In this document: positions 1 through 64,000 of the stretch, piece by piece | How positions within the stretch are numbered: position 1 is the stretch's first letter | How the letters are laid out: every line of letters begins with the position of its first letter | IMG/VR virus record: IMGVR_UViG_3300029415_000001 | Reading direction: 5' to 3' (one strand) | DNA from: a virus | Lineage: Duplodnaviria > Heunggongvirae > Uroviricota > Caudoviricetes | Length of the DNA stretch: 64,000 nucleotides | Position numbers and translations under genes: made by a program | The notes under the pieces: model-generated | Databases searched by the model: none | Told to the model about the DNA's origin: nothing | The model's input: the letters and a program-made list of their open reading frames with translations, nothing else

Positions 1-25295: not shown

Positions 25296-26854
25296 TTCTG
25301 CACCTCGCAGCCTTCAATTTCAGCCACAATCGCATCAATATCTTTGCGCAATTGGTCGATTTTGCTGACCGTGGTTTTCAGCTCTGCATTCAACTCAGCG
25401 ATATCGATAATTTCGCGAGTATCTTTCGCTTCCACATAGCTGCTCACCGACAGGTTATAGTCATTAGCGACAACGGTCTCAAACGCGACAGATTTCGCCA
25501 GATGAGCAACATCTTCCTTGCTGGCAAATACCTGCATAATCTGGTCGATATGGGCATCGGTCAGGATATTGTTGTTAGTCTCTTTTTTGAACAGTTCGCT
25601 GGCGTCAATAAACTGAACGTTGGTATCCGTTTTATGTTTAGACAGAACCAGAATGTTTACGGCAATGGTGGTGCCAAAGAACAGGTTCGGAGCCAGTGAA
25701 ATCACGGTTTCGACATAGTTATTGTCAACCAGATACTGACGGATTTTCTGCTCCGCGCCGCCACGGTAAAAAATACCCGGGAAGCAGACAATCGCAGCAC
25801 GACCTTTGGCCGAAAGATAATTCAGTGCATGTAGTACAAAGGCGAAGTCAGCTTTTGATTTGGGGGCCAGAACGCCAGCCGGGGCAAAACGCTCATCGTT
25901 AATCAGCGTCGGGTCATCGCTGCCAATCCATTTCACCGAATACGGCGGGTTAGAAACGATGGCATCAAACGGTTTTTCATCTCTGAAGTGCGGTTCAGTC
26001 AGCGTATTGCCCAGCTTGATATCAAACTTGTCGTAGTTGATGTTGTGCAAAAACATGTTCATACGCGCCAGGTTATAGGTCGTATGGTTGATTTCCTGAC
26101 CAAAAAAACCTTCTTCGATGATATGGTCATCAAACTGTTTTTTCGCCTGCAACAACAGCGAACCGGAGCCTGCTGCCGGGTCGTAGATTTTGTTAACGTT
26201 GGTCTGCCCGTGCATAGCCAGTTGTGCAATCAGCTTAGAGACGTGCTGCGGTGTAAAGAACTCGCCGCCGGACTTACCGGCATTCGCCGCATAGTTAGAA
26301 ATCAGGAACTCATAGGCATCGCCGAACAGGTCAATCTGATGTTCGTGGAAGTCACCAAGTTTTAGCCCTTCAACCCCTTTCAGAACCGCAGCCAGGCGGG
26401 CATTTTTATCTTTAACGGTGTTACCCAGGCGGTTACTGGTAGTATCGAAATCAGCAAACAAACCTTTGATGTCAGCTTCTGAAGGGTAACCGTAAGCAGA
26501 ACTTTCGATAGCAACGAAGATGCTGTTTAAATCCGCATTCAGTCTGTCATTGGTATTTGCTTTCGCAGCTACGTTGCAGAAAAGCTGACTGGGGTAGATG
26601 AAGTAGCCTTTGGTTCTGATGGCATCGTCTTTAATGTCATCAGTAATAATGCCGTCATCAAGTGCCGCATAACAGATGCTGTCATCACCATTTTCCATAT
26701 AACTGGAAAAATTTTCGCTGATAAAACGGTAGAAAAGTGCGCCCAGAACGTATTGCTTAAAATCCCATCCATCGACAGAACCTCTGACATCGTTAGCAAT
26801 TTGCCAGATTTGACGATGAAGCTCTGCACGTTGTTGAATACTTGTCATTTTCAT
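25292..26854 (-). CDS. hsdM: Type I methyltransferase subunit (HsdM), EcoR124-family
   Basis: 520 aa; NPPY motif (IVSNPPYS), AdoMet motif ([10 protein letters not shown]); near-identical to EcoR124I HsdM as recalled; 4-nt overlap with hsdS. Confidence 0.9.
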
Positions 26855-26993
26855 CCACTTATTTCAGGTTTATGTAATTGGATGTGATTCTACAGCAACT
26901 TGGATGCTTTAGCAGTTCGGACATTAGGCTACGAATGACCTGCCTAGAGGTTTGTTAAGCCGCAAAGTGCTGGTGCTTTATGCCTGTGAAGTT

Positions 26994-27021
26994 TATAATT
27001 GTGTACACATAACGAGTACAC
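26994..27021 (+). promoter_or_regulatory. phd-doc promoter (-10 TATAAT) with Phd/Doc operator palindromes GTGTACAC and GAGTACAC
   Basis: TATAAT at 26994-26999 followed by two palindromic half-site pairs directly upstream of the phd RBS. Confidence 0.6.
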
Positions 27022-27030
27022 GAGGTGTTT

Positions 27031-27252
27031 ATGCGATCCATTAACTTCCGTACCGCGCGCGGCAACCTTTCTGAAGTGCTCAACAATGTTGAAGCCGGGG
27101 AAGAGGTTGAAATCACCCGCAGAGGCCGTGAGCCAGCAGTAATTGTCAGCAAGGCTACTTTCGAAGCCTACAAAAAAGCGGCGCTGGATGCTGAATTTGC
27201 ATCCCTGTTTGACACCCTGGACTCCACCAACAAGGAACTGGTTAACCGATAA
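27031..27252 (+). CDS. phd: antitoxin Phd
   Basis: 73-aa product matching P1 Phd as recalled ([71 protein letters not shown]); ATG 27031 with AGGTG RBS. Confidence 0.9.
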
Positions 27253-27632
27253 TGAGGCATATATCACCGGAAGAACTTATTGCGCTTCATGATGCGAATA
27301 TAAACCGCTACGGCGGCCTGCCGGGAATGTCAGATCCGGGTAGGGCAGAGGCCATTATCGGGAGAGTTCAGGCCAGAGTTGCCTACGAAGAGATCACCGA
27401 CCTTTTCGAAGTCTCCGCCACCTACCTGGTGGCTACAGCGAGAGGGCATATATTCAATGATGCCAATAAGCGTACCGCGCTAAACAGTGCGCTGTTATTT
27501 CTACGCCGTAACGGGGTGCAGGTATTTGATTCACCTGAACTGGCAGACCTTACTGTAGGCGCTGCGACTGGCGAGATATCTGTATCTTCTGTCGCCGACA
27601 CGTTACGTAGATTGTATGGTTCTGCGGAGTAG
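27252..27632 (+). CDS. doc: toxin Doc (Fic-fold kinase)
   Basis: 126-aa product matching P1 Doc as recalled ([11 protein letters not shown] Fic-like motif); overlaps phd stop. Confidence 0.9.
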
Positions 27633-27636
27633 ATTA

Positions 27637-27816
27637 ATGGCACGCAAATACAACAAATTGTCCCGTAAAGCGTTAAAGATGCTTCTTGATGGCGTGAGTC
27701 GCCGCGAGGTAAAGCAATACCTGGTTGGTAAGCAAATTGGTGCCAGGACCGCTATTGCTGTGTTATGCCGTCAGGAAATGGTTGTGCTTAAACAGAGAAT
27801 GCCGGGCAGCAGATAA
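27637..27816 (+). CDS. small basic protein downstream of doc (59 aa)
   Basis: ATG 27637 with GGAG RBS; track ORF 27616-27816. Confidence 0.4.
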   Translation: MARKYNKLSRKALKMLLDGVSRREVKQYLVGKQIGARTAIAVLCRQEMVVLKQRMPGSR

Positions 27817-27843
27817 AGCCCAATCAGTGATGAAAGGTGTGAT

Positions 27844-28887
27844 GTGAAAGCCGTAATTACTCCCTTTGTACAAAAAGAGCTTGGCGTCGCCACATTCAAA
27901 GTGGATCAGGAAGTCAGAAAGCTGGTGGAGGCTGGCCGTAAATTTATTATGGAGCCGGTGCCGCGTGAGTTAATCGAGCACATGGACGACGGCCTCGTTG
28001 TTTCCGAGCAAACTATGGCAACAAATGAGGCGTTGCAGCCGTTTTTTAACAGCGATGAACTGTTTCGCCGTATTGGTGGAATTGACGCGCTGGTGGCGTG
28101 GTTGCGTAGGAAAGAGGGTCAATGCCAGGCCGCAGATCGTAGTTGGTGTGACAATCATATTGTCCACGCTGAACGAGACAATAGCGCGGTGTTGTTGTGC
28201 TGGCATCACGATAACCATTATCGGATGCGTGGTTTTAATGAGCTGAAAGAAACGCTGCACAATAATCGCGTTAACTGGATACTGGATGTCGCCCGTCAGG
28301 AAATGGGCCTTTCAAATAGCCATGATTTAAGTATTCAGGAGCTGTGCTGGTGGGCTTTCATGCGCAACATGATGCACCTGATGCCGGAAGAAGTCTGCCG
28401 CATATCAATAAATAAGATGAAGGCTACTCCGCAGGATAGCGGACCTCTGAAAGAGGCGGATATTCGCCCGTATGACGATCGCGCTACAGCATATGTTCAG
28501 ATGATGGAAGAACGCGCCGCGCCGATGCGTGCAAAAGTATGCCCTGTGGATGTTGACTCCGACCCTGGCATGGCGCATTTCAAAATACCAAAACTTCAAT
28601 CGCTAAAATTGCCCGAGTACATGGATTTTGTGGCTTCCCGTCCATGCTGTGGCTGTGGAGCTGCGGGAGCTGGCGCTCACATTACGCCTTATATCGTTCG
28701 TCATAGTCGATTATGCGCGCATGACATTTATGCTATTCCTCTGTGCCAGTCATGCCAGCGTGATATTGAGCGTGACCGCGATAATTGGGAGAAGACGCAC
28801 GGTAGGCTGGCGATGCATCAACGATTGTTCTTTGATTACGCGCTTGGAGTCGGCGCTATCACAAGTCATTCGTCGAGCGTTAGATAA
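27844..28887 (+). CDS. hypothetical protein with C-terminal Cys/His-rich zinc-binding motif (347 aa)
   Basis: ORF track; CCGCG...CAHD...CQSCQ cluster; GTG start with AAGGTG RBS. Confidence 0.5.
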
Positions 28888-28888
28888 A

Positions 28889-28930
28889 ATTGCTCTAATG
28901 TATTGCTATTTCTTTAATCTAGGGTATTAT
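28889..28930 (+). promoter_or_regulatory. C1 operator-like site (ATTGCTCTAATGTATTG) overlapping a sigma70-like promoter (TTGCTA-16-TATTAT) upstream of lpa
   Basis: Operator 28889-28905; -35/-10 hexamers at 28903-28908 and 28925-28930. Confidence 0.55.
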
Positions 28931-28975
28931 ATTCGACGTTGATTAGTTGACATGGGCTAATCAGTAGGTGACAGG

Positions 28976-29428
28976 ATGTTACTTAACTGGCAGGGACGCC
29001 ACTTCATGGAAATAAATCACTCACGAATAACATCGTACGAGATTGCGGATTACATGATCCGCACTAAATCTCTTCTATCAGCGAAAGAACTCGCAGCAAT
29101 TCTTGAAAAGGAATACCCGCATCTGGATGTCGATAAGCGCGATGTTTATCTGCGCTTAAAGGCTATCGCTGTGTCTAAGTATTCGTCTGTTTTGATTGAT
29201 GACAGTACACGCCCACGTAGATTTCAGATCCACTCTCTGAATCCTGAATTCTTTCGCCGTAGCCGCGCTCCGCGCCGGTTTGATGAAAAACTCCAGAACG
29301 AACTCTATATGACGCAGGACGAAAAGGAACGCCGGGAGCACCAGCCTTGGGTAATGGCGCGTCAACTTTTCAATAAGGTGGCCCGTCAGCACCGTCATTA
29401 CGGTAATGCCACATCCGCACGTATCTGA
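28976..29428 (+). CDS. lpa: late promoter activator-like protein (Lpa position)
   Basis: 150-aa ORF directly downstream of a C1-controlled promoter and upstream of pacA, as in P1; no sequence recall to confirm. Confidence 0.55.
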   Translation: MLLNWQGRHFMEINHSRITSYEIADYMIRTKSLLSAKELAAILEKEYPHLDVDKRDVYLRLKAIAVSKYSSVLIDDSTRPRRFQIHSLNPEFFRRSRAPRRFDEKLQNELYMTQDEKERREHQPWVMARQLFNKVARQHRHYGNATSARI

Positions 29429-29513
29429 TTGATTGCTTGCCCGTTCCGGGCCTTTTGACATGTGACTTTCGTTACCCTCGCGTCAAAAAGAGTTTTTACG
29501 AAAGGAAGCATAA

Positions 29514-30707
29514 GTGACCTGGGACGATCACAAAAAGAATTTTGCTCGCCTGGCGCGAGATGGTGGTTACACCATCGCACAGTATGCCGCCGAGTTTAAT
29601 CTTAACCCTAATACCGCACGTCGTTATCTCCGTGCCTTCAAAGAAGACACCAGGACTGCGGACAGCCGCAAGCCAAATAAGCCAGTCAGGAAGCCACTAA
29701 AAAGCATGATCATTGATCACTCTAATGATCAACATGCAGGTGATCATATTGCGGCTGAAATAGCGGAAAAACAGAGAGTTAATGCCGTTGTCAGTGCCGC
29801 AGTCGAGAATGCGAAGCGCCAAAATAAGCGCATAAATGATTGTTCAGATGATCATGACGTGATCACCCGCGCCCACCGGACCTTACGTGATCGCCTGGAA
29901 CGCGACACCCTGGATGATGATGGTGAACGCTTTGAATTCGAAGCTGGCGATTACCTGATAGATAACGTTGAAGCGCGGAAGGCCGCGCGCGCTATGTTGC
30001 GTCGGTCCGGGGCCGATGTTCTGGAAACCACTCTTCTTGAAAAGTCTCTTTCTCATCTCCTTATGCTGGAGAACGCCAGGGATACGTGTATTCGCCTGGT
30101 GCAGGAAATGCGCGATCAGCAAAAAGACGATGATGAAGGTACTCCGCCTGAATACCGTATCGCGAGCATGCTAAACAGCTGTTCCGCGCAGATAAGCAGC
30201 CTGATCAACACCATTTACAGCATCCGGAATAACTATCGAAAAGAAAGCCGGGAGGCGGAAAAGCACGCTTTGTCTATGGGGCAAGCTGGCATTGTTAAGC
30301 TGGCATACGAACGAAAGCGTGAAAATAACTGGTCAGTGCTGGAAGCGGCTGAATTCATCGAGGCGCATGGAGGGAAAGTGCCGCCCCTGATGCTGGAGCA
30401 AATCAAAGCCGATCTGCGTGCTCCTAAGACCAATACCGATGATGAGGAAAACCAAACAGCATCTGGCGCTCCATCACTTGAAGATCTGGATAAAATCGCG
30501 CGAGAACGGGCCGCCAGCCGCCGCGCTGATGCCGCATTGTGGATTGAGCATCGTAGAGAAGAAATTGCCGATATCGTCGATACAGGTGGTTATGGTGATG
30601 TCGATGCGGAAGGCATATCAAACGAAGCATGGCTTGAACAGGATCTGGACGAAGACGAGGAGGAAGACGAAGAAGTTACCCGCAAACTGTACGGGGATGA
30701 TGATTAA
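29514..30707 (+). CDS. pacA: terminase small/recognition subunit PacA
   Basis: 397-aa ORF (same length as P1 PacA as recalled) containing the hexamer-repeat pac site near its 5' end; GTG start with AAAGGAAG RBS. Confidence 0.85.
29707..29866 (+). promoter_or_regulatory. pac packaging site: clustered TGATCA/G hexamers (Dam GATC sites) in two groups
   Basis: TGATCA at 29707, 29714, 29726, 29741 and at 29849, 29860 inside pacA. Confidence 0.8.
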
Positions 30708-32191
30708 TGGCCAGAAGTTGCGTAACGGACCCACGTTGGCGCGAGCTGGTGGCGCTATATCGTTATGACTGGATTGCGGCCGCTGATGTGTTGTTTGGGA
30801 AGACACCAACCTGGCAGCAGGATGAGATCATTGAGTCCACGCAGCAGGACGGCAGTTGGACAAGTGTGACCTCCGGCCATGGTACTGGTAAATCGGATAT
30901 GACGAGTATCATTGCAATACTCTTCATCATGTTTTTCCCCGGCGCTCGCGTCATTCTGGTCGCTAACAAAAGACAGCAAGTCCTTGATGGTATTTTCAAA
31001 TACATAAAGAGCAATTGGGCTACTGCTGTTAGCAGATTCCCGTGGTTGTCGAAGTATTTCATTCTTACAGAAACGTCTTTTTTTGAGGTGACTGGCAAGG
31101 GTGTTTGGACAATATTGATAAAGTCCTGTCGCCCCGGAAATGAGGAGGCGTTGGCTGGTGAACACGCCGATCATCTCTTGTATATCATCGACGAAGCGTC
31201 GGGTGTGAGTGATAAAGCATTCAGTGTGATAACAGGTGCGCTGACCGGTAAGGATAACCGTATTCTGCTTCTTTCCCAGCCTACGCGACCTTCAGGCTAT
31301 TTCTACGATTCACACCACAGACTAGCTATTCGCCCGGGAAATCCTGATGGATTGTTTACTGCGATAATACTGAATAGTGAAGAATCTCCGCTTGTAGATG
31401 CAAAATTTATACGAGCAAAACTTGCGGAGTATGGCGGTCGTGATAACCCCATGTACATGATCAAAGTACGTGGTGAATTCCCCAAATCGCAAGATGGCTT
31501 TCTTCTTGGTCGTGATGAGGTTGAGCGGGCGACGCGGCGAAAGGTCAAGATTGCCAAAGGATGGGGCTGGCTTGCATGTGTGGACGTTGCTGGTGGTACG
31601 GGACGGGATAAGTCCGTTATCAATATCATGATGGTGTCCGGCCAGCGAAATAAACGCCGTGTAATCAACTATCGAATGCTGGAATACACAGACGTTACAG
31701 AAACGCAGCTTGCCGCCAAAATTTTCGCAGAATGTAATCCTGAGCGATTCCCAAATATCACCATAGCGATAGACGGCGATGGCCTGGGTAAAGCAACGGC
31801 GGATCTGATGTACGAGTATTATGGTATTACCGTACAGCGTATACGCTGGGGTAAAAAGATGCATAGCCGTGAAGATAAGAGCCTGTACTTTGATAAACGT
31901 GCTTATGCCAACGTTCAAGCCGCAGAGGCCGTAAAATCTGGTCGTATGAGACTGGATAAGGGTAATGAAACTATTGAGGAAGCGTCGAAAATCCCTGTAG
32001 GGATTAACTCCGCAGGTCAATGGAAGGTGATGAGTAAGGAGGATATGAAGAAAAAACTCAACCTGCACTCACCAGACCATTGGGATACATATTGTTTCGC
32101 TATGCTGGCGGATTATGTTCCCCAGGATGAAGTGCTTAGCGTCGAAGACGAAGCGCAGGTTGATGAAGCTCTGGCATGGCTTAATGAATGA
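30707..32191 (+). CDS. pacB: terminase large subunit PacB
   Basis: 494-aa ORF with terminase ATPase features, start overlapping pacA stop. Confidence 0.8.
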
Positions 32192-32193
32192 AT

Positions 32194-32210
32194 ATTTGCT
32201 CTAATAAATT
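32194..32210 (+). promoter_or_regulatory. C1 operator-like site (ATTTGCTCTAATAAATT) heading the icd/ant-like module
   Basis: Consensus match immediately after pacB stop. Confidence 0.55.
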
Positions 32211-32342
32211 GTGTTTTTTAACTACCGATGTTACATTGAGCCTGACCTCTTGCGCCTTGAGGCATTTTCGGTTTATGCTTATCAGGCACCTCATTAAAAC
32301 GGGTGCCGGGATTGGCCTCCCGCTTAAGTCTAAGGCGATACA

Positions 32343-32367
32343 GACGCCGCTCGCGTCTTTTTTTTGT
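32343..32367 (+). terminator. strong intrinsic terminator (6-bp GC stem, T8 run)
   Basis: agacgc-cgctc-gcgtct followed by tttttttt. Confidence 0.7.
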
Positions 32368-32500
32368 ATCGGCGTACACGCACACCTCTACAATGGTGGG
32401 CTGTATGGGGCTACCTTCGGGTAGGCTGGTTACCTTGGACGCCAGTAAGGCCAACTCCGTACAGTCCACCGCCAGCAAGATTGGTCTCTTCTGCGGTGGT
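32368..32500 (+). ncRNA. candidate structured leader / c4-like antisense element carrying an anti-RBS (CCTTGGACGCC) complementary to the icd-like RBS
   Basis: Hairpins ctacc-ttcg-ggtag and ccaccgc...gcggtgg; CCTTGGAC at 32433-32440 is complementary (one G-U) to GTCTAAGG at the RBS (32512-32519); a same-sense GTCTAAGG copy at 32328-32335. Confidence 0.3.
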
Positions 32501-32530
32501 TACATACCAACGTCTAAGGAGGCTGCCAAT

Positions 32531-32752
32531 ATGGCTACTATCCCTACCCCAACTCATCCTGAATTTATCTGGCGCTTTTACTCCTGCCAAAAACGTCACT
32601 ATCACTTCGTTATTGCACCGACAGAAGATGAGGCCCGCTCTCAGCTTCCTGACGCCCCATGTATTTTCTCTGCCCGTTTTTCCACTGATTCACGCAATTC
32701 TCTCAGTTACTGGTGCCTCCCTGTTAACGCTTCTGCTCAGGAGGGACTATGA
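32531..32752 (+). CDS. Icd-like small protein (73 aa; cell-division-inhibitor family)
   Basis: ATG 32531 with TAAGGAGG RBS; pattern FIWRF...EDEARSQLPDAP...ARF typical of Icd-like proteins; track shows it inside a longer ORF 32303-32752. Confidence 0.55.
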   Translation: MATIPTPTHPEFIWRFYSCQKRHYHFVIAPTEDEARSQLPDAPCIFSARFSTDSRNSLSYWCLPVNASAQEGL

Positions 32753-33867
32753 GAACGTCATTAGTCACCCGTGAAGAGATGATCGAGGCAATTGAACAGC
32801 ACACTGCCTGTATCAGTACCAGGGATATACCAGGCGTTATTGCCAACTACTTCATGATCACCAAACAACTTTACCGGAGAAAGGACAAGAACGCGGTTCA
32901 CCGTATCCTGTTGTCTGATATCCGCGAATACCTGCTCGAACAGGGTCATCTGAATTACGTAACCGCCGCAGCCGAAGCACGCAAGGAGGCACACAGAATG
33001 AAAGCAACTAACGTTAAATCAGAAAAAATTCATGCACCTTCAGTTCAAGAATCGGAGCTGGTGGTTGTTCAGAATCAGTCTGATGAAATTCCCGTTCTGG
33101 AATGGCAGGGAGTGCGTGTAGTGACAACCGAGACTCTTGCTAGAGGGTATGGGACAGAAACAATCCGTATTCGCCAAAATCATCATGAGAACAAAGTACG
33201 CTTTGTTGAAGGGAAGCACTTTTTCAAAGTTGAAGGAGAATCATTGCGCGAGTTGAAGCACAGAGTAGCTTTAAACTACTCTGTAAAAATTGCTCGCAAT
33301 GTTCGCTCACTCACCCTCTGGACAGAACGCGGCGCAGCCCGCCACGCTAAAATGCTCGAAACCGATCAGGCATGGGCATTCTTTGAAAAACTGGAAGACA
33401 GCTACTTCCGACAAAAAGAACAGCAACCGATCGCAATCCCCCAGACGCTTCCTGAAGCCCTACGCCTGGCTGCCGAACTGGCTGAACAAAAGCAACTTCT
33501 GGAACAGAAAGCCCACCAGCTAAATCAGCAGCTGGTGGCCGCCGCTCCTAAAGTCGATTTTGCCGACCGGGTATCAGTAGCTAAAGGGATCCTGATTGGG
33601 AATTTTGCAAAGGTTGTTGGACTTAAACAAAACGCGCTGTTTGTCTGGTTACGGGAGAACGGCATCCTGATAGCGTCCGGTGGACGTAAAAATGTGCCGT
33701 TCCAGCAGTACATCAACGCGGGGTATTTCACGGTGAAAGAAGTGGTGCTGGATGATGAAGATGGCTACCAGATACGGTTGACGCCTCAATTAACGGGTAA
33801 AGGCCAGCAGTGGTTGACGCGTAAACTGCTCGATGCTGGCTTGTTAAAACCGGTGGCGGCTGAATAA
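32749..33867 (+). CDS. antirepressor-like protein (Bro-N/ORF6N-like plus KilA-C/Ant C-terminal domain), with strong internal RBS and ATG at 32998 (possible shorter in-frame product)
   Basis: 372 aa; C-terminal ...FADRVSVAKGILIGNFAKVVGLKQNALFVWLRENGILI... KilAC motif; internal AAGGAGG-9-ATG. Confidence 0.65.
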   Translation: MRTSLVTREEMIEAIEQHTACISTRDIPGVIANYFMITKQLYRRKDKNAVHRILLSDIREYLLEQGHLNYVTAAAEARKEAHRMKATNVKSEKIHAPSVQESELVVVQNQSDEIPVLEWQGVRVVTTETLARGYGTETIRIRQNHHENKVRFVEGKHFFKVEGESLRELKHRVALNYSVKIARNVRSLTLWTERGAARHAKMLETDQAWAFFEKLEDSYFRQKEQQPIAIPQTLPEALRLAAELAEQKQLLEQKAHQLNQQLVAAAPKVDFADRVSVAKGILIGNFAKVVGLKQNALFVWLRENGILIASGGRKNVPFQQYINAGYFTVKEVVLDDEDGYQIRLTPQLTGKGQQWLTRKLLDAGLLKPVAAE

Positions 33868-33899
33868 TGGAAGAATGCCCGGTTGATGCCGGGCATAAT

Positions 33900-34751
33900 T
33901 TATTGCGCGCTTTCGGGGTTGTCGTTTACTGGCTGCCCCTTCTTGGTTTTACGGCTGCGCGTAACTGATGCGGCTGACTTAACCTTTTTCTCTTCGCGAG
34001 TGATGGCAATTTGTTTTTTTACATTTTCAATATCTGCCAGGCGATATATTTTTGCTTGCGGCCAGCGGTCGCAGATGATCGGTTCTATGGAGTCATAAAG
34101 GCTAAATTTTGCTTTTTCGAATTCACCGTTGATGATAATTCCATCACGGAGAGTTTCATCGCAGATAAACACGCCACACAGTGGCACATGGTAACTAACT
34201 GATTTACCATCATTGTAGTTAGGGCTACTGGAAATGTAGTGGACGCGCAGCATTGTTTCGCTAAAGCCGTGTACGCGCATACGGAATTTTTCATCCTCCG
34301 GGTACTGCCTCATTAGCTCTTTTGTTGCTTCCAGGTTCTCTATGTATTTCGCACTGTGCTCATTGAGCCCCGCGCTTTTTTGGATGCGAATGTCCTTATC
34401 AATCAGATGAATAATGCGGCCAGCGGTCATGTTGACGCTGTTCACAGCTTCTGTCTGATAAGTTGTAACCTTACGTACACCGCGAAGGATGTTAGGCACT
34501 GGATATAAAATAGTCTTTGGGATATTGAGGTCTGGGTACTGTTCCAGTTCCCGCGCCATTAAAGTCCATTTATCAATTTCAGCCTGAATGCTGTCAGTTT
34601 CTTTGAACGGTAGAACGACAACCGGGCGTACAGGACGACCGTCGCTGGCTGTATCAACGTGTTGGGCGCGTGCAACAGCTTTTTTTAGAAAGAGATCCCT
34701 GAAGCTGACGAACTCCTGGTACAGTTGTTCGCCGTAGACATAATTTATCAT
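33900..34751 (-). CDS. c1: C1 repressor of lysis
   Basis: 283 aa matching P1 C1 as recalled (MINYVYGEQLYQEFVSFRDLFLKKAVARAQHV...); operators nearby. Confidence 0.95.
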   Translation of the reverse strand: MINYVYGEQLYQEFVSFRDLFLKKAVARAQHVDTASDGRPVRPVVVLPFKETDSIQAEIDKWTLMARELEQYPDLNIPKTILYPVPNILRGVRKVTTYQTEAVNSVNMTAGRIIHLIDKDIRIQKSAGLNEHSAKYIENLEATKELMRQYPEDEKFRMRVHGFSETMLRVHYISSSPNYNDGKSVSYHVPLCGVFICDETLRDGIIINGEFEKAKFSLYDSIEPIICDRWPQAKIYRLADIENVKKQIAITREEKKVKSAASVTRSRKTKKGQPVNDNPESAQ

Positions 34752-34844
34752 TGATCCTCCTCCAGAATTGACATGGTCAATAACGCCCGGCTGAGAAAAC
34801 CGGTCATTACTGACCTATATTATAGAGGGATCAAACAAAAATAA

Positions 34845-34861
34845 TAGATTTATTAGTGCAT
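34845..34861 (-). promoter_or_regulatory. C1 operator-like site between coi and c1
   Basis: Reverse-orientation match (ATGCACTAATAAATCTA). Confidence 0.5.
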
Positions 34862-35071
34862 TTATTGTGAGTCTAACTGGTTAGTTGCCATGAGATATTC
34901 GATTGTGTCAGTGAGGTCATCCAAGTCGTCTTGGGTGATGCGGTACTCCTGATTGGATATCTTTGAGTAGTGTTCAGCAATGGCGCGGGCAGCGTCGGTT
35001 TCGGCAGGGTCTACAGATAAAGCGTTAGAGCAATGTCTAACGTCGTCGATGGTTGGTTGAATGAAAGCCAT
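34862..35071 (-). CDS. coi: C1 inactivator Coi
   Basis: 69-aa ORF immediately upstream of c1 in the same orientation, as in P1. Confidence 0.75.
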   Translation of the reverse strand: MAFIQPTIDDVRHCSNALSVDPAETDAARAIAEHYSKISNQEYRITQDDLDDLTDTIEYLMATNQLDSQ

Positions 35072-35309
35072 AATTATGCCTCACTGTATTGACAACACAG
35101 AGCCTGAAGCTCTGACCTACTGTTTCACCCATGATCCATGCTGGGGTAATCTAACAACATTGCGCTGTGTGTAAGATGAGCAATGCATAGCTGTAATGCC
35201 GTTGTATAAGGTTTCCCTGTTTGCTCATTTCCTTCTGAGCCGCTCTACAACGCTGAAGACACATTAAATAGTGAATCCAAAGTCGTATTACGTAACGGCG
35301 GCAAAACTA

Positions 35310-35326
35310 TAATTTATTAGAGCAAT
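35310..35326 (-). promoter_or_regulatory. C1 operator-like site upstream of coi-c1 (Op99-type)
   Basis: Reverse-orientation match ATTGCTCTAATAAATTA. Confidence 0.6.
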
Positions 35327-35392
35327 TGTCAAACAACTATGAAAAACAATCCAGTTTTTAGCTGGTGGAGTGGGATTTTTCTCTCCAAATTT

Positions 35393-35409
35393 ATTGCTCT
35401 AATAATTCT
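35393..35409 (+). promoter_or_regulatory. C1 operator-like site (ATTGCTCTAATAATTCT) near loxP
   Basis: Consensus match. Confidence 0.6.
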
Positions 35410-35452
35410 TGATTTTTGTGCGCAGCTGGACGTAAACTCCTCTTCGGACCTG

Positions 35453-35486
35453 ATAACTTCGTATAGCATACATTATACGAAGTTAT
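35453..35486 (+). other. loxP recombination site
   Basis: Exact 34-bp ATAACTTCGTATA-GCATACAT-TATACGAAGTTAT. Confidence 0.99.
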
Positions 35487-35675
35487 CTTAAGGGTTATTG
35501 AACATGATCAATTTACCTGTAAATCCATACAGTTCAATACCTTATCAGGTCAAATAGTGATCACTTGATCATTTGATCAAGGTAGCGCTACGTAAAATCT
35601 GCGAAATGTTGGCGGTGTTAGTCCTACAGATTTCGCGTAGCGCACTTAGCACCACCAATCAATCAGAGGTGAAAA

Positions 35676-35897
35676 ATGGGATATTCAGCTGCTAAAGTGT
35701 CCACTCATCTTGAGCTTGAGAAAAACCGTGGTTACTGGCGGGCAAAAGGGTTTGATCGTGATAGTTGTCAACTGTCATTATCGCGCGGTGAAGAGAAAAT
35801 AGAACGCACGCGCGGTCGCTGGCGTTTCTATGACGAGAACCATAAACAGGTAAAGGCAGAGCCGATCCTGTACACTTTACTTAAAACCATTATCTGA
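35676..35897 (+). CDS. hypothetical 73-aa protein between loxP and cre
   Basis: ORF track; this reading frame is present upstream of cre in P1-derived sequences as recalled. Confidence 0.45.
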   Translation: MGYSAAKVSTHLELEKNRGYWRAKGFDRDSCQLSLSRGEEKIERTRGRWRFYDENHKQVKAEPILYTLLKTII

Positions 35898-35904
35898 GTG
35901 TTAA

Positions 35905-36936
35905 ATGTCCAATTTACTGACCGTACACCAAAATTTGCCTGCATTACCGGTCGATGCAACGAGTGATGAGGTTCGCAAGAACCTGATGGACATGTTCAGG
36001 GATCGCCAGGCGTTTTCTGAGCATACCTGGAAAATGCTTCTGTCCGTTTGCCGGTCGTGGGCGGCATGGTGCAAGTTGAATAACCGGAAGTGGTTTCCCG
36101 CAGAACCTGAAGATGTTCGCGATTATCTTCTATATCTTCAGGCGCGCGGTCTGGCAGTGAAAACTATCCAGCAACATTTGGGCCAGCTAAATATGCTTCA
36201 TCGTCGGTCCGGTCTGCCACGACCAAGTGACAGCAATGCTGTTTCACTGGTCATGCGACGGATCCGAAAAGAAAACGTTGATGCCGGTGAACGTGCAAAA
36301 CAGGCACTAGCGTTCGAACGCACTGATTTCGACCAGGTTCGTTCACTCATGGAAAATAGCGATCGCTGCCAGGATATACGTAATCTGGCATTTCTGGGGA
36401 TTGCTTATAACACCCTGTTACGTATAGCCGAAATTGCCAGGATCAGGGTTAAAGATATCTCACGTACTGACGGTGGGAGAATGTTAATCCATATTGGCAG
36501 AACGAAAACGCTGGTTAGCACCGCAGGTGTAGAGAAGGCACTTAGCCTGGGGGTAACTAAACTGGTCGAGCGATGGATTTCTGTCTCTGGTGTGGCTGAT
36601 GATCCGAATAACTACTTGTTTTGCCGGGTCAGAAAAAATGGTGTTGCCTCGCCATCACCCACCAGCCAGCTATCAACTCGCGCCCTGGAAGGGATTTTTG
36701 AAGCAACTCATCAATTGATTTACGGCGCTAAGGATGACTCTGGTCAGAGATACCTGGCCTGGTCTGGACACAGTGCCCGTGTCGGAGCCGCGCGAGATAT
36801 GGCCCGCGCTGGAGTTTCAATACCGGAGATCATGCAAGCTGGTGGCTGGACCAATGTAAATATTGTCATGAACTATATCCGTAACCTGGATAGTGAAACA
36901 GGGGCAATGGTGCGCCTGCTGGAAGATGGCGATTAG
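35905..36936 (+). CDS. cre: Cre tyrosine recombinase (variant)
   Basis: 343 aa; near-identical to P1 Cre as recalled, with a few substitutions (VASPSPTSQLS, THQLIYG). Confidence 0.98.
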   Translation: MSNLLTVHQNLPALPVDATSDEVRKNLMDMFRDRQAFSEHTWKMLLSVCRSWAAWCKLNNRKWFPAEPEDVRDYLLYLQARGLAVKTIQQHLGQLNMLHRRSGLPRPSDSNAVSLVMRRIRKENVDAGERAKQALAFERTDFDQVRSLMENSDRCQDIRNLAFLGIAYNTLLRIAEIARIRVKDISRTDGGRMLIHIGRTKTLVSTAGVEKALSLGVTKLVERWISVSGVADDPNNYLFCRVRKNGVASPSPTSQLSTRALEGIFEATHQLIYGAKDDSGQRYLAWSGHSARVGAARDMARAGVSIPEIMQAGGWTNVNIVMNYIRNLDSETGAMVRLLEDGD

Positions 36937-36953
36937 CCATTAACGCGTAAATG

Positions 36954-36970
36954 ATTGCTCTAATTCTTTG
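36954..36970 (+). promoter_or_regulatory. C1 operator-like site downstream of cre
   Basis: ATTGCTCTAATTCTTTG. Confidence 0.5.
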
Positions 36971-36986
36971 ATATTTATGGTGGCAT

Positions 36987-37298
36987 ATGAGAAAGGATTT
37001 CAACATCGACGGAAAATATGTAGTGCTGTCTGTAAGCTCTCAAATTCAGTCACCATCTGTCATTGTCACCGTAAAGTTGAGCGATAGGATGCCTGATATC
37101 GACTCGATATCTGTTGCGTTCCCCGTTAAAAGCATGCGGAGTGCTGAACATTTTGTGATGAATGCAACGGAGGAGGAAGCGCGGCGCGGGCTTACTAGAG
37201 TGATAGGGGAATTTGGCGAACTCCTGGGTAAGGTAAACAATGCCCTTTCAATCAGTTCAGCAAGGTCCAAAGCGTTAACAGCTTCCATGATGAAATAA
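36987..37298 (+). CDS. cre-associated small protein (Cra position)
   Basis: 103-aa ORF directly downstream of cre as in P1. Confidence 0.5.
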   Translation: MRKDFNIDGKYVVLSVSSQIQSPSVIVTVKLSDRMPDIDSISVAFPVKSMRSAEHFVMNATEEEARRGLTRVIGEFGELLGKVNNALSISSARSKALTASMMK

Positions 37299-37430
37299 AA
37301 AAAAGCCTGGCAAGGAGCCAGGCTGCACAAAAGAGCGGGTTTGTATTCCGCATCCAATCAATCAAGAAGGAGTATAGCACACAGGTACTGAAGTAAAAAA
37401 ATGTGATTCGCGAGAAACAAAATATCTACC

Positions 37431-37460
37431 ATTGCTCTAATTGATTGCTATAATTTAGCC
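37431..37460 (+). promoter_or_regulatory. tandem overlapping C1 operator-like sites with embedded -10 TATAAT (Op2-type) upstream of ref
   Basis: ATTGCTCTAATTGATTG (37431-37447) and ATTGCTATAATTTAGCC (37444-37460). Confidence 0.6.
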
Positions 37461-37545
37461 GCAGTTTTTGTCAACTACGAAGACGTTGCCATTACTTCAC
37501 TCCTTGACATCATTGGCGGCCATTAGGCCGCCTTTTTTTTGCCAT

Positions 37546-38106
37546 ATGAAAACAATCGAACAAAAACTTGAACAGCGCCGCGAGTGGCAGAAGGCAGCCA
37601 GAGAACGAGCGATCGCTCGGCAACGGGAAAAGTTGGCTGACCCCGCCTGGCGAGAATCGCAATATCAGAAAATGCGGGATTCTATCGACCGCCGTATCGC
37701 TAAACAGAAAGAGCGCCCACCAGCCAGCAAAACGCGGAAAAGTGCGGTAAAAATAAAATCTCGTGGCTTGAAGGGGCGAACACCGACGGCGGAGGAACGG
37801 ACCATCGCCAATGCTCTTGGCACTCTCCCCTGCATTGCCTGCTACATGCATGGAGTAATATCTGAAGAGGTGTCTCTGCACCATATCTCCGGTCGTACCG
37901 CGCCGGGTTGTCATAAAAAGCAATTGCCACTTTGTAGATGGCACCACCAGCATGCAGCACCGGCTGAAGTAAGAGCAAAATACCCCTGGCTGGTCCCTGT
38001 TCATGCCGATGGTGTGGTTGGAGGCAAGAAAGAATTCACCCTGCTGAACAAGTCAGAGATGGAGTTACTGGCTGACGCCTATGAGATAGCAAACATCATG
38101 CACTAA
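37546..38106 (+). CDS. ref: recombination enhancement function Ref (HNH endonuclease)
   Basis: 186-aa product from ATG 37546; HNH-like CHKKQLPLCRWHHQH motif; position after cre-cra. Confidence 0.8.
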   Translation: MKTIEQKLEQRREWQKAARERAIARQREKLADPAWRESQYQKMRDSIDRRIAKQKERPPASKTRKSAVKIKSRGLKGRTPTAEERTIANALGTLPCIACYMHGVISEEVSLHHISGRTAPGCHKKQLPLCRWHHQHAAPAEVRAKYPWLVPVHADGVVGGKKEFTLLNKSEMELLADAYEIANIMH

Positions 38107-38114
38107 TAAATATA
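38098..38114 (+). promoter_or_regulatory. C1 operator-like variant (ATGCACTAATAAATATA) overlapping the ref stop, upstream of mat
   Basis: Match to the GCAC operator variant class. Confidence 0.45.
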
Positions 38115-38143
38115 TTATTTTTAATGATAAATGATTGACAACT

Positions 38144-38165
38144 GACAAGTGACTTCAGTCAGAAT
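38144..38165 (+). promoter_or_regulatory. weak late-promoter-like motif (GACAAGTGA-N7-CAGAAT) upstream of mat
   Basis: Partial match to the AACAAGTGA-N7-TANNNT pattern. Confidence 0.3.
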
Positions 38166-38267
38166 CATCACACGCCCGGTACGGATGGATCCCTTTTCAA
38201 ATATTCCATGGACGGCACAGTCTGAGTACCGGGCGCTACCTTCAGTTGTATTGCTAAGCCGCCGCTG

Positions 38268-38936
38268 GTGGCTTTTCTTTTTTGTAGGGGCGCTATGGAT
38301 AAGAAAATATGCGTTGTTTCGATGAGCGTCGGCAAACCGGCGTCAATGACTGCCGCATGGATCAACAATGAGCTGATAATGGCTGAGCGGACCAGCTACC
38401 CTGAACGCCGCCGCGATATGGAACTCCAGCTGCTGCGCGAATTGCGAGAAAAAGAGGAAAAGGGTTTTATCGTGCTGGTGGAAGAGGAAAACAGCTTTAT
38501 TACCGGTCGAGTTGGCCAGCGTGTAAGGTTGCGTGATCCCTTCATGAACGGCAGACCGGTACTGATTGAAGCAATGCAGATTTACAAGGAACTGGAACGC
38601 CAGAAAGCGATCAAGTTACCGCGCAAGGAATCCGGCAAATACATCCTTCACCAAAGCATCTTCGATTCCGAACATGACAAAAAAGGCGATGAATTTTTCA
38701 ACATCAACTGGAGCGAAATAACGACAGAGCACGTTCTGACGTTGTTATGCTGCTTCGCAACGGAATACAACAACGTTGCAAGCTCCGACTACATCAGGGC
38801 AATGGCTGGAGAAGTTGAGGCACGCCAGGAACCATCGTTACTAAGCCCTCTGATTAACATAATTCGCGGAACCCAAACGCTGGCACAAAAACAGGTGCCT
38901 AAGGGAGTATTAACAGGAAAAGGAAATTATCTATAA
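38268..38936 (+). CDS. mat: particle maturation protein (Mat position)
   Basis: 222-aa ORF following ref as in P1; true start may be Met10; assigned by synteny only. Confidence 0.5.
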   Translation: MAFLFCRGAMDKKICVVSMSVGKPASMTAAWINNELIMAERTSYPERRRDMELQLLRELREKEEKGFIVLVEEENSFITGRVGQRVRLRDPFMNGRPVLIEAMQIYKELERQKAIKLPRKESGKYILHQSIFDSEHDKKGDEFFNINWSEITTEHVLTLLCCFATEYNNVASSDYIRAMAGEVEARQEPSLLSPLINIIRGTQTLAQKQVPKGVLTGKGNYL

Positions 38937-38992
38937 ACGTCAATGCATTAGGGTATACTTCTCCGTAGAACTATAAGTAAATGGAGTAAGTA

Positions 38993-40300
38993 ATGAGCGA
39001 ATATGTTGAGTTAGCATACGCTGCCGCTACAAGCAGGCTTTGTCTATTTACCGGGACTGGCTTTTCAAAGGCAGTCTCGAACGGTGAAGCTCCAACGTGG
39101 AAGGAACTATTAAAAAAAGTTTGCAGCAAAGTTCACAATGCCAAAAAGTTGGAAGACACGTTATTCCCTGATGATAAACCACCAGCACTGAGTCTTGAAG
39201 AAGCCGCACAAATACTATCTTTGAAGCTCAATATTGAGGGTAAGTCGATTTATGATGAAATTGTTGACATCATATCTCCAATTCAACTTGGAGAAGGTAT
39301 ATCAAATATAAAAGACTTTTTCCAAAAAAACTCATTCCGTGTCATTACAACAAATTATGACAAATTGGCTGAATGCTTGGTTGGAGATGAGAGAGTTCAG
39401 TCTATCACTCCAGGATTACCAGTTCCGAAGTATCGTTCTAATGTGAAAATATATCATGTTCATGGCTCTATTGACTCACCAAAAAATATGGTTGTCACTT
39501 CTGAAGACTACTTTAGGTTTATAAACTCTAACACTTATTTTTCACGAAAACTGAGTACAATGCTGCATGAAAATACAGTTGCGATATTAGGATATTCTTT
39601 AAGCGACACAAACCTTAAAGCAATTATAAATGATTACAAAACCTTCTCGAAAGGTAATGCGCTATGCTCTAATATATTTTTCATTTCTCGCAGCAAAGTA
39701 AGCCAAGACATGAAGGATTATTATTTTTATTGTTTTGGGATACGAGTAATTGATAAAACTGAAATAGATTGTTTCTTTGAGCGTCTGAGTAGTAAAATGG
39801 TGTTGATTGAAGACATCATGGCAAGAGCCAGAGAAAGTATAAAAAGAGTTGTTTCAGGGGCTTTTAACTATAGGGATGAATATCTCAAATTAGAGGATTC
39901 TTTTTACCAAATAACATCTTCTATTATGTCGGAAGGTTTCGATTGGAGTGACAATAAAGTTGTTGGTTTTTTTAAAAGGCTAATCGAACAAAAAAGAGAA
40001 TTAACAAGAAAAGATGGGGCGTGGGAACAATATGAGCATCTTGCAAAATGGCTCATATATTTTGGAAGCATCATAGAAATTACTGACACTAAGTATGAAA
40101 ATGTATATTTAGAGGCAGTCGAATACTCAATGTCCAATATGAGCAAAGAAAGGCGGTTAGGTTATTCGTGGCATGCTTATAGAGCTTGGGAAACGCGATG
40201 GTCTTCAATCATTGCTTCAAATCGATTAATTATAAAAAAACACATCGAAGACCTTGGCGTGCTGGATGACGCCAATTCTATAGTGAAAAATATAGTGTAA
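38993..40300 (+). CDS. SIR2-like (SIR2_2 / DHS-like NAD-binding) domain protein, standalone, 435 aa; candidate NAD-depleting defence effector
   Basis: Motifs LFTGTGFS (GAGxS-like), VITTNYD (catalytic Asn), KIYHVHGS (catalytic His); ATG with GGAG RBS; gene visibly AT-rich relative to flanks; sits between mat and lxc. Confidence 0.75.
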   Translation: MSEYVELAYAAATSRLCLFTGTGFSKAVSNGEAPTWKELLKKVCSKVHNAKKLEDTLFPDDKPPALSLEEAAQILSLKLNIEGKSIYDEIVDIISPIQLGEGISNIKDFFQKNSFRVITTNYDKLAECLVGDERVQSITPGLPVPKYRSNVKIYHVHGSIDSPKNMVVTSEDYFRFINSNTYFSRKLSTMLHENTVAILGYSLSDTNLKAIINDYKTFSKGNALCSNIFFISRSKVSQDMKDYYFYCFGIRVIDKTEIDCFFERLSSKMVLIEDIMARARESIKRVVSGAFNYRDEYLKLEDSFYQITSSIMSEGFDWSDNKVVGFFKRLIEQKRELTRKDGAWEQYEHLAKWLIYFGSIIEITDTKYENVYLEAVEYSMSNMSKERRLGYSWHAYRAWETRWSSIIASNRLIIKKHIEDLGVLDDANSIVKNIV

Positions 40301-40322
40301 TTGAAACTCTGCAAACATTTAA

Positions 40323-40342
40323 CGGGCAGCTACAACTGCCCG
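40323..40342. terminator. hairpin between convergent SIR2-like gene and lxc
   Basis: cgggcag-ctacaa-ctgcccg. Confidence 0.45.
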
Positions 40343-40351
40343 ATATATAAA

Positions 40352-40600
40352 TCAATCCGCATTCAGGAGCAATGCATTATCTATGATGATTTGCTCCCAT
40401 TCTTCGAATGCCCGGTCGCGGACGCCCTGGGGAACGCTGTTAGTTTTGAAATCGACGACCGTACGCCATTTCCCATCCGGACGGTACATACGCAGAGCTT
40501 TACTTCCCCCTTCCCTGCGCACCTCAACGTTATGCTTGTCAGCAAACTCTTGTAATGCTCGTAGCGTCCCATGCTTTACTGTGTAGTATCGCTTTTTCAA
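40352..40600 (-). CDS. lxc: Lxc/Bof-like C1 co-repressor modulator (82 aa)
   Basis: 82-aa ORF downstream of ulx and darB in same orientation; assigned by size and synteny. Confidence 0.55.
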   Translation of the reverse strand: MKKRYYTVKHGTLRALQEFADKHNVEVRREGGSKALRMYRPDGKWRTVVDFKTNSVPQGVRDRAFEEWEQIIIDNALLLNAD

Positions 40601-41037
40601 GTTTTCTCTCCAGCCTGTGCCAAGGCTTCAACTTCCAAATCGTAAGACTCAAACTCATAGTCCTGGTCGTCAACTTCTTCAGGCACTGGCAGTAAATGCC
40701 AGGCTGAGTATATCTGACCATTATCAAAACGCTCCTGGCTGTAGAGCGTCGCGGCTATGAGCGTCAGCGCCGGGCGGTCATAACGGTAAATTTTGCGAAC
40801 GTCACGGTCAACGAGACGACCGAAATTACCATAACCGCGCTCCAGTAATAATTTTTTAATTTCCGGCCAGTATGGACCATAGCTGCGGTACAGGCGGGGA
40901 TTTTTCAGTAATCGCCCGCGTAGCCCTGACAGGAAGAAATCAACGTATTCGTCTTCTGTCTTTCCTAACAACGCTGTACGGAGTACCGCCTCAAGATATG
41001 TTTTATTCGGTTTTATTGTATCAGATAGTGTGGCCAT
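40597..41037 (-). CDS. Ulx-like protein (146 aa)
   Basis: ORF track; 4-nt overlap with lxc start; synteny. Confidence 0.5.
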   Translation of the reverse strand: MATLSDTIKPNKTYLEAVLRTALLGKTEDEYVDFFLSGLRGRLLKNPRLYRSYGPYWPEIKKLLLERGYGNFGRLVDRDVRKIYRYDRPALTLIAATLYSQERFDNGQIYSAWHLLPVPEEVDDQDYEFESYDLEVEALAQAGEKT

Positions 41038-41070
41038 ATTATGCGACGCCCGGCGAACCGGGCGCTCCTG

Positions 41071-44000
41071 TTATGCGTATTGTTGGATGACGGCCAGAAC
41101 GTCCGCCACGTTGTGTTTTGTCTCGATAATCCACCAGTTACCCGGGAAATCGCTGTTCTTCGCCTTCGCTGGCAGCCAGCGAGCGCCGAATTTCGCCTTG
41201 ATTGCGTCTTTCGCACGGAAAAGAACGCCTTTCATGCCTGAGGCTTCCTGAAGCCCAAATACCTCGCCAGCGGCGAATTTTGGTGCGTACATCATCTTCA
41301 GGTCGGCGGTGGATACGCGATAATTCAGACCAAGAGACTGAGCTATGCTGGTGGCATCACCCTGTATTGATGATAACTCTTCTTGTTTCTCGTTTCTGGC
41401 GGCAATTTCTTCCTCCGTGATGTTGCCAAGGGCCAGGTTTATCCGATCAGCGTCGGCCTGTTTCTCTTCATCGGTGCGCCCGGCAAGAACCGTGTTAATT
41501 CTCTGCAATATCTCCACATGGTTCTTGCGAATGCTGAGCAATTCCGGCGTAACCTCGTTAAGGTCCACCAGCCCAAGGATGGCAAGGTCGGAAAACATTG
41601 ATACCAGGTTGTAGGTCATGCGATAGCTGAGTTGGCCATAGGCTGATGGCAACTGCACCGCATCCATTTGATAGGCATCCATAAATTTAGAGCCGTCGTT
41701 TACGACATCCGCAATTGCCGGTGTGATTTTCCCTGTGGTGGCGGCCTCCCTGATTGCTGTTACCCACGATTGAGTCAGCGCGGCGACTGCATGATTCAGA
41801 TTGGCTTCCCGTTCTGCTGCGATGCGCGCGCTTGCTGCGTCCATTGCCTGCTTGATCTCGGCTTTATTGCTGTAAATGCCAATAGTGCCAAACTGTGCTG
41901 TGGTGATCTCATAATCTGACGCCCGGAACTCATGGGTACCGAAAATGGCATTGGTGACCTCAAGTTCAGAATCCCCGTTACGAGTAGCCCCCTGGCTTGT
42001 TTTCTCCGGCATTTTTGCGATCGCATCCACTATTTTCTCCTGAATTGCTTCAGGGGATAACGTATCTCCGTATGACGCGATTACATCGCCATAATTGGAG
42101 CCAAACAATTCAACCAGGAATGTTTCTGCCGAACGGATCTGGCGGTTATTCCCTTCCGACATCATACCAAGCACCCATTTTGCAATTGACGACTTCAGCG
42201 CGCCGTCACGGCGATCCGGGTAAACCGCATGCTTCAGTGGGGCCGTATAGGTACCAACAAAATCAATGCTATAGCCTGACTCTGTAGTCTGAACGCCGTA
42301 TGAGTCAGTGATTTTGATCATGCCGCGCTGCTGGAAACGGTAGAAATCGTCACAGGAAATGATGTCGTTAATCCCGGCGATGGAGACGCCACCACTGATT
42401 TTCTGCATAACAGCATCTTCATCGGGAGTTACATCAACCTGTTTATCCAGCGTCTTCACATCCCAGTTACCCGATTTGGTGCCTTTGAAGGTAAAGATGA
42501 TCTCCACGTCTGCGCGCTGGCTGTCGAAGTCCAGCGACTTAATGCGAACGATATCACCGGCACAATCGTAGTATTGGCCTACACGCCATGAGCGATCGCC
42601 GATAACAAGGAACTCATTCGCATGGTTAACCAGATCAGGATCAACATCCAGAATGCCTTTATTTATTGCATCCTCCACCAGCGGGCGCAGGCGTTTGATA
42701 TCCGTCGCGGCCTTCTGGGTACGGTTCAATAATTTCTCATAGCGGGAGATGGCCTGAGAGATATTAGCCTTGCGCTGAATGGCGCTTTTCAACGACGCGC
42801 GATACTGTGCTAACAACATACGGTCTGTGTGATGGACACTCCCCCAGCGGGCCTTCCAGTCTGCGTTATCCGCTGCCTTGGCCATTGCCGCCTGTTTGAA
42901 TTTAGCTACCTCGGCGGTGGTCTTTTCAAGTTCCGCTTTGCTTCGCTCTAATTCAGCGGTAAGTACCTCCACATCCTCGCCAGCTGCGTGCTGCGCCTTG
43001 ATGTAGTTCTGAAGGTCGATAGTAGCCTGTTCTTTCTGGCGAGCGCGTTTCGCAGCTTTCGCCTTATCCATTTGAACCTGCATCATTGCCAGACGTTCGC
43101 CGTCATCCTTCGCGGTATACATCTGCATTTCGATCATGTCATTGGCGTCGGCGTTCTCCATTTCTGACTTATCTGAACGGAGGATATCGGAGATCCAGCC
43201 TGCTTTACGCTTCAGCGTCTTCAGTCGGTATTCATCGAAAGACCCCTTGCCGCAGTAGTAGTGAACGCGAACGCTTGCACGGTTGGAACCAACTCGGGCA
43301 CCGCGACCGTTACGCTGTGCGATACTGGCTGGTGTCCACGGCAACGTCAGGTGGTGGATATCCGTCGTTCCTCGATGCAGGTTGATACCCACCTCTGCCT
43401 TTTTGTTGCAGATGATGATCGGAGTCCGGCCCTCCTGGAAGTCGGCTGCAATCTTTTCCAGACCGCCCAACGACATTTCATTTTGCTGCGCGATATAGGC
43501 GTCATACAGAGCCATTTGCTCGTTGTATTTCGCTATCTGTGCATCTGTTGGTTCATCCGGTAACTCTTTCGGCGGTTTAACCGCTTTCAGTTTCTTACCG
43601 GTTTTACCTGCCTCGGCAACCGTCTGAGCATTCAGTATCCCCACCTTTGAAGGTTCAAGGTTAAGAGCATTGCAGATAATGCGCTTGAGCTTCTGGTGCT
43701 GCGTTTTTTCATCGGTGAAGATGATTTGCTTACCTTCCGGGAAAAACTCCTTCAGCGTGGCAATCAGCTTCGCGTATTTGGGCGTAACGGGGTGAGTTAC
43801 GGTCTGTTCGTCAATGCCAAACCTGGCCAGGCGCTTATTCACTTCCTGCTCGAACGCTTCCGGAACCTGCAACTGAATAAACTCGCCCTTATCTATCAGG
43901 GAGTATTGCGATTGCTGCGTGATTGAATCATCACTGTCGTCGTCTTCGCTGGTGGCTTGTTTAGGCAAACTGTCCGCCAGCTGCTGCACCGCATCGGCGT

Positions 44001-47000
44001 ACTCCGGCAGGAAACGATAGGTGATCCGGCGATAGTACAGGTCCATGTCAGTACATACGCGGTCCATATCCCTGATTATTGAGAAGATCGGACGGGCTTT
44101 CTCGTGCTCAATCACGCCGTCTTCATTGACCGAGGTCGTTACGCCATTGTTGGCTTTGGCCGCCGCTTCCGCCTGCTGACGCAATTCTTCATACGCCGCC
44201 AGTTGTTCTTCAGTAAGTGGTGCATCCTGCTGGTGTTCGTCCAGCTCCGGGATCTCCACGGTATCCTTAACGTCTTCCGCCGTTTTAAGCGTTACCCAGC
44301 GATGGAATATACCGCGCAGCGCATCAAGGTTTTCAAAGCCCACCAGCGCCATTTTTTCTTCAACTTCACCGCTGATTTTCTGTACCGTTTCCAGCCTGGT
44401 CTTGCCGAAGAATTTAACGAAGTCATCAGGACCGTAGATCCCCATCTTCTGCCAGTATTCCTTCGGCAGAACATGAGAAAGCATGTTGTATGCATCGATC
44501 GGGGTGTTAACGACTGGCGTTGCAGTCAGGAGAACCGGCCCGCGCCCGCCATTCTTTTTCATCAGGTACGCGTTTTTAATTGCCATATCTCGCGCCGATT
44601 GCGCCACCGCGCTGGTGGGCAGATAGGCCAGTTGTGACGCTTCGCGACCATTTTTATAGCTATTGCGGTAGTTGTGACCTTCGTCAGCGATCACACTATC
44701 GAAGCCCATATCCTCAAAGTACGGATACTTCTCTGCTTTTTCGGTGCCGGTATCTGAATACTCCGACAATACCCGGCGACGCGCAGCCTCTTTGCGGTGG
44801 GAGTCGGAGTCCATTGCGCTGGCTACGCGCCCGGCGGCAACGAAGTCATAAAGCATATCCTGTGCATGCTCATCTACGGTGTCATCACGTAGCGGAATGC
44901 GGGCGTATTGTTCTTTGGTAAACACGACTGCACGGTAATTTGAGTGCGGGATCGCGTTCATCCGCGCCGTGATAGTGGCTTCATCTGCCAGCTTAAGAGC
45001 ATCGCGCATAACTGGAGTGCCATCAGTACCAAGAACAGGTTTACCGTTCTCATCGAGCACCGGCACCTGGCGAATCTGATCGCCATCCATCAGCACATCA
45101 AGACCGACGAACAGGTAGTTACTGAATGCCTCTTCACTCAGGAATTCTTTTGCTTCGTAATACCAGTTTTCCAGCACTGATTTAGGCACTACATACGCAG
45201 TACGGGTGGAGCGACCGTTCTCATAGTTGAACGCCTCAAGCGCCAGCGCGGTCGTGGTTTTACCCAGCCCGGTGCCGAAGCCAAGGATGCCGCGCCCATC
45301 TTCGGACAGTCGGCGCACCTCGCTATTCTGGTAATCAAATGGCTGGCGCTTACCGCTTAATCCCTTCAACCCAAGCGGATCGCCAGAGTGTTCATACGGG
45401 ATATTGCTATTGAACACATCGTTGTATTTGGCAACCAGCTCATCGTAGCGATCGTGCGTCTTGATCCACTTATTGAACTGGTCCTCAAGCAGTGCCATCT
45501 GCTCGCGGTAGCCGTTCGCCGTCGCGCTATCTTTGCCACCGATACGCGCACCATTGAGATACTTTTCCAGCTGTGCCGGGAACCCGGTCGCGTTTTCACC
45601 TGATTTACGGTCCCACTCGTAGCGGATCTCGCCTGTTTCTTTATCCTTACGCTGGACGACACCGTATCGGTGCCCGACGAACAGACCATCACCACCGTGA
45701 TAGGTGTCAGAAACCATTTCGTCGCCTTCCAACTGCACTGACTGCACATAGCGCAGATCCGGATAGCCGTTTTCCTGCAAAAACTCCAGAATGACGGAAC
45801 GGTCGAACCAACGGCTATTGAGCTTAAAGCGGATATTCTCTGCTGGCGTCTTGATGCGCTTCTCTTCGATCGCTGCCAGCTGATTAAGGACGTTGTTCTT
45901 TACTGGACCGTCGGGGAGCGTGGCGAGGAATTCCTGTTTTGGAGCCACTATCTCGTTAATGTTGCCGCTGGTGGCGCGGGCGAACGGAACAATCCCGCCA
46001 TACGGTGAAACCGCAATGCCAGGGGTGCTGGCCAATAAATTAAGCAACTCGTCATCACTGGCTGGCAGTTCGCCGGTAAACGCAAGGCGGAAATCATCGA
46101 GCTGGATTGGATCGCGAGTGAGATCACTGTAGAGATAACGCAGGGTGTCCTGATAGCTGGTGGAGTCATAACTGGCGCTGGAATCATGCGTAACCAGTTT
46201 TCCTGTCAGCTCGTCAGAAATAGTGCCATCCAGCTTAATTGCACCACGGAAAGCAAACCAGGCGCGAGCACCGCTCCCCGATAATTTCGCTATCGGACCG
46301 CGACCGGGGTTACCAAAACGGTCAATCTCTGCCTGCAAACGGGATACCAGAGAAAGGCGCTGCTGTTCGATTTGTTCAGCACTATGCCCGGCGGCCTTCA
46401 TGTCCTGATATTCAATTAACATCCGGCCAATCATCGCCCCGCGATACAAGCGTTCACGGTATTTTTCAGGCTGGCTGTTAATCCAGTCCACCAGCTGCAC
46501 CATATCGTCGCTGATTGATGTGGTGTACTTATCGCGGACATTTGCCATCTGGGTAAATGTCATACCGAGACGGCCTTCTGTTGTAGTCAGGTTACGCTGA
46601 AGAGCCTCCCAGCTATCCGCGCCATAACTGGCAGCATCAATCTTAAGCTCCTTACCAGCATCAGCTTCAATCCAGCGACCACCAGCATATTTTTGCCATA
46701 CGCCATTAATCAGGCGCATTTCCCCTTCATCAACAACATCTGCGGTCGGTGACGGTTCAGCCATATCGAGCAAAGACCAGTCGATACGACTTTCGAAACG
46801 ATGAATCAGCTTCGCTTTAAGAGCCTGGTTATCAATCTGCCCGTCGGCACGAACCTCAATACGCCCCTGGAATCCCTTCTCCTGGGTGCCATGAACAAAC
46901 CGGCGGCCGTCCTTTTCAAACCACTTGCCAGAAATAAACGTTGGCCAAAGCACATTTGCCGATTCAAGAGTGCTCTCATCCACCAGGGGGATTTTCTCAG

Positions 47001-47838
47001 CCATCTCTGCCGGATGTTTGCGCATCAGCACCACATCTACGACCGTACTGGTCCCGTTTGCGTCAAAAGTACCGGTAGGCAAGCGGTGGGCACCAAGAAA
47101 TTCAGCTTTACGGGATAGGCGCAGGCGTAACCGCTTCATGTTTGAACCTGAAACAATGGACGGCGGCACAATCACACACATGAATCCGCCAGGCTTTATC
47201 TTGTCCAACATGCGGAGCATGAAGTAAGACCCCATGTCCGTTTCTTCTGCGTAAGGTTTATCGATGTTGCGTGTGTTATCACGACCACCGAACGGAACGT
47301 TACCCACCACATGGTCGAATGAATCGTTAGGCGTGCTTACAGCCAGCTGTTCAAACGGGGAAATCTGTACGCTGTCTTCCGGGTGTAACAGCTGGTTTAT
47401 ACGACCGGAAACACTGCTGATCTCAGTCGCGGTCATCACCGTACCAACCGGTTTTGTCTCATTAAAAACGCCGGTGCCCGCCGATGGTTCCAGAGTGTTA
47501 CCTACGTCCGCACCATAGAGCTTCATGATCTCCCAGACGCCTTCAGCGATAGGCTTTGGTGTGTAATATTCGGAGACGGACCCGCCAATGCCGCCTTCAC
47601 CGGTGTACCCAGCCAGGATCTGGCGCTGTTCATCTGTCAGTGTCGCGCCATCCACCAGCGAATTAAGCAAATCTATCGCCTTCTGATTCGCCTCCCGGCG
47701 TAGTCGGTCATAGCTTTTGCCTTCCACCTTTTCCACGCCGTATCTAATCGGCGCTCGGTGAGATGTTATTGCCCTAATGTATTTCAATATTTCGCTGACA
47801 CTTGAACAGCGAAACACCCCCATAGATAGCTTGTTCAT
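41071..47838 (-). CDS. darB: DarB-like antirestriction protein: N-terminal N6-adenine methyltransferase plus SF2 helicase domains
   Basis: 2255 aa (same length as P1 DarB as recalled); MTase motifs (EPSAGTGVF, GNVPFGG), helicase motifs (GFGTGLGKTT). Confidence 0.85.
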   Translation of the reverse strand: MNKLSMGVFRCSSVSEILKYIRAITSHRAPIRYGVEKVEGKSYDRLRREANQKAIDLLNSLVDGATLTDEQRQILAGYTGEGGIGGSVSEYYTPKPIAEGVWEIMKLYGADVGNTLEPSAGTGVFNETKPVGTVMTATEISSVSGRINQLLHPEDSVQISPFEQLAVSTPNDSFDHVVGNVPFGGRDNTRNIDKPYAEETDMGSYFMLRMLDKIKPGGFMCVIVPPSIVSGSNMKRLRLRLSRKAEFLGAHRLPTGTFDANGTSTVVDVVLMRKHPAEMAEKIPLVDESTLESANVLWPTFISGKWFEKDGRRFVHGTQEKGFQGRIEVRADGQIDNQALKAKLIHRFESRIDWSLLDMAEPSPTADVVDEGEMRLINGVWQKYAGGRWIEADAGKELKIDAASYGADSWEALQRNLTTTEGRLGMTFTQMANVRDKYTTSISDDMVQLVDWINSQPEKYRERLYRGAMIGRMLIEYQDMKAAGHSAEQIEQQRLSLVSRLQAEIDRFGNPGRGPIAKLSGSGARAWFAFRGAIKLDGTISDELTGKLVTHDSSASYDSTSYQDTLRYLYSDLTRDPIQLDDFRLAFTGELPASDDELLNLLASTPGIAVSPYGGIVPFARATSGNINEIVAPKQEFLATLPDGPVKNNVLNQLAAIEEKRIKTPAENIRFKLNSRWFDRSVILEFLQENGYPDLRYVQSVQLEGDEMVSDTYHGGDGLFVGHRYGVVQRKDKETGEIRYEWDRKSGENATGFPAQLEKYLNGARIGGKDSATANGYREQMALLEDQFNKWIKTHDRYDELVAKYNDVFNSNIPYEHSGDPLGLKGLSGKRQPFDYQNSEVRRLSEDGRGILGFGTGLGKTTTALALEAFNYENGRSTRTAYVVPKSVLENWYYEAKEFLSEEAFSNYLFVGLDVLMDGDQIRQVPVLDENGKPVLGTDGTPVMRDALKLADEATITARMNAIPHSNYRAVVFTKEQYARIPLRDDTVDEHAQDMLYDFVAAGRVASAMDSDSHRKEAARRRVLSEYSDTGTEKAEKYPYFEDMGFDSVIADEGHNYRNSYKNGREASQLAYLPTSAVAQSARDMAIKNAYLMKKNGGRGPVLLTATPVVNTPIDAYNMLSHVLPKEYWQKMGIYGPDDFVKFFGKTRLETVQKISGEVEEKMALVGFENLDALRGIFHRWVTLKTAEDVKDTVEIPELDEHQQDAPLTEEQLAAYEELRQQAEAAAKANNGVTTSVNEDGVIEHEKARPIFSIIRDMDRVCTDMDLYYRRITYRFLPEYADAVQQLADSLPKQATSEDDDSDDSITQQSQYSLIDKGEFIQLQVPEAFEQEVNKRLARFGIDEQTVTHPVTPKYAKLIATLKEFFPEGKQIIFTDEKTQHQKLKRIICNALNLEPSKVGILNAQTVAEAGKTGKKLKAVKPPKELPDEPTDAQIAKYNEQMALYDAYIAQQNEMSLGGLEKIAADFQEGRTPIIICNKKAEVGINLHRGTTDIHHLTLPWTPASIAQRNGRGARVGSNRASVRVHYYCGKGSFDEYRLKTLKRKAGWISDILRSDKSEMENADANDMIEMQMYTAKDDGERLAMMQVQMDKAKAAKRARQKEQATIDLQNYIKAQHAAGEDVEVLTAELERSKAELEKTTAEVAKFKQAAMAKAADNADWKARWGSVHHTDRMLLAQYRASLKSAIQRKANISQAISRYEKLLNRTQKAATDIKRLRPLVEDAINKGILDVDPDLVNHANEFLVIGDRSWRVGQYYDCAGDIVRIKSLDFDSQRADVEIIFTFKGTKSGNWDVKTLDKQVDVTPDEDAVMQKISGGVSIAGINDIISCDDFYRFQQRGMIKITDSYGVQTTESGYSIDFVGTYTAPLKHAVYPDRRDGALKSSIAKWVLGMMSEGNNRQIRSAETFLVELFGSNYGDVIASYGDTLSPEAIQEKIVDAIAKMPEKTSQGATRNGDSELEVTNAIFGTHEFRASDYEITTAQFGTIGIYSNKAEIKQAMDAASARIAAEREANLNHAVAALTQSWVTAIREAATTGKITPAIADVVNDGSKFMDAYQMDAVQLPSAYGQLSYRMTYNLVSMFSDLAILGLVDLNEVTPELLSIRKNHVEILQRINTVLAGRTDEEKQADADRINLALGNITEEEIAARNEKQEELSSIQGDATSIAQSLGLNYRVSTADLKMMYAPKFAAGEVFGLQEASGMKGVLFRAKDAIKAKFGARWLPAKAKNSDFPGNWWIIETKHNVADVLAVIQQYA

Positions 47839-47849
47839 TGGTAATCCTT

Positions 47850-47871
47850 AACAAGTGACTAGTGTTAAATT
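47850..47871 (+). promoter_or_regulatory. candidate late promoter upstream of prt (AACAAGTGA-N7-TAAATT)
   Basis: Conserved motif shared with the lyz and 14699 operon upstream regions. Confidence 0.5.
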
Positions 47872-47904
47872 CCGTTCAAACACGATGCGAATTATTCTAA
47901 TTAA

Positions 47905-50635
<2,731 letters not shown>

Positions 50636-50926
50636 CCACCAAAAATAACCCCGGCGGCTGCCGGGGGTATCGTTAACTATTATCGCCTTCGCCTGCGTGC
50701 CATATATTTGCGCACCGCGCGGCGTGGACAATCTGAAGCGGTTTCTTTCTGTTGCATCAATCTCGCAGCCATGCTCAAAAATGTCAGGCACAGCCGAAGC
50801 TCGGCATACAATAGCGGTTCCAGTGGCCACGTCTCATTGAGCACATATACCGCCATGAAAATCGAGTCAAAAACTATCGCCGCCAGCGATAACTTCATTG
50901 TCGAAAGTCGGCGGAGCTGCCGGAGT

Positions 50927-51484
50927 TTATTCATTGACCAGCCCCGTCAGGCAAAGCTGGCGTTCATTTTCACGGCGAATCTTTAACCCAGGCAGGGGGA
51001 CGCCGTTACTGTTCACAAAATCAGGGAGATGGTTACACATATTCACCCATTCCCCTTTCTGCGCCCACTTGTGGATGGACGTTTCGACTCGCATGCCTCG
51101 CGCTTTGCTGTAGTAGGCCCGTAAACTATTGCATCCCATATTGAATGCCGCGCTTGTCATTGCGCTGAAGGCATTATCGGGCATGTCTTTGCCCCGGAAG
51201 TGCTGGTTAATACAGCGTTCAGCGATCAGGATATTCTTTTCCCAATCAGCGGCGATTTGCTGGTCTGTTTTTCGCACACCCGGCGTTACCCCGTGTGTAT
51301 TACCGATCCCGTCAGTCCATACCCCTGCCGGGCACATGTATGGATCACGTCGGCAACCTTCAGCGTTTCCGATAAGCTCAAGCCCCGCCTGGTTGGTTCG
51401 CACATTGCCATTACCCATCACGATGGTAATCATCACCGCGATAGCGCAAATTGCACCGCCTCCTGCGGCTGTTTTTCCCTTCAT
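50927..51484 (-). CDS. lyz: SAR endolysin (lysozyme) Lyz
   Basis: 185-aa product matching P1 Lyz as recalled (MKGKTAAGGGAICAIAVMITIVMGNGNVRTNQAGLELIGNAEGCRRDPY...); track ORF over-extended to 51829. Confidence 0.95.
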   Translation of the reverse strand: MKGKTAAGGGAICAIAVMITIVMGNGNVRTNQAGLELIGNAEGCRRDPYMCPAGVWTDGIGNTHGVTPGVRKTDQQIAADWEKNILIAERCINQHFRGKDMPDNAFSAMTSAAFNMGCNSLRAYYSKARGMRVETSIHKWAQKGEWVNMCNHLPDFVNSNGVPLPGLKIRRENERQLCLTGLVNE

Positions 51485-51572
51485 AAAGACCTCATAAGCG
51501 AATTTTTTACGCTCCAGGACAAACACCCATTCACAGCCATTACCGACTGACTCGATCCCTTTAGAAGGCACA

Positions 51573-51594
51573 GGATAATGCAAATCACTTGTTA
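51573..51594 (-). promoter_or_regulatory. candidate late promoter upstream of lyz (AACAAGTGA-N7-TATCCT on minus strand)
   Basis: Motif match. Confidence 0.45.
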
Positions 51595-51617
51595 GCCACG
51601 TTTCAAAGATATACATT

Positions 51618-51634
51618 ATTGCTCTAATTAATTT
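51618..51634 (+). promoter_or_regulatory. C1 operator-like site (ATTGCTCTAATTAATTT) upstream of ssb
   Basis: Consensus match. Confidence 0.55.
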
Positions 51635-51653
51635 ATTTTGTTGGGTAAGAAAA

Positions 51654-52142
51654 GTGGCACAACGCGGTGTAAACAAAGTCATCCTGATTGGTACCCTGGG
51701 ACAAGACCCAGATATCAGGTATATACCAAATGGCGGAGCAGTCGGAAGACTCAGCATCGCAACGAATGAATCATGGCGCGACAAGCAAACAGGCAAACAG
51801 AAAGAGCAAACAGAATGGCATAAAGTCATTTTGTTCGGAAAAATTGCTGAAATTACGAGTGAATATTTACGAAAAGGTTCTCAGGTCTACATCGAAGGGA
51901 AACTTAAAACCCGTAAGTGGACAGATGATGCCGGTGTAGAACGTTACACGACGGAAATTATCGTCAGCCAGGGCGGCACTATGCAAATGATCGGCGCTCG
52001 CCGCGACGATTCACAATTCTCAAATGGCTGGGGGCAGTCAAACCAACCTCAAAACCACCAGCAATACAGCGGTGGCGGTAAACCTCAGAGCAACGCCAAT
52101 AGCGAACCTCCAATGGACTTTGAAGACGATATTCCATTTTGA
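51654..52142 (+). CDS. ssb: single-stranded DNA-binding protein
   Basis: OB-fold SSB ([20 protein letters not shown]), Gly/Gln-rich linker, acidic C-terminal DDIPF tail; GTG start. Confidence 0.95.
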
Positions 52143-53366
52143 GAGGGCTGAAAGTTGCTCGATTACTTAAAAATAACTTTACCTAATTGGTGTAAAAAAA
52201 TGGGCGCAACAAAGCGCCCCAACAATAGAGTTTCAAATTAATAAAAAGGTAATAAATAACATGAAGTTAAATTGAGAAGAGGCAATTTTATTGCCTCTTC
52301 AAAGGTGGCATGAGGGTGCCACCTATATGCGGGCAGTGACATCACTCCCTTCCCGCATATTCTTACCTACCAAAATTAGAATTGGTAGGTCATACCAACA
52401 GCAACGATGTTGTCGGTTGCAACGCCAGATTTTTTGGTAAAATCACTTTCATCGATCAGGTTGATCTTATAGTCAACGAAAGTGGACATATTCTTGTTAA
52501 AGTAATAAGTCGCGCCCACGTCGATGTATTCAACCAGATCCTGGTTACCGAACGCACCAATATTTTCACCGCGAGAGTGTAGGTAAGCGATGGACGGACG
52601 CAGGCCGAAATCAAACTGGTATTGAGCAACGGCTTCAAAGTTTTTCGCCTTGTTCGCGATATGGTCATCACCGAAGACTGTCATATTCTGAGTTTCAGAA
52701 TAAGTTGTAGCCAGGTAAATGTTGTTTGCATCATATTTCAGGCCCGTAGCCCATACTTCAGCAGTTTTACCAGAGGCATTCAGAGGGCTGGCTTTAGCAT
52801 AGGATACCTGTCCATCAGTACGGTCAGATTTTGCATAGGTTGCAGCAACGCCAAATCCTTCATAATCGTAAGTAGCTGACAGACCAAAGCCATCACCATT
52901 AGATTCAACTTCGTCGCGGCCTTTCCAGTTGTTCACTTTTGCAGCACTATCATTTTTACCTTGATACTGCAAAGCAAAGTTCAGACCATCAACCAAGCCG
53001 AAGAAATTATTGTTACGATAGGTCGCGACGCCAGTAGCACGCTGGGTCATAAATACATCAGTCTGAGTCCAGGTATCTCCACCAAACTCCGGCAGCACGT
53101 CAGTCCAAGCGCCAACATCATAAGCTACACCGTAGTTGCGACCATAGTCGAGCGAACCATAATCGCCAAAGCGAAGCCCTGCAAACGCAAGACGAGTTTT
53201 ATCTTTATCAGAACCTTCAGTTTCAGAACGGTTACCTTTAAATTCGTACTCCCACTGACCAAAACCGGTTAACTGGTCATTAATCTGAGTTTCACCTTTG
53301 AAACCCATACGAGCATAAGTTTTATCCCCGTCATCACTAGCCGAAGAAGAGAAGTAATGCTCTGCA

Positions 53367-54695
53367 CTGATGAATCCCCTAATGATTTTGGTAAAAATCA
53401 TTAAGTTAAGGTGGATACACATCTTGTCATATGATCAAATGGTTTCGCGAAAAATCAATAATCAGACAACAAGATGTGCGAACTCGATATTTTACACGAC
53501 TCTCTTTACCAATTCTGCCCCGAATTACACTTAAAACGACTCAACAGCTTAACGTTGGCTTGCCACGCATTACTTGACTGTAAAACTCTCACTCTTACCG
53601 AACTTGGCCGTAACCTGCCAACCAAAGCGAGAACAAAACATAACATCAAACGAATCGACCGATTGTTAGGTAATCGTCACCTCCACAAAGAGCGACTCGC
53701 TGTATACCGTTGGCATGCTAGCTTTATCTGTTCGGGCAATACGATGCCCATTGTACTTGTTGACTGGTCTGATATTCGTGAGCAAAAACGACTTATGGTA
53801 TTGCGAGCTTCAGTCGCACTACACGGTCGTTCTGTTACTCTTTATGAGAAAGCGTTCCCGCTTTCAGAGCAATGTTCAAAGAAAGCTCATGACCAATTTC
53901 TAGCCGACCTTGCGAGCATTCTACCGAGTAACACCACACCGCTCATTGTCAGTGATGCTGGCTTTAAAGTGCCATGGTATAAATCCGTTGAGAAGCTGGG
54001 TTGGTACTGGTTAAGTCGAGTAAGAGGAAAAGTACAATATGCAGACCTAGGAGCGGAAAACTGGAAACCTATCAGCAACTTACATGATATGTCATCTAGT
54101 CACTCAAAGACTTTAGGCTATAAGAGGCTGACTAAAAGCAATCCAATCTCATGCCAAATTCTATTGTATAAATCTCGCTCTAAAGGCCGAAAAAATCAGC
54201 GCTCGACACGGACTCATTGTCACCACCCGTCACCTAAAATCTACTCAGCGTCGGCAAAGGAGCCATGGGTTCTAGCAACTAACTTACCTGTTGAAATTCG
54301 AACACCCAAACAACTTGTTAATATCTATTCGAAGCGAATGCAGATTGAAGAAACCTTCCGAGACTTGAAAAGTCCTGCCTACGGACTAGGCCTACGCCAT
54401 AGCCGAACGAGCAGCTCAGAGCGTTTTGATATCATGCTGCTAATCGCCCTGATGCTTCAACTAACATGTTGGCTTGCGGGCGTTCATGCTCAGAAACAAG
54501 GTTGGGACAAGCACTTCCAGGCTAACACAGTCAGAAATCGAAACGTACTCTCAACAGTTCGCTTAGGCATGGAAGTTTTGCGGCATTCTGGCTACACAAT
54601 AACAAGGGAAGACTTACTCGTGGCTGCAACCCTACTAGCTCAAAATTTATTCACACATGGTTACGCTTTGGGGAAATTATGAGGGGATCTCTCAG
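53367..54695 (+). mobile_element. IS10 (1329 bp) with 9-bp target-site duplication TGCTCTGCA
   Basis: Ends CTGATGAATCCCCTAATGATTTT and ...GAGGGGATCTCTCAG; identical 9-mer at 53358-53366 and 54696-54704. Confidence 0.97.
53474..54682 (+). CDS. IS10 transposase
   Basis: 402 aa beginning MCELDILHDSLYQFCPELHLKRLNSLTLACHALLDCKTLTLTELGRNL. Confidence 0.97.
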   Translation: MCELDILHDSLYQFCPELHLKRLNSLTLACHALLDCKTLTLTELGRNLPTKARTKHNIKRIDRLLGNRHLHKERLAVYRWHASFICSGNTMPIVLVDWSDIREQKRLMVLRASVALHGRSVTLYEKAFPLSEQCSKKAHDQFLADLASILPSNTTPLIVSDAGFKVPWYKSVEKLGWYWLSRVRGKVQYADLGAENWKPISNLHDMSSSHSKTLGYKRLTKSNPISCQILLYKSRSKGRKNQRSTRTHCHHPSPKIYSASAKEPWVLATNLPVEIRTPKQLVNIYSKRMQIEETFRDLKSPAYGLGLRHSRTSSSERFDIMLLIALMLQLTCWLAGVHAQKQGWDKHFQANTVRNRNVLSTVRLGMEVLRHSGYTITREDLLVAATLLAQNLFTHGYALGKL

Positions 54696-55062
54696 TGCTC
54701 TGCATTAACTTTGCCGTACAGATCCAGTTTGTTACCGTCTTTGTTATAGATTTCTGCCGCTTGTGCAGACATTGCCATCAGAACAGATGCTGCAACCGTA
54801 GAAAGTGCCACTGTAATTTTTTTCATTTTTTTTCCTTTAGATTGAACTTTTCAACAGAAAAGAAGTCACTTAGGGGAGATGTTTATCTTTTTTTGATTTA
54901 CATTTCAAGTTTTTTAAATAAATATCGAGATATTTTCGTGATCAGGATCACAAAAACACCATTGCAAACCAATTAATTATTAGGATGGTATTAATAATAT
55001 AGAGTAAAAAATAACACTAAGGCCAAATCGCAACCAGAAACAACAGCGCAGTATAAAACACG

Positions 55063-55831
55063 GGTAGTGCATCCAATTAGTAGAACATGTGTTTTTCGAT
55101 AAACGCTCCGATCACTTTTTCGTGGATCTCAACTGAGCGTGAGAAGCAGATTGTTTTTTACGAGCCAACTGCTTAATGCGGGTGCGTAGCGTCAGATTAT
55201 TACGCTCAATGCGTTGGGTGAATATTTTGCCGGTCAGATGCTTATTCTTCGCCCCCCCCCCGGCCATAGCTGCCCCTGTCATCGCTGGTGAGCATGCCGA
55301 TGTTGAAGGGTGTAAGCAGTGCCAGTAGCTCCCGGCACGCTTGATCGGTTCGGGGACCAAAAGTGTAGGCCAGTACACCGCCTGTTTTGGTGTTGTACGC
55401 GTACCAGAGCCAGTGTTGCCGGGCTTTACTGCCAACGTAGCTCCATTGCTCATCAAGCTCGCAGATAAGCGCCACATCAGCATGGGCAACAGGAGAAGAA
55501 GTTATTCGCGTTGGCGCGAGTTTTTTAAAGTCCGGATGACGGTGCTAATACCAATTTTCAGTGTCCTGGCGGTATCGCGAACCCCGGCACCATTAAAGGC
55601 CATTTCAGTGATCAGCTCTTTCATACCCGGCTTACGTGCTTGATAAGTATAAGTGAGCTGAAACACACGGTGGCAGTCACGGCAGCGAAATCTGTCACGG
55701 CCTTTAGGGTTCTGACCATGGCGGTAAACCCGAGCTAACTGACAACGGGGACAATGAATATTAACGCTGGCTATGAGATAACCTCAAAAGCCCATATTAT
55801 ACATCAGATTCAACTAATTAGAGGCATCACC
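55063..55831 (-). mobile_element. IS1-family element (769 bp), divergent and probably inactive
   Basis: InsA-like frame (…SVNIHCPRCQ…VRDTARTLKIGI…) begins with ATA not ATG; InsB-like frames (MALICELDEQW..., ...YTQRIERNNL...) split by a C10 tract at 55251-55261; imperfect terminal IRs GGTAGTGCATCCAATTAG / GGTGATGCCTCTAATTAG; no clean TSD found. Confidence 0.8.
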
Positions 55832-55931
55832 AGAAATGGCTTGCTTCCATAGCCTAAAGCAAGCCACAACACATTTACCTTAAGTACACAATTAACATAC
55901 CAGAACAGATTATTTTTGCACAATCAGGGAG

Positions 55932-56243
55932 TTAATATACGATCTGGTCTACATGATCACCAAAATCATCATCGTCGTCGTCATCATCGCCACCATCTAC
56001 TGCTGGCCAATCAACAAACCAGCCAGCGTAAAGATGCAGCGTTCGGAGAACATCACTTGCGGGAGCATCAAGGGTGTTAACGAATCCCATATAGCTATTG
56101 GGATTTGCCCCAGCTATGGCTTCAGCGATCATGTCCTCGGTAATGTCACCGGAGATAATGCTTAAACGCTCGGAAACTTCTTCATTATCATCAAATTCGA
56201 TAATGGCATTTCCGCCTAATGGCGCTGCGATTTTAATCTGCAT
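55932..56243 (-). CDS. small acidic protein with poly-Asp tract (103 aa)
   Basis: ORF track; last gene of the minus-strand darA-type operon. Confidence 0.5.
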   Translation of the reverse strand: MQIKIAAPLGGNAIIEFDDNEEVSERLSIISGDITEDMIAEAIAGANPNSYMGFVNTLDAPASDVLRTLHLYAGWFVDWPAVDGGDDDDDDDDFGDHVDQIVY

Positions 56244-59220
56244 TATTTAGCTCCTTTGCCACACCTAATAACAGTTCCAGCAATCCGTCACCATTCATCA
56301 GTGATGCGGCAGCGGCCTCTTTGTCATGATACAACTGAAGAGCCATAGAGAATACTTCCGTTGCTGACGTTTTGGAAATAGTCGGTGATTTCTGCCGAAT
56401 TTTCCCTGAGTTACTCACTGAGACTGGCGGGTATACCTTCGCCATATAAATATTACTCAATCGAGATCTGAAGCACCATTCAGGCTTGCCACGCCCACCT
56501 ATATTGACGAAAGATGGCTTATCCCCTTCAACATTGGCCTTCAGGAATGACCGGGCTTTCTCTAACAAACCAGGGTTACTGTACTCAAGATGATGACCCA
56601 GCTCGTGCCACAGTGCACTTGCATTTTCATCGTTCAAATTGACAGCAACAACACCATTTAGATTTGCATATGCCCTTCCCTGGTGGTGAACCACTTTTGA
56701 TAAGGTCGATATTTTCCCGCCGGTCAGGCGATAAATATCAGCAAGTTCCTTGCGCAGGTCTATCCCACCATTCTGTCCAGCGCGGGCTTCTTCCACTTCT
56801 TCCGTGATAAAAGAGTCGGCCCACTCAAGAGCTTTTTCTTCAGATACGGATGAGTTTGCGATCGCACTGTTCATGGCAGATAACACTTTCTCGTGGACCG
56901 AACCCATACTTCGCTGATTCATTTGCCAGCGTGTCTGCGGGTTATATGAGAATCGCTTAAGTAGTTGGTCAAGCTGCTCAAGTTCTTCTTCACTGACATA
57001 CTTTTTAGCCTCACCAATAATGCCAGGGAGAATATTGCCGTTAGGATTAAACGCTCGCGAAAGGAAGAGTTTCAGCGCCCCCATGCCCTCCGATGCTTCA
57101 ATATCACCAATAACCCGGTTAACAATGGCCGCACTCTTCGGATTAGCATCCGCCAACGCTCTGGCTACGATTTGCAGGGACGATACGACCTCACGCTGCA
57201 TATCAGTCCTGATCTCATCAATAAACTCTGGCGTTATGCCGTGCTCTTTAAGGATATCCCGGCCTTCCGCCGTTACCCCATCGATATCACCGACATGTTT
57301 ATTAACCCGACTTTGCAATGCCTTAAATGCCTTCAGAATTCCACGGGCATCATCCGCTTTACTAACGGCCTTCCTGAATGCTGTCAAGAAGTCTGAGTTA
57401 ACCTCATTTTGTTGATCGGCCCACTGAATGGAGGCATCTTTCATCTCGTCCAGAGTCAGATCACCCAACGCGGTATGGTCTGTGAATATGAGCGACAACC
57501 TCTGAACCATTTCTGCCAATGGTGATGCCGAATGCGCCGCGCTAAGGAATGCTTTCACCCTGGTTGGGCGAATGGAAAACCAGTCAATAGCTGGTGGCAT
57601 ATCTCCGTTTTTTATCGCCTGCGCTATCTCGTCAAAGCCATCGCGCCCAAGGGAGGATGCGTGATTTAACAAGCCGCGAAGTAACGAATTGCTGATACCG
57701 AATAATCGGCACCATTTTTTCACGTCGGCAACAGGCATTCGAACAAAATGCGCAAGCACTTGTACAAGCTGTTCATCCTGGGGATCTTTACGGGAAAGCA
57801 GCCTGATCAGATGAATAATGTCTTTGATGCCGGATGCCCGATGTAATAGCAAACTGGTATATGGAGCAACACCGTTGTAACTACCGCCGGAAACGGACTC
57901 GAAAAGACCGCCGGATATCCCTTGCATGCCTTCGTTTTCCAGTTCCTGAGACACCTGGCGAAGGATATCCTGTAACGACACATCACCACCGCCAAACATA
58001 TCCCCCAGCGCCTGGCACTGGTGCTGTAACTCATCATTGATACGTTGAGCCATCAATTTAAAGGCGGTGGCCATACGCTTCGCGCTACGGTTATTCGCGA
58101 CGATGAACAACGCGAGAGCTTTCACTTCCGGGGCTGTTTCGCTGAACATATCCCCCTGAGCAATAACATCGGTAATATGTTGGCCTGACTCCTTCGATTG
58201 TCTTACCAGGTCTACCGCATCTTTCAATGCCGCCAGCGCCTTTTTATCGAGGCTATCCGCTGTCTCAATGCCATCAACAATAGTTGTCACAGCCTGCTTG
58301 TGCGCTTCTCCTGATAAAGCCTGCATCTGGACAAAATCATTGGCTGCCGCATTAAGCGCCGTCAGAACATTACGCATATCCGGATCAGGTTCTTCTGCAA
58401 CCATCCTTACCAGGCGCGCATCCTTATATGCCTTGGCAAATATCGCGTTTTGTATACGGTCAACAAGTTGCCGTGTTGGTCGCCCATCTTCAGTTACAAG
58501 GCCAGCCGCCTGTGTGGCACCAACTTGCGTCATAAATCCGCGAATAAACGCGTCATTACTGCGGCTAAGCAGATCTCCGCTTTCTGACGGGTTAAACAAC
58601 GCCATCATCGCCGGAGTTATGTTGTCGGTATCAACAAAAGCCTTTTCACTGGCTGCCATTTCCTGAAGATCAGAAATATTTGAGTCCTTGGCAAACTGAA
58701 CGCGGTCAACCTTCGTTAACCGGCGGCGCACCAGTACCGGAGCCGTCATTGATTCAACCTTTTCAGGTCGTATGCCGAATTCGGTCGCATGATCAATCAG
58801 GTACTCACGATACCGATCCGCATTGCCGTCCTGATAGGCTTTGATGATCCCCATGGTCCGTCCATTACCTGACTCAACAGCATTGTCCTCACCAATTATC
58901 GGCGCGCCATGGCTGGATAAACCGGAATCAGTAAGCTGAGCAGGCCGCAAATCTTTGGATATCTGGTTAACTTGAAGAAGGCTGGATGCGCGGGTCCGGT
59001 CGCGCGGCTGAAGTTCCTGGGGATAGTCAGGATTAATTTTCCCATCCAGAGTATTGGATACCAAAAGAGCTGAGGCATCGACGATATCAAACGCTGTTTT
59101 TACCTCGTCTCCCTTCGCTGTCACCACATACGAAACCCGCCCATAATCGGGCAGGTTCTTAAGCAGCTCGATCAGCGTTTCTATGCTGGTGGCCATTACC
59201 ACCTGATCGCTTAAGCTCAT
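56233..59220 (-). CDS. large virion-associated protein of the darA operon (DdrB position, 995 aa)
   Basis: ORF track; HExxH-like motif (WHELGHHLEY) near C-terminus; synteny downstream of darA. Confidence 0.6.
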   Translation of the reverse strand: MSLSDQVVMATSIETLIELLKNLPDYGRVSYVVTAKGDEVKTAFDIVDASALLVSNTLDGKINPDYPQELQPRDRTRASSLLQVNQISKDLRPAQLTDSGLSSHGAPIIGEDNAVESGNGRTMGIIKAYQDGNADRYREYLIDHATEFGIRPEKVESMTAPVLVRRRLTKVDRVQFAKDSNISDLQEMAASEKAFVDTDNITPAMMALFNPSESGDLLSRSNDAFIRGFMTQVGATQAAGLVTEDGRPTRQLVDRIQNAIFAKAYKDARLVRMVAEEPDPDMRNVLTALNAAANDFVQMQALSGEAHKQAVTTIVDGIETADSLDKKALAALKDAVDLVRQSKESGQHITDVIAQGDMFSETAPEVKALALFIVANNRSAKRMATAFKLMAQRINDELQHQCQALGDMFGGGDVSLQDILRQVSQELENEGMQGISGGLFESVSGGSYNGVAPYTSLLLHRASGIKDIIHLIRLLSRKDPQDEQLVQVLAHFVRMPVADVKKWCRLFGISNSLLRGLLNHASSLGRDGFDEIAQAIKNGDMPPAIDWFSIRPTRVKAFLSAAHSASPLAEMVQRLSLIFTDHTALGDLTLDEMKDASIQWADQQNEVNSDFLTAFRKAVSKADDARGILKAFKALQSRVNKHVGDIDGVTAEGRDILKEHGITPEFIDEIRTDMQREVVSSLQIVARALADANPKSAAIVNRVIGDIEASEGMGALKLFLSRAFNPNGNILPGIIGEAKKYVSEEELEQLDQLLKRFSYNPQTRWQMNQRSMGSVHEKVLSAMNSAIANSSVSEEKALEWADSFITEEVEEARAGQNGGIDLRKELADIYRLTGGKISTLSKVVHHQGRAYANLNGVVAVNLNDENASALWHELGHHLEYSNPGLLEKARSFLKANVEGDKPSFVNIGGRGKPEWCFRSRLSNIYMAKVYPPVSVSNSGKIRQKSPTISKTSATEVFSMALQLYHDKEAAAASLMNGDGLLELLLGVAKELNNAD

Positions 59221-59232
59221 CCCTGTTACGCC

Positions 59233-59598
59233 TTATGCTGCCTCTTTAATGTTGGCGGCTATCCATGCCGCCGTGTGCTGTTTAACCTGGTCCAGGTCGA
59301 TGTATGTGCCAACATATTGACTCAAGTCCTGCAAGGTACCGATAAATGCATCTGTGCTCTGATCGACGAATTTATCAGCCAAGAAATCAGCAACCAGTTT
59401 TGGCACACCATCATGTACCGAAGGTTGTTTTTCCTCGCCACTACTGCCGCCGGACGCGCCGTACCCCATCTGTTGCATGATCTGGTCAATTTCATCGCTG
59501 ATATCCAGCAACTCCATGCCACTCGCGGTAGCCGCTTTGGACATCAGAGCATCCAACTTATCGCTGAGATCCATTAACTCAATAGCTGATAGTGTCAT
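59233..59598 (-). CDS. DdrA-position protein (121 aa)
   Basis: ORF track; synteny. Confidence 0.5.
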   Translation of the reverse strand: MTLSAIELMDLSDKLDALMSKAATASGMELLDISDEIDQIMQQMGYGASGGSSGEEKQPSVHDGVPKLVADFLADKFVDQSTDAFIGTLQDLSQYVGTYIDLDQVKQHTAAWIAANIKEAA

Positions 59599-61514
59599 GC
59601 CGCTACCCCCGCTTTCTGGATTGCTACCAACAGATCAGCCAGGTGGCGAGCTGCGCCGTTAACCAGCTCTTCGTTTTCCTCAAAACGTCCGGCAGCCTGA
59701 AGGGCTGCAATCGCTTCCCGGACATTGCCCCGGGCGTTACGGATCTCCGCCATGTCAGTGCTTTGCATATCCATCACGCTATTGAGATATTCAATGGCTT
59801 TATTAGCCTCTGCATCTGCTTCGCTAACCGTTTCATCAGGCTGTGCCGGGACCGGTTCTGGTTGAGTAATCTCACCGACTTCGGCCTGCAATGCATTGAT
59901 CATGCTCTGCACCATTTTCTCGATGCCAGCGCCCCCTGGAAACGCAATATTGGGGAAAGTTTTTTGAAACTGAGTTTTCAGCATTACGCGGAACTCGTCT
60001 GGTGAGCTGGTGGCCAGCTCCAGAGCTTTTTGTGCATATTTGCCAAACGGACCATTAGTAAGTGTCTTCGCCAGGAAGTCGAAAGAATCCTCGCGAGGCA
60101 ATAACTTCAGGTCGTACTCACTCATTTGCTGATCAGAAAGCGGGGTATCGTAAGTAACAATGCCGTAGCGTGCATATTCATAATACGGGTCACCTTCATC
60201 AGGGCGCGGCAGAATTGCTTTGTTACCTTCAGGTATTGCGCCAGGGGCCGCCGGACGCATTTGCAGGGCATATCGATATGCACCTACAGAGACTTCTGGT
60301 TCAGGCAAAGAGCTATCGGTATCCTCCGCTGATTCAGGTTCGACGTTTTCCGGTTTATGTTCTTCTGGTTGGACCAGATATTCCGATACATTACCCGCTT
60401 TATAGGCTTTAAACAGCTTGCCGATCGCATCTGCCATGTCCACACCCTGTATGGATTTAGCCTTGATCATGTACACGCTGCCATCCGAATCGGTTAACTG
60501 GATATACCCTTCGCCGTCCTCAATGAATTGCTTCATTGATGCACCATTACTGAGCGTCACTTCCCCGTTCATATGCATACGATTTTTGATACTGGCAAGG
60601 CGATCCGTCAGCGCGCGAGAGTGCCCACCAGTCATCCCCGCAGGAGCAATGGTATCGCGCCCACCAGTGCGATTGAGCTGATCAATCTCCGTCTGCAAAC
60701 GCTCATTCTCTTCATAAAGAGAATCCGCTTCCGATGCAACAGCGTTAATTTTCTGCTCCAGATCTGCCTTCTGCCCTTCTACCGCTGCCACCTGATCCGC
60801 GAGGTCGCTCATGGCATCCTCTTTCTGGTCACTGTCAGCCTGTAGTTGGGTTATTTCATCAACAAGGGCTTTTTTCTTCTTCTGCGCACGCTGGAATTTT
60901 GCCGAGTTTTTCTCTGCAAGGTTGGCAAGTTTCATGGTGACCTGCGCCAGCGTCATATCACGTCCACTCATCGGAGCAACGGTGTGAGTAACGTCTTTTT
61001 TATTCAGTAAGAACTGGAAAGCAACCAGCGTATCACTATTGGTGATCCGGTTTTCCGCTGTCGGGCTATGAAACAGAATGCTGATAGTCTGACCATCACT
61101 GAGCGGAATAATGGCTGGCAGGACTGGCAGCCCGTTAACGTTACGTGCCCGGCCAATTTCAGCGCCGCCGATCGCGCGCGCGCCGCTCTGGGCCACATCC
61201 CCCGTTTTATCACTCCCCGCAGAGATTCCGGTACCATTCAGCTTCTGGTTCAATGCCCGGACAAATGCCTGCATGGTCCGGTGTAACTGCAAACGAGTAG
61301 AACTAATCGCCTCCAGTAAATCCGTAGCACACCAGTGGATCGGCGTGTCATAGAAGAACGTAGCCTCGATTTCCTCCAGGGTGTTGGATTCCGTCATCAG
61401 ATAGCGGTCCTCACCGGCCATTAATGCGCGATATTCATCATCAGTCACTGGCGGGGGAAGCACGTCAAGCCCAGGTTTAATCGTCACCCCTTTATTGATA
61501 TTGAACTGTTCCAT
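59595..61514 (-). CDS. darA: DarA-like antirestriction/head protein (639 aa)
   Basis: Length and position match P1 DarA as recalled; coiled-coil central region. Confidence 0.7.
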   Translation of the reverse strand: MEQFNINKGVTIKPGLDVLPPPVTDDEYRALMAGEDRYLMTESNTLEEIEATFFYDTPIHWCATDLLEAISSTRLQLHRTMQAFVRALNQKLNGTGISAGSDKTGDVAQSGARAIGGAEIGRARNVNGLPVLPAIIPLSDGQTISILFHSPTAENRITNSDTLVAFQFLLNKKDVTHTVAPMSGRDMTLAQVTMKLANLAEKNSAKFQRAQKKKKALVDEITQLQADSDQKEDAMSDLADQVAAVEGQKADLEQKINAVASEADSLYEENERLQTEIDQLNRTGGRDTIAPAGMTGGHSRALTDRLASIKNRMHMNGEVTLSNGASMKQFIEDGEGYIQLTDSDGSVYMIKAKSIQGVDMADAIGKLFKAYKAGNVSEYLVQPEEHKPENVEPESAEDTDSSLPEPEVSVGAYRYALQMRPAAPGAIPEGNKAILPRPDEGDPYYEYARYGIVTYDTPLSDQQMSEYDLKLLPREDSFDFLAKTLTNGPFGKYAQKALELATSSPDEFRVMLKTQFQKTFPNIAFPGGAGIEKMVQSMINALQAEVGEITQPEPVPAQPDETVSEADAEANKAIEYLNSVMDMQSTDMAEIRNARGNVREAIAALQAAGRFEENEELVNGAARHLADLLVAIQKAGVAA

Positions 61515-61515
61515 G

Positions 61516-62127
61516 TTAATTTCCTGCTTTCAGTTGCTTAAGACGGCGTTTGAGTTCGCCATTTCGGGCCTTTTCGTTATTGAGTCGGCCTGTCTCCTTA
61601 TCCTGCTTCGCCCGCAAATCAGTGATCTGCTGTTGATTGAAAGACACCGAGTTCTGCGCTGATTTATAAGCGGCAACCACCTGAGCATTCCGCTGTTTTG
61701 CCTCTTGCAGGCGCTGAAAGTTGGATTTAACTGCTGGTTTCTTGTCTACCGGATTAGCAACACGCTTCGCTTTGGCGATCAGTGATTTCTGGAATTTTGC
61801 GGAGTTTTTGCGGGCCGCTTGCCCCATGACGGTACCAAGCGTCTTGATATCTGGCGACTGTGCGTTAGGAATAGCTTTTCCATTCAGTTTCACTGCCGAT
61901 ATATCGCCAGTATCGTTTACCTGTATGGCAAGAATTTGTCCGTCGTTAAGAACCAGCTTTGCGGTTTTAACTTTAACCCCATCTTTCGTTGTTGCGCGGT
62001 TGCTGGAGTCAACCTCAATTACCGTAACACCGGTTTTATTGATCGTCGCGATAAGGGATTTCAGCCCCTTTTCATTAACCTGGTCAAAATCGACCGTTGC
62101 ATACTTATTTTTCGTCATCTGACACAT
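61516..62127 (-). CDS. Hdf-position protein (203 aa)
   Basis: ORF track; C-terminal basic coiled coil; synteny between lydB and darA. Confidence 0.5.
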   Translation of the reverse strand: MCQMTKNKYATVDFDQVNEKGLKSLIATINKTGVTVIEVDSSNRATTKDGVKVKTAKLVLNDGQILAIQVNDTGDISAVKLNGKAIPNAQSPDIKTLGTVMGQAARKNSAKFQKSLIAKAKRVANPVDKKPAVKSNFQRLQEAKQRNAQVVAAYKSAQNSVSFNQQQITDLRAKQDKETGRLNNEKARNGELKRRLKQLKAGN

Positions 62128-62548
62128 CCTGTGCGAGATTTATTACGTAACTTCTGCGGATTTGCTGAGTAACAGGGAAAATCCGATACAACGGGTTAAT
62201 GAACGAGTCGCCATGCGTAACCATGACGTTGAAATGCCACAGTCGCTCTCCTTTACCCATATATTCAGTGGGTATGTACAACCATTCACTGTTTTCGCCC
62301 TGTTCAGCCGACGTCAGACAACGTTGTTCGCCTTCAATCACTGTCGTCGGCTTCTGAACATCGCGGATCCAATATCTGACCGTTGCGCCGCGCAAAAACG
62401 GGAATTTAGACCGGTATTTGAACGGCACCCGGATGAAACCCGATTTAATTTCCACATCACCAAGTTCTAAATGCGTGATGTCCTTGCGTTTTAGCAAATA
62501 GCGATCGGCTAAGGCTAACGCAAGAACGCATACACCCCAGCCAATCAT
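62105..62548 (-). CDS. lydB: LydB-like antiholin (147 aa)
   Basis: ORF overlapping the holin gene stop; synteny. Confidence 0.6.
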   Translation of the reverse strand: MIGWGVCVLALALADRYLLKRKDITHLELGDVEIKSGFIRVPFKYRSKFPFLRGATVRYWIRDVQKPTTVIEGEQRCLTSAEQGENSEWLYIPTEYMGKGERLWHFNVMVTHGDSFINPLYRIFPVTQQIRRSYVINLAQDVSDDEK

Positions 62549-62874
62549 TTCCCGCCTCCCTTTTTCACCAAACTTGTAAGAACATTCAGAATGCTATCGA
62601 TATTCACTCGTTTCATCCCTGAAATCACCTCATGACCGTTATTGCTGGCTATCGTTACCATTAAGTACGTAATTGATAACTCCCAGCCCTCGTGTTGCCC
62701 CAATAGGTACGCCACCGCGCCAGCTGTCACTGCAACAAAGATCTCCGTAACCAATCCCAACAAATTGCCAGACTGGCGACCGTCTCGGACATCCATCAGG
62801 AACGTGCCTATCCCACCAATTACTGAAAGCAGGAGCGCAATAGCAACTGGAGCTAATTCCTGTGTGTCAAGCAC
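62545..62874 (-). CDS. lydA: LydA-like holin (109 aa)
   Basis: Small protein with two hydrophobic helices and charged C-terminus. Confidence 0.65.
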   Translation of the reverse strand: MLDTQELAPVAIALLLSVIGGIGTFLMDVRDGRQSGNLLGLVTEIFVAVTAGAVAYLLGQHEGWELSITYLMVTIASNNGHEVISGMKRVNIDSILNVLTSLVKKGGGK

Positions 62875-62941
62875 AAGTTCCCTCCTACGTTGTCAGGAGG
62901 TAATGGTATGCAAAGTAACTTCTCAATCGGTCATTTGTTGC

Positions 62942-63223
62942 TTAAGAGGCATTTCTATTGAGGTACGAATCGATAATCCTTTGTGACTTTTCAAGAATGA
63001 GCCTGTTATTGATGCTGCAAATAATAGTCACGCAATTCTGAAGACTTTCATCCATACCCTTATATTCCGCGAAATACATGCCTATAAAGCCTGCAAGTAC
63101 GGCAGCAATACACTCGGCCATCAATTGCCTGCATGACGCCTCGTAACGTTTTTCACGAACCCCATTCAGAAACGAATGCACCCCGCCAAGGATGGAGAGG
63201 AACATTATTGTGACATCAAACAT
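62942..63223 (-). CDS. holin-like membrane protein, paralog of the LydA-like protein (93 aa)
   Basis: Alignable with LydA-like sequence (LSILGGVHSFLNGVRE...AAVLAGFIGMYFAEY vs LSVIGGIGTFLMDVRD...VAVTAGAVAYLLGQH). Confidence 0.55.
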   Translation of the reverse strand: MFDVTIMFLSILGGVHSFLNGVREKRYEASCRQLMAECIAAVLAGFIGMYFAEYKGMDESLQNCVTIICSINNRLILEKSQRIIDSYLNRNAS

Positions 63224-63350
63224 AACTATTTCCTCAATAGTGAATTAAATCTCATTGGGAAACGGTATGTACTTTGTGATTTCCACACACACAGGTTTTT
63301 GTTAATTAAAATCCGCAGCTTGCTATAAATAACGATAGTGAGCAGAAAAT

Positions 63351-63911
63351 ATGCTAATAGGCTATGTACGCGTATCAACAAATGAACAAAACACTGCTTT
63401 ACAACGAAACGCTCTTGAAAGCGCAGGATGTGAGCTAATTTTTGAGGACAAGGCGAGCGGCAAAAAGGCTGAGCGCCCTGGGTTAAAAAAGGTACTCCGT
63501 ATGCTTTCCAGAGGTGATACCCTGGTCGTATGGAAGTTAGACCGTCTTGGGCGCAGCATGCGTCACTTAGTTGTGCTGGTGGAAGAGCTGCGTGACAGAG
63601 GCATTAACTTCCGGAGTCTCACTGACTCCATCGACACCAGTACACCAATGGGGCGCTTTTTCTTTCACGTAATGGGGGCGCTGGCAGAAATGGAACGTGA
63701 GCTTATCGTTGAACGTACACGCGCTGGACTTGATGCAGCTCGCGCAGAAGGTCGTATAGGTGGGCGTCGGCCTAAATACCAAGAAGAAACATGGCAGCAA
63801 ATGCGGCGATTGCTGGAGAAGGGCATCCCCCGTAAGCAGGTTGCAATCATCTATGATGTGGCTGTTTCCACGCTTTATAAGAAGTTTCCGGCGTCATCAT
63901 TTCAATCCTAA
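63351..63911 (+). CDS. cin: Cin serine DNA invertase
   Basis: 186 aa; catalytic Ser in MLIGYVRVSTNEQ; resolvase/invertase family; matches P1 Cin as recalled. Confidence 0.95.
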   Translation: MLIGYVRVSTNEQNTALQRNALESAGCELIFEDKASGKKAERPGLKKVLRMLSRGDTLVVWKLDRLGRSMRHLVVLVEELRDRGINFRSLTDSIDTSTPMGRFFFHVMGALAEMERELIVERTRAGLDAARAEGRIGGRRPKYQEETWQQMRRLLEKGIPRKQVAIIYDVAVSTLYKKFPASSFQS

Positions 63912-63928
63912 ACCTTGGTTTAAGAGAA
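63901..63928 (+). other. cixL-like crossover site overlapping the cin 3' end
   Basis: TTCAATCCTAAACCTTGGTTTAAGAGAA with central AAACC-TT-GGTTT dyad, typical of Din-family sites. Confidence 0.7.
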
Positions 63929-64000
63929 CTCGGTACCAGCGGTGAAAAGATCCCCCTGTTGAGCACGGCTAACACATGGAGTGCACGCCAGACTTTCAAC

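What the first reader, a model, noticed from the sequence alone, without database searches (positions are those of the whole stretch)
32194..33867. immI-type module (operator, structured leader with anti-RBS, Icd-like, Ant-like with internal start) adjacent to c1
After the pacB stop comes a C1 operator, a strong terminator, a structured leader, a 73-aa Icd-like gene with a strong RBS, and a 372-aa KilA-C antirepressor-like gene with a strong internal RBS/ATG at 32998 giving a shorter in-frame product of about 289 aa. This mirrors P1 immI (c4 RNA, icd, ant1/ant2), which I recall at a distant map position, not next to immC. The leader holds a same-sense copy of the RBS core (GTCTAAGG, 32328), a complementary element (CCTTGGAC, 32433) and the target at the icd RBS (32512), resembling the a1/a'/a2 logic of c4 antisense control.
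Basis: partly seen in the sequence, partly recalled or inferred. Interest (0 to 1): 0.6.

Follow-up and report, generated by a model that had tools for sequence, protein, structure and literature searches.

The report
Second antirepressor immunity module beside c1
This P1-like phage-plasmid carries, between its packaging gene pacB and its main repressor gene c1, an extra copy of the P1 "immI" switch, in which a small antisense RNA guards an antirepressor; the module is intact and apparently functional, but it is common in natural P1 relatives and of an already known kind.

Summary
Window 32192-33899 is a 1.7-kb insertion. Reference P1 has only 24 bp between the pacB and c1 stop codons.

The insertion holds, in order:
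- a C1 operator (32195-32211);
- an IsrK-family terminated leader RNA (32286-32363, Rfam 60.8 bits);
- a C4 antisense RNA (32389-32476, 75.9 bits);
- icd (32531-32752, 80% identical to P1 Icd);
- ant1/ant2 (32749-33867, 55% identical to P1 Ant1). The internal start is at codon 84, exactly as in P1 ant2.

It is P1's "b" set, not "a". The second set is also present: UUGGCCU and UUGGUCU pair with AGGCCAA in C4.

Across about 12 alleles the leader, C4 and icd-leader sites change together. The cognate pairing is always the strongest.

The module is not new. At least 80% of it occurs in 269 PLSDB plasmids and 279 of 5,426 complete E. coli genomes. It is also in phages RCS47, JL22 and 673R5, and one paper mentions it in passing. 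Near-identical genomes also keep the canonical immI, with a different C4 code.

Verdict: interpretation supported; a new member of a known kind; modest interest.

The parts
32195..32211 (+). C1 repressor operator (analogue of P1 Oc4/Op51)
   Evidence: TTTGCTCTAATAAATTG has 2 outer mismatches to the consensus and resembles P1 Oc4, AATGCTCTAATAAATTT. It is invariant in all pacB/c1 alleles examined. The adjacent C1 is 99% identical to P1 C1. Binding was not tested.
32209..32237 (+). Putative outer, C1-controlled promoter (-35 TTGTGT 32209-14, 17-nt spacer, -10 TACATT 32232-37)
   Evidence: The -35 overlaps the last 3 bp of the operator, the same geometry as P1 P2c4/P51a with Oc4. It is conserved in sister alleles. 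It falls below the threshold of the consensus scan, so it is inferred only.
32250..32279 (+). Putative inner promoter (-35 TTGCGC 32250-55, 18-nt spacer, -10 TATGCT 32274-79), with start near 32286
   Evidence: It is positionally equivalent to the strong TTGACT-18-TATATT promoter in front of isrK in Stx phages, and lies 6 nt upstream of the 5' end of the IsrK model match. It was not detected by the scan, so it is inferred.
32286..32366 (+). IsrK-family leader RNA: two hairpins, a1 (TTGGCCT 32312-18, in the loop of hairpin 2), b1 (GTCTAAGG 32328-35, single-stranded), and an intrinsic terminator (32342-32358 plus T8)
   Evidence: Rfam RF01394 scores 60.8 bits against a gathering score of 50. The fold shows a1 in a loop. 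The terminator was found by the scan.
32389..32476 (+). C4 antisense RNA (predicted mature form about 32395-32473, 79 nt): b' CCUUGGAC 32433-40 in the loop of hairpin 2, a' AGGCCAA 32448-54 in the joint
   Evidence: Rfam RF01695 scores 75.9 bits. The minimum-free-energy fold is the family fold, z=-4.1. In 11 of 23 pairs both sides change and the pair is kept, across 12 alleles.
32481..32522 (+). C4 target in the icd leader: a2 TTGGTCT 32481-87; b2 GTCTAAGG 32512-19, overlapping the icd Shine-Dalgarno AAGGAGG 32516-22
   Evidence: The complementarity can be read directly from the sequence. The paired a...b signature occurs only here and in the leader in the 64-kb window. Cognate duplex energy is -22.2 kcal/mol against -12.7 to -18.0 for non-cognate icd leaders.
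32531..32752 (+). icd (73 aa, cell-division inhibitor homologue)
   Evidence: 80% identical to P1 Icd, E=3e-41. NF033153 scores 49.8 bits. dN/dS is 0.02-0.2 against sister alleles.
32749..33867 (+). ant1 (372 aa); its ATG overlaps the icd stop (ATGA)
   Evidence: 55% identical to P1 Ant1, E=2e-129, and mosaic. Pfam finds ORF6N at 116-202 and ANT/KilAC at 260-361. phrog_63 E=1e-130. dN/dS is 0.22-0.37.
32998..33867 (+). ant2 (289 aa, in-frame internal start at codon 84 with its own AAGGAGG at 32983-89)
   Evidence: The codon position and the surrounding RKEAHRM motif are the same as at the P1 ant2 start.
33875..33896 (.). Hairpin between the convergent ant and c1 genes, probably a bidirectional terminator
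   Evidence: The scan found a stem of 9 pairs. The fold gives -18 kcal/mol, z=-4.2. The U-tracts are weak on both strands.

Best explanation
This is a complete, functional paralogue of the P1 immI operon, inserted between pacB and c1.

In the lysogen, C1 sits on the operator at 32195-32211 and shuts the outer promoter. A weaker inner promoter starts transcripts near 32286. Most of these stop at the terminator and give an IsrK-like RNA of about 80 nt that carries copies (a1, b1) of the C4 target. The transcripts that read through are processed to a C4 RNA of about 79 nt.

Two exposed segments of C4 pair with the icd leader: the hairpin-2 loop CCUUGGAC and the joint AGGCCAA pair with b2 and a2. 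This covers the icd ribosome-binding site. Without icd translation, the translationally coupled ant1 is not made, and, as in P1, downstream transcription is curtailed.

Icd and Ant1/Ant2 are made in three situations: when C1 is lost, when the DNA enters a cell that lacks the matching C4, or when the leader RNA titrates C4. Ant then inactivates C1 and pushes the element towards lytic growth.

The a/b sequence code is allele-specific. Here it differs from the code of the canonical immI carried by near-identical genomes. The two modules are therefore independent locks.

Shown here: sequence and structure family membership, the three-way complementarity and its covariation, and purifying selection. 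Inferred from P1, P7, P4 and Gifsy-1 work: operator binding, promoters, RNase P processing, the polarity mechanism, Ant-C1 binding, and the decoy role of the leader.
For: - Rfam C4 and isrK both score above their gathering scores.
- Element-by-element parallel with the annotated P1 immI: Oc4, the P51a/b promoters, a1, b1, c4, a2, b2, icd, ant1 and ant2.
- Icd is 80% and Ant 55% identical to P1, with the ATGA coupling and the codon-84 Ant2 start conserved.
- In about 12 alleles the a and b sites differ, in different combinations. They are always matched among the leader, C4 and the icd leader.
- For every C4, the cognate target gives the best duplex energy, with one tie between two alleles that share the b site. 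The window C4 gives -22.2 on its own icd leader and -14.5 on the canonical 673R5 leader. The canonical C4 gives -8.5 on the window leader and -18.9 on its own.
- The C4 stems covary.
- The operator and both promoter-like boxes are invariant in all pacB/c1 alleles.
- C1 is 99% identical to P1 C1.
- dN/dS is well below 1 for both genes.
- In Gifsy-1, IsrK supplied in trans raises translation of the downstream antirepressor 139-fold. Mutating G28 of IsrK abolishes this; by my alignment to the Rfam consensus, G28 lies in the UUGG of the a1-like loop (PMC4825925).
Against: - No expression or binding data exist for this allele.
- Both promoters are weak by consensus (7 of 12 matches) and the promoter scan missed them.
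- This allele pairs through G-U wobbles (one in b1 and b2, one in a2), whereas most sister alleles pair perfectly.
- The central third of Ant is an ORF6N domain that P1 Ant lacks, so its partner could differ from C1.
- In P4, the homologous leader site acts in transcription termination rather than as a decoy, so the role of the leader RNA is open.
Confidence: 0.8

Rival explanations
1. The parts are the same, but the leader RNA is not a decoy. As at P4 seqA, C4 pairs with a1/b1 on the nascent transcript and promotes premature termination. The leader would then be an autoregulatory target that limits read-through into C4-icd-ant, rather than an activator of ant.
For: The Rfam C4 and isrK models detect relatives of P4 CI and seqA (PMC10111431). 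a1 and b1 lie immediately upstream of a strong intrinsic terminator. The cis fold pairs a1/b1 with a'/b'.
Against: In Gifsy-1, extra IsrK in trans activates the downstream antirepressor rather than repressing it. The terminator here is intrinsic and needs no RNA factor. The two roles are not mutually exclusive.
Confidence: 0.3
2. The module is regulated as described, but its Ant does not target the element's own C1. The ORF6N-KilAC protein would act on other repressors or on DNA, for example to induce or interfere with competing prophages. The module would then be a weapon or defence cassette rather than part of the element's own lysis-lysogeny switch.
For: The middle third of Ant is replaced by an ORF6N domain that P1 Ant lacks. 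Phage records name the protein 'DNA binding protein Roi'. The same leader cassette drives unrelated cargo, a Rha-type regulator in Stx phages and a Bro-N protein in a Klebsiella plasmid. Genomes that carry the module keep a canonical immI as well.
Against: The Ant1-specific N-terminus is well conserved with P1 Ant (about two-thirds identical by eye) and the KilAC C-terminus nearly identical, and the Ant1/Ant2 nesting is kept. The module sits under a C1 operator next to c1.
Confidence: 0.2
3. The module is a decaying or neutral hitch-hiking insertion with no present function.
For: Reference P1 and 314 PLSDB plasmids do without it. Insertion sequences interrupt it in a few records (H38, H63).
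Against: Both ORFs are intact with dN/dS of 0.02-0.37. The RNA structure and the three-way complementarity are kept through compensatory changes. The module is present in 279 of 5,426 complete E. coli genomes, 123 records at 99% identity or more.
Confidence: 0.03

Closest known systems
P1/P7 immI operon (Oc4/Op51, P51a/b, a1 b1, c4, a2 b2, icd, ant1/ant2)
   Same: The order and logic of all elements are the same: a C1 operator overlapping the -35 of the outer promoter; a C4 family RNA; duplicated a and b targets on both sides of C4, with b2 over the icd ribosome-binding site; a 73-aa Icd (80% identical); ATGA coupling to ant1; ant2 starting at codon 84; and a nearly identical KilAC C-terminus.
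   Different: The map position differs: between pacB and c1, convergent with c1, instead of between sim and kilA-repL. The leader is an IsrK-family RNA with a strong intrinsic terminator rather than the c4-a1b1 motif (RF03163), which was found only in P1/P7-type copies. The a/b code differs. The central third of Ant is an ORF6N domain. Leader DNA similarity to P1 is too low for megablast.
Gifsy-1 isrK-orf45-anrP locus of Salmonella (PMC4825925)
   Same: The leader belongs to the same Rfam family (RF01394). A short terminated RNA and a read-through mRNA come from one promoter. An antirepressor lies downstream, and its translation depends on an upstream ORF through AUGA coupling. The leader pairs with a region about 130 nt downstream.
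   Different: Here the region after the leader is a recognised C4 RNA followed by a true icd gene. In Gifsy-1 the paper treats that region as a 45-codon ORF and never mentions c4. The window module is under a P1 C1 operator. The downstream effect in Gifsy-1 (AntQ antitermination) has no counterpart here.
isrK-C4 leader cassette of Stx-converting Oslovirus phages (e.g. LC710660, Ss-VASD)
   Same: This is the closest DNA relative of the leader outside P1-like elements: 78-79% identity over isrK, C4, a2/b2, the ribosome-binding site and the first five codons (MATIP). The layout is the same and both RNAs are annotated in LC710660.
   Different: The cargo there is a single Rha-type regulator of about 215 aa, not icd-ant. 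There is no C1 operator. The promoter is a strong consensus one. The a/b codes differ.
Satellite phage P4 immunity (CI RNA with seqA and seqC)
   Same: A processed, stable RNA with exposed sequences complementary to sites both upstream and downstream of its own gene. The Rfam C4 and isrK models detect CI and seqA relatives (PMC10111431).
   Different: P4 uses the pairing to cause premature transcription termination of its early operon, and has no icd-ant cargo or C1 operator. No P4 sequence was compared here.

Membership tests
C4 antisense RNA (Rfam RF01695) | Covariance-model score at or above the gathering threshold, and the family fold (long outer stem, two internal hairpins, unpaired joint) | tested here: met
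   75.9 bits against 45. The minimum-free-energy fold equals the family fold, z=-4.1. In 11 of 23 pairs both sides change and the pair is kept.
C4 antisense RNA (Rfam RF01695) | Exposed loop and joint complementary to a target that overlaps the ribosome-binding site of the downstream gene | tested here: met
   b' pairs with b2 over 9 bp (one G-U) across the Shine-Dalgarno. a' pairs with a2 over 7 bp (one G-U).
C4 antisense RNA (Rfam RF01695) | Stable RNA of about 77-80 nt, processed from the operon transcript by RNase P | not testable with these tools
   Only the acceptor-like stem with a 3' CCACCGCC tail can be seen in the sequence.
P1-type immI operon | C1 operator overlapping a promoter upstream of c4 | tested here: inconclusive
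   An operator-like site is present and invariant across alleles. The promoter boxes match only 7 of 12 positions and the scan missed them. Binding was not tested.
P1-type immI operon | icd homologue translationally coupled to ant1, with a nested ant2 | tested here: met
   The ATGA overlap is at 32749-52. The internal ATG with its own Shine-Dalgarno is at codon 84.
P1-type immI operon | a1/b1 carried on the c4-a1b1 leader motif (RF03163) | tested here: not met
   There is no RF03163 match in the window. An isrK match occupies that position. RF03163 was found only in P1/P7-type copies.
P1-type immI operon | Location between sim and kilA-repL | tested here: not met
   The module lies between pacB and c1. 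The canonical site lies outside this window, but it is occupied in the two complete genomes examined that carry this module at 99.7-99.9% identity.
IsrK RNA (Rfam RF01394) | Covariance-model score at or above the gathering threshold, two 5' hairpins and an intrinsic terminator | tested here: met
   60.8 bits against 50. Fold; terminator.
IsrK RNA (Rfam RF01394) | Hfq binding and trans-activation of the downstream antirepressor | not testable with these tools
   Known only for Salmonella IsrK (PMC4825925).
Phage antirepressor Ant (Pfam ANT/KilAC, PHROG 63) | KilAC domain and full-length match to the Ant family | tested here: met
   PF03374 scores 107.9 bits. phrog_63 E=1.2e-130 over residues 1-372.
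Phage antirepressor Ant (Pfam ANT/KilAC, PHROG 63) | Binds and inactivates the C1 repressor | not testable with these tools
   Inferred from the close similarity of the N- and C-terminal thirds to P1 Ant1.
Icd-like cell-division inhibitor (NF033153) | Profile score above the curated cut-off | tested here: met
   49.8 bits against 25.

The most novel reading that the evidence does not exclude
Natural P1-like phage-plasmids run two (sometimes three) orthogonal RNA-coded immunity locks. Each lock is a C4 RNA with its own two-part a/b address. The addresses are shuffled combinatorially among P1-like elements, Stx phages and satellites.

In the IsrK-type version, the terminated leader RNA would be a dedicated sponge for its own C4. 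C1 de-repression of the outer promoter would then flood the cell with sponge and convert a graded loss of C1 into an all-or-none burst of Ant next to c1.

This would also reinterpret Salmonella IsrK/'orf45' as a C4 sponge and C4 pair.
Probability: 0.35. Interest if true: 0.5.

Novelty: new member of a known kind. Interest (0 to 1): 0.3.

Why it matters
P1 immunity is taught from the laboratory reference, which has one immI. Among sequenced natural P1-like plasmids, the pacB/c1 site carries this second antirepressor module nearly as often as it is empty: 269 PLSDB records against 314.

Near-identical genomes carry both modules with non-cross-reacting C4 codes. That bears on which P1-like elements can coexist, superinfect or induce one another. 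This matters because these phage-plasmids spread resistance genes.

The natural allele series is a ready-made compensatory-mutation data set for the C4/IsrK pairing rules. It links three literatures that are usually cited separately: P1 c4, P4 CI/seqA and Salmonella IsrK.

No new principle is involved.

Tried and rejected
- Wrong frame. My first protein searches for the small ORF used 32532 instead of 32531 and gave 'no hit'. These are void. The correct frame gives clear Icd homology.
- Genome scan. Allele diversity was obtained from PLSDB and phage hits instead.
- NCBIfam has no model that hits either Ant protein.
- Promoter scan. The consensus scan did not report either proposed promoter. 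They rest only on positional homology with P1 and with Stx-phage copies.
- A third promoter between the terminator and C4 (TTGTAT...TACAAT). Rejected: the spacer is 19 nt, transcription would start inside C4, and the boxes are absent in sister alleles.
- Other C4 targets. No other paired a...b site exists in the 64-kb window.
- Literature. Four searches found only a one-sentence mention of an ant insertion between pacB and c1 (PMC6906374). I found no analysis of its RNAs.
- Minus-strand ORFs across the leader (32218-32478 and 32411-32605). They lie over the RNA genes, so I did not pursue them and treat them as probably spurious.
Full report
**What the window is.** The ORFs around the finding are those of a P1-like (Punavirus) phage-plasmid: pacA 29514-30707, pacB 30707-32191, c1 33900-34751 (minus strand), coi 34862-35071 (minus strand) and cre 35905-36936. 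C1 is 99% identical to P1 C1. In reference P1 (NC_005856) pacB stops at 93206 and the convergent c1 stops at 93231, so only 24 bp separate them. An alignment of the junctions shows that window 32192-33899 is an insertion that starts right after the pacB stop and ends just before the c1 stop.

**Checking the observation.**
- Operator: TTTGCTCTAATAAATTG (32195-32211) differs from the C1 operator consensus only at its two outer positions and resembles P1 Oc4/Op51, AATGCTCTAATAAATTT. The window has 17 such sites against 0.34 expected by chance.
- Terminator: stem 32342-32358 followed by eight T, found by the scan.
- The 73-aa ORF runs 32531-32752. My first searches used the wrong frame and are void. 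In the correct frame it is 80% identical to P1 Icd (E=3e-41) and scores 49.8 bits on NF033153 against a cut-off of 25.
- The 372-aa ORF (32749-33867) overlaps the icd stop in ATGA. It is 55% identical to P1 Ant1 (E=2e-129), matches phrog_63 'anti-repressor Ant' over its full length (E=1e-130), and has ORF6N and ANT/KilAC domains.
- The internal ATG at 32998 is codon 84. P1 ant2 starts at the same codon, within the same RKEAHRM motif.

**The RNAs.** A gathering-threshold Rfam scan of the whole window finds a C4 antisense RNA at 32389-32476 (75.9 bits against 45). Immediately upstream, at 32286-32363, it finds an IsrK-family RNA (60.8 bits against 50). By alignment with the annotated P1 c4, the mature form would be about 32395-32473. 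That segment alone folds into the family structure with z=-4.1.

**The two complementarity sets.** In the P1 annotation, a1/a2 (TTGACAG) pair with the unpaired joint of c4. b1/b2 (GTTAGTG) pair with the loop of its second hairpin, and b2 lies on the icd ribosome-binding site. The window has both sets in the same order.

| Element | Sequence | Coordinates |
|---|---|---|
| a1 | TTGGCCT | 32312-32318 |
| b1 | GTCTAAGG | 32328-32335 |
| b' (C4 hairpin-2 loop) | CCTTGGAC | 32433-32440 |
| a' (C4 joint) | AGGCCAA | 32448-32454 |
| a2 | TTGGTCT | 32481-32487 |
| b2 | GTCTAAGG | 32512-32519 |

b2 overlaps the icd Shine-Dalgarno AAGGAGG (32516-32522). In the whole 64-kb window the paired a...b signature occurs only at these two places.

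**Comparative evidence that the pairing is real.** I collected modules from phages RCS47, JL22 and 673R5, from nine PLSDB plasmids, from six loci of the genome collection, and from P1. Rfam finds C4 in all of them. The upstream partner is isrK in every non-P1-type module and c4-a1b1 (RF03163) in the P1/P7-type ones.
- The a site occurs as GGCC, GAGA, GGAA, GGTC or GGCG.
- The b site occurs as GTCTAAGG, GTCAAAGG, GCAAAAGG or CTAAACGG.
- The two sites occur in different combinations, and in each allele the leader copy, the C4 complement and the icd-leader copy agree.
- In a 12 x 12 matrix of duplex energies, the cognate combination is the best in every row, with one tie between two alleles that share the b site.
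- The C4 stems also covary: in 11 of 23 pairs both sides change and the pair is kept.
- The window allele pairs through one G-U wobble in b1 and b2 and one in a2. Most sister alleles pair perfectly.

**Selection and regulation.** dN/dS against sister alleles is 0.02-0.2 for icd and 0.22-0.37 for ant, so both genes are under purifying selection. The operator and two promoter-like elements are invariant in all pacB/c1 alleles. These elements are TTGTGT-17-TACATT, whose -35 overlaps the operator as at P1 P51a/Op51, and TTGCGC-18-TATGCT, which lies 6 nt upstream of the IsrK 5' end. The inner element aligns with a strong TTGACT-18-TATATT promoter in Stx-phage copies. Both window promoters are weak by consensus and the scan missed them, so they are inferences. 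The full leader folds better than shuffled controls (z=-3.6). Its minimum-free-energy structure pairs a1/b1 with a'/b' in cis, while the centroid keeps the C4 fold. This recalls the alternative structures described for Gifsy-1 isrK-orf45.

**Is there a second module in the genome?** The window does not reach the canonical immI site. The P1 tRNA genes lie at window 5-7 kb, and only one C4 is found in the window. Two complete genomes with a 99.7-99.9% identical module also keep a canonical immI between simB and kilA-repL: phage vB_EcoM-673R5 and plasmid NZ_CP027133.1. That copy has a c4-a1b1 leader and a different code, a=TTAGCAG and b=ACGAATG. Cross-pairing energies between the two modules (-8.5 and -14.5) are far from the cognate values (-18.9 and -22.2), so they should not cross-react. 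Other P1-like plasmids carry IsrK-type modules at the canonical site (with an operator) or after ref (without one).

**How common it is and what is known.**
- At least 80% of the query is present in one place in 269 PLSDB plasmids and in 279 of 5,426 complete E. coli genomes.
- 314 PLSDB records have the empty P1-type junction.
- RefSeq annotates the genes as 'host cell division inhibitor Icd-like protein' and 'phage antirepressor KilAC domain-containing protein'. It places a small 'ash family protein' ORF over C4.
- Venturini et al. 2019 note in one sentence that two short ORFs and an ant gene are inserted between pacB and c1, as in RCS47 (PMC6906374).
- The closest relatives of the leader outside P1-like elements are Stx-converting Oslovirus phages, at 78-79% identity through isrK, C4, a2/b2, the ribosome-binding site and the first five codons. 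There the cargo is a Rha-type regulator, and one record annotates both RNAs.
- A 2023 paper states that the Rfam C4 and isrK models detect relatives of P4 CI RNA and seqA (PMC10111431).
- The Gifsy-1 IsrK paper never mentions c4. Its 'orf45' is conserved as nucleotides but not as amino acids and yields a processed RNA of about 80 nt. This is what a C4 gene would look like. A Klebsiella plasmid has isrK and C4 directly in front of a Bro-N gene.

**Mechanism.** The best-supported reading is the P1 immI mechanism carried over to this module.
- C1 represses the outer promoter.
- The inner promoter gives mostly terminated leader RNA and some read-through, which supplies C4.
- C4 occludes the icd ribosome-binding site. 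This blocks the coupled ant1 and, as in P1, limits downstream transcription.
- Loss of C1, or entry into a cell without the cognate C4, releases Icd and Ant1/Ant2. Ant then inactivates C1.

The role of the leader RNA is the least certain step. It could be a decoy for C4, as Gifsy-1 genetics suggests, or a termination-control site, as in P4. The target of the ORF6N-containing Ant is inferred, not shown.

**Verdict.** This is a further member of the C4-guarded antirepressor modules: a mosaic of an IsrK-type leader cassette with P1-type icd-ant cargo under a C1 operator. It is new relative to reference P1, but widespread, routinely annotated at the protein level, and mentioned in the literature. 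Interest is modest. The unstudied point is that natural P1-like elements commonly run two orthogonal C4/Ant locks.

Noticed in passing
window 32303-32752 (+), especially 32393-32530: The icd reading frame is open upstream through the whole C4 gene, back to a GTG at 32303. An ATG at 32393, inside the conserved C4 5' end (CAAUGGUGG), is in frame with icd. In sister alleles RefSeq annotates a 39-aa 'ash family protein' ORF over C4 that stops before icd. It may be spurious, or it may be the counterpart of the translated 'orf45' of Gifsy-1.
   Followed up: partly
Gifsy-1 isrK-orf45-anrP (PMC4825925); L021 2492-3412; L023 2500-3389: The published 'orf45' between IsrK and the antirepressor anrP is probably a C4 RNA. 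Its nucleotides are conserved but its amino acids are not, it gives a processed RNA of about 80 nt, and it pairs with the IsrK middle hairpin. Every isrK hit I examined is followed 24-45 nt later by a C4 hit. The paper does not mention c4. I could not fetch the Gifsy-1 sequence to test this directly.
   Followed up: partly
L023 2742-3389 and L024, against window 32516-32545: The Stx-phage Rha-type regulator and the window Icd share the ribosome-binding site and the first five codons (MATIP), then diverge. The recombination joint between the portable leader cassette and its cargo therefore lies just inside the coding region.
   Followed up: partly
L013 and L016 (after ref); L015 and L019 (canonical immI site): P1-like plasmids also carry IsrK-type C4 modules at two other sites. 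After ref, the module has no C1 operator and a different 313-aa downstream gene. At the canonical sim/kilA site, it has an operator and an ORF6N-KilAC Ant. A single element could hold up to three modules.
   Followed up: partly
window 53412-53481 (-): A perfect RNA-OUT match (98.8 bits) indicates an IS10-type element. The block 52049-56014 is absent from the related plasmid NZ_CP027133.1.
   Followed up: no
window 5025-5097, 5103-5175, 7179-7251 (+): Three tRNA genes lie here, presumably the P1 tRNA cluster. This places the window start near P1 map position 60 kb.
   Followed up: no
window 33868-33905: The ant and c1 genes converge on a single stable hairpin (-18 kcal/mol) with weak U-tracts on both strands. 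Read-through from a de-repressed ant operon would be antisense to c1. No evidence was sought.
   Followed up: no
whole window against NZ_CP027133.1: Only 57% of window 31-mers occur in the plasmid whose module is 99.9% identical. Blocks of more than 200 nt without shared 31-mers are 5242-5481, 5966-7200, 20351-20596, 30421-30675, 30748-31574, 38792-40521, 52049-56014 and 59893-64000. The backbone is strongly mosaic.
   Followed up: no

What the first reader, a model, noticed from the sequence alone, without database searches (positions are those of the whole stretch)
35453..35640. loxP followed by a GATC cluster and a long inverted repeat upstream of cre
Within about 110 bp downstream of loxP there are four GATC sites (GATCAATTTACC, GTGATCACTTGATCATTTGATCAAGG), then a roughly 20-bp imperfect inverted repeat (GCGCTACGTAAAATCTGCGAAA ... 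CAGATTTCGCGTAGCGC). This is consistent with Dam-methylation-sensitive cre promoters.
Basis: partly seen in the sequence, partly recalled or inferred. Interest (0 to 1): 0.2.

Follow-up and report, generated by a model that had tools for sequence, protein, structure and literature searches.

The report
Phage P1 cre control region
This is the already-described control region between loxP and the cre recombinase gene of a P1-type phage-plasmid, with Dam-methylation sites on a cre promoter, but its long inverted repeat is an unannotated element that recurs, nearly unchanged, in front of many Cre-like recombinase genes.

Summary
An exact loxP lies at 35453-35486. GATC sites lie at 35506, 35559, 35567 and 35575. 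A 17-nt inverted repeat (15/17 complementary, 25-nt spacer) lies at 35585-35601 / 35627-35643.

The window is a P1/P7-type phage-plasmid, 97-100% identical to known records. In GenBank P1 the same positions are annotated as "Dam methylation sites within the regulatory region of cre". The last GATC lies inside the -35 hexamer (TTGATC) of promoter P3cre/pR1.

Additions:
- The other three are 8-bp-phased TGATCA units whose number varies between relatives.
- The inverted repeat carries the annotated pR1 -10 in its left arm. It is unannotated, yet its arms are almost invariant and its spacer is always 25 nt in P1-like lineages.
- The same repeat recurs 20-35 nt upstream of distant Cre-type recombinase genes on Pantoea and other plasmids, again downstream of a lox-like site and GATC clusters.

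The repeat's function is unknown. Two inverted copies of a protein-recognition motif is my preferred reading, and a leader-RNA hairpin is the main rival.

The parts
35453..35486 (.). loxP, the Cre recombination site (13-bp inverted arms, 8-bp spacer)
   Evidence: Exact canonical sequence. Perfect 14-nt arms with 8-nt spacer (I6). Annotated as loxP in X03453 and AF234172.
35506..35509 (.). GATC site 1, just downstream of the -10 of the leftward promoter P2coi
   Evidence: Equals P1 coordinate 37-40, 'Dam methylation site 1'. One or two GATCs are kept at this place in the JK004, Newport and Klebsiella lineages.
35510..35537 (-). P2coi, a leftward sigma-70 promoter (TTGAAC-16-TAAATT) reading across loxP towards coi/c1
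   Evidence: Transferred by homology from the AF234172 annotation at 41-68. Not tested here.
35515..35534 (.). LexA box (ACCTGTAAATCCATACAGTT; CTGT-N8-ACAG)
   Evidence: Annotated LexA binding site in P1 and P7. One of only two CTGT-N8-ACAG matches in the window. Only 3/20 variable columns among 73 P1-type haplotypes. The CTG-N10-CAG core is kept in JK004, Newport and most of the other P1-like lineages sampled; the Klebsiella-type loci L130-L132 have CTGG in the left half. PMC4713147 states that LexA overlaps the coi promoter.
35558..35579 (.). Three 8-bp-phased TGATCA units (GATC at 35559, 35567, 35575) forming the Dam-site cluster
   Evidence: Equal to P7 Dam sites 2-4. In P1 itself the first unit is mutated to GTGACC. 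Six loci have only two units through an 8-bp deletion.
35573..35578 (+). -35 hexamer TTGATC of cre promoter pR1 (P3cre), containing a GATC
   Evidence: AF234172 feature 104-109 and X03453 feature 155-160, mapped with window = P1 + 35469.
35593..35598 (+). -10 hexamer TAAAAT of pR1 (P3cre), inside the left arm of the inverted repeat
   Evidence: AF234172 feature 124-129. The spacer to the -35 is only 14 bp. The simple promoter scan does not call this site. The hexamer is not conserved in JK004 (TGAATT) or the Klebsiella lineages (TGAATA).
35585..35601 (.). Left arm of the conserved inverted repeat (GCGCTACGTAAAATCTG)
   Evidence: I5. 1/17 variable columns among 73 P1-type haplotypes. Motif GCGCTACGYRAAWWCTG conserved in 23 diverse copies.
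35602..35626 (.). 25-nt spacer of the inverted repeat: variable in sequence, constant in length
   Evidence: 12/25 variable columns within the P1 type. Always 25 nt in all 116 P1-family, inovirus and related loci and in 49 of 61 metagenome copies. Its orientation is reversed relative to the JK004, Newport and Klebsiella lineages.
35627..35643 (.). Right arm of the inverted repeat (CAGATTTCGCGTAGCGC)
   Evidence: I5. 2/17 variable columns. The most conserved part across Cre-type loci; a right-arm-like TTTYRCGTAGC is kept even in D6-type and Citrobacter loci.
35644..35675 (+). Conserved leader with CCAATCAATCAGAGGTG ribosome-binding region of cra
   Evidence: 3/32 variable columns. The same motif precedes the first gene after the repeat in JK004 and Newport.
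35676..35897 (+). cra (73 aa, Cre-associated, function unknown); contains promoters pR2 (TTGATC 35752-35757 / CATTAT 35776-35781) and pR3 (35869-35893)
   Evidence: ORF. Annotation. phrog_804 of unknown function and no Pfam match. The family is restricted to P1-like elements.
35905..36936 (+). cre (343 aa tyrosine recombinase)
   Evidence: ORF. Phage_integrase Pfam match, E = 6e-33. 99% identical to P1 Cre.

Best explanation
The segment is the divergent control region of a P1/P7-type phage-plasmid, between loxP and the cra-cre operon.

Shown by homology to curated records:
- Just right of loxP a LexA box overlaps a leftward promoter (P2coi) that reads across loxP towards coi/c1. One GATC lies at that promoter's start region.
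- About 50 bp further on, three TGATCA units spaced 8 bp apart cover and precede the -35 hexamer (TTGATC) of the rightward cre promoter pR1/P3cre.

Established for P1 (Sternberg et al. 1986); quantitative details are from my own knowledge:
- Full Dam methylation of these sites lowers pR1 activity.
- Transcription of cra-cre should therefore rise when the DNA is unmethylated or hemimethylated, that is, just after replication. A second cre promoter, pR2, also has TTGATC as its -35.

Inferred here:
- The 59-bp inverted repeat is a separate, older module. It consists of two inverted copies of the motif GCGCTACGYRAAWWCTG held exactly 25 bp apart (42 bp centre to centre, about four helical turns).
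- It is placed at or just after the transcription start and 20-38 nt before the first start codon.
- It accompanies Cre-type recombinase genes far beyond P1.
- I consider it most likely a DNA site bound on one face by an unidentified conserved factor, probably host-encoded, that throttles transcription into the recombinase operon. In P1 it overlaps the annotated -10 and +1 of pR1.

The overall confidence given (0.8) refers to the identity of the region and the Dam and LexA assignments. My probability for the DNA-operator reading of the repeat alone is about 0.4.
For: Identity and annotation.

Dam regulation:
- Annotation and the paper title.
- GATC enrichment in 21 Cre-type control regions, 59 observed against 19.7 expected.
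- GATC clusters next to lox-like sites in Pantoea and metagenome loci.

LexA and P2coi.

The repeat is under selection:
- Within 73 P1-type haplotypes, variable columns are 1/17 and 2/17 in the arms, against 12/25 in the spacer and 28% in cra.
- The spacer is 25 nt in every P1-like lineage although its sequence differs.
- The repeat sits 20-35 nt upstream of about 19 Cre-type genes, each with its own lox-like site 60-135 bp upstream.
- It is present in two Pantoea plasmids that were retrieved by protein, not by the repeat.

A sequence motif rather than base pairing:
- On 23 diverse copies, 83.6% of cells pair, against 82.3% after shuffling.
- Only one pair shows a real two-sided change.
- There is no strand asymmetry: 83.6% on the plus strand and 81.2% on the minus strand.
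- Positions 9, 10, 13 and 14 of each arm vary independently.

The spacer can be flipped without loss of the element. The arms do not change with the lox-like site of the neighbouring recombinase.
Against: - No experiment was possible: methylation dependence, LexA binding and transcription starts all rest on annotation and literature.
- The annotated pR1 has a 14-bp spacer between hexamers and is not called by the consensus scan. Its -10 is not conserved in the JK004 and Klebsiella lineages, so the true start point is uncertain.
- No binding protein for the repeat is identified.
- Many non-P1 copies have a -10-like hexamer 4-7 nt upstream of the left arm. The repeat would then be transcribed as the 5' end of the mRNA, which fits an RNA role equally well.
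- Many spacers contain a small inner hairpin (GGGN...NCCC) whose sequence differs between lineages. A pure DNA operator does not need that.
- The metagenome sample was anchored on a fixed right arm, which biases any covariation test.
- A few copies have spacers of 24, 26 or 28 nt.
Confidence: 0.8

Rival explanations
1. The inverted repeat works as RNA. Transcribed from a promoter upstream of the left arm, it forms a 17-21-bp hairpin at the 5' end of the recombinase mRNA. The hairpin would set mRNA stability, processing (for example by RNase III) or translation. In P1, transcripts from pR1 (start inside the spacer) would lack the left arm and so differ from transcripts started further upstream.
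For: - Predicted hairpin of -25.4 kcal/mol, z = -3.1 on the plus strand. The JK004 homologue gives z = -6.6.
- Fixed position in the leader, 20-38 nt before the start codon.
- A -10-like hexamer lies just upstream of the left arm in most non-P1 copies.
- Three arm substitutions seen within the P1 type either improve pairing or give G.U on the plus strand.
- Lineage-specific inner hairpins occur in the spacer.
Against: - Pairing frequency is no higher than expected from column composition, and only one pair covaries.
- There is no plus/minus strand difference, so no G.U signature.
- Arm sequences are nearly invariant across recombinases that are only about 40% identical, which simple pairing does not require.
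- Spacer length is fixed and the spacer can be inverted.
- Predicted ribosome-binding-site accessibility does not change consistently with or without the left arm.
- No Rfam family matches.
- With the annotated pR1 start, the P1 transcript lacks the left arm.
Confidence: 0.3
2. The repeat acts as a folded DNA hairpin or cruciform in single-stranded or supercoiled DNA. It could serve, for example, as a priming or single-strand promoter signal used when a mobile element enters or replicates in a cell.
For: - The same repeat occurs in the intergenic region of an inovirus-like contig (L091/L121).
- It also occurs in a long non-coding stretch 1.7 kb upstream of psiA on large E. coli plasmids. Both are settings in which single-stranded DNA is functional.
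- The spacer has been inverted at least three times, as expected if the arms pair within one strand during replication.
Against: - P1 DNA enters as duplex.
- A 25-nt loop disfavours cruciform extrusion (general knowledge).
- The stem is too short to contain both a -35 and a -10, as known single-strand promoters do.
- There is no covariation.
- In most copies the position is tied to a recombinase start codon.
Confidence: 0.1
3. The GATC cluster acts mainly through SeqA or other binding to hemimethylated DNA (sequestration after replication), not through a direct effect of methyl groups on RNA polymerase at the -35 hexamer.
For: - Several closely spaced GATCs, in P1-like elements and as GGATC-N6-8-GGATCC pairs in Pantoea-type loci, are a conserved feature although their exact positions differ.
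- SeqA prefers paired hemimethylated sites (general knowledge).
Against: - In P1-like elements one GATC is always inside the annotated -35 hexamer.
- The 8-bp phasing puts neighbouring sites on different faces of the helix.
- Nothing here tests binding.
Confidence: 0.15
4. The GATC cluster and the inverted repeat are chance features, or neutral remnants without function.
For: Window-wide, a GATC triple within 20 bp (34%) and one such inverted repeat (4/20 shuffles) are not rare by chance alone.
Against: - Strong conservation of the arms against a variable spacer.
- Recurrence with the same spacing in many lineages and contexts.
- GATC enrichment at P = 7e-13 over 21 loci.
- Published methylation effect for P1.
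Confidence: 0.03

Closest known systems
Bacteriophage P1 / P7 loxP-cra-cre regulatory region (GenBank X03453, AF234172, AF503408; Sternberg et al. 1986; Lobocka et al. 2004)
   Same: Same locus with the same order of loxP, Dam sites, LexA box, P2coi, pR1/pR2/pR3, cra and cre. Nucleotide identity is 97-98%.
   Different: - This allele has four GATCs, like P7, phiW39 and SJ46. P1 itself has three because the first TGATCA is GTGACC.
- There are a few substitutions in the repeat's spacer.
- None of the three records annotates the inverted repeat.
IS10/Tn10 transposase promoter pIN and other Dam-sensitive promoters (general knowledge)
   Same: A GATC lies inside a core promoter hexamer of a gene for a DNA-rearranging enzyme. 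Methylation state therefore couples expression to replication.
   Different: In IS10 the GATC is in the -10, and an antisense RNA adds control. Here the GATC is in the -35, within a phased TGATCA array, and no antisense RNA is known.
Cre-type recombinase modules with lox-like sites (Dre/rox of D6, Panto/pox, and others; PMC4957104, PMC10250229)
   Same: A lox-like 13+8+13 site lies upstream of a recombinase of about 340 aa. In the Pantoea-type members found here the same 59-bp repeat and GATC clusters lie between site and gene.
   Different: - Those studies searched only for palindromes with an 8-bp spacer and do not describe the 25-bp-spaced repeat.
- D6-type loci keep only a right-arm-like sequence.
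- P1-like elements have inserted cra (and in some lineages 68-aa and 356-aa genes) between repeat and recombinase.
Recombination sites that overlap the recombinase's own promoter (Tn3 res/tnpR, Tn5401 TnpI; general knowledge)
   Same: A cis element in the promoter or leader of a site-specific recombinase gene, close to the recombination site, presumably keeps expression low.
   Different: The repeat is distinct from the recombination site. It does not change with the lox-like site of each system, so the recombinase is unlikely to be the binder through its normal DNA-recognition surface.
cer/psi-type accessory sequences bound by ArgR, PepA or ArcA
   Same: Host-factor sites next to a plasmid dimer-resolution site. 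ArgR and PepA were once proposed to act at P1 loxP.
   Different: The proposed Arg box is on the other (c1) side of loxP. ArgR does not bind it, and PepA and ArgR have no effect on a 601-bp loxP fragment that includes 236 bp on the cre side (PMC2409434).

Membership tests
loxP (Cre target site) | Two 13-bp inverted arms ATAACTTCGTATA around the 8-bp spacer GCATACAT | tested here: met
   Exact 34-mer at 35453-35486. Aligns to the annotated loxP of X03453.
loxP (Cre target site) | A cognate Cre recombinase encoded nearby | tested here: met
   cre at 35905-36936, 99% identical to P1 Cre, with a Phage_integrase domain.
Dam-methylation-sensitive promoter | GATC within a core promoter hexamer | tested here: met
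   TTGATC at 35573-35578 equals the annotated -35 of P3cre/pR1. TTGATC at 35752-35757 equals the -35 of P2cre/pR2. The promoter assignment itself comes from annotation, not from a test here.
Dam-methylation-sensitive promoter | Promoter activity differs between dam+ and dam- hosts | not testable with these tools
   Reported for P1 by Sternberg et al. 1986 (title cited). The magnitude is recalled from memory only.
LexA (SOS) box | CTGT-N8-ACAG palindrome overlapping a promoter | tested here: met
   CTGTAAATCCATACAG at 35517-35532. Annotated as a LexA site overlapping P2coi. The CTG-N10-CAG core is conserved in most P1-like lineages sampled; the Klebsiella-type loci L130-L132 have CTGG in the left half.
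LexA (SOS) box | LexA binding and SOS induction | not testable with these tools
   Only annotation and a statement in PMC4713147.
Intrinsic (rho-independent) terminator | GC-rich stem, short loop, and a T-run after the stem | tested here: not met
   No terminator-like site on either strand in 35300-35950. The loop is 25 nt and there is no T-run after either arm.
Any described RNA family (Rfam 15) | Match to a covariance model | tested here: not met
   No match with E <= 1 in 34700-36200.
Structured RNA hairpin maintained by base pairing | Compensatory changes and more pairing than column composition predicts | tested here: inconclusive
   83.6% paired against 82.3% shuffled (33/500). One pair shows a real two-sided change. 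No strand asymmetry. The sample is partly biased by a fixed right arm.
Invertible DNA switch (phase variation) | Both orientations present among close relatives or within a population | tested here: not met
   All 73 P1-type haplotypes share one spacer orientation. Flips are seen only between lineages. 25 bp is too short for synapsis of the two arms (general knowledge).
ArgR/PepA accessory site for recombination | Arg box bound by ArgR, and an effect on recombination topology | tested here: not met
   The literature test was negative for the loxP region including this side (PMC2409434).
RfaH ops element | GGCGGTAGnnTG in the leader | tested here: not met
   The right arm shares only GTAGCG (6 of 12 positions), by inspection. 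The ops consensus is from my own knowledge.

The most novel reading that the evidence does not exclude
The 59-bp inverted repeat (GCGCTACGYRAAWWCTG - 25 nt - its complement) is an undescribed, widely conserved cis-regulatory module of enterobacterial mobile elements. It sits in the leader of Cre-type recombinase genes, and occasionally of other tyrosine-recombinase genes, always downstream of a lox-like site and Dam-site clusters. It also occurs in an inovirus intergenic region and in a non-coding stretch upstream of psiA on large plasmids. It would be recognised by a still unknown conserved factor that, together with Dam methylation, limits recombinase expression to particular moments such as entry or the period just after replication.
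Probability: 0.4. Interest if true: 0.55.

Novelty: already known. Interest (0 to 1): 0.3.

Why it matters
The loxP-cre control region is among the most used pieces of DNA in biology, and its Dam-sensitive promoter has been known since 1986. As stated, the finding therefore adds nothing new.

What may matter is the inverted repeat. It is not annotated in the reference records, yet it is far better conserved than the surrounding sequence. It travels with Cre-type recombinase genes whose proteins are only about 40% identical.

If a factor binds it, that would reveal how plasmids and phage-plasmids keep a potentially dangerous recombinase at very low, well-timed levels. It would also give a simple sequence signature for finding natural Cre-type systems and their control regions.

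Tried and rejected
- Intrinsic terminator on either strand: none.
- Known RNA family: none.
- ArgR/PepA accessory site: the proposed Arg box lies left of loxP and was refuted experimentally.
- Alternative pairing in the pR1 leader (UUGGCGGUG with CACCACCAA, third fold). The common variant TTGGCAGTG weakens it while the partner does not change, so there is no support.
- RNA switch in which the left arm frees or hides the ribosome-binding site: accessibility changes are small and inconsistent over 18 loci.
- Cra as the protein that binds the repeat: the repeat is present in many loci without cra. Cra has no recognisable domain.
- Cre binding the arms as pseudo half-sites: there is some resemblance (CTACGTAAA against CTTCGTATA), but the arms do not change with the lox-like site of each system and the half-site spacing is wrong.
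- Programmed inversion of the spacer: only one orientation occurs in all P1-type sequences.
- Other copies of the arm motif in the window, as would be expected for a regulon: none.
- The genome-contig scan with Cre returned only two E. coli loci. Full texts of Sternberg 1986 and Lobocka 2004 are not held.
- I compared the arms by eye with recalled consensus sites for CRP, FNR, Fis, IHF, Lrp, OxyR, DnaA, XerC/D and ops. None fits. These comparisons are from memory and are leads only.

Full report
**What is there**

The window around 35300-36950 is the loxP-cra-cre region of a P1/P7-type phage-plasmid.
- A 651-bp query is 97.2-98.3% identical over its whole length to phiW39, SJ46, P1 and P7 records.
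- A 471-bp query is 100% identical to an E. coli plasmid, and about 700 plasmid records carry it at 96-100%.
- Upstream on the minus strand lie c1 (33900-34751) and coi (34862-35071). Downstream lie cra (35676-35897), cre (35905-36936), c8 and ref.
- P1 reference coordinate x equals window 35469 + x, because P1 position 1 is the central A of lox.

**Check of the observation**

All three elements are present where stated.
- loxP lies at 35453-35486 and is the exact canonical 34-mer.
- GATC sites lie at 35506, 35559, 35567 and 35575.
- The inverted repeat has 17-nt arms at 35585-35601 and 35627-35643, 15/17 complementary, with 25 nt between them.

By chance alone neither feature is compelling at the scale of the whole window.
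- A GATC triple within 20 bp arises somewhere in 34% of random placements.
- One inverted repeat of this quality arises in 4 of 20 shuffles.
- The phased form TGATCA-NN-TGATCA is unique to this spot (0.27 expected).
- The repeat is the only one of its class in 64 kb.
- Both features are conserved in relatives, which is the real evidence (see below).

**What is already known**

The curated P1 genome (AF234172) annotates the following in this stretch:
- [quoted passage not shown] at P1 37, 98 and 106.
- A LexA binding site at 46-65.
- A leftward promoter P2coi at 41-68.
- Promoter P3cre (= pR1 of Sternberg) with -35 at 104-109 and -10 at 124-129.
- P2cre (pR2) and P1cre (pR3) inside cra.

P7 has a fourth Dam site at position 90, as this window does. 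The original record X03453 gives the same promoters. [quoted passage not shown] I could only see it through reference lists. My recollection is that pR1 activity rises a few-fold in dam- cells.

1. The first GATC (35506) does not sit on a cre promoter. It lies between the -10 (35510-35515, minus strand) and the expected start of the leftward P2coi promoter, next to the LexA box ACCTGTAAATCCATACAGTT (35515-35534).
   - This arrangement of GATC(s) plus a LexA box is kept in Cronobacter phage JK004, in a Salmonella Newport plasmid and in most of the other P1-like lineages sampled.
   - In the Klebsiella-type loci L130-L132 the left half of the box reads CTGG rather than CTGT.
   - A published statement links this LexA site to SOS induction of coi.
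2. The other three GATCs are three tandem 8-bp units: TGATCACT, TGATCATT, TGATCAAG. The last gives the -35 hexamer TTGATC of pR1.
   - P1 itself has the first unit mutated.
   - Six loci have lost one unit by an 8-bp deletion.
3. The -35 hexamer of pR2 (35752-35757) is also TTGATC, so a fifth GATC lies on a cre promoter.
4. The annotated pR1 has only 14 bp between its hexamers and is not called by the consensus scan.

**The inverted repeat in P1-like elements**

The left arm contains the annotated pR1 -10 (TAAAAT, 35593-35598). A pR1 transcript would therefore start inside the spacer and contain only the right arm. None of the three reference records annotates the repeat.

A pattern scan of viral contigs returned 120 loci, all with the same arm-to-arm distance.

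Among 73 distinct P1-type haplotypes, the share of variable columns is:

| Segment | Variable columns |
|---|---|
| Left arm | 1 of 17 |
| Right arm | 2 of 17 |
| Spacer | 12 of 25 |
| cra | 28% |

Two of the three arm substitutions seen make the arms more complementary.

More distant P1-like lineages all keep the arms and exactly 25 nt between them, with very different spacer sequences. These are JK004 (Cre 79% identical), the Newport type and three Klebsiella or Enterobacteriaceae types found through Cra homologues.

In those lineages one or two extra genes (68 aa and 356 aa) lie between the repeat and cra-cre. The pR1 -10 is not conserved there (TGAATT, TGAATA). The repeat, not the hexamer, is therefore the conserved object.

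**The inverted repeat beyond P1**

A metagenome scan with the 17-nt right arm gave 120 loci. Of these, 61 have a matching left arm, and 49 of the 61 have a 25-nt spacer.
- In about 19 of them the repeat lies 20-35 nt upstream of a protein of about 343 aa with the Cre N-terminal signature (…FVQDKEAFSPNTWRQLLSV…).
- Each of these has its own lox-like 13+8+13 site 60-135 bp further upstream, for example TGACTTCGTATAATTGTTCTTATACGAAGTCA or GGCCTTATATAATAAGCTTTATATAAGGCC.
- Plasmids retrieved by Cre protein similarity, so without bias towards the repeat, confirm this. Two Pantoea plasmids (Cre about 42% identical) have the full repeat with a 25-nt spacer.
- D6-type and Citrobacter loci keep only a right-arm-like TTTYRCGTAGC. 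A Shewanella locus has nothing.
- GATC clusters, often GGATC-N6-8-GGATCC, lie between the lox-like site and the repeat in many of these loci. Over 21 loci the 235-bp interval holds 59 GATCs against 19.7 expected (P = 7e-13; the loci are not fully independent).

The architecture lox-like site, Dam sites, inverted repeat, recombinase gene is therefore ancestral to a large part of the Cre family. P1 is a derived form with cra inserted.

The repeat also occurs in other settings:
- upstream of a 251-aa tyrosine recombinase of another family (L229);
- in the intergenic region of an inovirus-like contig;
- next to a C1-like repressor region in another phage-plasmid type;
- in a long non-coding stretch 1.7 kb upstream of psiA on 13 large E. 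coli plasmids.

The papers that mined Cre-type systems searched only for palindromes with an 8-bp spacer. They would not have seen it.

**How the repeat might work**

On 23 diverse copies the arms pair in 83.6% of cells, but shuffling partners among sequences gives 82.3%.
- Only one position (arm position 13) shows a real A-T to T-A exchange.
- The minus strand pairs almost as well (81.2%), so there is no G.U signature of an RNA on either strand.
- Positions 9, 10, 13 and 14 of each arm vary independently of the partner.

The arms thus look like two copies of a sequence motif, GCGCTACGYRAAWWCTG, rather than a stem kept by compensation.

The spacer is fixed in length and free in sequence, and it has been inverted at least three times:
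- the P1 type against its nearest relatives (reverse-complement identity 11-15 of 25, against 2-6 direct);
- L138;
- L220 against L226 (21 of 25 in reverse complement).

The arms do not change with the lox-like site of each system, which argues against the recombinase binding them in its usual way.

These points favour a duplex DNA site contacted on one face, since the 42-bp centre-to-centre distance is about four helical turns. The binder would be a conserved, probably host-encoded, factor.

Against this:
- Most non-P1 copies have a -10-like hexamer 4-7 nt upstream of the left arm, so the repeat is probably the 5' end of the mRNA.
- Many spacers hold a small lineage-specific inner hairpin.
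- The predicted hairpin is stable.

A simple RNA-switch idea, in which the left arm frees or hides the ribosome-binding site, found no support.

I put the DNA-operator reading at about 0.4, the leader-RNA hairpin at about 0.3, a single-strand or cruciform DNA role at about 0.1, and the rest unknown.

**Verdict**

The finding is real, correctly interpreted and already known. It describes the Dam-regulated cre promoter region of P1, here in its P7-like four-GATC form.

The Dam hypothesis does not explain the inverted repeat. To my knowledge, and on the evidence of the records and papers I could read, that repeat is undescribed. It is a strongly conserved companion of Cre-type recombinase genes, and it is the only part that deserves follow-up.

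Noticed in passing
window 29708-29745 and 29850-29892: Two GATC clusters (4 and 3 sites) about 100 bp apart. This is the only other dense GATC cluster in the window and resembles the Dam-regulated P1 pac site.
   Followed up: no
window 35303-35326 and 35393-35416: A 24-nt inverted pair containing ATTGCTCTAATAA, left of loxP. It resembles C1 repressor operators of the immC region.
   Followed up: no
window 32749-33867: A 372-aa ORF with ORF6N and ANT (KilAC antirepressor) domains lies just upstream of c1. In the Newport-type plasmid L005 the terminase gene abuts c1 directly, so this ORF looks like an insertion.
   Followed up: partly
window 35752-35757 and 35864-35867: The -35 hexamer of the second cre promoter (pR2) is also TTGATC, so it contains a GATC. 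Another GATC lies 2 nt upstream of the -35 of pR3. Neither is annotated as a Dam site in P1.
   Followed up: partly
window 35557-35580; loci L001, L009, L070, L103, L123: The number of intact TGATCA units varies among P1-like elements. Most have three. Six loci have two through an 8-bp deletion. P1 and one other have two through a point mutation.
   Followed up: yes
window 35602-35626 versus L004, L005, L130; L220 versus L226: The 25-nt spacer of the inverted repeat is reverse-complemented between lineages. This has happened at least three independent times, as expected from recombination or strand switching between the arms.
   Followed up: yes
L005:2500-2533, L136:~2474-2507: Natural loxP variants in P1-like plasmids. 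The Newport type has ATAACTTCGTATAACACACATTATGCGAAGTTAT. Another lineage has the spacer GCGTACAT.
   Followed up: no
JX564242/NC_049809 17548-17581; NZ_CP043029.1 82667-82698: An exact loxP 34-mer lies inside a Lactococcus phage Q33 record (annotated as portal protein). A 32-nt loxP match lies at the very end of a Pseudobutyrivibrio plasmid record. These are probably engineering or assembly artefacts.
   Followed up: no
L269:2501-2559 (E. coli plasmid pDETEC13) and 12 similar plasmids: A copy of the same inverted repeat (25-nt spacer) lies in a long non-coding stretch about 1.7 kb upstream of psiA on large E. coli plasmids. No recombinase gene is adjacent.
   Followed up: partly
L091:5504-5562, L121: The same inverted repeat lies in the intergenic region of a 7-kb inovirus-like contig that carries Zot-like, replication-initiator-like and coat-protein-like ORFs.
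   Followed up: partly
window 35676-35897 (cra): Cra homologues are named 'creatininase' in many automatically annotated records. This is evidently a naming error for a 73-aa protein of unknown function that is restricted to P1-like elements.
   Followed up: partly
L159 and about 15 similar human-gut metagenome loci: This is the most abundant non-recombinase context of the repeat. Left arm GCGCTGCGTGAAAACTG, spacer ACAGGGTTACAGGGGTGTACCAGGT, sometimes 24-28 nt. It has no long ORF downstream and lies near an IS5-type transposase gene. It may be a decaying or different member of the family.
   Followed up: partly

What the first reader, a model, noticed from the sequence alone, without database searches (positions are those of the whole stretch)
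35905..36936. Cre variant with substitutions near the DNA-contacting region
Compared with the Cre sequence I recall, this protein reads GVASPSPTSQLS (not GVAAPSATSQLS) and EATHQLIYG (not EATHRLIYG). The Arg-to-Gln change falls at a position I recall as R259, a base-contacting residue, yet the adjacent loxP is exactly canonical.
Basis: partly seen in the sequence, partly recalled or inferred. Interest (0 to 1): 0.35.

Follow-up and report, generated by a model that had tools for sequence, protein, structure and literature searches.

The report
Ordinary natural Cre allele, P1-like plasmid
This is the normal Cre recombinase gene of a wild P1-like phage-plasmid; its three amino-acid differences from textbook Cre (A249S, A252P, R270Q) lie at variable positions with no recorded DNA contact, so the unchanged loxP site beside it is no puzzle.

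Summary
The ORF at 35905-36936 (+) encodes a 343-aa Cre. It differs from P1 and crystal-structure Cre at exactly three residues: A249S, A252P and R270Q. There are also 11 synonymous changes.

It is at residue 270, not 259. R259, the arginine that reads guanine 10 of loxP, is intact within the unchanged STRALEG stretch.

A published hydrogen-bond table for Cre/loxP lists no contact for residues 249, 252 or 270. All six catalytic residues and all 39 tabulated contact residues are unchanged.

Positions 249 and 252 are the most polymorphic sites in the small sample of wild Cre alleles I examined. The S249/P252 DNA haplotype occurs in 80 of about 700 cre-bearing PLSDB plasmids. Position 270 varies across Cre-type recombinases (R in 19 of 43, Q in 4 of 43).

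R270Q is a minority allele. It is absent from PLSDB and from 5,426 complete E. coli genomes. The identical protein is nevertheless already public, on 49 contigs. It sits on two synonymous DNA backgrounds and always has canonical loxP at the same offset.

Verdict: an ordinary, already-deposited allele under purifying selection. Interest is low.

The parts
35453..35486 (+). loxP, exact canonical 34 bp (two 13-bp inverted arms and an 8-bp spacer)
   Evidence: 0 mismatches, 0 expected by chance; the P1 coordinate origin (centre of lox) maps to window 35469/35470; the same 34 bp is invariant in 15 other loci, while the flanking bases at -1, -5, -6, +1 and +6 vary.
35573..35893 (+). cre promoter region (P3cre about 35573-35598, P2cre about 35752-35781, P1cre about 35869-35893), placed by gap-free colinearity with annotated P1
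   Evidence: P1 annotation plus the gap-free alignment. The only differences inside promoters are in spacers (P1 nt 115 and 299). The -35 and -10 hexamers, the Dam sites and the LexA box are unchanged. Positions are inferred by homology and were not tested.
35676..35897 (+). cra (Cre-associated ORF, 73 aa) immediately upstream of cre
   Evidence: ORF. It corresponds to P1 cra at 207-428. No Pfam hit.
35905..36936 (+). cre, 343 aa plus stop. Tyrosine recombinase, 340/343 identical to P1 Cre.
   Evidence: PF00589, 114 bits. Catalytic residues R173, K201, H289, R292, W315 and Y324 are present.
36582..36713 (+). 132-nt tract (cre nt 678-809) holding 7 of the 14 differences from P1, including all three non-synonymous ones; probably a recombination patch
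   Evidence: Six of the seven variant bases (all except nt 809) are shared with pEA24_3 and p266917_2_02. The tract occurs on two different 5' synonymous backgrounds.
36649..36651 (+). codon 249, TCG (Ser) instead of GCG (Ala)
   Evidence: A249S is present in 4 of 11 full-length cluster alleles sampled.
36658..36660 (+). codon 252, CCC (Pro) instead of GCC (Ala)
   Evidence: The S249/P252 DNA haplotype occurs in 80 PLSDB plasmids. A252S is present in RCS47 and in 6 of 11 sampled alleles.
36712..36714 (+). codon 270, CAA (Gln) instead of CGA (Arg); the lineage-specific change
   Evidence: No carrier in PLSDB or in 5,426 complete E. coli genomes. The identical protein is on 49 public contigs.

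Best explanation
This is the functional cre gene of a wild P1-like phage-plasmid (Punavirus type). Its product is expected to act as ordinary Cre. It should bind the two 13-bp arms of the adjacent canonical loxP, form the tetrameric synapse, and exchange strands through Y324 with R173, K201, H289, R292 and W315. That reaction circularises incoming terminally redundant phage DNA and resolves plasmid dimers. These roles are established for P1 Cre and are inferred here. A249S and A252P are a common natural haplotype in the poorly constrained loop before recognition helix J. R270Q is a single G>A transition that arose on that haplotype, at a variable position near the C-terminal end of helix J. 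All three are best read as neutral or nearly neutral polymorphisms, and nothing suggests they change site specificity.
For: The protein is 340/343 identical to solved Cre over its full length. R259, the six catalytic residues and all 39 residues in the published Cre/loxP H-bond table are unchanged (table from PMC7438526). Residues 249, 252 and 270 do not appear in that table. The AlphaFold2 model of this variant puts 250-257 in coil and helix J at 258-273, with block-mean pLDDT of 92-95 across residues 241-270. In an alignment of 43 Cre-type recombinases, 249 is in an indel-prone loop, 252 is T/S/P/A and others, and 270 is R in 19, Q in 4 and eleven other residues elsewhere. Selection is purifying: pN/pS is 0.086 against P1. 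The same protein is encoded on two backgrounds that differ by 9-11 substitutions, all synonymous, with P=6e-7 under neutrality. The identical protein is on 49 public contigs in 114 index blocks, with differing neighbouring cargo (SIR2_2, RelA_SpoT, Tn3 transposase; pacB or ant upstream). In all ten loci fetched, canonical loxP sits at the same offset (one locus is shifted by 1 nt). The loxP 34 bp are invariant in 16 loci while the immediately flanking bases vary. The window is colinear with P1 64325-94800 plus 1-3468. The cre promoter hexamers, Dam sites and LexA box are unchanged. Cre split after residue 251 or 270 and re-joined through dimerisation domains still recombines loxP more than 10-fold (PMC6813296), which shows these points tolerate disruption.
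Against: No recombination assay exists for this allele. Position 249 is DNA-proximal: in a Dre/rox model, R249 contacts a phosphate, and A248V, A249V and P250S recur in the evolved recombinase RecHTLV (PMC10362392). On an ideal helical wheel, residue 270 lies on the same face of helix J as R259 and E266 (20 degrees offset). E266 buttresses R259, so an indirect effect cannot be excluded. R270Q is rare, with none among about 700 cre-bearing records in each of two complete-genome collections. That rarity is compatible with neutrality but also with mild deleteriousness.
Confidence: 0.9

Rival explanations
1. The substitutions are adaptive. They would tune DNA affinity, cooperativity or specificity through the pre-helix-J loop (249/252) and through the network linking R259, E266 and residue 270 on helix J, while still accepting canonical loxP.
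For: The three changes cluster (P=0.010) in the segment that carries many specificity determinants in evolved recombinases: K244, N245, A248, A249, R259, E262, E266 and T268. Residue 270 shares a helical face with R259 and E266. Positions 249 and 252 show several alleles (A/S and A/S/P) in wild Cre, which could reflect diversifying selection.
Against: The published H-bond table lists no DNA contact for these residues. The same positions vary freely or are deleted in distant homologues, as expected under relaxed constraint. loxP has not co-varied in any of the 16 loci. The clustering is explained by a shared recombination tract that also carries four synonymous changes.
Confidence: 0.07
2. The allele is mildly defective or decaying. 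Cre would be dispensable in a recA+ host, so R270Q and a proline in the loop would be tolerated damage.
For: R270Q is absent from PLSDB and from complete E. coli genomes. Pro for Ala and the loss of a charge are not conservative changes.
Against: The ORF is intact. pN/pS is 0.086, and there are 0 non-synonymous among 10 differences between the two backgrounds carrying the allele. The allele persists in many independent assemblies and metagenomes with diversified cargo. Pro at 252 and Gln at 270 occur naturally in other Cre-type proteins.
Confidence: 0.02
3. The variant is a sequencing or assembly artefact, or a laboratory-engineered Cre from a vector.
For: Engineered Cre sequences are abundant in databases (for example pCrCre and RecV among the hits).
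Against: Identical DNA (0 differences) occurs in three independent contigs, and the identical protein occurs in at least 25 contigs read from NCBI isolates and ENA metagenomes. The window carries about 39 kb of the P1 backbone in native order.
Confidence: 0.01

Closest known systems
Cre recombinase of phage P1 (NC_005856 gp003; PDB 1NZB, 1Q3U, 3C29 and others)
   Same: Length 343 aa with 340/343 identical. The same catalytic residues and DNA-contact residues. The same canonical loxP 452 nt upstream. The same gene order: c1-coi-lox-cra-cre-c8-ref-mat.
   Different: A249S, A252P, R270Q and 11 synonymous changes.
Wild Cre alleles with the S249/P252 haplotype (for example E. albertii pEA24_3 WP_029393497.1 and E. 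coli p266917_2_02 WP_050858708.1)
   Same: They share six of the seven variant bases of the 3' tract (cre nt 678, 690, 712, 745, 753, 754), and therefore A249S and A252P. The haplotype is in 80 PLSDB plasmids.
   Different: They keep R270 (CGA) and carry other synonymous changes downstream.
The identical deposited protein (EFB4743307.1, EFD8768262.1 and others; UniParc UPI00092C2C3A, 'site-specific integrase [Escherichia coli]')
   Same: 100% identical over 343 aa. It is found on P1-like contigs with canonical loxP.
   Different: None at protein level. Some copies differ by 9-11 synonymous bases.
Engineered Cre derivatives (Tre, RecHTLV, CreALSHG)
   Same: They are also changed in the 244-268 segment.
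   Different: They change true contact residues (K244, R259, E262, G263, E266) and recognise altered lox sites. This allele changes none of those residues and sits beside canonical loxP.

Membership tests
Cre (P1-type cyclisation recombinase) | Near-identity to experimentally characterised Cre over its full length | tested here: met
   E=6e-229, residues 1-343 aligned to 1-343, three mismatches.
Cre (P1-type cyclisation recombinase) | Cognate 34-bp loxP adjacent to the gene | tested here: met
   exact loxP at 35453-35486; the same site in 15 related loci.
Cre (P1-type cyclisation recombinase) | Base-reading residues for loxP retained (K43, K86, Q90, K201, R243, K244, R259, R282) | tested here: met
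   none of the 39 residues in the Table S1 contact list differs from P1.
Cre (P1-type cyclisation recombinase) | P1 immC / lox / cra / cre / c8 / ref genomic context | tested here: met
   colinear with P1 93232-94800 and 1-3468.
Cre (P1-type cyclisation recombinase) | Catalyses loxP x loxP recombination | not testable with these tools
   Requires an in vitro or in vivo assay.
Tyrosine recombinase / phage integrase superfamily | Catalytic residues R-K-H-R-(H/W)-Y | tested here: met
   R173, K201, H289, R292, W315 and Y324 are present. They are invariant in family alignment A1.
Tyrosine recombinase / phage integrase superfamily | Pfam PF00589 catalytic domain above the gathering score | tested here: met
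   114.4 bits against a cut-off of 27.1.
   R259 is intact. The changed residues 249, 252 and 270 are absent from the contact table.

The most novel reading that the evidence does not exclude
R270Q removes a positive charge one helical turn beyond E266 on the DNA-facing side of helix J. Together with the A249S/A252P loop it might shift how E266 holds R259. The result would be a natural Cre with measurably different affinity or fidelity on loxP or pseudo-lox sites, which could serve as a naturally pre-tested scaffold mutation for designer recombinases.
Probability: 0.06. Interest if true: 0.3.

Novelty: already known. Interest (0 to 1): 0.06.

Why it matters
It matters little. The result removes an apparent paradox: a base-contacting arginine supposedly lost while the target site stayed unchanged. 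It also records that residues 249 and 252 are the most polymorphic positions in the wild Cre alleles sampled here, and that Q270 is tolerated in nature. That is a small piece of information for people who engineer Cre. Nature has in effect tested these three substitutions with canonical loxP. Nothing here opens a new question.

Tried and rejected
Several approaches gave nothing useful.

- Literature searches for 'Cre recombinase' with 'R270' returned only p53-R270H and VDR mouse papers.
- The search for 'A249' gave one relevant paper, RecHTLV.
- A search for 'split Cre' with '270 271' found nothing. The split-site data came from PMC6813296 instead.
- The bioRxiv domain-insertion Cre paper held nothing on these residues.
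- A search for papers on wild P1-like cre/loxP diversity found no functional study of natural Cre alleles.

I considered three readings and rejected them.

- A specificity-switch variant: no contact residue has changed and loxP has not co-varied.
- A pseudogene or decaying gene: the ORF is intact and selection is strongly purifying.
- A vector or engineered origin: the window carries the native P1 backbone, and the allele recurs in independent isolates.

I did not compare the model with PDB structures, because 99% sequence identity to solved Cre already settles the fold.

Full report
**What is in the sequence**

Window 35905-36936 (+) is an uninterrupted 343-codon ORF.

A search against all PDB chains aligns it end to end with Cre recombinase (1NZB, 1Q3U and others, E about 6e-229), with three mismatches. 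A codon-by-codon comparison with cre of phage P1 (NC_005856, fetched) gives 14 nucleotide differences. Eleven are synonymous. The three non-synonymous ones are:
- A249S (GCG>TCG, window nt 36649)
- A252P (GCC>CCC, nt 36658)
- R270Q (CGA>CAA, nt 36713)

A perfect 34-bp loxP lies at 35453-35486 (+), 452 nt upstream of the ATG, with none expected by chance.

The substitutions and the canonical loxP are therefore real. The Arg-to-Gln change is at position 270. R259 sits in the unchanged STRALEG stretch.

**Context**

The window is colinear with P1 coordinates 64325-94800 and then 1-3468. It crosses the P1 coordinate origin, which is the centre of lox, at window 35469/35470.

The local gene order is ant-like gene, c1, coi, loxP, cra, cre, c8, ref, mat. 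The interval from loxP to cre aligns with P1 without gaps. The differences there miss the -35 and -10 hexamers of P1cre, P2cre and P3cre, the Dam sites and the LexA box.

This is a wild P1-like phage-plasmid, not a vector.

**Do the changed residues touch DNA?**

Published structural work places the base-specific contact at R259, which makes bidentate bonds to guanine 10. Minor-groove contacts come from the loop 241-245 that precedes helix J (PMC5766204; PMC7438526).

The full hydrogen-bond table for Cre/loxP covers crystal 1Q3U plus 100 ns of MD (PMC7438526 Table S1). It lists 39 protein residues. Residues 249, 252 and 270 are not among them, and none of the 39 differs in this protein. The six catalytic residues R173, K201, H289, R292, W315 and Y324 are present.

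An AlphaFold2 model of this variant, built on a 43-sequence alignment, has mean pLDDT 85, with block means of 92-95 across residues 241-270. It puts 250-257 in coil and helix J at 258-273. Residues 249 and 252 are thus in the pre-helix loop, and Q270 is near the C-terminal end of helix J.

Two caveats apply.
- Position 249 is DNA-proximal. In a Dre/rox model, R249 touches a phosphate, and A248V, A249V and P250S arise in the evolved recombinase RecHTLV.
- On an ideal helical wheel, residue 270 is only 20 degrees from R259 and 40 degrees from E266. E266 buttresses R259. An indirect effect is therefore conceivable but has no support.

Experiments that split Cre after residue 251 or after residue 270, and re-join the halves through dimerisation domains, still give more than 10-fold induced loxP recombination (PMC6813296). 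Both points tolerate heavy disruption.

**Natural variation**

cre is common. It is present in 701 PLSDB plasmids, in 695 of 5,426 complete E. coli genomes, and in 21 phage records, all at 95-99% identity to this copy.

Among 18 cre genes compared at the DNA level, the S249/P252 codons occur together with four linked synonymous changes in a 132-nt tract (cre nt 678-809). That tract is shared with E. albertii pEA24_3 and E. coli p266917_2_02. An exact 40-nt probe for this haplotype hits 80 PLSDB plasmids.

Phage RCS47 carries A252S. In a small sample of 11 full-length alleles from the 2,403-member 90% cluster, A249S occurs in 4 and A252S in 6. In that sample, 249 and 252 are the most polymorphic positions of wild Cre.

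R270Q is the lineage-specific step.
- In PLSDB, no record is better than 97.5% over an 81-nt probe spanning all the variant sites.
- A 40-nt probe centred on the Q270 codon finds nothing in the complete E. coli genomes.

Even so, the exact 343-aa protein is already public. Examples are EFB4743307.1 and UniParc UPI00092C2C3A, 'site-specific integrase [Escherichia coli]'. It is on 49 contigs and is indexed in 114 blocks of the assembly collection.

Ten such loci were fetched. Three have DNA identical to the window. Seven differ by 9-11 bases, all synonymous. Their neighbours differ: SIR2_2, RelA_SpoT, Tn3 transposase or other genes downstream, and pacB or ant upstream. All ten carry canonical loxP at the same offset, shifted by 1 nt in one locus.

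**Selection**

pN/pS against P1 is 0.086. Between the two synonymous backgrounds that encode the identical protein, 0 of 10 differences are non-synonymous, with P=6e-7 under neutrality. The allele is therefore maintained as a working gene.

The 34 bp of loxP are invariant in all 16 loci examined, while the bases at -1, -5, -6, +1 and +6 vary.

The three replacements cluster more than chance predicts (P=0.010). The tract structure explains this. Seven of the 14 differences lie in 132 nt, and four of those seven are synonymous. This points to an imported recombination patch rather than targeted adaptive change.

**The wider family**

I aligned 43 Cre-type recombinases sharing 33-99% identity.
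- Position 249 lies in a loop that is deleted in 18 sequences.
- Position 252 is T, S, P, A and six other residues.
- Position 270 is R in 19, Q in 4 (this allele plus three distant homologues) and eleven other residues.
- By contrast, E262, I264, F265 and the catalytic residues are invariant or nearly so.

**Conclusion**

The best explanation (confidence 0.9) is that this is an ordinary, functional Cre. It is expected to do what P1 Cre does at canonical loxP: cyclise incoming DNA and resolve plasmid dimers. Those roles are established for P1 and are inferred here. The protein carries a common loop haplotype plus one rarer, probably neutral, change on helix J.

The rival readings are less likely:
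- adaptive tuning of affinity or specificity, 0.07
- mild defect, 0.02
- artefact or engineered origin, 0.01

None of the three substitutions has been assayed. A side-by-side recombination and binding assay, and a distance measurement for residue 270 in the deposited coordinates, would settle the remaining doubt.

On novelty, the protein is Cre and this exact sequence is already deposited. I rate it 'already known', with low interest.

Noticed in passing
window 38993-40300 (+): A 435-aa SIR2_2-domain protein sits directly after mat, where P1 carries the EcoP1I res/mod genes. Its best PADLOC match is the candidate system PDC-S25, with weaker matches to ThsA and LmuA. Other carriers of the same Cre allele have RelA_SpoT, a Tn3 transposase or other genes at this spot, so it looks like a variable defence or cargo slot.
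   Followed up: partly
window 20801-26854 (-): A complete type I restriction-modification operon (HsdR 1038 aa of the EcoR124 type, HsdS 418 aa, HsdM 520 aa) replaces the P1 segment 84481-87970 (pmgT to humD). P1's own annotation notes that the flanks of that segment match sequence next to the EcoDXXI and R124/3 hsd loci.
   Followed up: partly
window 32749-33867 (+): An extra 372-aa antirepressor-like gene (ORF6N plus KilAC/ANT domains) lies between pacB and c1. It is absent from P1 but present in most contigs that carry this Cre allele. Two of those contigs have the P1-like pacB-c1 junction instead.
   Followed up: partly
window 35452 and 35487 (also L002-L018): The bases immediately flanking loxP on both sides differ from P1 (G for A at -1, C for A at +1) and vary among related plasmids, while the 34-bp site never varies. 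This shows the functional boundary of the site directly.
   Followed up: yes
L002 2772-2993, L018 372-593, and phage records: Public annotation errors. The small cra product is labelled 'creatininase' in RefSeq plasmids. Native cre is labelled 'GST-loxP-cre recombinase fusion protein' in many phage records, a name propagated from a vector.
   Followed up: no
window 41071-47838 (-): A 2255-aa ORF lies downstream of the SIR2 gene. From memory, this is the size of P1 DarB, which would suggest a return to P1 synteny. I did not compare it, because I did not fetch P1 3.5-50 kb.
   Followed up: no
window 6081-7170: A short segment has no match at 300 nt or longer to the corresponding P1 region (70207-70924, tciA-tciC). 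Its content was not examined.
   Followed up: no

What the first reader, a model, noticed from the sequence alone, without database searches (positions are those of the whole stretch)
52376..54826. Phage-borne Lc/NmpC/OmpD-type porin gene inactivated by a clean IS10 insertion
A 370-aa general porin gene sits just downstream of ssb. An intact 1329-bp IS10 with a perfect 9-bp duplication (TGCTCTGCA) splits it after codon 41, separating the signal peptide and first strand from the barrel. The lc-type porin is a known lysogenic-conversion gene in lambdoid phages; I do not recall it in P1. The insertion is recent, since the TSD is perfect and the gene is otherwise intact.
Basis: partly seen in the sequence, partly recalled or inferred. 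Interest (0 to 1): 0.55.

Follow-up and report, generated by a model that had tools for sequence, protein, structure and literature searches.

The report
IS10-disrupted nmpC porin, P7-like plasmid
A P1/P7-family phage-plasmid carries the NmpC-type porin gene found in about a quarter of this family, knocked out by an IS10 insertion at a spot IS10 has hit many times before; this is real but ordinary and already published for a sister plasmid.

Summary
A 1329-bp IS10 (53367-54695) is flanked by a perfect 9-bp duplication, TGCTCTGCA. It splits a minus-strand porin gene (52376-54826). Removing the IS and one repeat copy restores an intact 370-aa OmpC-subfamily porin.

P1 itself lacks it, but phage P7 carries it as annotated nmpC in the same ssb-to-hxr slot. 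So do 118 PLSDB plasmids, against 502 that carry the P1-type lyz-ssb backbone.

The nearest relative, pRHB16-C13_3, has the empty site and differs by 1 nt in the gene. The insertion is therefore recent.

The same event, with the same repeat, was published for pSvP1 (Venturini 2019). I found IS10 at this exact site in all 10 full-length copies examined (the window plus 9 fetched loci). They cover both orientations, several IS10 sequence variants, P1-like plasmids and chromosomal nmpC, giving at least 9 independent events. The site resembles the IS10 target consensus NGCTNAGCN.

Verdict: a null allele of a known accessory gene, made by a known element at a recurrent target. Low interest.

The parts
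54696..54826 (-). nmpC 5' fragment: start codon, 23-aa signal peptide and the first 21 mature residues (codons 1-44); the ORF ends at a TGA inside the IS10 inside end (ORF 54692-54826)
   Evidence: signal peptide length taken from the P7 nmpC annotation (69 nt)
54696..54704 (.). right copy of the 9-bp target-site duplication TGCTCTGCA
53367..54695 (+). IS10 (IS10R-type, 1329 bp), outside end at 53367, inside end at 54695; Dam sites at IS positions 67 and 1320
   Evidence: 0 differences from the BM28, L005 and L014 copies; 99.9% to the annotated IS10 of phage CL707
53474..54682 (+). IS10 transposase, 402 aa, uninterrupted
   Evidence: NCBIfam NF033591 IS4-family transposase 404 bits; Pfam DDE_Tnp_1
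53412..53481 (-). RNA-OUT antisense RNA of IS10, transcribed towards the outside end, the same direction as the porin 3' fragment
   Evidence: Rfam RF00240, 98.8 bits against a gathering score of 41
53358..53366 (.). left copy of the 9-bp target-site duplication TGCTCTGCA
52376..53366 (-). nmpC 3' fragment (last base of codon 41, codons 42-370 and the stop): the beta-barrel without promoter or signal peptide. An in-frame ATG inside IS10 (53422) creates a 348-aa fusion ORF that lacks an export signal
   Evidence: Pfam Porin_1 494 bits and NCBIfam OmpC subfamily 532 bits on the rejoined protein
52202..52219 (.). G+C-rich hairpin with A/T runs on both sides, between the convergent ssb and nmpC genes; terminator-like
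   Evidence: consensus scan only
51654..52142 (+). ssb, left border of the variable cargo slot; homology to P1 ends at 52142
55063..55831 (.). divergent IS1-family element between the nmpC upstream region and the hxr/odaA homologue. It is context, not part of the IS10 event. Homology to P1 and P7 resumes at 55833-55835
   Evidence: sequence read (annotated as IS1-family transposase fragments in related plasmids)

Best explanation
The window is part of a P1/P7-family phage-plasmid. The variable slot between ssb and the hxr/odaA-ddrB-darA operon holds the P7-type accessory porin gene nmpC. This is an OmpC-subfamily general porin, about 81% identical to the NmpC of lambdoid prophage DLP12. A single IS10R copy transposed by cut-and-paste into codons 41-44. 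It made the staggered 9-bp cut that produces the TGCTCTGCA duplication. The target matches the IS10 consensus NGCTNAGCN at 5 of 6 specified positions and sits in a 15-bp near-palindrome, TAATGC-TCT-GCATTA. The insertion separates the promoter, start codon and signal peptide from the barrel. No exportable porin can be made, so this is a null allele. Phage and plasmid core functions are untouched because the gene is dispensable cargo. The event is recent and independent of the other IS10 insertions at this site. Shown: anatomy, reading-frame restoration, empty-site relative, recurrence of the site. Inferred: loss of function, dispensability, and site preference (not selection) as the main cause of recurrence.
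For: Anatomy and frame restoration. Family assignments. P1-family backbone: the window is collinear with P7 at 95-98.5% identity over its major collinear blocks, 48.4 of 64 kb. Same slot: P7 has ssb, nmpC, odaA, prt, darA; P1 has ssb, isaA, IS1, isaB, hxr, ddrB. Empty site: CP057733 is 99.92% and 99.85% identical on the two flanks, has one copy of TGCTCTGCA, and its porin differs by 1 nt / 1 aa. Recurrence: all 10 full-length IS10 copies examined (the window plus 9 fetched loci) share the homologous 9-bp site, with TGCTCTGCA in P1-like plasmids and TGCTTAGCA in chromosomal nmpC. Both orientations occur, and the IS10 copies differ by 0-16 nt. An eleventh case, an IMG/VR contig cut inside IS10, has the same junction. 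In complete E. coli genomes, 8 records have the window's orientation and 5-7 the inverted one. Independence: the only plasmid with the same orientation (CP101271) has an IS10 that differs at 7 positions and flanks only about 97.3% identical. Site preference without selection: in the K-12 derivative BM28, nmpC was already dead through IS5, yet IS10R landed at codon 44. Consensus GCTNAGC: Bender and Kleckner 1992, as cited in PMC10044804.
Against: Loss of function is inferred from the sequence only. pOUT/RNA-OUT faces the 3' fragment and an in-frame ATG exists at 53422, so a cytoplasmic fusion product cannot be excluded. Its N-terminus ([17 protein letters not shown]...) has no recognisable signal peptide. 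The site is only one of 261 one-mismatch consensus sites in the window, which also has 18 perfect sites. Consensus match alone therefore does not explain why this site is hit repeatedly. Sequence context or tolerance of insertions in a dispensable gene must add to it, and I did not separate the two. The source record was not found in any collection searched, so the host and other IS10/Tn10 copies are unknown.
Confidence: 0.9

Rival explanations
1. The interrupted allele was not created in this lineage. It was acquired ready-made by homologous recombination from another nmpC::IS10-bearing P1-like plasmid or prophage.
For: nmpC::IS10 alleles with the same duplication circulate in P1-like plasmids. 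P1-like elements are mosaic (gaps relative to P7).
Against: The porin halves on both sides of the IS are 99.9% identical to the empty-site plasmid CP057733. They are only about 97% identical to the one same-orientation carrier, CP101271, whose IS10 also differs at 7 of 1329 positions. The other plasmid carriers have the IS inverted. No imported tract is visible.
Confidence: 0.07
2. The IS10 copy is a laboratory or assembly artefact: a hop from a Tn10-bearing laboratory host during propagation or cloning, or a mis-assembly that placed an IS10 read pile at a consensus-like site.
For: The IS10 is 100% identical to IS10R of a Tn10-carrying laboratory K-12 derivative. IS10 moves readily in such strains: BM28 has 15 extra copies.
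Against: The same IS10 sequence also occurs in natural isolates (L005 human faeces, L014 gut). Both junctions are exact with a perfect 9-bp duplication, which a mis-assembly would not create. Natural isolates from humans, cattle and pigs show the same insertion.
Confidence: 0.04
3. Recurrence of IS insertions in this porin reflects positive selection for losing a plasmid-borne porin (lower permeability to antibiotics, or loss of a phage or colicin receptor), not an IS10 target preference.
For: Other IS types also hit the locus. An IS3-family element lies inside the gene in CP043218 and CP080139. IS1A or IS3 lie in the upstream region and IS5 downstream in AP018397 and CP034659. Several carriers are multidrug-resistant clinical isolates, for example mcr-1 lies next to the locus in L005.
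Against: Every IS10 uses exactly one 9-bp site out of a 1113-nt gene. That points to target choice, since selection for loss would accept any position. In BM28 the gene was already inactivated by IS5 when IS10R inserted there. Most plasmid copies look uninterrupted: 109 of 118 records align over at least 80% of the 1610-bp query, but that count can still include IS-split copies.
Confidence: 0.2

Closest known systems
nmpC of enterobacteria phage P7 (AF503408 / NC_050152, 'NmpC precursor')
   Same: Same locus (between ssb and odaA/hxr, convergent with ssb), same orientation, 95.8% nt and 96.5% aa identity, same signal peptide.
   Different: P7's copy is uninterrupted and 371 aa. P7 has no IS1-family element upstream of the gene. 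The upstream 290 bp are only about 88% identical.
nmpC::IS10 of P1-like plasmid pSvP1 (MN510446; Venturini et al. 2019, Sci Rep, PMC6906374)
   Same: Same gene, same 9-bp duplication TGCTCTGCA, same insertion point, IS10 differs by 1 nt.
   Different: The IS10 is in the opposite orientation, so it is a separate event. The backbone is about 96.5% identical to the window, and the porin 96.2%.
[quoted passage not shown]
   Same: Homologous porin, 78-82% aa identity. The homologous codon 41-44 site (TGCTTAGCA, a perfect IS10 consensus) is occupied by IS10 in at least 6 chromosomes examined, in both orientations, including the laboratory strain BM28 (PMC10044804).
   Different: Chromosomal, in lambdoid prophage or island context. 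In K-12 it is additionally truncated by IS5 near the 3' end.
Lc porin of lambdoid phage PA-2 (lysogenic conversion; from my own knowledge, not tested here)
   Same: A phage-borne general porin of the NmpC group carried as a non-essential cargo gene.
   Different: Lc is expressed from a lambdoid prophage and linked to exclusion through OmpC down-regulation. Nothing is known about expression or role of the P7-type gene; P1 is generally held to adsorb to lipopolysaccharide, not to a porin (own knowledge). No sequence comparison with Lc was made.
isaA-IS1-isaB segment of phage P1 (NC_005856)
   Same: Occupies the same variable slot. Homology between the window and P1 stops at the ssb stop codon and resumes just upstream of hxr.
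   Different: Unrelated cargo: no porin in P1; a canonical IS1 instead of the window's divergent IS1-family element.

Membership tests
IS10 (IS4 family insertion sequence, module of Tn10) | 1329-bp element with the characteristic outside and inside terminal sequences | tested here: met
   Exact OE and IE strings 1329 bp apart; 1329/1329 identity to IS10R copies of BM28; 99.9% to annotated IS10 of phage CL707
IS10 (IS4 family insertion sequence, module of Tn10) | Single 402-aa DDE transposase | tested here: met
   ORF 53474-54682; NF033591 404 bits against cut-off 152; PF01609 87 bits
IS10 (IS4 family insertion sequence, module of Tn10) | 9-bp target duplication at a site resembling NGCTNAGCN | tested here: met
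   Perfect 9-bp repeat TGCTCTGCA, 5 of 6 consensus positions; the homologous chromosomal site is a perfect match; consensus as cited in PMC10044804
IS10 (IS4 family insertion sequence, module of Tn10) | Antisense regulator RNA-OUT near the outside end, and Dam (GATC) sites at the transposase promoter and the inside end | tested here: met
   RF00240 98.8 bits at 53412-53481; GATC at IS positions 67 and 1320 only. Their regulatory role is from the literature, not tested
Enterobacterial general porin, OmpC subfamily / NmpC group | Full-length match to the Gram-negative porin family and the OmpC subfamily model above the curated cut-off | tested here: met
   PF00267 494 bits over residues 29-370; NF007841 532 bits against cut-off 484; the PhoE and OmpF equivalog models fall below their cut-offs
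Enterobacterial general porin, OmpC subfamily / NmpC group | Cleavable signal peptide, constriction-loop PEFGG motif, C-terminal aromatic residue | tested here: met
   Read from the rejoined sequence: [39 protein letters not shown]...TYQF; aligned end to end with the solved porins OmpK37 and OmpC
Enterobacterial general porin, OmpC subfamily / NmpC group | Closer to NmpC than to OmpC, OmpF or PhoE | tested here: met
   96.5% to P7 NmpC and 78-82% to DLP12-type NmpC. The alignments to OmpK37 and OmpC look clearly more divergent, but their identity was not computed. No comparison with Lc or OmpD was made
Enterobacterial general porin, OmpC subfamily / NmpC group | Forms a functional trimeric channel in the outer membrane | not testable with these tools
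   The present allele is split. The function of the intact P7-type allele has not been reported in the papers searched
P1-family phage-plasmid (Punavirus) | Collinear P1/P7 gene order and high nucleotide identity across the window | tested here: met
   48.4 of 64 kb align to P7, mostly at 95-98.5%, in P7 order: dam, ban, tail and head genes, pacAB, lox-cre, darB, pro, lyz, ssb, ddrB, darA, cin
Lysogenic-conversion gene (expressed from the prophage and changing host phenotype) | Expression in the lysogen and a host phenotype | not testable with these tools
   Only one weak sigma-70-like match, overlapping the start codon; no literature found on expression of P7 nmpC

The most novel reading that the evidence does not exclude
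The 15-bp near-palindrome TAATGCT-N-AGCATTA, encoding ...VNA(K/E)HY... in NmpC-type porin genes, may be an unusually strong natural IS10 target whose strength goes beyond the 6-bp consensus. It has been hit at least 9 separate times in plasmids, prophages and islands. If so, mobile porin genes of this type are systematically silenced wherever IS10/Tn10 spreads, with possible effects on permeability or phage sensitivity in resistant E. coli.
Probability: 0.3. Interest if true: 0.3.

Novelty: already known. Interest (0 to 1): 0.12.

Why it matters
It matters little on its own. It is one more example of IS traffic in the accessory slots of P1-like phage-plasmids. It is useful for annotation: the two porin pseudogene fragments that pipelines label 'porin' and 'phosphoporin PhoE' are one P7-type nmpC gene. 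The recurrence of one IS10 site across unrelated replicons is a neat natural illustration of Tn10 target specificity. It could serve as a marker of independent IS10 activity, but it opens no unresolved question.

Tried and rejected
1. Source search. No phage, plasmid or complete E. coli record holds this exact configuration of IS10 in this orientation plus the adjacent IS1-family element. An exact degenerate junction pattern found nothing in the GTDB species-representative genomes or the JGI metagenomes. It found one IMG/VR contig, which has the inverted, pSvP1-type arrangement.

2. Literature on the function or expression of P7 nmpC or porins of P1-like phage-plasmids: nothing relevant (one search failed on a short search term).

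3. 'IS5 or IS1 also disrupt the plasmid porin', which the feature lists suggested. On inspection, those IS copies in CP034659 and AP018397 flank an intact gene. Only the IS3-family insertion in CP043218 and CP080139 is inside the gene.

4. Composite Tn10: only one IS10 outside end and one inside end occur in the 64-kb window, so this is a solo IS10.

5. Promoter scan of the region: no more matches than in shuffled sequence (4 found against 6.2 expected), so no claim about nmpC expression is made.

6. My first excision used coordinates off by one base and gave a spurious N41S change. This was corrected.

7. Structure prediction and the large protein database searches were not run, because family, orthology and synteny were already unambiguous.

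Full report
**Observation**

Reading 51800-55400 and exact string searches show the following.
- The IS10 outside end CTGATGAATCCCCTAATGA starts at 53367.
- The inside end ...TTATGAGGGGATCTCTCAG stops at 54695, which makes exactly 1329 bp.
- TGCTCTGCA lies directly on both sides, at 53358-53366 and 54696-54704.

The minus strand holds a short ORF, 54692-54826, which reads [44 protein letters not shown] and then a stop. It also holds a long ORF ending at 52376.

Removing the IS and one repeat copy gives a 1113-nt, 370-aa open frame. My first attempt, was off by one base and was corrected. The duplication covers CDS nt 123-131, that is codons 41-44. The only nuance is that the porin gene is convergent with ssb (51654-52142, + strand) and not co-transcribed with it.

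**What the parts are**

- The rejoined protein matches Pfam Porin_1 over its full length (494 bits).
- It also matches the NCBIfam OmpC subfamily model above its cut-off (532 bits against 484). PhoE and OmpF score below their cut-offs.
- It aligns end to end with the solved porins OmpK37 and OmpC.
- It has the signal peptide, the PEFGG motif and the C-terminal YQF.
- The IS encodes an uninterrupted 402-aa IS4-family DDE transposase.
- The IS carries RNA-OUT at 53412-53481 (Rfam, 98.8 bits).
- The IS has GATC only at positions 67 and 1320.
- The IS is identical at all 1329 positions to the IS10R copies of the Tn10-bearing K-12 derivative BM28 and to copies in two natural isolates.
- Only one IS10 lies in the window.

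**Context**

The window aligns to phage P7 over 48.4 of 64 kb, mostly at 95-98.5% identity and in P7 gene order. It is therefore a P1-family phage-plasmid.

Homology to P1 ends at the ssb stop codon (52142) and resumes at 55833, just upstream of the hxr homologue. In that slot the three elements differ.
- P1 carries isaA-IS1-isaB.
- P7 carries an annotated 'NmpC precursor' gene in the same orientation. It is 95.8% identical in nucleotides and 96.5% in protein to the rejoined gene here.
- The window has the porin plus a divergent IS1-family element at about 55063-55831.

The porin segment is found in the following records.
- 118 PLSDB plasmids, against 502 that carry the P1-type lyz-ssb segment.
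- 4 of 19 phage records: two P7 records, JL22 and phi456.

It is thus a common alternative cargo of this phage family and not an oddity.

**Empty site and age**

Plasmid pRHB16-C13_3 (CP057733) is 99.92% identical on the left flank and 99.85% on the right, including the IS1-family element. It carries an uninterrupted porin with a single TGCTCTGCA. Its gene differs from the rejoined window gene by one nucleotide, A541C, which changes S181 to R. The insertion is therefore a simple, recent transposition into a pre-existing intact gene.

**Recurrence of the site**

A search with the whole interrupted region found the same arrangement elsewhere. I fetched nine such full-length copies and located the IS ends and flanks in each. 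With the window, that makes ten copies.

In all ten the IS10 occupies the homologous 9-bp site.
- P1-like plasmids have TGCTCTGCA: the window, pEC21Z048-103K, pSvP1 and p204A1-114K.
- Chromosomal nmpC genes have TGCTTAGCA. These lie in DLP12 prophages, a fliE-yedK island and a pathogenicity-island-like region.

An eleventh case, an IMG/VR contig cut inside IS10, shows the same junction.

Both orientations occur, and the IS10 copies differ from one another at 0-16 positions. Combining context, orientation and IS variant gives at least nine separate events.

The only plasmid with the window's orientation has an IS10 that differs at 7 positions and flanks about 97% identical. The window's event is therefore its own.

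In complete E. coli genomes, 8 records have the window's orientation and 5-7 the inverted one. This is out of about 6800 IS10 places in 1968 genomes. The site is a recurrent target but not a dominant one.

**Mechanism**

IS10 inserts by cut-and-paste with a 9-bp staggered cut and prefers NGCTNAGCN (Bender and Kleckner 1992, as cited in PMC10044804).
- The chromosomal nmpC site matches that consensus perfectly.
- The P1-type site has one mismatch, because codon 43 is GAG and not AAG.
- Both lie in a 15-bp near-palindrome (TAATGC...GCATTA), read directly from the sequence.

The pre-insertion window has 18 perfect and 261 one-mismatch sites. Repeated use of this one site therefore needs something beyond the consensus match. 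Candidates are flanking context and tolerance of insertions in a dispensable gene.

Two observations argue that target choice, not selection for porin loss, is the main cause.
- Every IS10 uses the same 9 bp out of a 1113-nt gene.
- In BM28 the gene was already inactivated by IS5 when IS10R landed at codon 44.

Selection may still contribute. An IS3-family element interrupts the gene in two other records, and IS1A, IS3 or IS5 sit beside it in others.

**Consequence**

The promoter, start codon, signal peptide and first 21 mature residues are separated from the barrel. RNA-OUT and its promoter point into the 3' fragment, and an in-frame ATG at 53422 creates a 348-aa fusion ORF. That product has no export signal, so I infer a null allele. 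This was not tested.

**Prior knowledge**

- Venturini et al. 2019 (PMC6906374) state that in pSvP1 'IS10 ... [quoted passage not shown]
- The BM28 paper lists an IS10R insertion in nmpC at codon 44 (PMC10044804).
- I found no paper on the function of P7 nmpC.

**Verdict**

The finding is a new instance, in the opposite orientation, of a published event in a known accessory gene. Interest is low.

Noticed in passing
window 55063-55831: A divergent IS1-family element (ends GGTAGTGCATCCAATTAGTAG... and ...CTAATTAGAGGCATCACC) lies between the nmpC upstream region and the hxr/odaA homologue. Its transposase frames look broken: only short InsA- and InsB-like ORFs remain, with a C-run at about 55250-55262. 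It is identical in CP057733, and related plasmids annotate it as IS1-family transposase fragments. It replaces 482 bp of P7 sequence.
   Followed up: partly
window 20801-26854 (minus strand): A complete type I restriction-modification operon, hsdM (25292-26854), hsdS (24039-25295) and hsdR (20801-23917), fills a 6.2-kb stretch with no P7 counterpart.
   Followed up: partly
window 38993-40300 (+ strand): A 435-aa protein with a SIR2-like domain (PF13289, 83 bits) sits where P1 and P7 carry the type III res-mod genes. The 5-kb res-mod segment is replaced by about 1.4 kb. It is possibly a different defence gene in the same slot.
   Followed up: no
window 32749-33867 (+ strand): A 372-aa protein with ORF6N and KilAC antirepressor domains lies in a stretch that mostly lacks a P7 counterpart; only its last ~330 bp match the P7 ant region, at 86.5%. 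The next ORF, 33900-34751 (283 aa), has no Pfam match.
   Followed up: no
L005 (NZ_CP070906.1) 10675-16394: In one chromosome with nmpC::IS10, an ISApl1-flanked mcr-1 composite transposon (with IS903B inside) lies immediately next to the interrupted porin.
   Followed up: no
L003 (NZ_CP101271.1) 232-1362; L006 (MN510446) 10794 onward: IS200/IS605-type TnpB (InsQ) genes are inserted between the head-processing genes or next to ddrB in other P1-like plasmids. This is further evidence that the region is IS-rich.
   Followed up: no
L016 / L017 porin codon 43: Some intact plasmid alleles (WP_112921217.1) carry E43K, the residue that lies inside the IS10 target. Target-site quality therefore varies among P1-type alleles.
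   Followed up: no

What the first reader, a model, noticed from the sequence alone, without database searches (positions are those of the whole stretch)
55063..55831. Degenerate IS1-family element with a C10 homopolymer tract and non-ATG insA start
An IS1-sized element lies at the position where P1 carries IS1, but its ends are divergent, insA begins with ATA, and a run of ten C (55251-55261) shifts the insB frame. The tract could be a sequencing artefact, a decay mutation or a slippage-prone switch.
Basis: seen in the sequence. Interest (0 to 1): 0.35.

Follow-up and report, generated by a model that had tools for sequence, protein, structure and literature searches.

The report
Dead IS1-family insertion sequence fossil
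This is an ordinary, inactivated copy of a small jumping gene (an IS1-family insertion sequence of the ISEc30 type) inherited by a lineage of P1-like phage-plasmids. Its run of ten C's is late decay in a transposase gene that was already broken, not a genetic switch.

Summary
A 769-bp IS1-family element lies on the minus strand at 55063-55831.

It is not canonical IS1 (53% identity to P1's IS1). It is a copy of a 766-bp ISEc30-like isoform (97.9% identity), and its ends are identical to those of intact copies.

The same insertion, with identical junctions, occurs in other P1-like plasmids. All share three older lesions: ATA for ATG, TGG>AGG (W>R) in the conserved DDW motif, and A4>A6 (+2). The tract itself forms a series: GGATGGTGC / GGGTGGTGC, then GGGGGGTGC, then G10 (window and one other assembly), then G11 (four RHB16 plasmids). 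No tract length from 8 to 13 restores the transposase.

The tract is therefore real, and only its exact length (±1) could be a sequencing error. It is neutral decay plus slippage in a dead gene, not a switch.

The element has no target-site duplication and replaces about 400 bp that P7, JL22 and pEC21Z048-103K carry, so it came with a deletion. It is not at P1's IS1 nucleotide position. The finding is ordinary and of low interest.

The parts
55063..55831 (-). Whole IS1-family (ISEc30-like) element, 769 bp, non-autonomous
   Evidence: 97.9% identical to intact 766-bp copies and 53% to P1's IS1. Pfam and NCBIfam give IS1 family.
55809..55831 (-). Left terminal inverted repeat (IRL), GGTGATGCCTCTAATTAGTTGAA
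   Evidence: Inverted-repeat pair I2. Identical to IRL of intact copies. Unique in the window.
55063..55085 (-). Right terminal inverted repeat (IRR), element ends ...TTGGATGCACTACC
   Evidence: Identical to intact copies.
55502..55774 (-). insA reading frame (90 codons plus stop), otherwise intact: zinc ribbon and HTH, ATA in place of ATG at 55772-55774
   Evidence: Translation. PF03811 and PF12759. ATG in pO177B2, Rac-SA53 and L015; ATA in all same-site copies, the Citrobacter-type copy and two small-plasmid copies checked; the ATA 55-mer matched 25 plasmid records.
55520..55526 (-). A6C (AAAAAAC) programmed -1 ribosomal frameshift motif, intact
   Evidence: The motif's role is described in PMC12428005.
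55242..55525 (-). First part of insB' (-1 frame), ending at a premature TAA (55242-55244) created by the G10 frameshift. Covers DDE_Tnp_IS1 profile positions 1-72 of 131.
55275..55277 (-). AGG codon (Arg) where intact copies have TGG (Trp), in the conserved ..SDDWGSYG.. motif
   Evidence: Shared by all same-site copies and absent from every other copy examined.
55252..55261 (-). G10 on the element strand (C10 on +). Replaces GGGTGGTGC/GGGAGGTGC of intact copies, net +1.
55154..55159 (-). A6 run where intact copies have A4 (+2 frameshift). The oldest shared frameshift; it destroys the last 27 residues of InsB'.
55077..55153 (-). Remnant of the original InsB' C-terminus (..TICFSRSVEIHEKVIGAFIEKHMFY*), no longer reachable in frame without hitting a stop
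55837..55866 (-). 10-bp-stem hairpin downstream of hxr (terminator-like). The IRL abuts it, 5 nt from the stem.
   Evidence: Inverted repeat I15. Conserved in P1, P7 and JL22.
54827..55062 (-). Porin (ompC/nmpC-like) upstream region abutting IRR. No target-site duplication with the other flank.

Best explanation
The feature is a dead, vertically inherited copy of an IS1-family insertion sequence of the 766-bp ISEc30-like isoform. It sits between the hxr/ddrB (darA-operon) genes and a plasmid-borne porin gene of a P1-like (IncY) phage-plasmid.

Proposed history:
1. An ATA-start variant of the isoform inserted just past the hairpin downstream of hxr. Insertion was accompanied or followed by loss of about 400 bp of adjacent DNA (inferred), so there is no target-site duplication.
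2. Before the known carriers diverged, the copy gained TGG>AGG in the DDW motif and an A4>A6 (+2) frameshift that removes the InsB' C-terminus.
3. Later, in the window's sub-lineage only, the G-rich stretch GGGTGGTGC was converted by substitutions into a pure G run. The run then slipped to G10 (window, MOIY01000087) or G11 (RHB16 plasmids).

In the G10 state, InsAB' terminates 4 codons after the tract, before the QRIERNN segment that I take from memory to hold the catalytic Glu. No transposase can therefore be made, and the tract length has no functional consequence.

Shown: family, boundaries, lesions, orthology of the insertions, the series of tract states, and the absence of any restoring tract length.
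Inferred: the order of events, the mechanism of run growth (substitution next to a run, then slippage), and the IS-mediated adjacent deletion.
For: 1. Family: Zn_ribbon_InsA, HTH_Tnp_IS1 and DDE_Tnp_IS1; NF033558 transpos_IS1; A6C motif with insA and insB' in 0/-1 phase.
2. Isoform: 97.3-98.0% identical to intact 766-bp copies with 8-bp target duplications.
3. Orthology: both junctions are identical in pRHB16-C13_3 and its three sister plasmids, pECTOK-001_2, the ATCC 98082 plasmid and MOIY01000087; two IMG/VR contigs were also read through both junctions, and one metagenome contig carries the same lineage-specific lesions, though its flanks were not printed.
4. All of these share ATA, AGG and A6. 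The tract is GGATGGTGC, GGGTGGTGC, GGGGGGTGC, G10 or G11.
5. Simulated tract lengths 8-13 never give the 231-residue InsAB'.
6. Over 23 kb at 99.6-99.9% identity to pRHB16-C13_3, the only indels are this tract and a T8/T9 run. The assembly is therefore not riddled with homopolymer errors.
7. Four separately assembled RHB16 isolates all read G11, and two independent assemblies read G10.
8. P7, JL22 and pEC21Z048-103K carry about 400 bp, including an isaB 3' remnant, where this lineage has the element.
Against: 1. No reads are available, so the exact length (10 versus 9 or 11) in this molecule is unverified.
2. Character conflict: a 10-bp deletion (element positions 400-409) is shared by the TOK-001/ATCC 98082 clade and by copies on small ColE1-like plasmids, but not by the window's clade. 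Simple vertical decay is therefore not the whole story. Gene conversion between IS copies, or a recurrent deletion, must be invoked.
3. insA remains open in all copies, so retained InsA function is not excluded.
4. The positions of the catalytic D, D and E come from my knowledge of Ohta et al. 2002. The paper could not be read here.
Confidence: 0.88

Rival explanations
1. Sequencing or assembly artefact: the poly-C tract, or at least its length, is a homopolymer miscall, and the real element has an intact insB.
For: Long homopolymers are error-prone. Four of the five runs of 8 or more in the window differ in length from pRHB16-C13_3. The window and its closest relative differ by exactly one base in the tract.
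Against: The tract is not only a length change. It needs three substitutions relative to intact copies, and these are shared with six other assemblies. G10 recurs in an independent assembly, GCA_001893395.1, and G11 recurs in four separately assembled isolates. Even at an in-frame length, the A6 (+2) lesion still breaks InsB'. The 23 kb shared with pRHB16-C13_3 holds only two indels.
Confidence: 0.04
2. Slippage-prone contingency switch: the G/C run toggles transposase (or a neighbouring gene) on and off by changing length.
For: A 10-11 nt G run inside a reading frame is length-polymorphic between close relatives (G10 versus G11). It is unusual for this DNA: 0.05 expected per shuffle.
Against: No length from 8 to 13 yields full InsAB' because of the downstream +2 A-run. 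The W>R change and ATA start add further handicaps. The tract is absent from every other copy examined and none turned up in a scan of IMG/VR. Four clonal RHB16 isolates show no length variation. The tract lies 426 bp from the porin start codon, and that porin gene is itself destroyed by IS10 in this window.
Confidence: 0.02
3. Non-autonomous but not inert. With both terminal repeats intact, the copy could be mobilised in trans by InsAB' from an intact ISEc30-type copy in the same cell. With insA open, it could also still supply a little InsA repressor. This is compatible with the best explanation rather than exclusive of it.
For: The IRs are identical to those of intact copies. The insA frame is open in all the orthologous copies aligned. 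AUA initiates at roughly 1-2% (0.02-3%) of AUG in E. coli (bioRxiv 10.1101/063800). IS1 transposase can act in trans, although less well than in cis (PMC12903888). Intact ISEc30-type copies are common in E. coli: matches in 1652 of 5426 complete genomes.
Against: No second copy of this defective sequence was found at any other site; all recovered copies share the same two junctions. The open insA may be chance, being only 273 nt. There are no expression data. No intact copy is present in the window.
Confidence: 0.15

Closest known systems
ISEc30-type IS1-family elements (intact 766-bp copies, e.g. in E. coli plasmid pO177B2 NZ_CP023675.1, phage Rac-SA53 KU052037.1, Citrobacter sp. BIDMC108 plasmid NZ_CP073010.1)
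   Same: 97.3-98.0% nucleotide identity over the full length. Identical terminal repeats, the same insA/insB' layout and the same A6C frameshift site.
   Different: This copy is 769 bp (+1 in the G tract, +2 in an A run). It has W>R in the DDW motif, an ATA start (shared with the Citrobacter-type copies), a premature stop in insB', and no 8-bp target duplication.
Canonical IS1 of phage P1 (AF234172, 22626-23393, between isaA and isaB)
   Same: Same IS family, nearly the same size (768 versus 769 bp), same orientation, and same ssb-hxr variable region of the P1-type genome. P1's copy is also annotated as possibly transposition-defective.
   Different: Only 53% nucleotide identity. The insertion point differs: about 850 bp versus 100 bp from the hxr stop. 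The neighbours differ too: isaA/isaB versus a porin gene. The two are independent insertions.
Orthologous defective copies in other P1-like plasmids (pRHB16-C13_3 CP057733.1 and sisters; pECTOK-001_2 NZ_AP018397.1; ATCC 98082 plasmid NZ_CP034659.1; MOIY01000087.1)
   Same: Identical junctions on both sides and the shared ATA, AGG and A6 lesions. RefSeq already annotates these as split IS1-family fragments.
   Different: Tract state: G11 in RHB16, GGGGGGTGC in TOK-001, GGGTGGTGC in ATCC 98082. The TOK-001/ATCC 98082 clade also has a 10-bp deletion that the window lacks.
Homopolymer (simple-sequence) contingency loci of bacteria such as Neisseria and Haemophilus
   Same: A G/C run of 10-11 within a reading frame whose length differs between close relatives.
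   Different: No tract length gives a functional product. The run is a derived state in an already dead gene, so it resembles such loci only in appearance.

Membership tests
IS1 family of insertion sequences | Element of about 770 bp bounded by imperfect terminal inverted repeats of about 23 bp starting GGT(G/A)ATG | tested here: met
   769 bp. IRs at 55063-55085 and 55809-55831, 18 of 23 complementary.
IS1 family of insertion sequences | InsA with N-terminal zinc ribbon and C-terminal HTH | tested here: met
   PF03811 at 2.2e-18 and PF12759 at 5e-26.
IS1 family of insertion sequences | insA and insB' in 0/-1 phase, joined by -1 frameshifting at an A6C motif | tested here: met
   TTAAAAAAC at element positions 304-312 (window 55520-55528), in the same register as in intact copies. 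Role of the motif: PMC12428005.
IS1 family of insertion sequences | Complete DDE_Tnp_IS1 catalytic domain (D, D, E) in one reading frame | tested here: not met
   PF03400 is matched at profile positions 1-72 of 131 in the insB' frame and 76-112 in another frame. The last 27 residues sit in a third frame. The sequence descends from the family but is not a functional member.
IS1 family of insertion sequences | 8-9 bp target-site duplication | tested here: not met
   The flanks are ..GCCATTTCT and CGTGTTTTA... Intact relatives have 8-bp duplications. The absence is explained by the ~400-bp deficit relative to P7, JL22 and pEC21Z048-103K.
ISEc30 (ISfinder isoform name) | At least 95% nucleotide identity to the ISfinder reference sequence | not testable with these tools
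   ISfinder is not available. Indirect support: 97.3% identity to the Rac-SA53 copy, whose GenBank note says 'IsEc30'. ISEc30 is listed under IS1 in PMC12077207.
Phase-variable homopolymer switch | At least one tract length restores an intact functional product | tested here: not met
   Lengths 8-13 were simulated and none gives the 231-residue InsAB'.
Phase-variable homopolymer switch | Tract length varies among close relatives or within a population | tested here: inconclusive
   G10 (window, MOIY01000087) versus G11 (RHB16) between lineages, but four RHB16 isolates are invariant. Within-sample heterogeneity needs reads.

The most novel reading that the evidence does not exclude
The copy may not be entirely inert. 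With perfect terminal repeats and an open, weakly initiated (ATA) insA, it could persist as a trans-mobilisable, InsA-only 'repressor' copy that damps ISEc30-type transposition in cells carrying the phage-plasmid. The G10/G11 run would then be a genuine slippage hotspot, useful as a fast lineage marker.
Probability: 0.1. Interest if true: 0.25.

Novelty: already known. Interest (0 to 1): 0.08.

Why it matters
It matters little beyond annotation. The element should be annotated as a pseudo-IS (IS1 family, ISEc30-like), not as P1's IS1 and not as a coding transposase.

Two modest uses follow:
- The shared junctions and lesions mark a rare sub-lineage of porin-carrying P1-like plasmids: 2 of 5426 complete E. 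coli genomes, plus the RHB16 plasmids and one draft assembly.
- The series GGGTGGTGC > GGGGGGTGC > G10 > G11 illustrates how a homopolymer can be born by substitutions next to a short run and then begin to slip.

Tried and rejected
1. Scans of GTDB representative genomes found nothing for the lineage-specific tract pattern and one irrelevant hit for the start-codon pattern, because that collection has one genome per species.
2. An IMG/VR scan for any copy with six or more G at the tract found none.
3. Exact-protein look-ups of the two G10-specific ORFs found nothing. The 54-residue internal insA ORF did find one more G10 assembly.
4. Ohta et al. 2002 (PMC151954), which locates the D-D-E residues, is not held. 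The placement of D, D and E therefore rests on my knowledge plus the Pfam profile coordinates.
5. I considered that P1's IS1 and this element are the same ancient insertion. Rejected: 53% identity and different junctions.
6. I considered that G10 (+1) and A6 (+2) together restore the frame (net +3). Rejected: a TAA is met 4 codons after the tract in the shifted frame.
7. I considered simple vertical decay for every lesion. The 10-bp deletion is also found in small-plasmid copies, so it does not fit and is left as conversion or recurrence.
8. The consensus promoter/terminator scan of the region gave no more than chance.

Full report
**1. What is in the sequence**

Reading 54800-56100 and the ORF table shows that the element is encoded on the minus strand. 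It runs from GGTGATGCC... at 55831 down to ...GCACTACC at 55063, a length of 769 bp. The terminal inverted repeats are 55809-55831 and 55063-55085, 23 nt with 18 complementary.

- insA occupies 55774-55502 and begins with ATA (55772-55774), 7 nt after a GAGG. An in-frame TGA lies four codons upstream, and no other start would give a full-length InsA.
- The IS1 slippery motif TTAAAAAAC is present in the expected register.
- The C run is ten C at 55252-55261, and 55251 is a G. It is the only G or C run longer than six in the 64 kb. A run of ten is expected 0.05 times per dinucleotide-preserving shuffle.

**2. Family and isoform**

The conceptual InsAB' (-1 shift at A6C) matches Pfam Zn_ribbon_InsA, HTH_Tnp_IS1 and DDE_Tnp_IS1. 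The DDE match stops at profile position 72 of 131. The next stretch (profile 76-112) is in another frame. NCBIfam gives NF033558 'IS1 family transposase'.

Against P1's own IS1 the element is only 53% identical. Against 766-bp copies that have intact frames it is 97.3-98.0% identical, with identical terminal repeats; three of these (Citrobacter, L015, and Rac-SA53 by its annotation) were also checked for their 8-bp target duplication. One such copy, in phage Rac-SA53, is labelled 'IsEc30' in GenBank. ISEc30 is listed as an IS1-family element in PMC12077207. I could not compare it with ISfinder directly.

**3. The lesions**

Aligned with intact copies, the window copy differs in four ways:
- (a) ATA for ATG at the insA start.
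- (b) AGG for TGG (W>R) in the conserved ..TSDDWGSYG.. segment (55275-55277).
- (c) G10 where intact copies read GGGAGGTGC or GGGTGGTGC: three substitutions to G plus one extra base.
- (d) A6 where intact copies read A4 (55154-55159, +2).

With G10, translation after the programmed frameshift reads ...SYGRGGGEE and stops at 55242-55244. That is upstream of the QRIERNNLTLR segment which, from my knowledge of Ohta et al. 2002 (not readable here), carries the catalytic Glu.

Simulating tract lengths 8 to 13 shows that none gives the 231-residue protein. In-frame lengths (9, 12) run into the +2 A-run and end in a foreign tail. The net +3 of G10 plus A6 does not rescue the frame either, because a TAA lies between them in the shifted frame.

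**4. The same insertion in other plasmids, and the history of the tract**

The copy with identical junctions on both sides (...GGAAGCAAGCCATTTCT | element | CGTGTTTTATACTGCG...) occurs in:
- four IncY plasmids from RHB16 pig-farm isolates (CP057733, CP057740, CP057753, CP057761);
- pECTOK-001_2;
- the ATCC 98082 plasmid;
- a draft E. coli assembly (MOIY01000087.1);
- two IMG/VR contigs, both read through the junctions.

A metagenome contig (L013) carries the same lesions and 758-bp length, but its flanks were not printed, so its junctions are unconfirmed. Sources for the rest are.

All of them share ATA, AGG and A6. The tract, however, reads GGATGGTGC (L012), GGGTGGTGC (ATCC 98082, L011, L013), GGGGGGTGC (TOK-001), G10 (window, MOIY01000087) or G11 (the four RHB16 plasmids).

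The reading frame was therefore already broken before the homopolymer existed. The run was built by substitutions next to a short G run and then changed length by ±1. That is the signature of neutral decay.

**5. Artefact or real?**

The tract cannot be a mere miscall, for two reasons. It involves substitutions shared with six other assemblies. The two lengths are also each reproduced: G11 in four separately assembled isolates and G10 in two independent assemblies.

Over the 23 kb where the window is 99.6-99.9% identical to pRHB16-C13_3, there are only two indels: this tract and a T8/T9 run at 54826-54833. The assembly is not generally error-ridden.

Across the whole comparison, though, four of the window's five runs of 8 or more differ in length from the RHB16 plasmid. 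Whether this molecule carries exactly ten C can only be settled with reads. The answer would not change the conclusion.

**6. Insertion site**

P7, JL22 and pEC21Z048-103K carry the same porin gene and the same hxr-ddrB genes but no IS1-like element. Between the two they have about 400 bp more, including a remnant of the 3' end of isaB. The window lineage lacks this stretch and has the element instead, with no target duplication. I infer an insertion accompanied or followed by an adjacent deletion.

The left end abuts a conserved 10-bp-stem hairpin just downstream of hxr (55837-55866).

P1's IS1 lies elsewhere in the same variable region, between isaA and isaB. The two are independent insertions that happen to share orientation.

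**7. The ATA start**

ATA is not private to this copy. A 55-mer centred on it, built so that any megablast seed must contain the variant base, matched 25 plasmid records; the ATG version matched 68. The Citrobacter sp. BIDMC108 copy has ATA, open frames and an 8-bp duplication, AGATTCTG.

AUA initiates at about 1-2% (range 0.02-3%) of AUG in E. coli (bioRxiv 10.1101/063800). The change is therefore a strong handicap, not necessarily a null, and it pre-dates this insertion.

**8. An inconsistency I could not resolve**

The 10-bp deletion at element positions 400-409 is shared by the TOK-001/ATCC 98082 clade and by ATA-type copies on small ColE1-like plasmids. Those small-plasmid copies lack the AGG and A6 lesions. 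The deletion is absent from the window's clade. Positions 287 and 338 show the same split. Either the deletion recurred, or a patch was exchanged between IS copies by gene conversion.

**9. How it works**

It does not work as a transposon. IS1 needs InsAB' made by -1 frameshifting at A6C, with its DDE domain (PMC12428005; PMC12903888), and this copy cannot make it.

Because its ends are intact it might be moved in trans, which is known for IS1 but weaker than cis action. Its open insA might also yield a trace of InsA. Neither is supported by any second insertion site of this defective sequence.

**10. Verdict**

This is a correctly spotted but ordinary feature: a decayed IS1-family (ISEc30-like) fossil that marks a rare sub-lineage of porin-carrying P1-like plasmids. 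The C10 tract is late decay plus slippage. Interest is low.

Noticed in passing
window 53367-54695: A complete IS10 (1329 bp) interrupts the plasmid-borne porin gene, with a 9-bp target duplication TGCTCTGCA. The transposase ORF is 53474-54682 (+) and RNA-OUT is at 53412-53481 (98.8 bits). An IS10 sits at exactly the same site and orientation in pEC21Z048-103K (NZ_CP101271.1), which lacks the IS1-like element. This is either an insertion hotspot or recombinational spread.
   Followed up: partly
window about 52376-54826 (minus strand, split by IS10): An ompC/nmpC-like porin gene lies between ssb and the darA-operon genes, as in phage P7 (nmpC) and JL22 (ompD). It is intact in pRHB16-C13_3. The ompC-ssb intergenic stretch occurs in 102 plasmid places among complete E. 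coli genomes.
   Followed up: partly
window 52194-52380 (-): A weak Rfam hit to GcvB (30.5 bits, below the gathering score of 42; E 6.8e-4) lies immediately 3' of the porin gene on the same strand. The position recalls, from memory, the IpeX small RNA downstream of nmpC in prophage DLP12. No ncRNA is annotated there in RefSeq hits.
   Followed up: partly
window 54826-54833: A T8 run (A8 on the gene strand) lies directly in front of the porin ATG. It is T9 in the RHB16 plasmids and T7-T8 followed by GCCC in P7, JL22 and pEC21Z048. This is another homopolymer that grew by substitution of the neighbouring base and differs by one between close relatives.
   Followed up: partly
element positions 287-409 (window about 55423-55545) compared with L005, L006, L022 and L024: A 10-bp deletion and two linked SNPs are shared between the TOK-001/ATCC 98082 copies at this site and copies on small ColE1-like plasmids, but not with the window's copy. 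This conflicts with the distribution of the A6 and AGG lesions, and suggests gene conversion between IS copies or a recurrent deletion.
   Followed up: partly
L021 (MOIY01000087.1) 2255-2278 versus window about 54880-54905: The draft assembly with the other G10 copy diverges from the window about 60-65 bp upstream of the porin start codon, at its contig end. Another rearrangement or repeat probably lies there.
   Followed up: no
L005 (pECTOK-001_2) and L011: In these relatives a canonical IS1A has inserted between the ISEc30-like fossil and the porin gene. The ATCC 98082 plasmid has an IS3-family element there instead. This short intergenic region is a repeated target for IS insertion.
   Followed up: no

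What the first reader, a model, noticed from the sequence alone, without database searches (positions are those of the whole stretch)
63901..63928. cixL crossover site overlapping the cin stop; invertible segment begins at window end
The dyad TTCAATCCTAAACCTTGGTTTAAGAGAA overlaps the last codons of cin, so the invertible tail-fibre C segment should start immediately downstream and run past position 64000.
Basis: partly seen in the sequence, partly recalled or inferred. Interest (0 to 1): 0.2.

Follow-up and report, generated by a model that had tools for sequence, protein, structure and literature searches.

The report
Phage P1 cixL inversion crossover site
This is the long-known left crossover site (cixL) of bacteriophage P1's Cin DNA-inversion switch, which flips a tail-fibre gene segment to change host range; it is identical to the annotated P1 reference, so it is ordinary.

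Summary
That ORF is a serine DNA invertase, 186/186 identical to P1 Cin. Window 63294-64000 is 100% identical to the phage P1 reference. The reverse complement of 63903-63928 is the published 26-bp cixL (TTCTCTTAAACC AA GGTTTAGGATTG). P1's annotation places the crossover between 63915 and 63916, so the invertible C segment starts inside the site and only its first 85 bases are in the window. These bases encode the first 28 residues of the tail-fibre part that follows the crossover.

No second cix-like site exists in the window. In four relatives (P1, pUTAK-11-1 and two ETEC plasmids) the inverted partner cixR lies 3.85-4.26 kb downstream. Two of those plasmids differ by an exact reverse-complement of the 4256-bp cix-bounded segment, so both orientations occur in nature.

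Three qualifications. The dyad symmetry alone is no more than chance; the significance comes from identity to cixL and from context. The window's own downstream sequence could not be retrieved, so its partner site is inferred. Orphan cixL remnants do exist (pDETEC72).

The parts
63351..63911 (+). cin, a serine DNA invertase gene (186 aa plus TAA stop). The catalytic Ser9 is present.
   Evidence: ORF. Pfam Resolvase E 4.6e-51 and HTH_7 E 1.9e-18. Match to Gin structure 3uj3 at E 8.6e-89. 186/186 identical to P1 Cin. Annotated cin in P1 at the equivalent position.
63369..63440 (.). Recombinational enhancer (Fis-dependent) inside the 5' part of cin, assigned by identity to P1.
   Evidence: 72/72 identical to the P1 feature 'enhancer of Cin-mediated C-segment inversion', L001 6470-6541. 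Its function was not tested here.
63903..63928 (-). cixL, the 26-bp Cin recombination site. Written on the minus strand it reads TTCTCTTAAACC AA GGTTTAGGATTG. The outer half-site (63903-63914) overlaps cin codons 185-186 and the stop codon.
   Evidence: Identical to the published cixL (PMC3241671 Table 3). The P1 annotation gives cixL at 63906-63925 and the Cin-bound region at 63902-63932 in window coordinates.
63915..63916 (.). Central crossover dinucleotide (TT on the plus strand, AA on the minus strand). It is the left boundary of the invertible segment and lies 4 bases beyond the cin stop, so inversion leaves cin intact.
   Evidence: P1 annotation: 'crossover site within cixL, between nt 32224/32225', which maps to window 63915/63916. 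It is the central AA of the Din-family sites.
63916..64000 (+). First 85 bp of the invertible C segment. This is the outer end of the ~0.62-kb inverted repeat and the start of the silent Sv' tail-fibre reading frame (codons from 63917).
   Evidence: 100% identical to P1. Also identical to the reverse complement of the cixR-proximal end of the segment. The 636-nt inverted repeat in P1 is shown. Translation matches P1 S after the crossover.
63229..63312 (+). Predicted cin promoters P2cin (63229-63255) and P1cin (63280-63312), mapped from the P1 annotation.
   Evidence: annotation mapped with offset 56899. The window differs from P1 at 63235, 63251, 63290 and 63293. These are predictions only.

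Best explanation
The site is cixL, the cin-proximal recombination site of the bacteriophage P1 Cin/cix DNA-inversion switch, here carried by a mosaic P1-like (Punavirus) phage or plasmid-prophage.

Mechanism, taken from established knowledge of Hin/Gin/Cin invertases:
1. A Cin dimer binds each 26-bp cix site.
2. The two sites, in inverted orientation about 4 kb apart, meet at the Fis-bound enhancer inside the 5' end of cin and form an invertasome on supercoiled DNA.
3. The catalytic serines cut both strands at the central 2-bp AA/TT.
4. One subunit pair rotates 180 degrees and the DNA is religated, which inverts the segment.

cixR lies inside tail-fibre gene S. Inversion therefore joins the constant part Sc either to Sv-U or to Sv'-U' and switches host range.

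Shown here: the identity of cin, the enhancer, cixL and the first 85 bp of the segment with P1; the partner site and both orientations in relatives. Inferred: that this genome has cixR beyond position 64000, and that the system is active.
For: - The sequence is at the stated coordinates and the stop codon lies inside the site.
- Window 63294-64000 is 100% identical to the P1 reference; all 12 mismatches in 62900-64000 lie at 62927-63293.
- P1's annotation covers cin, the enhancer, the Cin binding site, cixL, the crossover, a 4256-bp invertible segment, Sv', U', U, S and cixR.
- The 26/26 match to the published cixL, plus the Din-family site table.
- The recombinase carries the Resolvase and HTH_7 domains and is close to Gin.
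- P1 has 636-nt inverted repeats whose outer ends are the cix sites.
- The partner core is in inverted orientation in P1, pUTAK-11-1, ETEC1730 and ETEC1706.
- The ETEC1730 and ETEC1706 plasmids differ by an exact (100%) reverse complement of the 4256-bp cix-bounded segment, with the same flanks; cixL and cixR keep their outer half-sites in both.
- The tail-fibre assembly genes swap position and strand between those two records.
- The literature describes Cin-mediated C-segment inversion at cixL/cixR and its stimulation by Fis, and the invertasome mechanism.
Against: - Only one cix site is in the window, and no other site reaches 18/26. The window's own downstream sequence could not be found, so the partner is inferred from relatives.
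- Orphan cixL remnants exist. In pDETEC72 an IS26 cuts the segment about 250 bp after cin.
- The natural inversion between L004 and L005 cannot be placed more precisely than somewhere within the 0.62-kb inverted repeats. It does not by itself prove crossover at cix rather than homologous recombination between the repeats.
- No activity was measured here.
Confidence: 0.95

Rival explanations
1. Orphan cixL: the site and cin are intact, but in this genome the C segment beyond position 64000 is truncated or cixR is lost, for example through an IS insertion. No inversion could then occur.
For: pDETEC72 (NZ_CP116089) carries the same cin and cixL, but an IS26 follows about 250 bp after cin and there is no second copy of the repeat. 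The window itself holds an IS4-family element elsewhere.
Against: Of the 25 best plasmid records, 24 have a second place, which I take to be the inverted-repeat copy (not checked record by record). The window upstream is a continuous, apparently complete P1-like genome rather than an IS-bounded fragment. All four intact relatives examined have cixR.
Confidence: 0.05
2. The segment flips mainly by RecA-dependent homologous recombination between the 0.62-kb inverted repeats, and the 26-bp site is incidental.
For: The repeats are 636 nt long and 98% complementary. The natural inversion seen cannot be mapped more finely than the repeats.
Against: The repeat ends exactly at the cix sites. The site matches the Din-family consensus and is the annotated Cin binding site. 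The published work cited attributes inversion to Cin at the cix sites. Closest relative pUTAK-11-1 keeps identical cixL and cixR although its repeats are only 186 nt long and 89% alike.
Confidence: 0.02
3. The dyad is a chance palindrome or a transcription terminator hairpin at the end of the recombinase gene.
For: Dyads of this quality are as common in the window as in shuffled sequence.
Against: There is a 26/26 match to cixL and 707 bp of perfect identity with P1. The terminator scan finds nothing at the site. A 6-bp A+T-rich stem with a 2-base loop cannot form a stable hairpin (inference from the sequence).
Confidence: 0.01

Closest known systems
Bacteriophage P1 Cin/cix C-segment inversion system (cixL of the P1 reference, AF234172 / NC_005856)
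   Same: The cin promoter region from 63294 onward, cin, the enhancer, cixL and the first 85 bp of the C segment are 100% identical. The Cin protein is 186/186 identical. The site equals the published cixL.
   Different: Nothing differs within the feature. The surrounding genome is a mosaic. The lydC side has 12 substitutions in about 370 bp. The first 50 kb of the window is closer to phage vB_EcoM-673R5 than to P1. The rest of the segment and cixR are outside the window.
Phage Mu Gin/gix G-segment inversion
   Same: Homologous invertase (Gin structure match at E 8.6e-89). It also uses 26-bp sites with a 2-bp core and has the same Sc / Sv-U / U'-Sv' tail-fibre logic.
   Different: In Mu, gin (35092-35673) starts 67 bp beyond the G-segment boundary (35025) and reads away from the segment. 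Here cin reads towards the segment and its stop codon lies inside cixL. The gix core is GA, not AA. Mu's annotation shows no long terminal inverted repeats, unlike the ~0.62-kb repeats of P1; I did not run a repeat search on Mu.
Salmonella Hin/hix flagellar phase switch
   Same: Same Din subfamily. It uses 26-bp hix sites with an AA core, a Fis-bound enhancer inside the 5' end of the invertase gene, and an invertasome mechanism.
   Different: hin lies inside its ~1-kb invertible segment, and the switch moves a promoter rather than exchanging gene 3' ends.
Plasmid p15B Min / mix multiple-inversion system
   Same: A P1-related plasmid with a Din-family invertase. Parts of the P1 cin region are annotated as 83-89% identical to p15B. 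The mix sites share the TTCCCC(C/T)AAACC AA half-site pattern.
   Different: Min uses six mix sites and shuffles several tail-fibre cassettes. P1-type elements examined here have two sites. Whether this genome has more than two cannot be seen from the window.

Membership tests
Din-family (Hin/Gin/Cin/Pin) serine DNA-invertase switch | A small serine recombinase with an N-terminal catalytic domain (active-site Ser near residue 9-10) and a C-terminal helix-turn-helix. | tested here: met
   PF00239 at E 4.6e-51 (residues 3-135) and PF02796 at E 1.9e-18 (138-181). Full-length match to Gin 3uj3 at E 8.6e-89, with Ser at position 9.
Din-family (Hin/Gin/Cin/Pin) serine DNA-invertase switch | [quoted passage not shown] | tested here: met
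   63903-63928 on the minus strand reads TTCTCTTAAACC AA GGTTTAGGATTG. The inner half-site fits the consensus fully. The outer half-site departs at its three outermost bases, as in the published cixL.
Din-family (Hin/Gin/Cin/Pin) serine DNA-invertase switch | A second site in inverted orientation bounding the invertible segment. | not testable with these tools
   The window has no second site (best other match 17/26) and ends 85 bp into the segment. The source replicon was not found. The feature is met in P1, pUTAK-11-1, ETEC1730 and ETEC1706, with the partner 3854-4256 bp away.
Din-family (Hin/Gin/Cin/Pin) serine DNA-invertase switch | A cis-acting Fis-dependent recombinational enhancer, typically inside the 5' end of the invertase gene. 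| tested here: met
   Window 63369-63440 is 72/72 identical to P1's annotated enhancer. Fis binding and enhancer activity were not tested here; the literature basis is.
Din-family (Hin/Gin/Cin/Pin) serine DNA-invertase switch | The segment is actually found in both orientations. | tested here: met
   Met in relatives only. The L004 and L005 segments are exact reverse complements with identical flanks. cin is joined to Sv' in H74-H84 and to Sv in H86-H88. Not testable for the window's own genome.
Phage P1 cixL specifically | Sequence identity to the experimentally defined cixL, and its position overlapping the 3' end of cin. | tested here: met
   26/26 identity to the published site. Same position relative to the cin stop codon as in the annotated P1 reference.
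Phage P1 cixL specifically | The adjacent DNA is the inverted-repeat end of the C segment and encodes the shared N-terminal part of Sv/Sv'. | tested here: met
   63916-64000 is identical to both ends of the P1 segment. Its translation equals the P1 S residues that follow the crossover.

The most novel reading that the evidence does not exclude
In this mosaic P1-like element, the part of the invertible segment beyond position 64000 may differ from P1's. It could carry different tail-fibre or chaperone cassettes with short repeats, as in its closest relative pUTAK-11-1 (3854-bp segment, 186-nt repeats). Less likely, it could carry more than two cix sites, like the Min shufflon of p15B. Either would be a host-range variant of a known switch, not a new mechanism.
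Probability: 0.3. Interest if true: 0.12.

Novelty: already known. Interest (0 to 1): 0.04.

Why it matters
It adds nothing to what is known of the mechanism. The Cin/cix switch was defined in the early 1980s and is annotated base by base in the P1 reference genome.

Its practical value is for annotation:
- It marks where an assembly of this replicon can legitimately exist in two orientations.
- It explains why automated pipelines call a truncated 'phage tail protein' next to the recombinase.
- It shows that the tail-fibre (host-range) phenotype of this P1-like element is phase-variable.

Tried and rejected
1. Dyad symmetry as evidence. I counted dyads of equal quality in the window and in shuffles. 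They are not enriched, so symmetry alone was dropped as an argument.

2. Terminator reading. The promoter/terminator scan of 63200-64000 found no terminator at the site.

3. Retrieving the window's own downstream DNA. Exact-pattern scans with the window-specific lydC-cin spacer allele (106 nt and 61 nt) found nothing in genome contigs (two scans) or viral contigs. No record in the phage, plasmid or E. coli collections exceeds 99.0% identity over 61000-64000.

4. Counting orientations by the '>=80% covered' statistic. This was confounded for the inverted query, because the Sc-cixR side of reference-orientation records also covers 92% of it. Only hits that start at query base 1 (H86-H88) were used, and the point was then settled by direct comparison.

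5. Looking for a second or quasi cix site in the window. None reaches 18/26.

6. Reading the P1 genome paper by the PMC id I remembered. It is not held in the library.

Full report
**Observation.** Window 63901-63928 reads TTCAATCCTAAACCTTGGTTTAAGAGAA, exactly as reported. A 186-codon ORF on the plus strand (63351-63911) ends with TAA at 63909-63911, inside the string.

The string contains a 26-bp unit at 63903-63928. Its two 12-bp half-sites are CAATCCTAAACC and, as reverse complement, TTCTCTTAAACC. They match at 8 of 12 positions around a central TT at 63915-63916.

The symmetry alone is not remarkable. The window has 20 perfect 6+2+6 dyad cores and 232 dyads of at least 8/12, against 15-25 and 135-196 in shuffled copies. 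The dyad is therefore real, but it is not the evidence.

**What it is.**
- The ORF is a small serine recombinase. It matches Pfam Resolvase at E 4.6e-51 and HTH_7 at E 1.9e-18. Over its full length it aligns to the crystallised Mu Gin invertase at E 8.6e-89, with the catalytic serine at position 9.
- A megablast of 62900-64000 against phage records gives phage P1 at 98.9% identity over the whole query.
- All 12 differences lie at 62927-63293, on the lydC side and in the spacer. From 63294 to 64000 the window is 100% identical to P1.
- The protein is 186/186 identical to P1 Cin, and the 72-bp stretch 63369-63440 is identical to P1's annotated recombinational enhancer.

**Mapping the P1 annotation onto the window** (window = L001 coordinate + 56899).
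- Cin binding site: 63902-63932.
- 'Recombination site cixL': 63906-63925.
- Crossover: between 63915 and 63916.
- The 4256-bp invertible C segment then follows: Sv', U', U and the variable part of S.
- cixR lies at the far end, inside tail-fibre gene S.

The reverse complement of 63903-63928 is TTCTCTTAAACC AA GGTTTAGGATTG. This is letter for letter the cixL listed in a published table of Din-family sites (PMC3241671 Table 3). The next best match to cixL or cixR elsewhere in the 64-kb window is 17/26.

**The 85 bases after the crossover.**
- Window 63916-64000 is identical both to P1's cixL-proximal end and to the reverse complement of its cixR-proximal end. These bases are the outer end of the 636-nt inverted repeats that bound the segment.
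- Read from 63917, they encode GLRELGTSGEKIPLLSTANTWSARQTFN. In the P1 S protein, these same residues follow ...SILAVIQYL at the cixR crossover.
- The window therefore ends in the silent copy of the tail-fibre variable part.
- Because these bases lie in the repeat, the orientation state of the segment in this genome cannot be read from the window.
- The crossover lies 4 bases beyond the cin stop, so inversion does not alter cin.

**The partner site and inversion.** The window ends too early for that test. Exact-pattern scans with the window's own spacer allele found no source record, and no record in the three annotated collections exceeds 99.0% identity. I therefore tested relatives.

- The core TTCTCTTAAACCAAGGT occurs once on each strand in P1, in the closest plasmid pUTAK-11-1, and in two ETEC plasmids. 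It bounds segments of 4256, 3854, 4256 and 4256 bp. All four have the same cixL and the same cixR, TTCTCTTAAACC AA GGTATTGGATAA.
- The plasmids of ETEC1730 and ETEC1706 have essentially identical flanks (left 500 bases 100%, right 500 bases 99.8%). Their 4256-bp segments are exact reverse complements of one another (identity 1.0 as reverse complement, 0.49 direct). The outer half-sites stay in place.
- The two tail-fibre assembly genes swap position and strand between those two records.
- Other records join cin either to Sv' (H74-H84) or to Sv (H86-H88).

Both orientations therefore exist in nature. The breakpoint cannot be placed more finely than the repeats, so this comparison is consistent with crossover at cix but does not by itself prove it.

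**Mechanism.** This part follows from established knowledge of the Hin/Gin/Cin invertases and was not tested here.
1. Cin dimers bind cixL and cixR.
2. The sites meet at the Fis-bound enhancer in the 5' part of cin on supercoiled DNA.
3. The serines cut at the central AA/TT.
4. A subunit pair rotates 180 degrees and the DNA is religated (for Hin; for Cin, cix and Fis).
5. Inversion fuses the constant part of S to Sv-U or to Sv'-U', which changes host range.

**Comparison with Mu.** In Mu, gin starts 67 bp outside the G-segment boundary and reads away from the segment. Here, as in P1, cin reads towards the segment and ends inside cixL. This is the known P1 arrangement.

**Rivals.**
- Orphan cixL. 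This is possible in principle. In pDETEC72 a P1 fragment with the same cin and cixL is cut by IS26 about 250 bp after cin. However, 24 of the 25 best plasmid records have a second matching place, which I take to be the second repeat copy without having checked each record. The window is also a continuous P1-like genome rather than an IS-bounded fragment.
- Homologous recombination between the repeats cannot be excluded from sequence alone. It runs against the published attribution of C-segment inversion to Cin at the cix sites. It also runs against the conservation of identical cix sites in a relative whose repeats are only 186 nt long and 89% alike.
- A terminator or chance palindrome is excluded.

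**Verdict.** The feature is the textbook P1 cixL and is already known. Interest is low.

Noticed in passing
window 52376-54682: An OmpC-like porin ORF sits at 52376-53422 on the minus strand (Pfam Porin_1, E 1e-141). It is 95% identical to ompC of the P1-like plasmid pUTAK-11-1, but only from about residue 36 of that protein, so the signal-peptide end is replaced. An IS4-family transposase gene (53474-54682, plus strand; NCBIfam NF033591, E 4e-121) lies directly beside its 5' end. The phage-borne porin gene therefore looks cut by an IS.
   Followed up: partly
window 1-50000 versus 63294-64000: The genome is a mosaic P1-like element. The first 50 kb is closest to phage vB_EcoM-673R5 (94-95% covered, 97-98.6% identity). 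That phage matches the cin region only up to about 177 nt into cin, at 81% identity (H18). SJ46 likewise matches only up to query base 685, at 91%. The last 707 bp of the window are 100% P1. This suggests recombination breakpoints inside or near the invertase gene.
   Followed up: partly
window 63229-63312: Four of the 12 differences from P1 fall in the predicted cin promoters. 63251 (C here, A in P1) changes the predicted P2cin -10 hexamer from TATCAT to TCTCAT. 63235 lies just after the P2cin -35 hexamer. 63290 and 63293 lie in the P1cin spacer. Any effect on cin expression is unknown.
   Followed up: no
L007 (NZ_CP116089.1, pDETEC72) 9352-10865: A conjugative IncF resistance plasmid carries a P1 fragment (ddrB to cin) bounded by IS26 copies. 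cixL is intact, but the C segment is cut about 250 bp after cin. This is an orphan crossover site next to an intact invertase gene.
   Followed up: partly
L002 (NZ_CP157142.1, pUTAK-11-1) 9906-13781: The closest relative over 61000-64000 has a shorter invertible segment (3854 bp), with terminal inverted repeats of only 186 nt at 89% identity. Its cixL and cixR are nevertheless identical to P1's. The crossover sites are thus better conserved than the repeats around them.
   Followed up: partly
window 5025-7254: Three tRNA genes (Asn-GTT, Thr-TGT, Met-CAT) lie on the plus strand.
   Followed up: no
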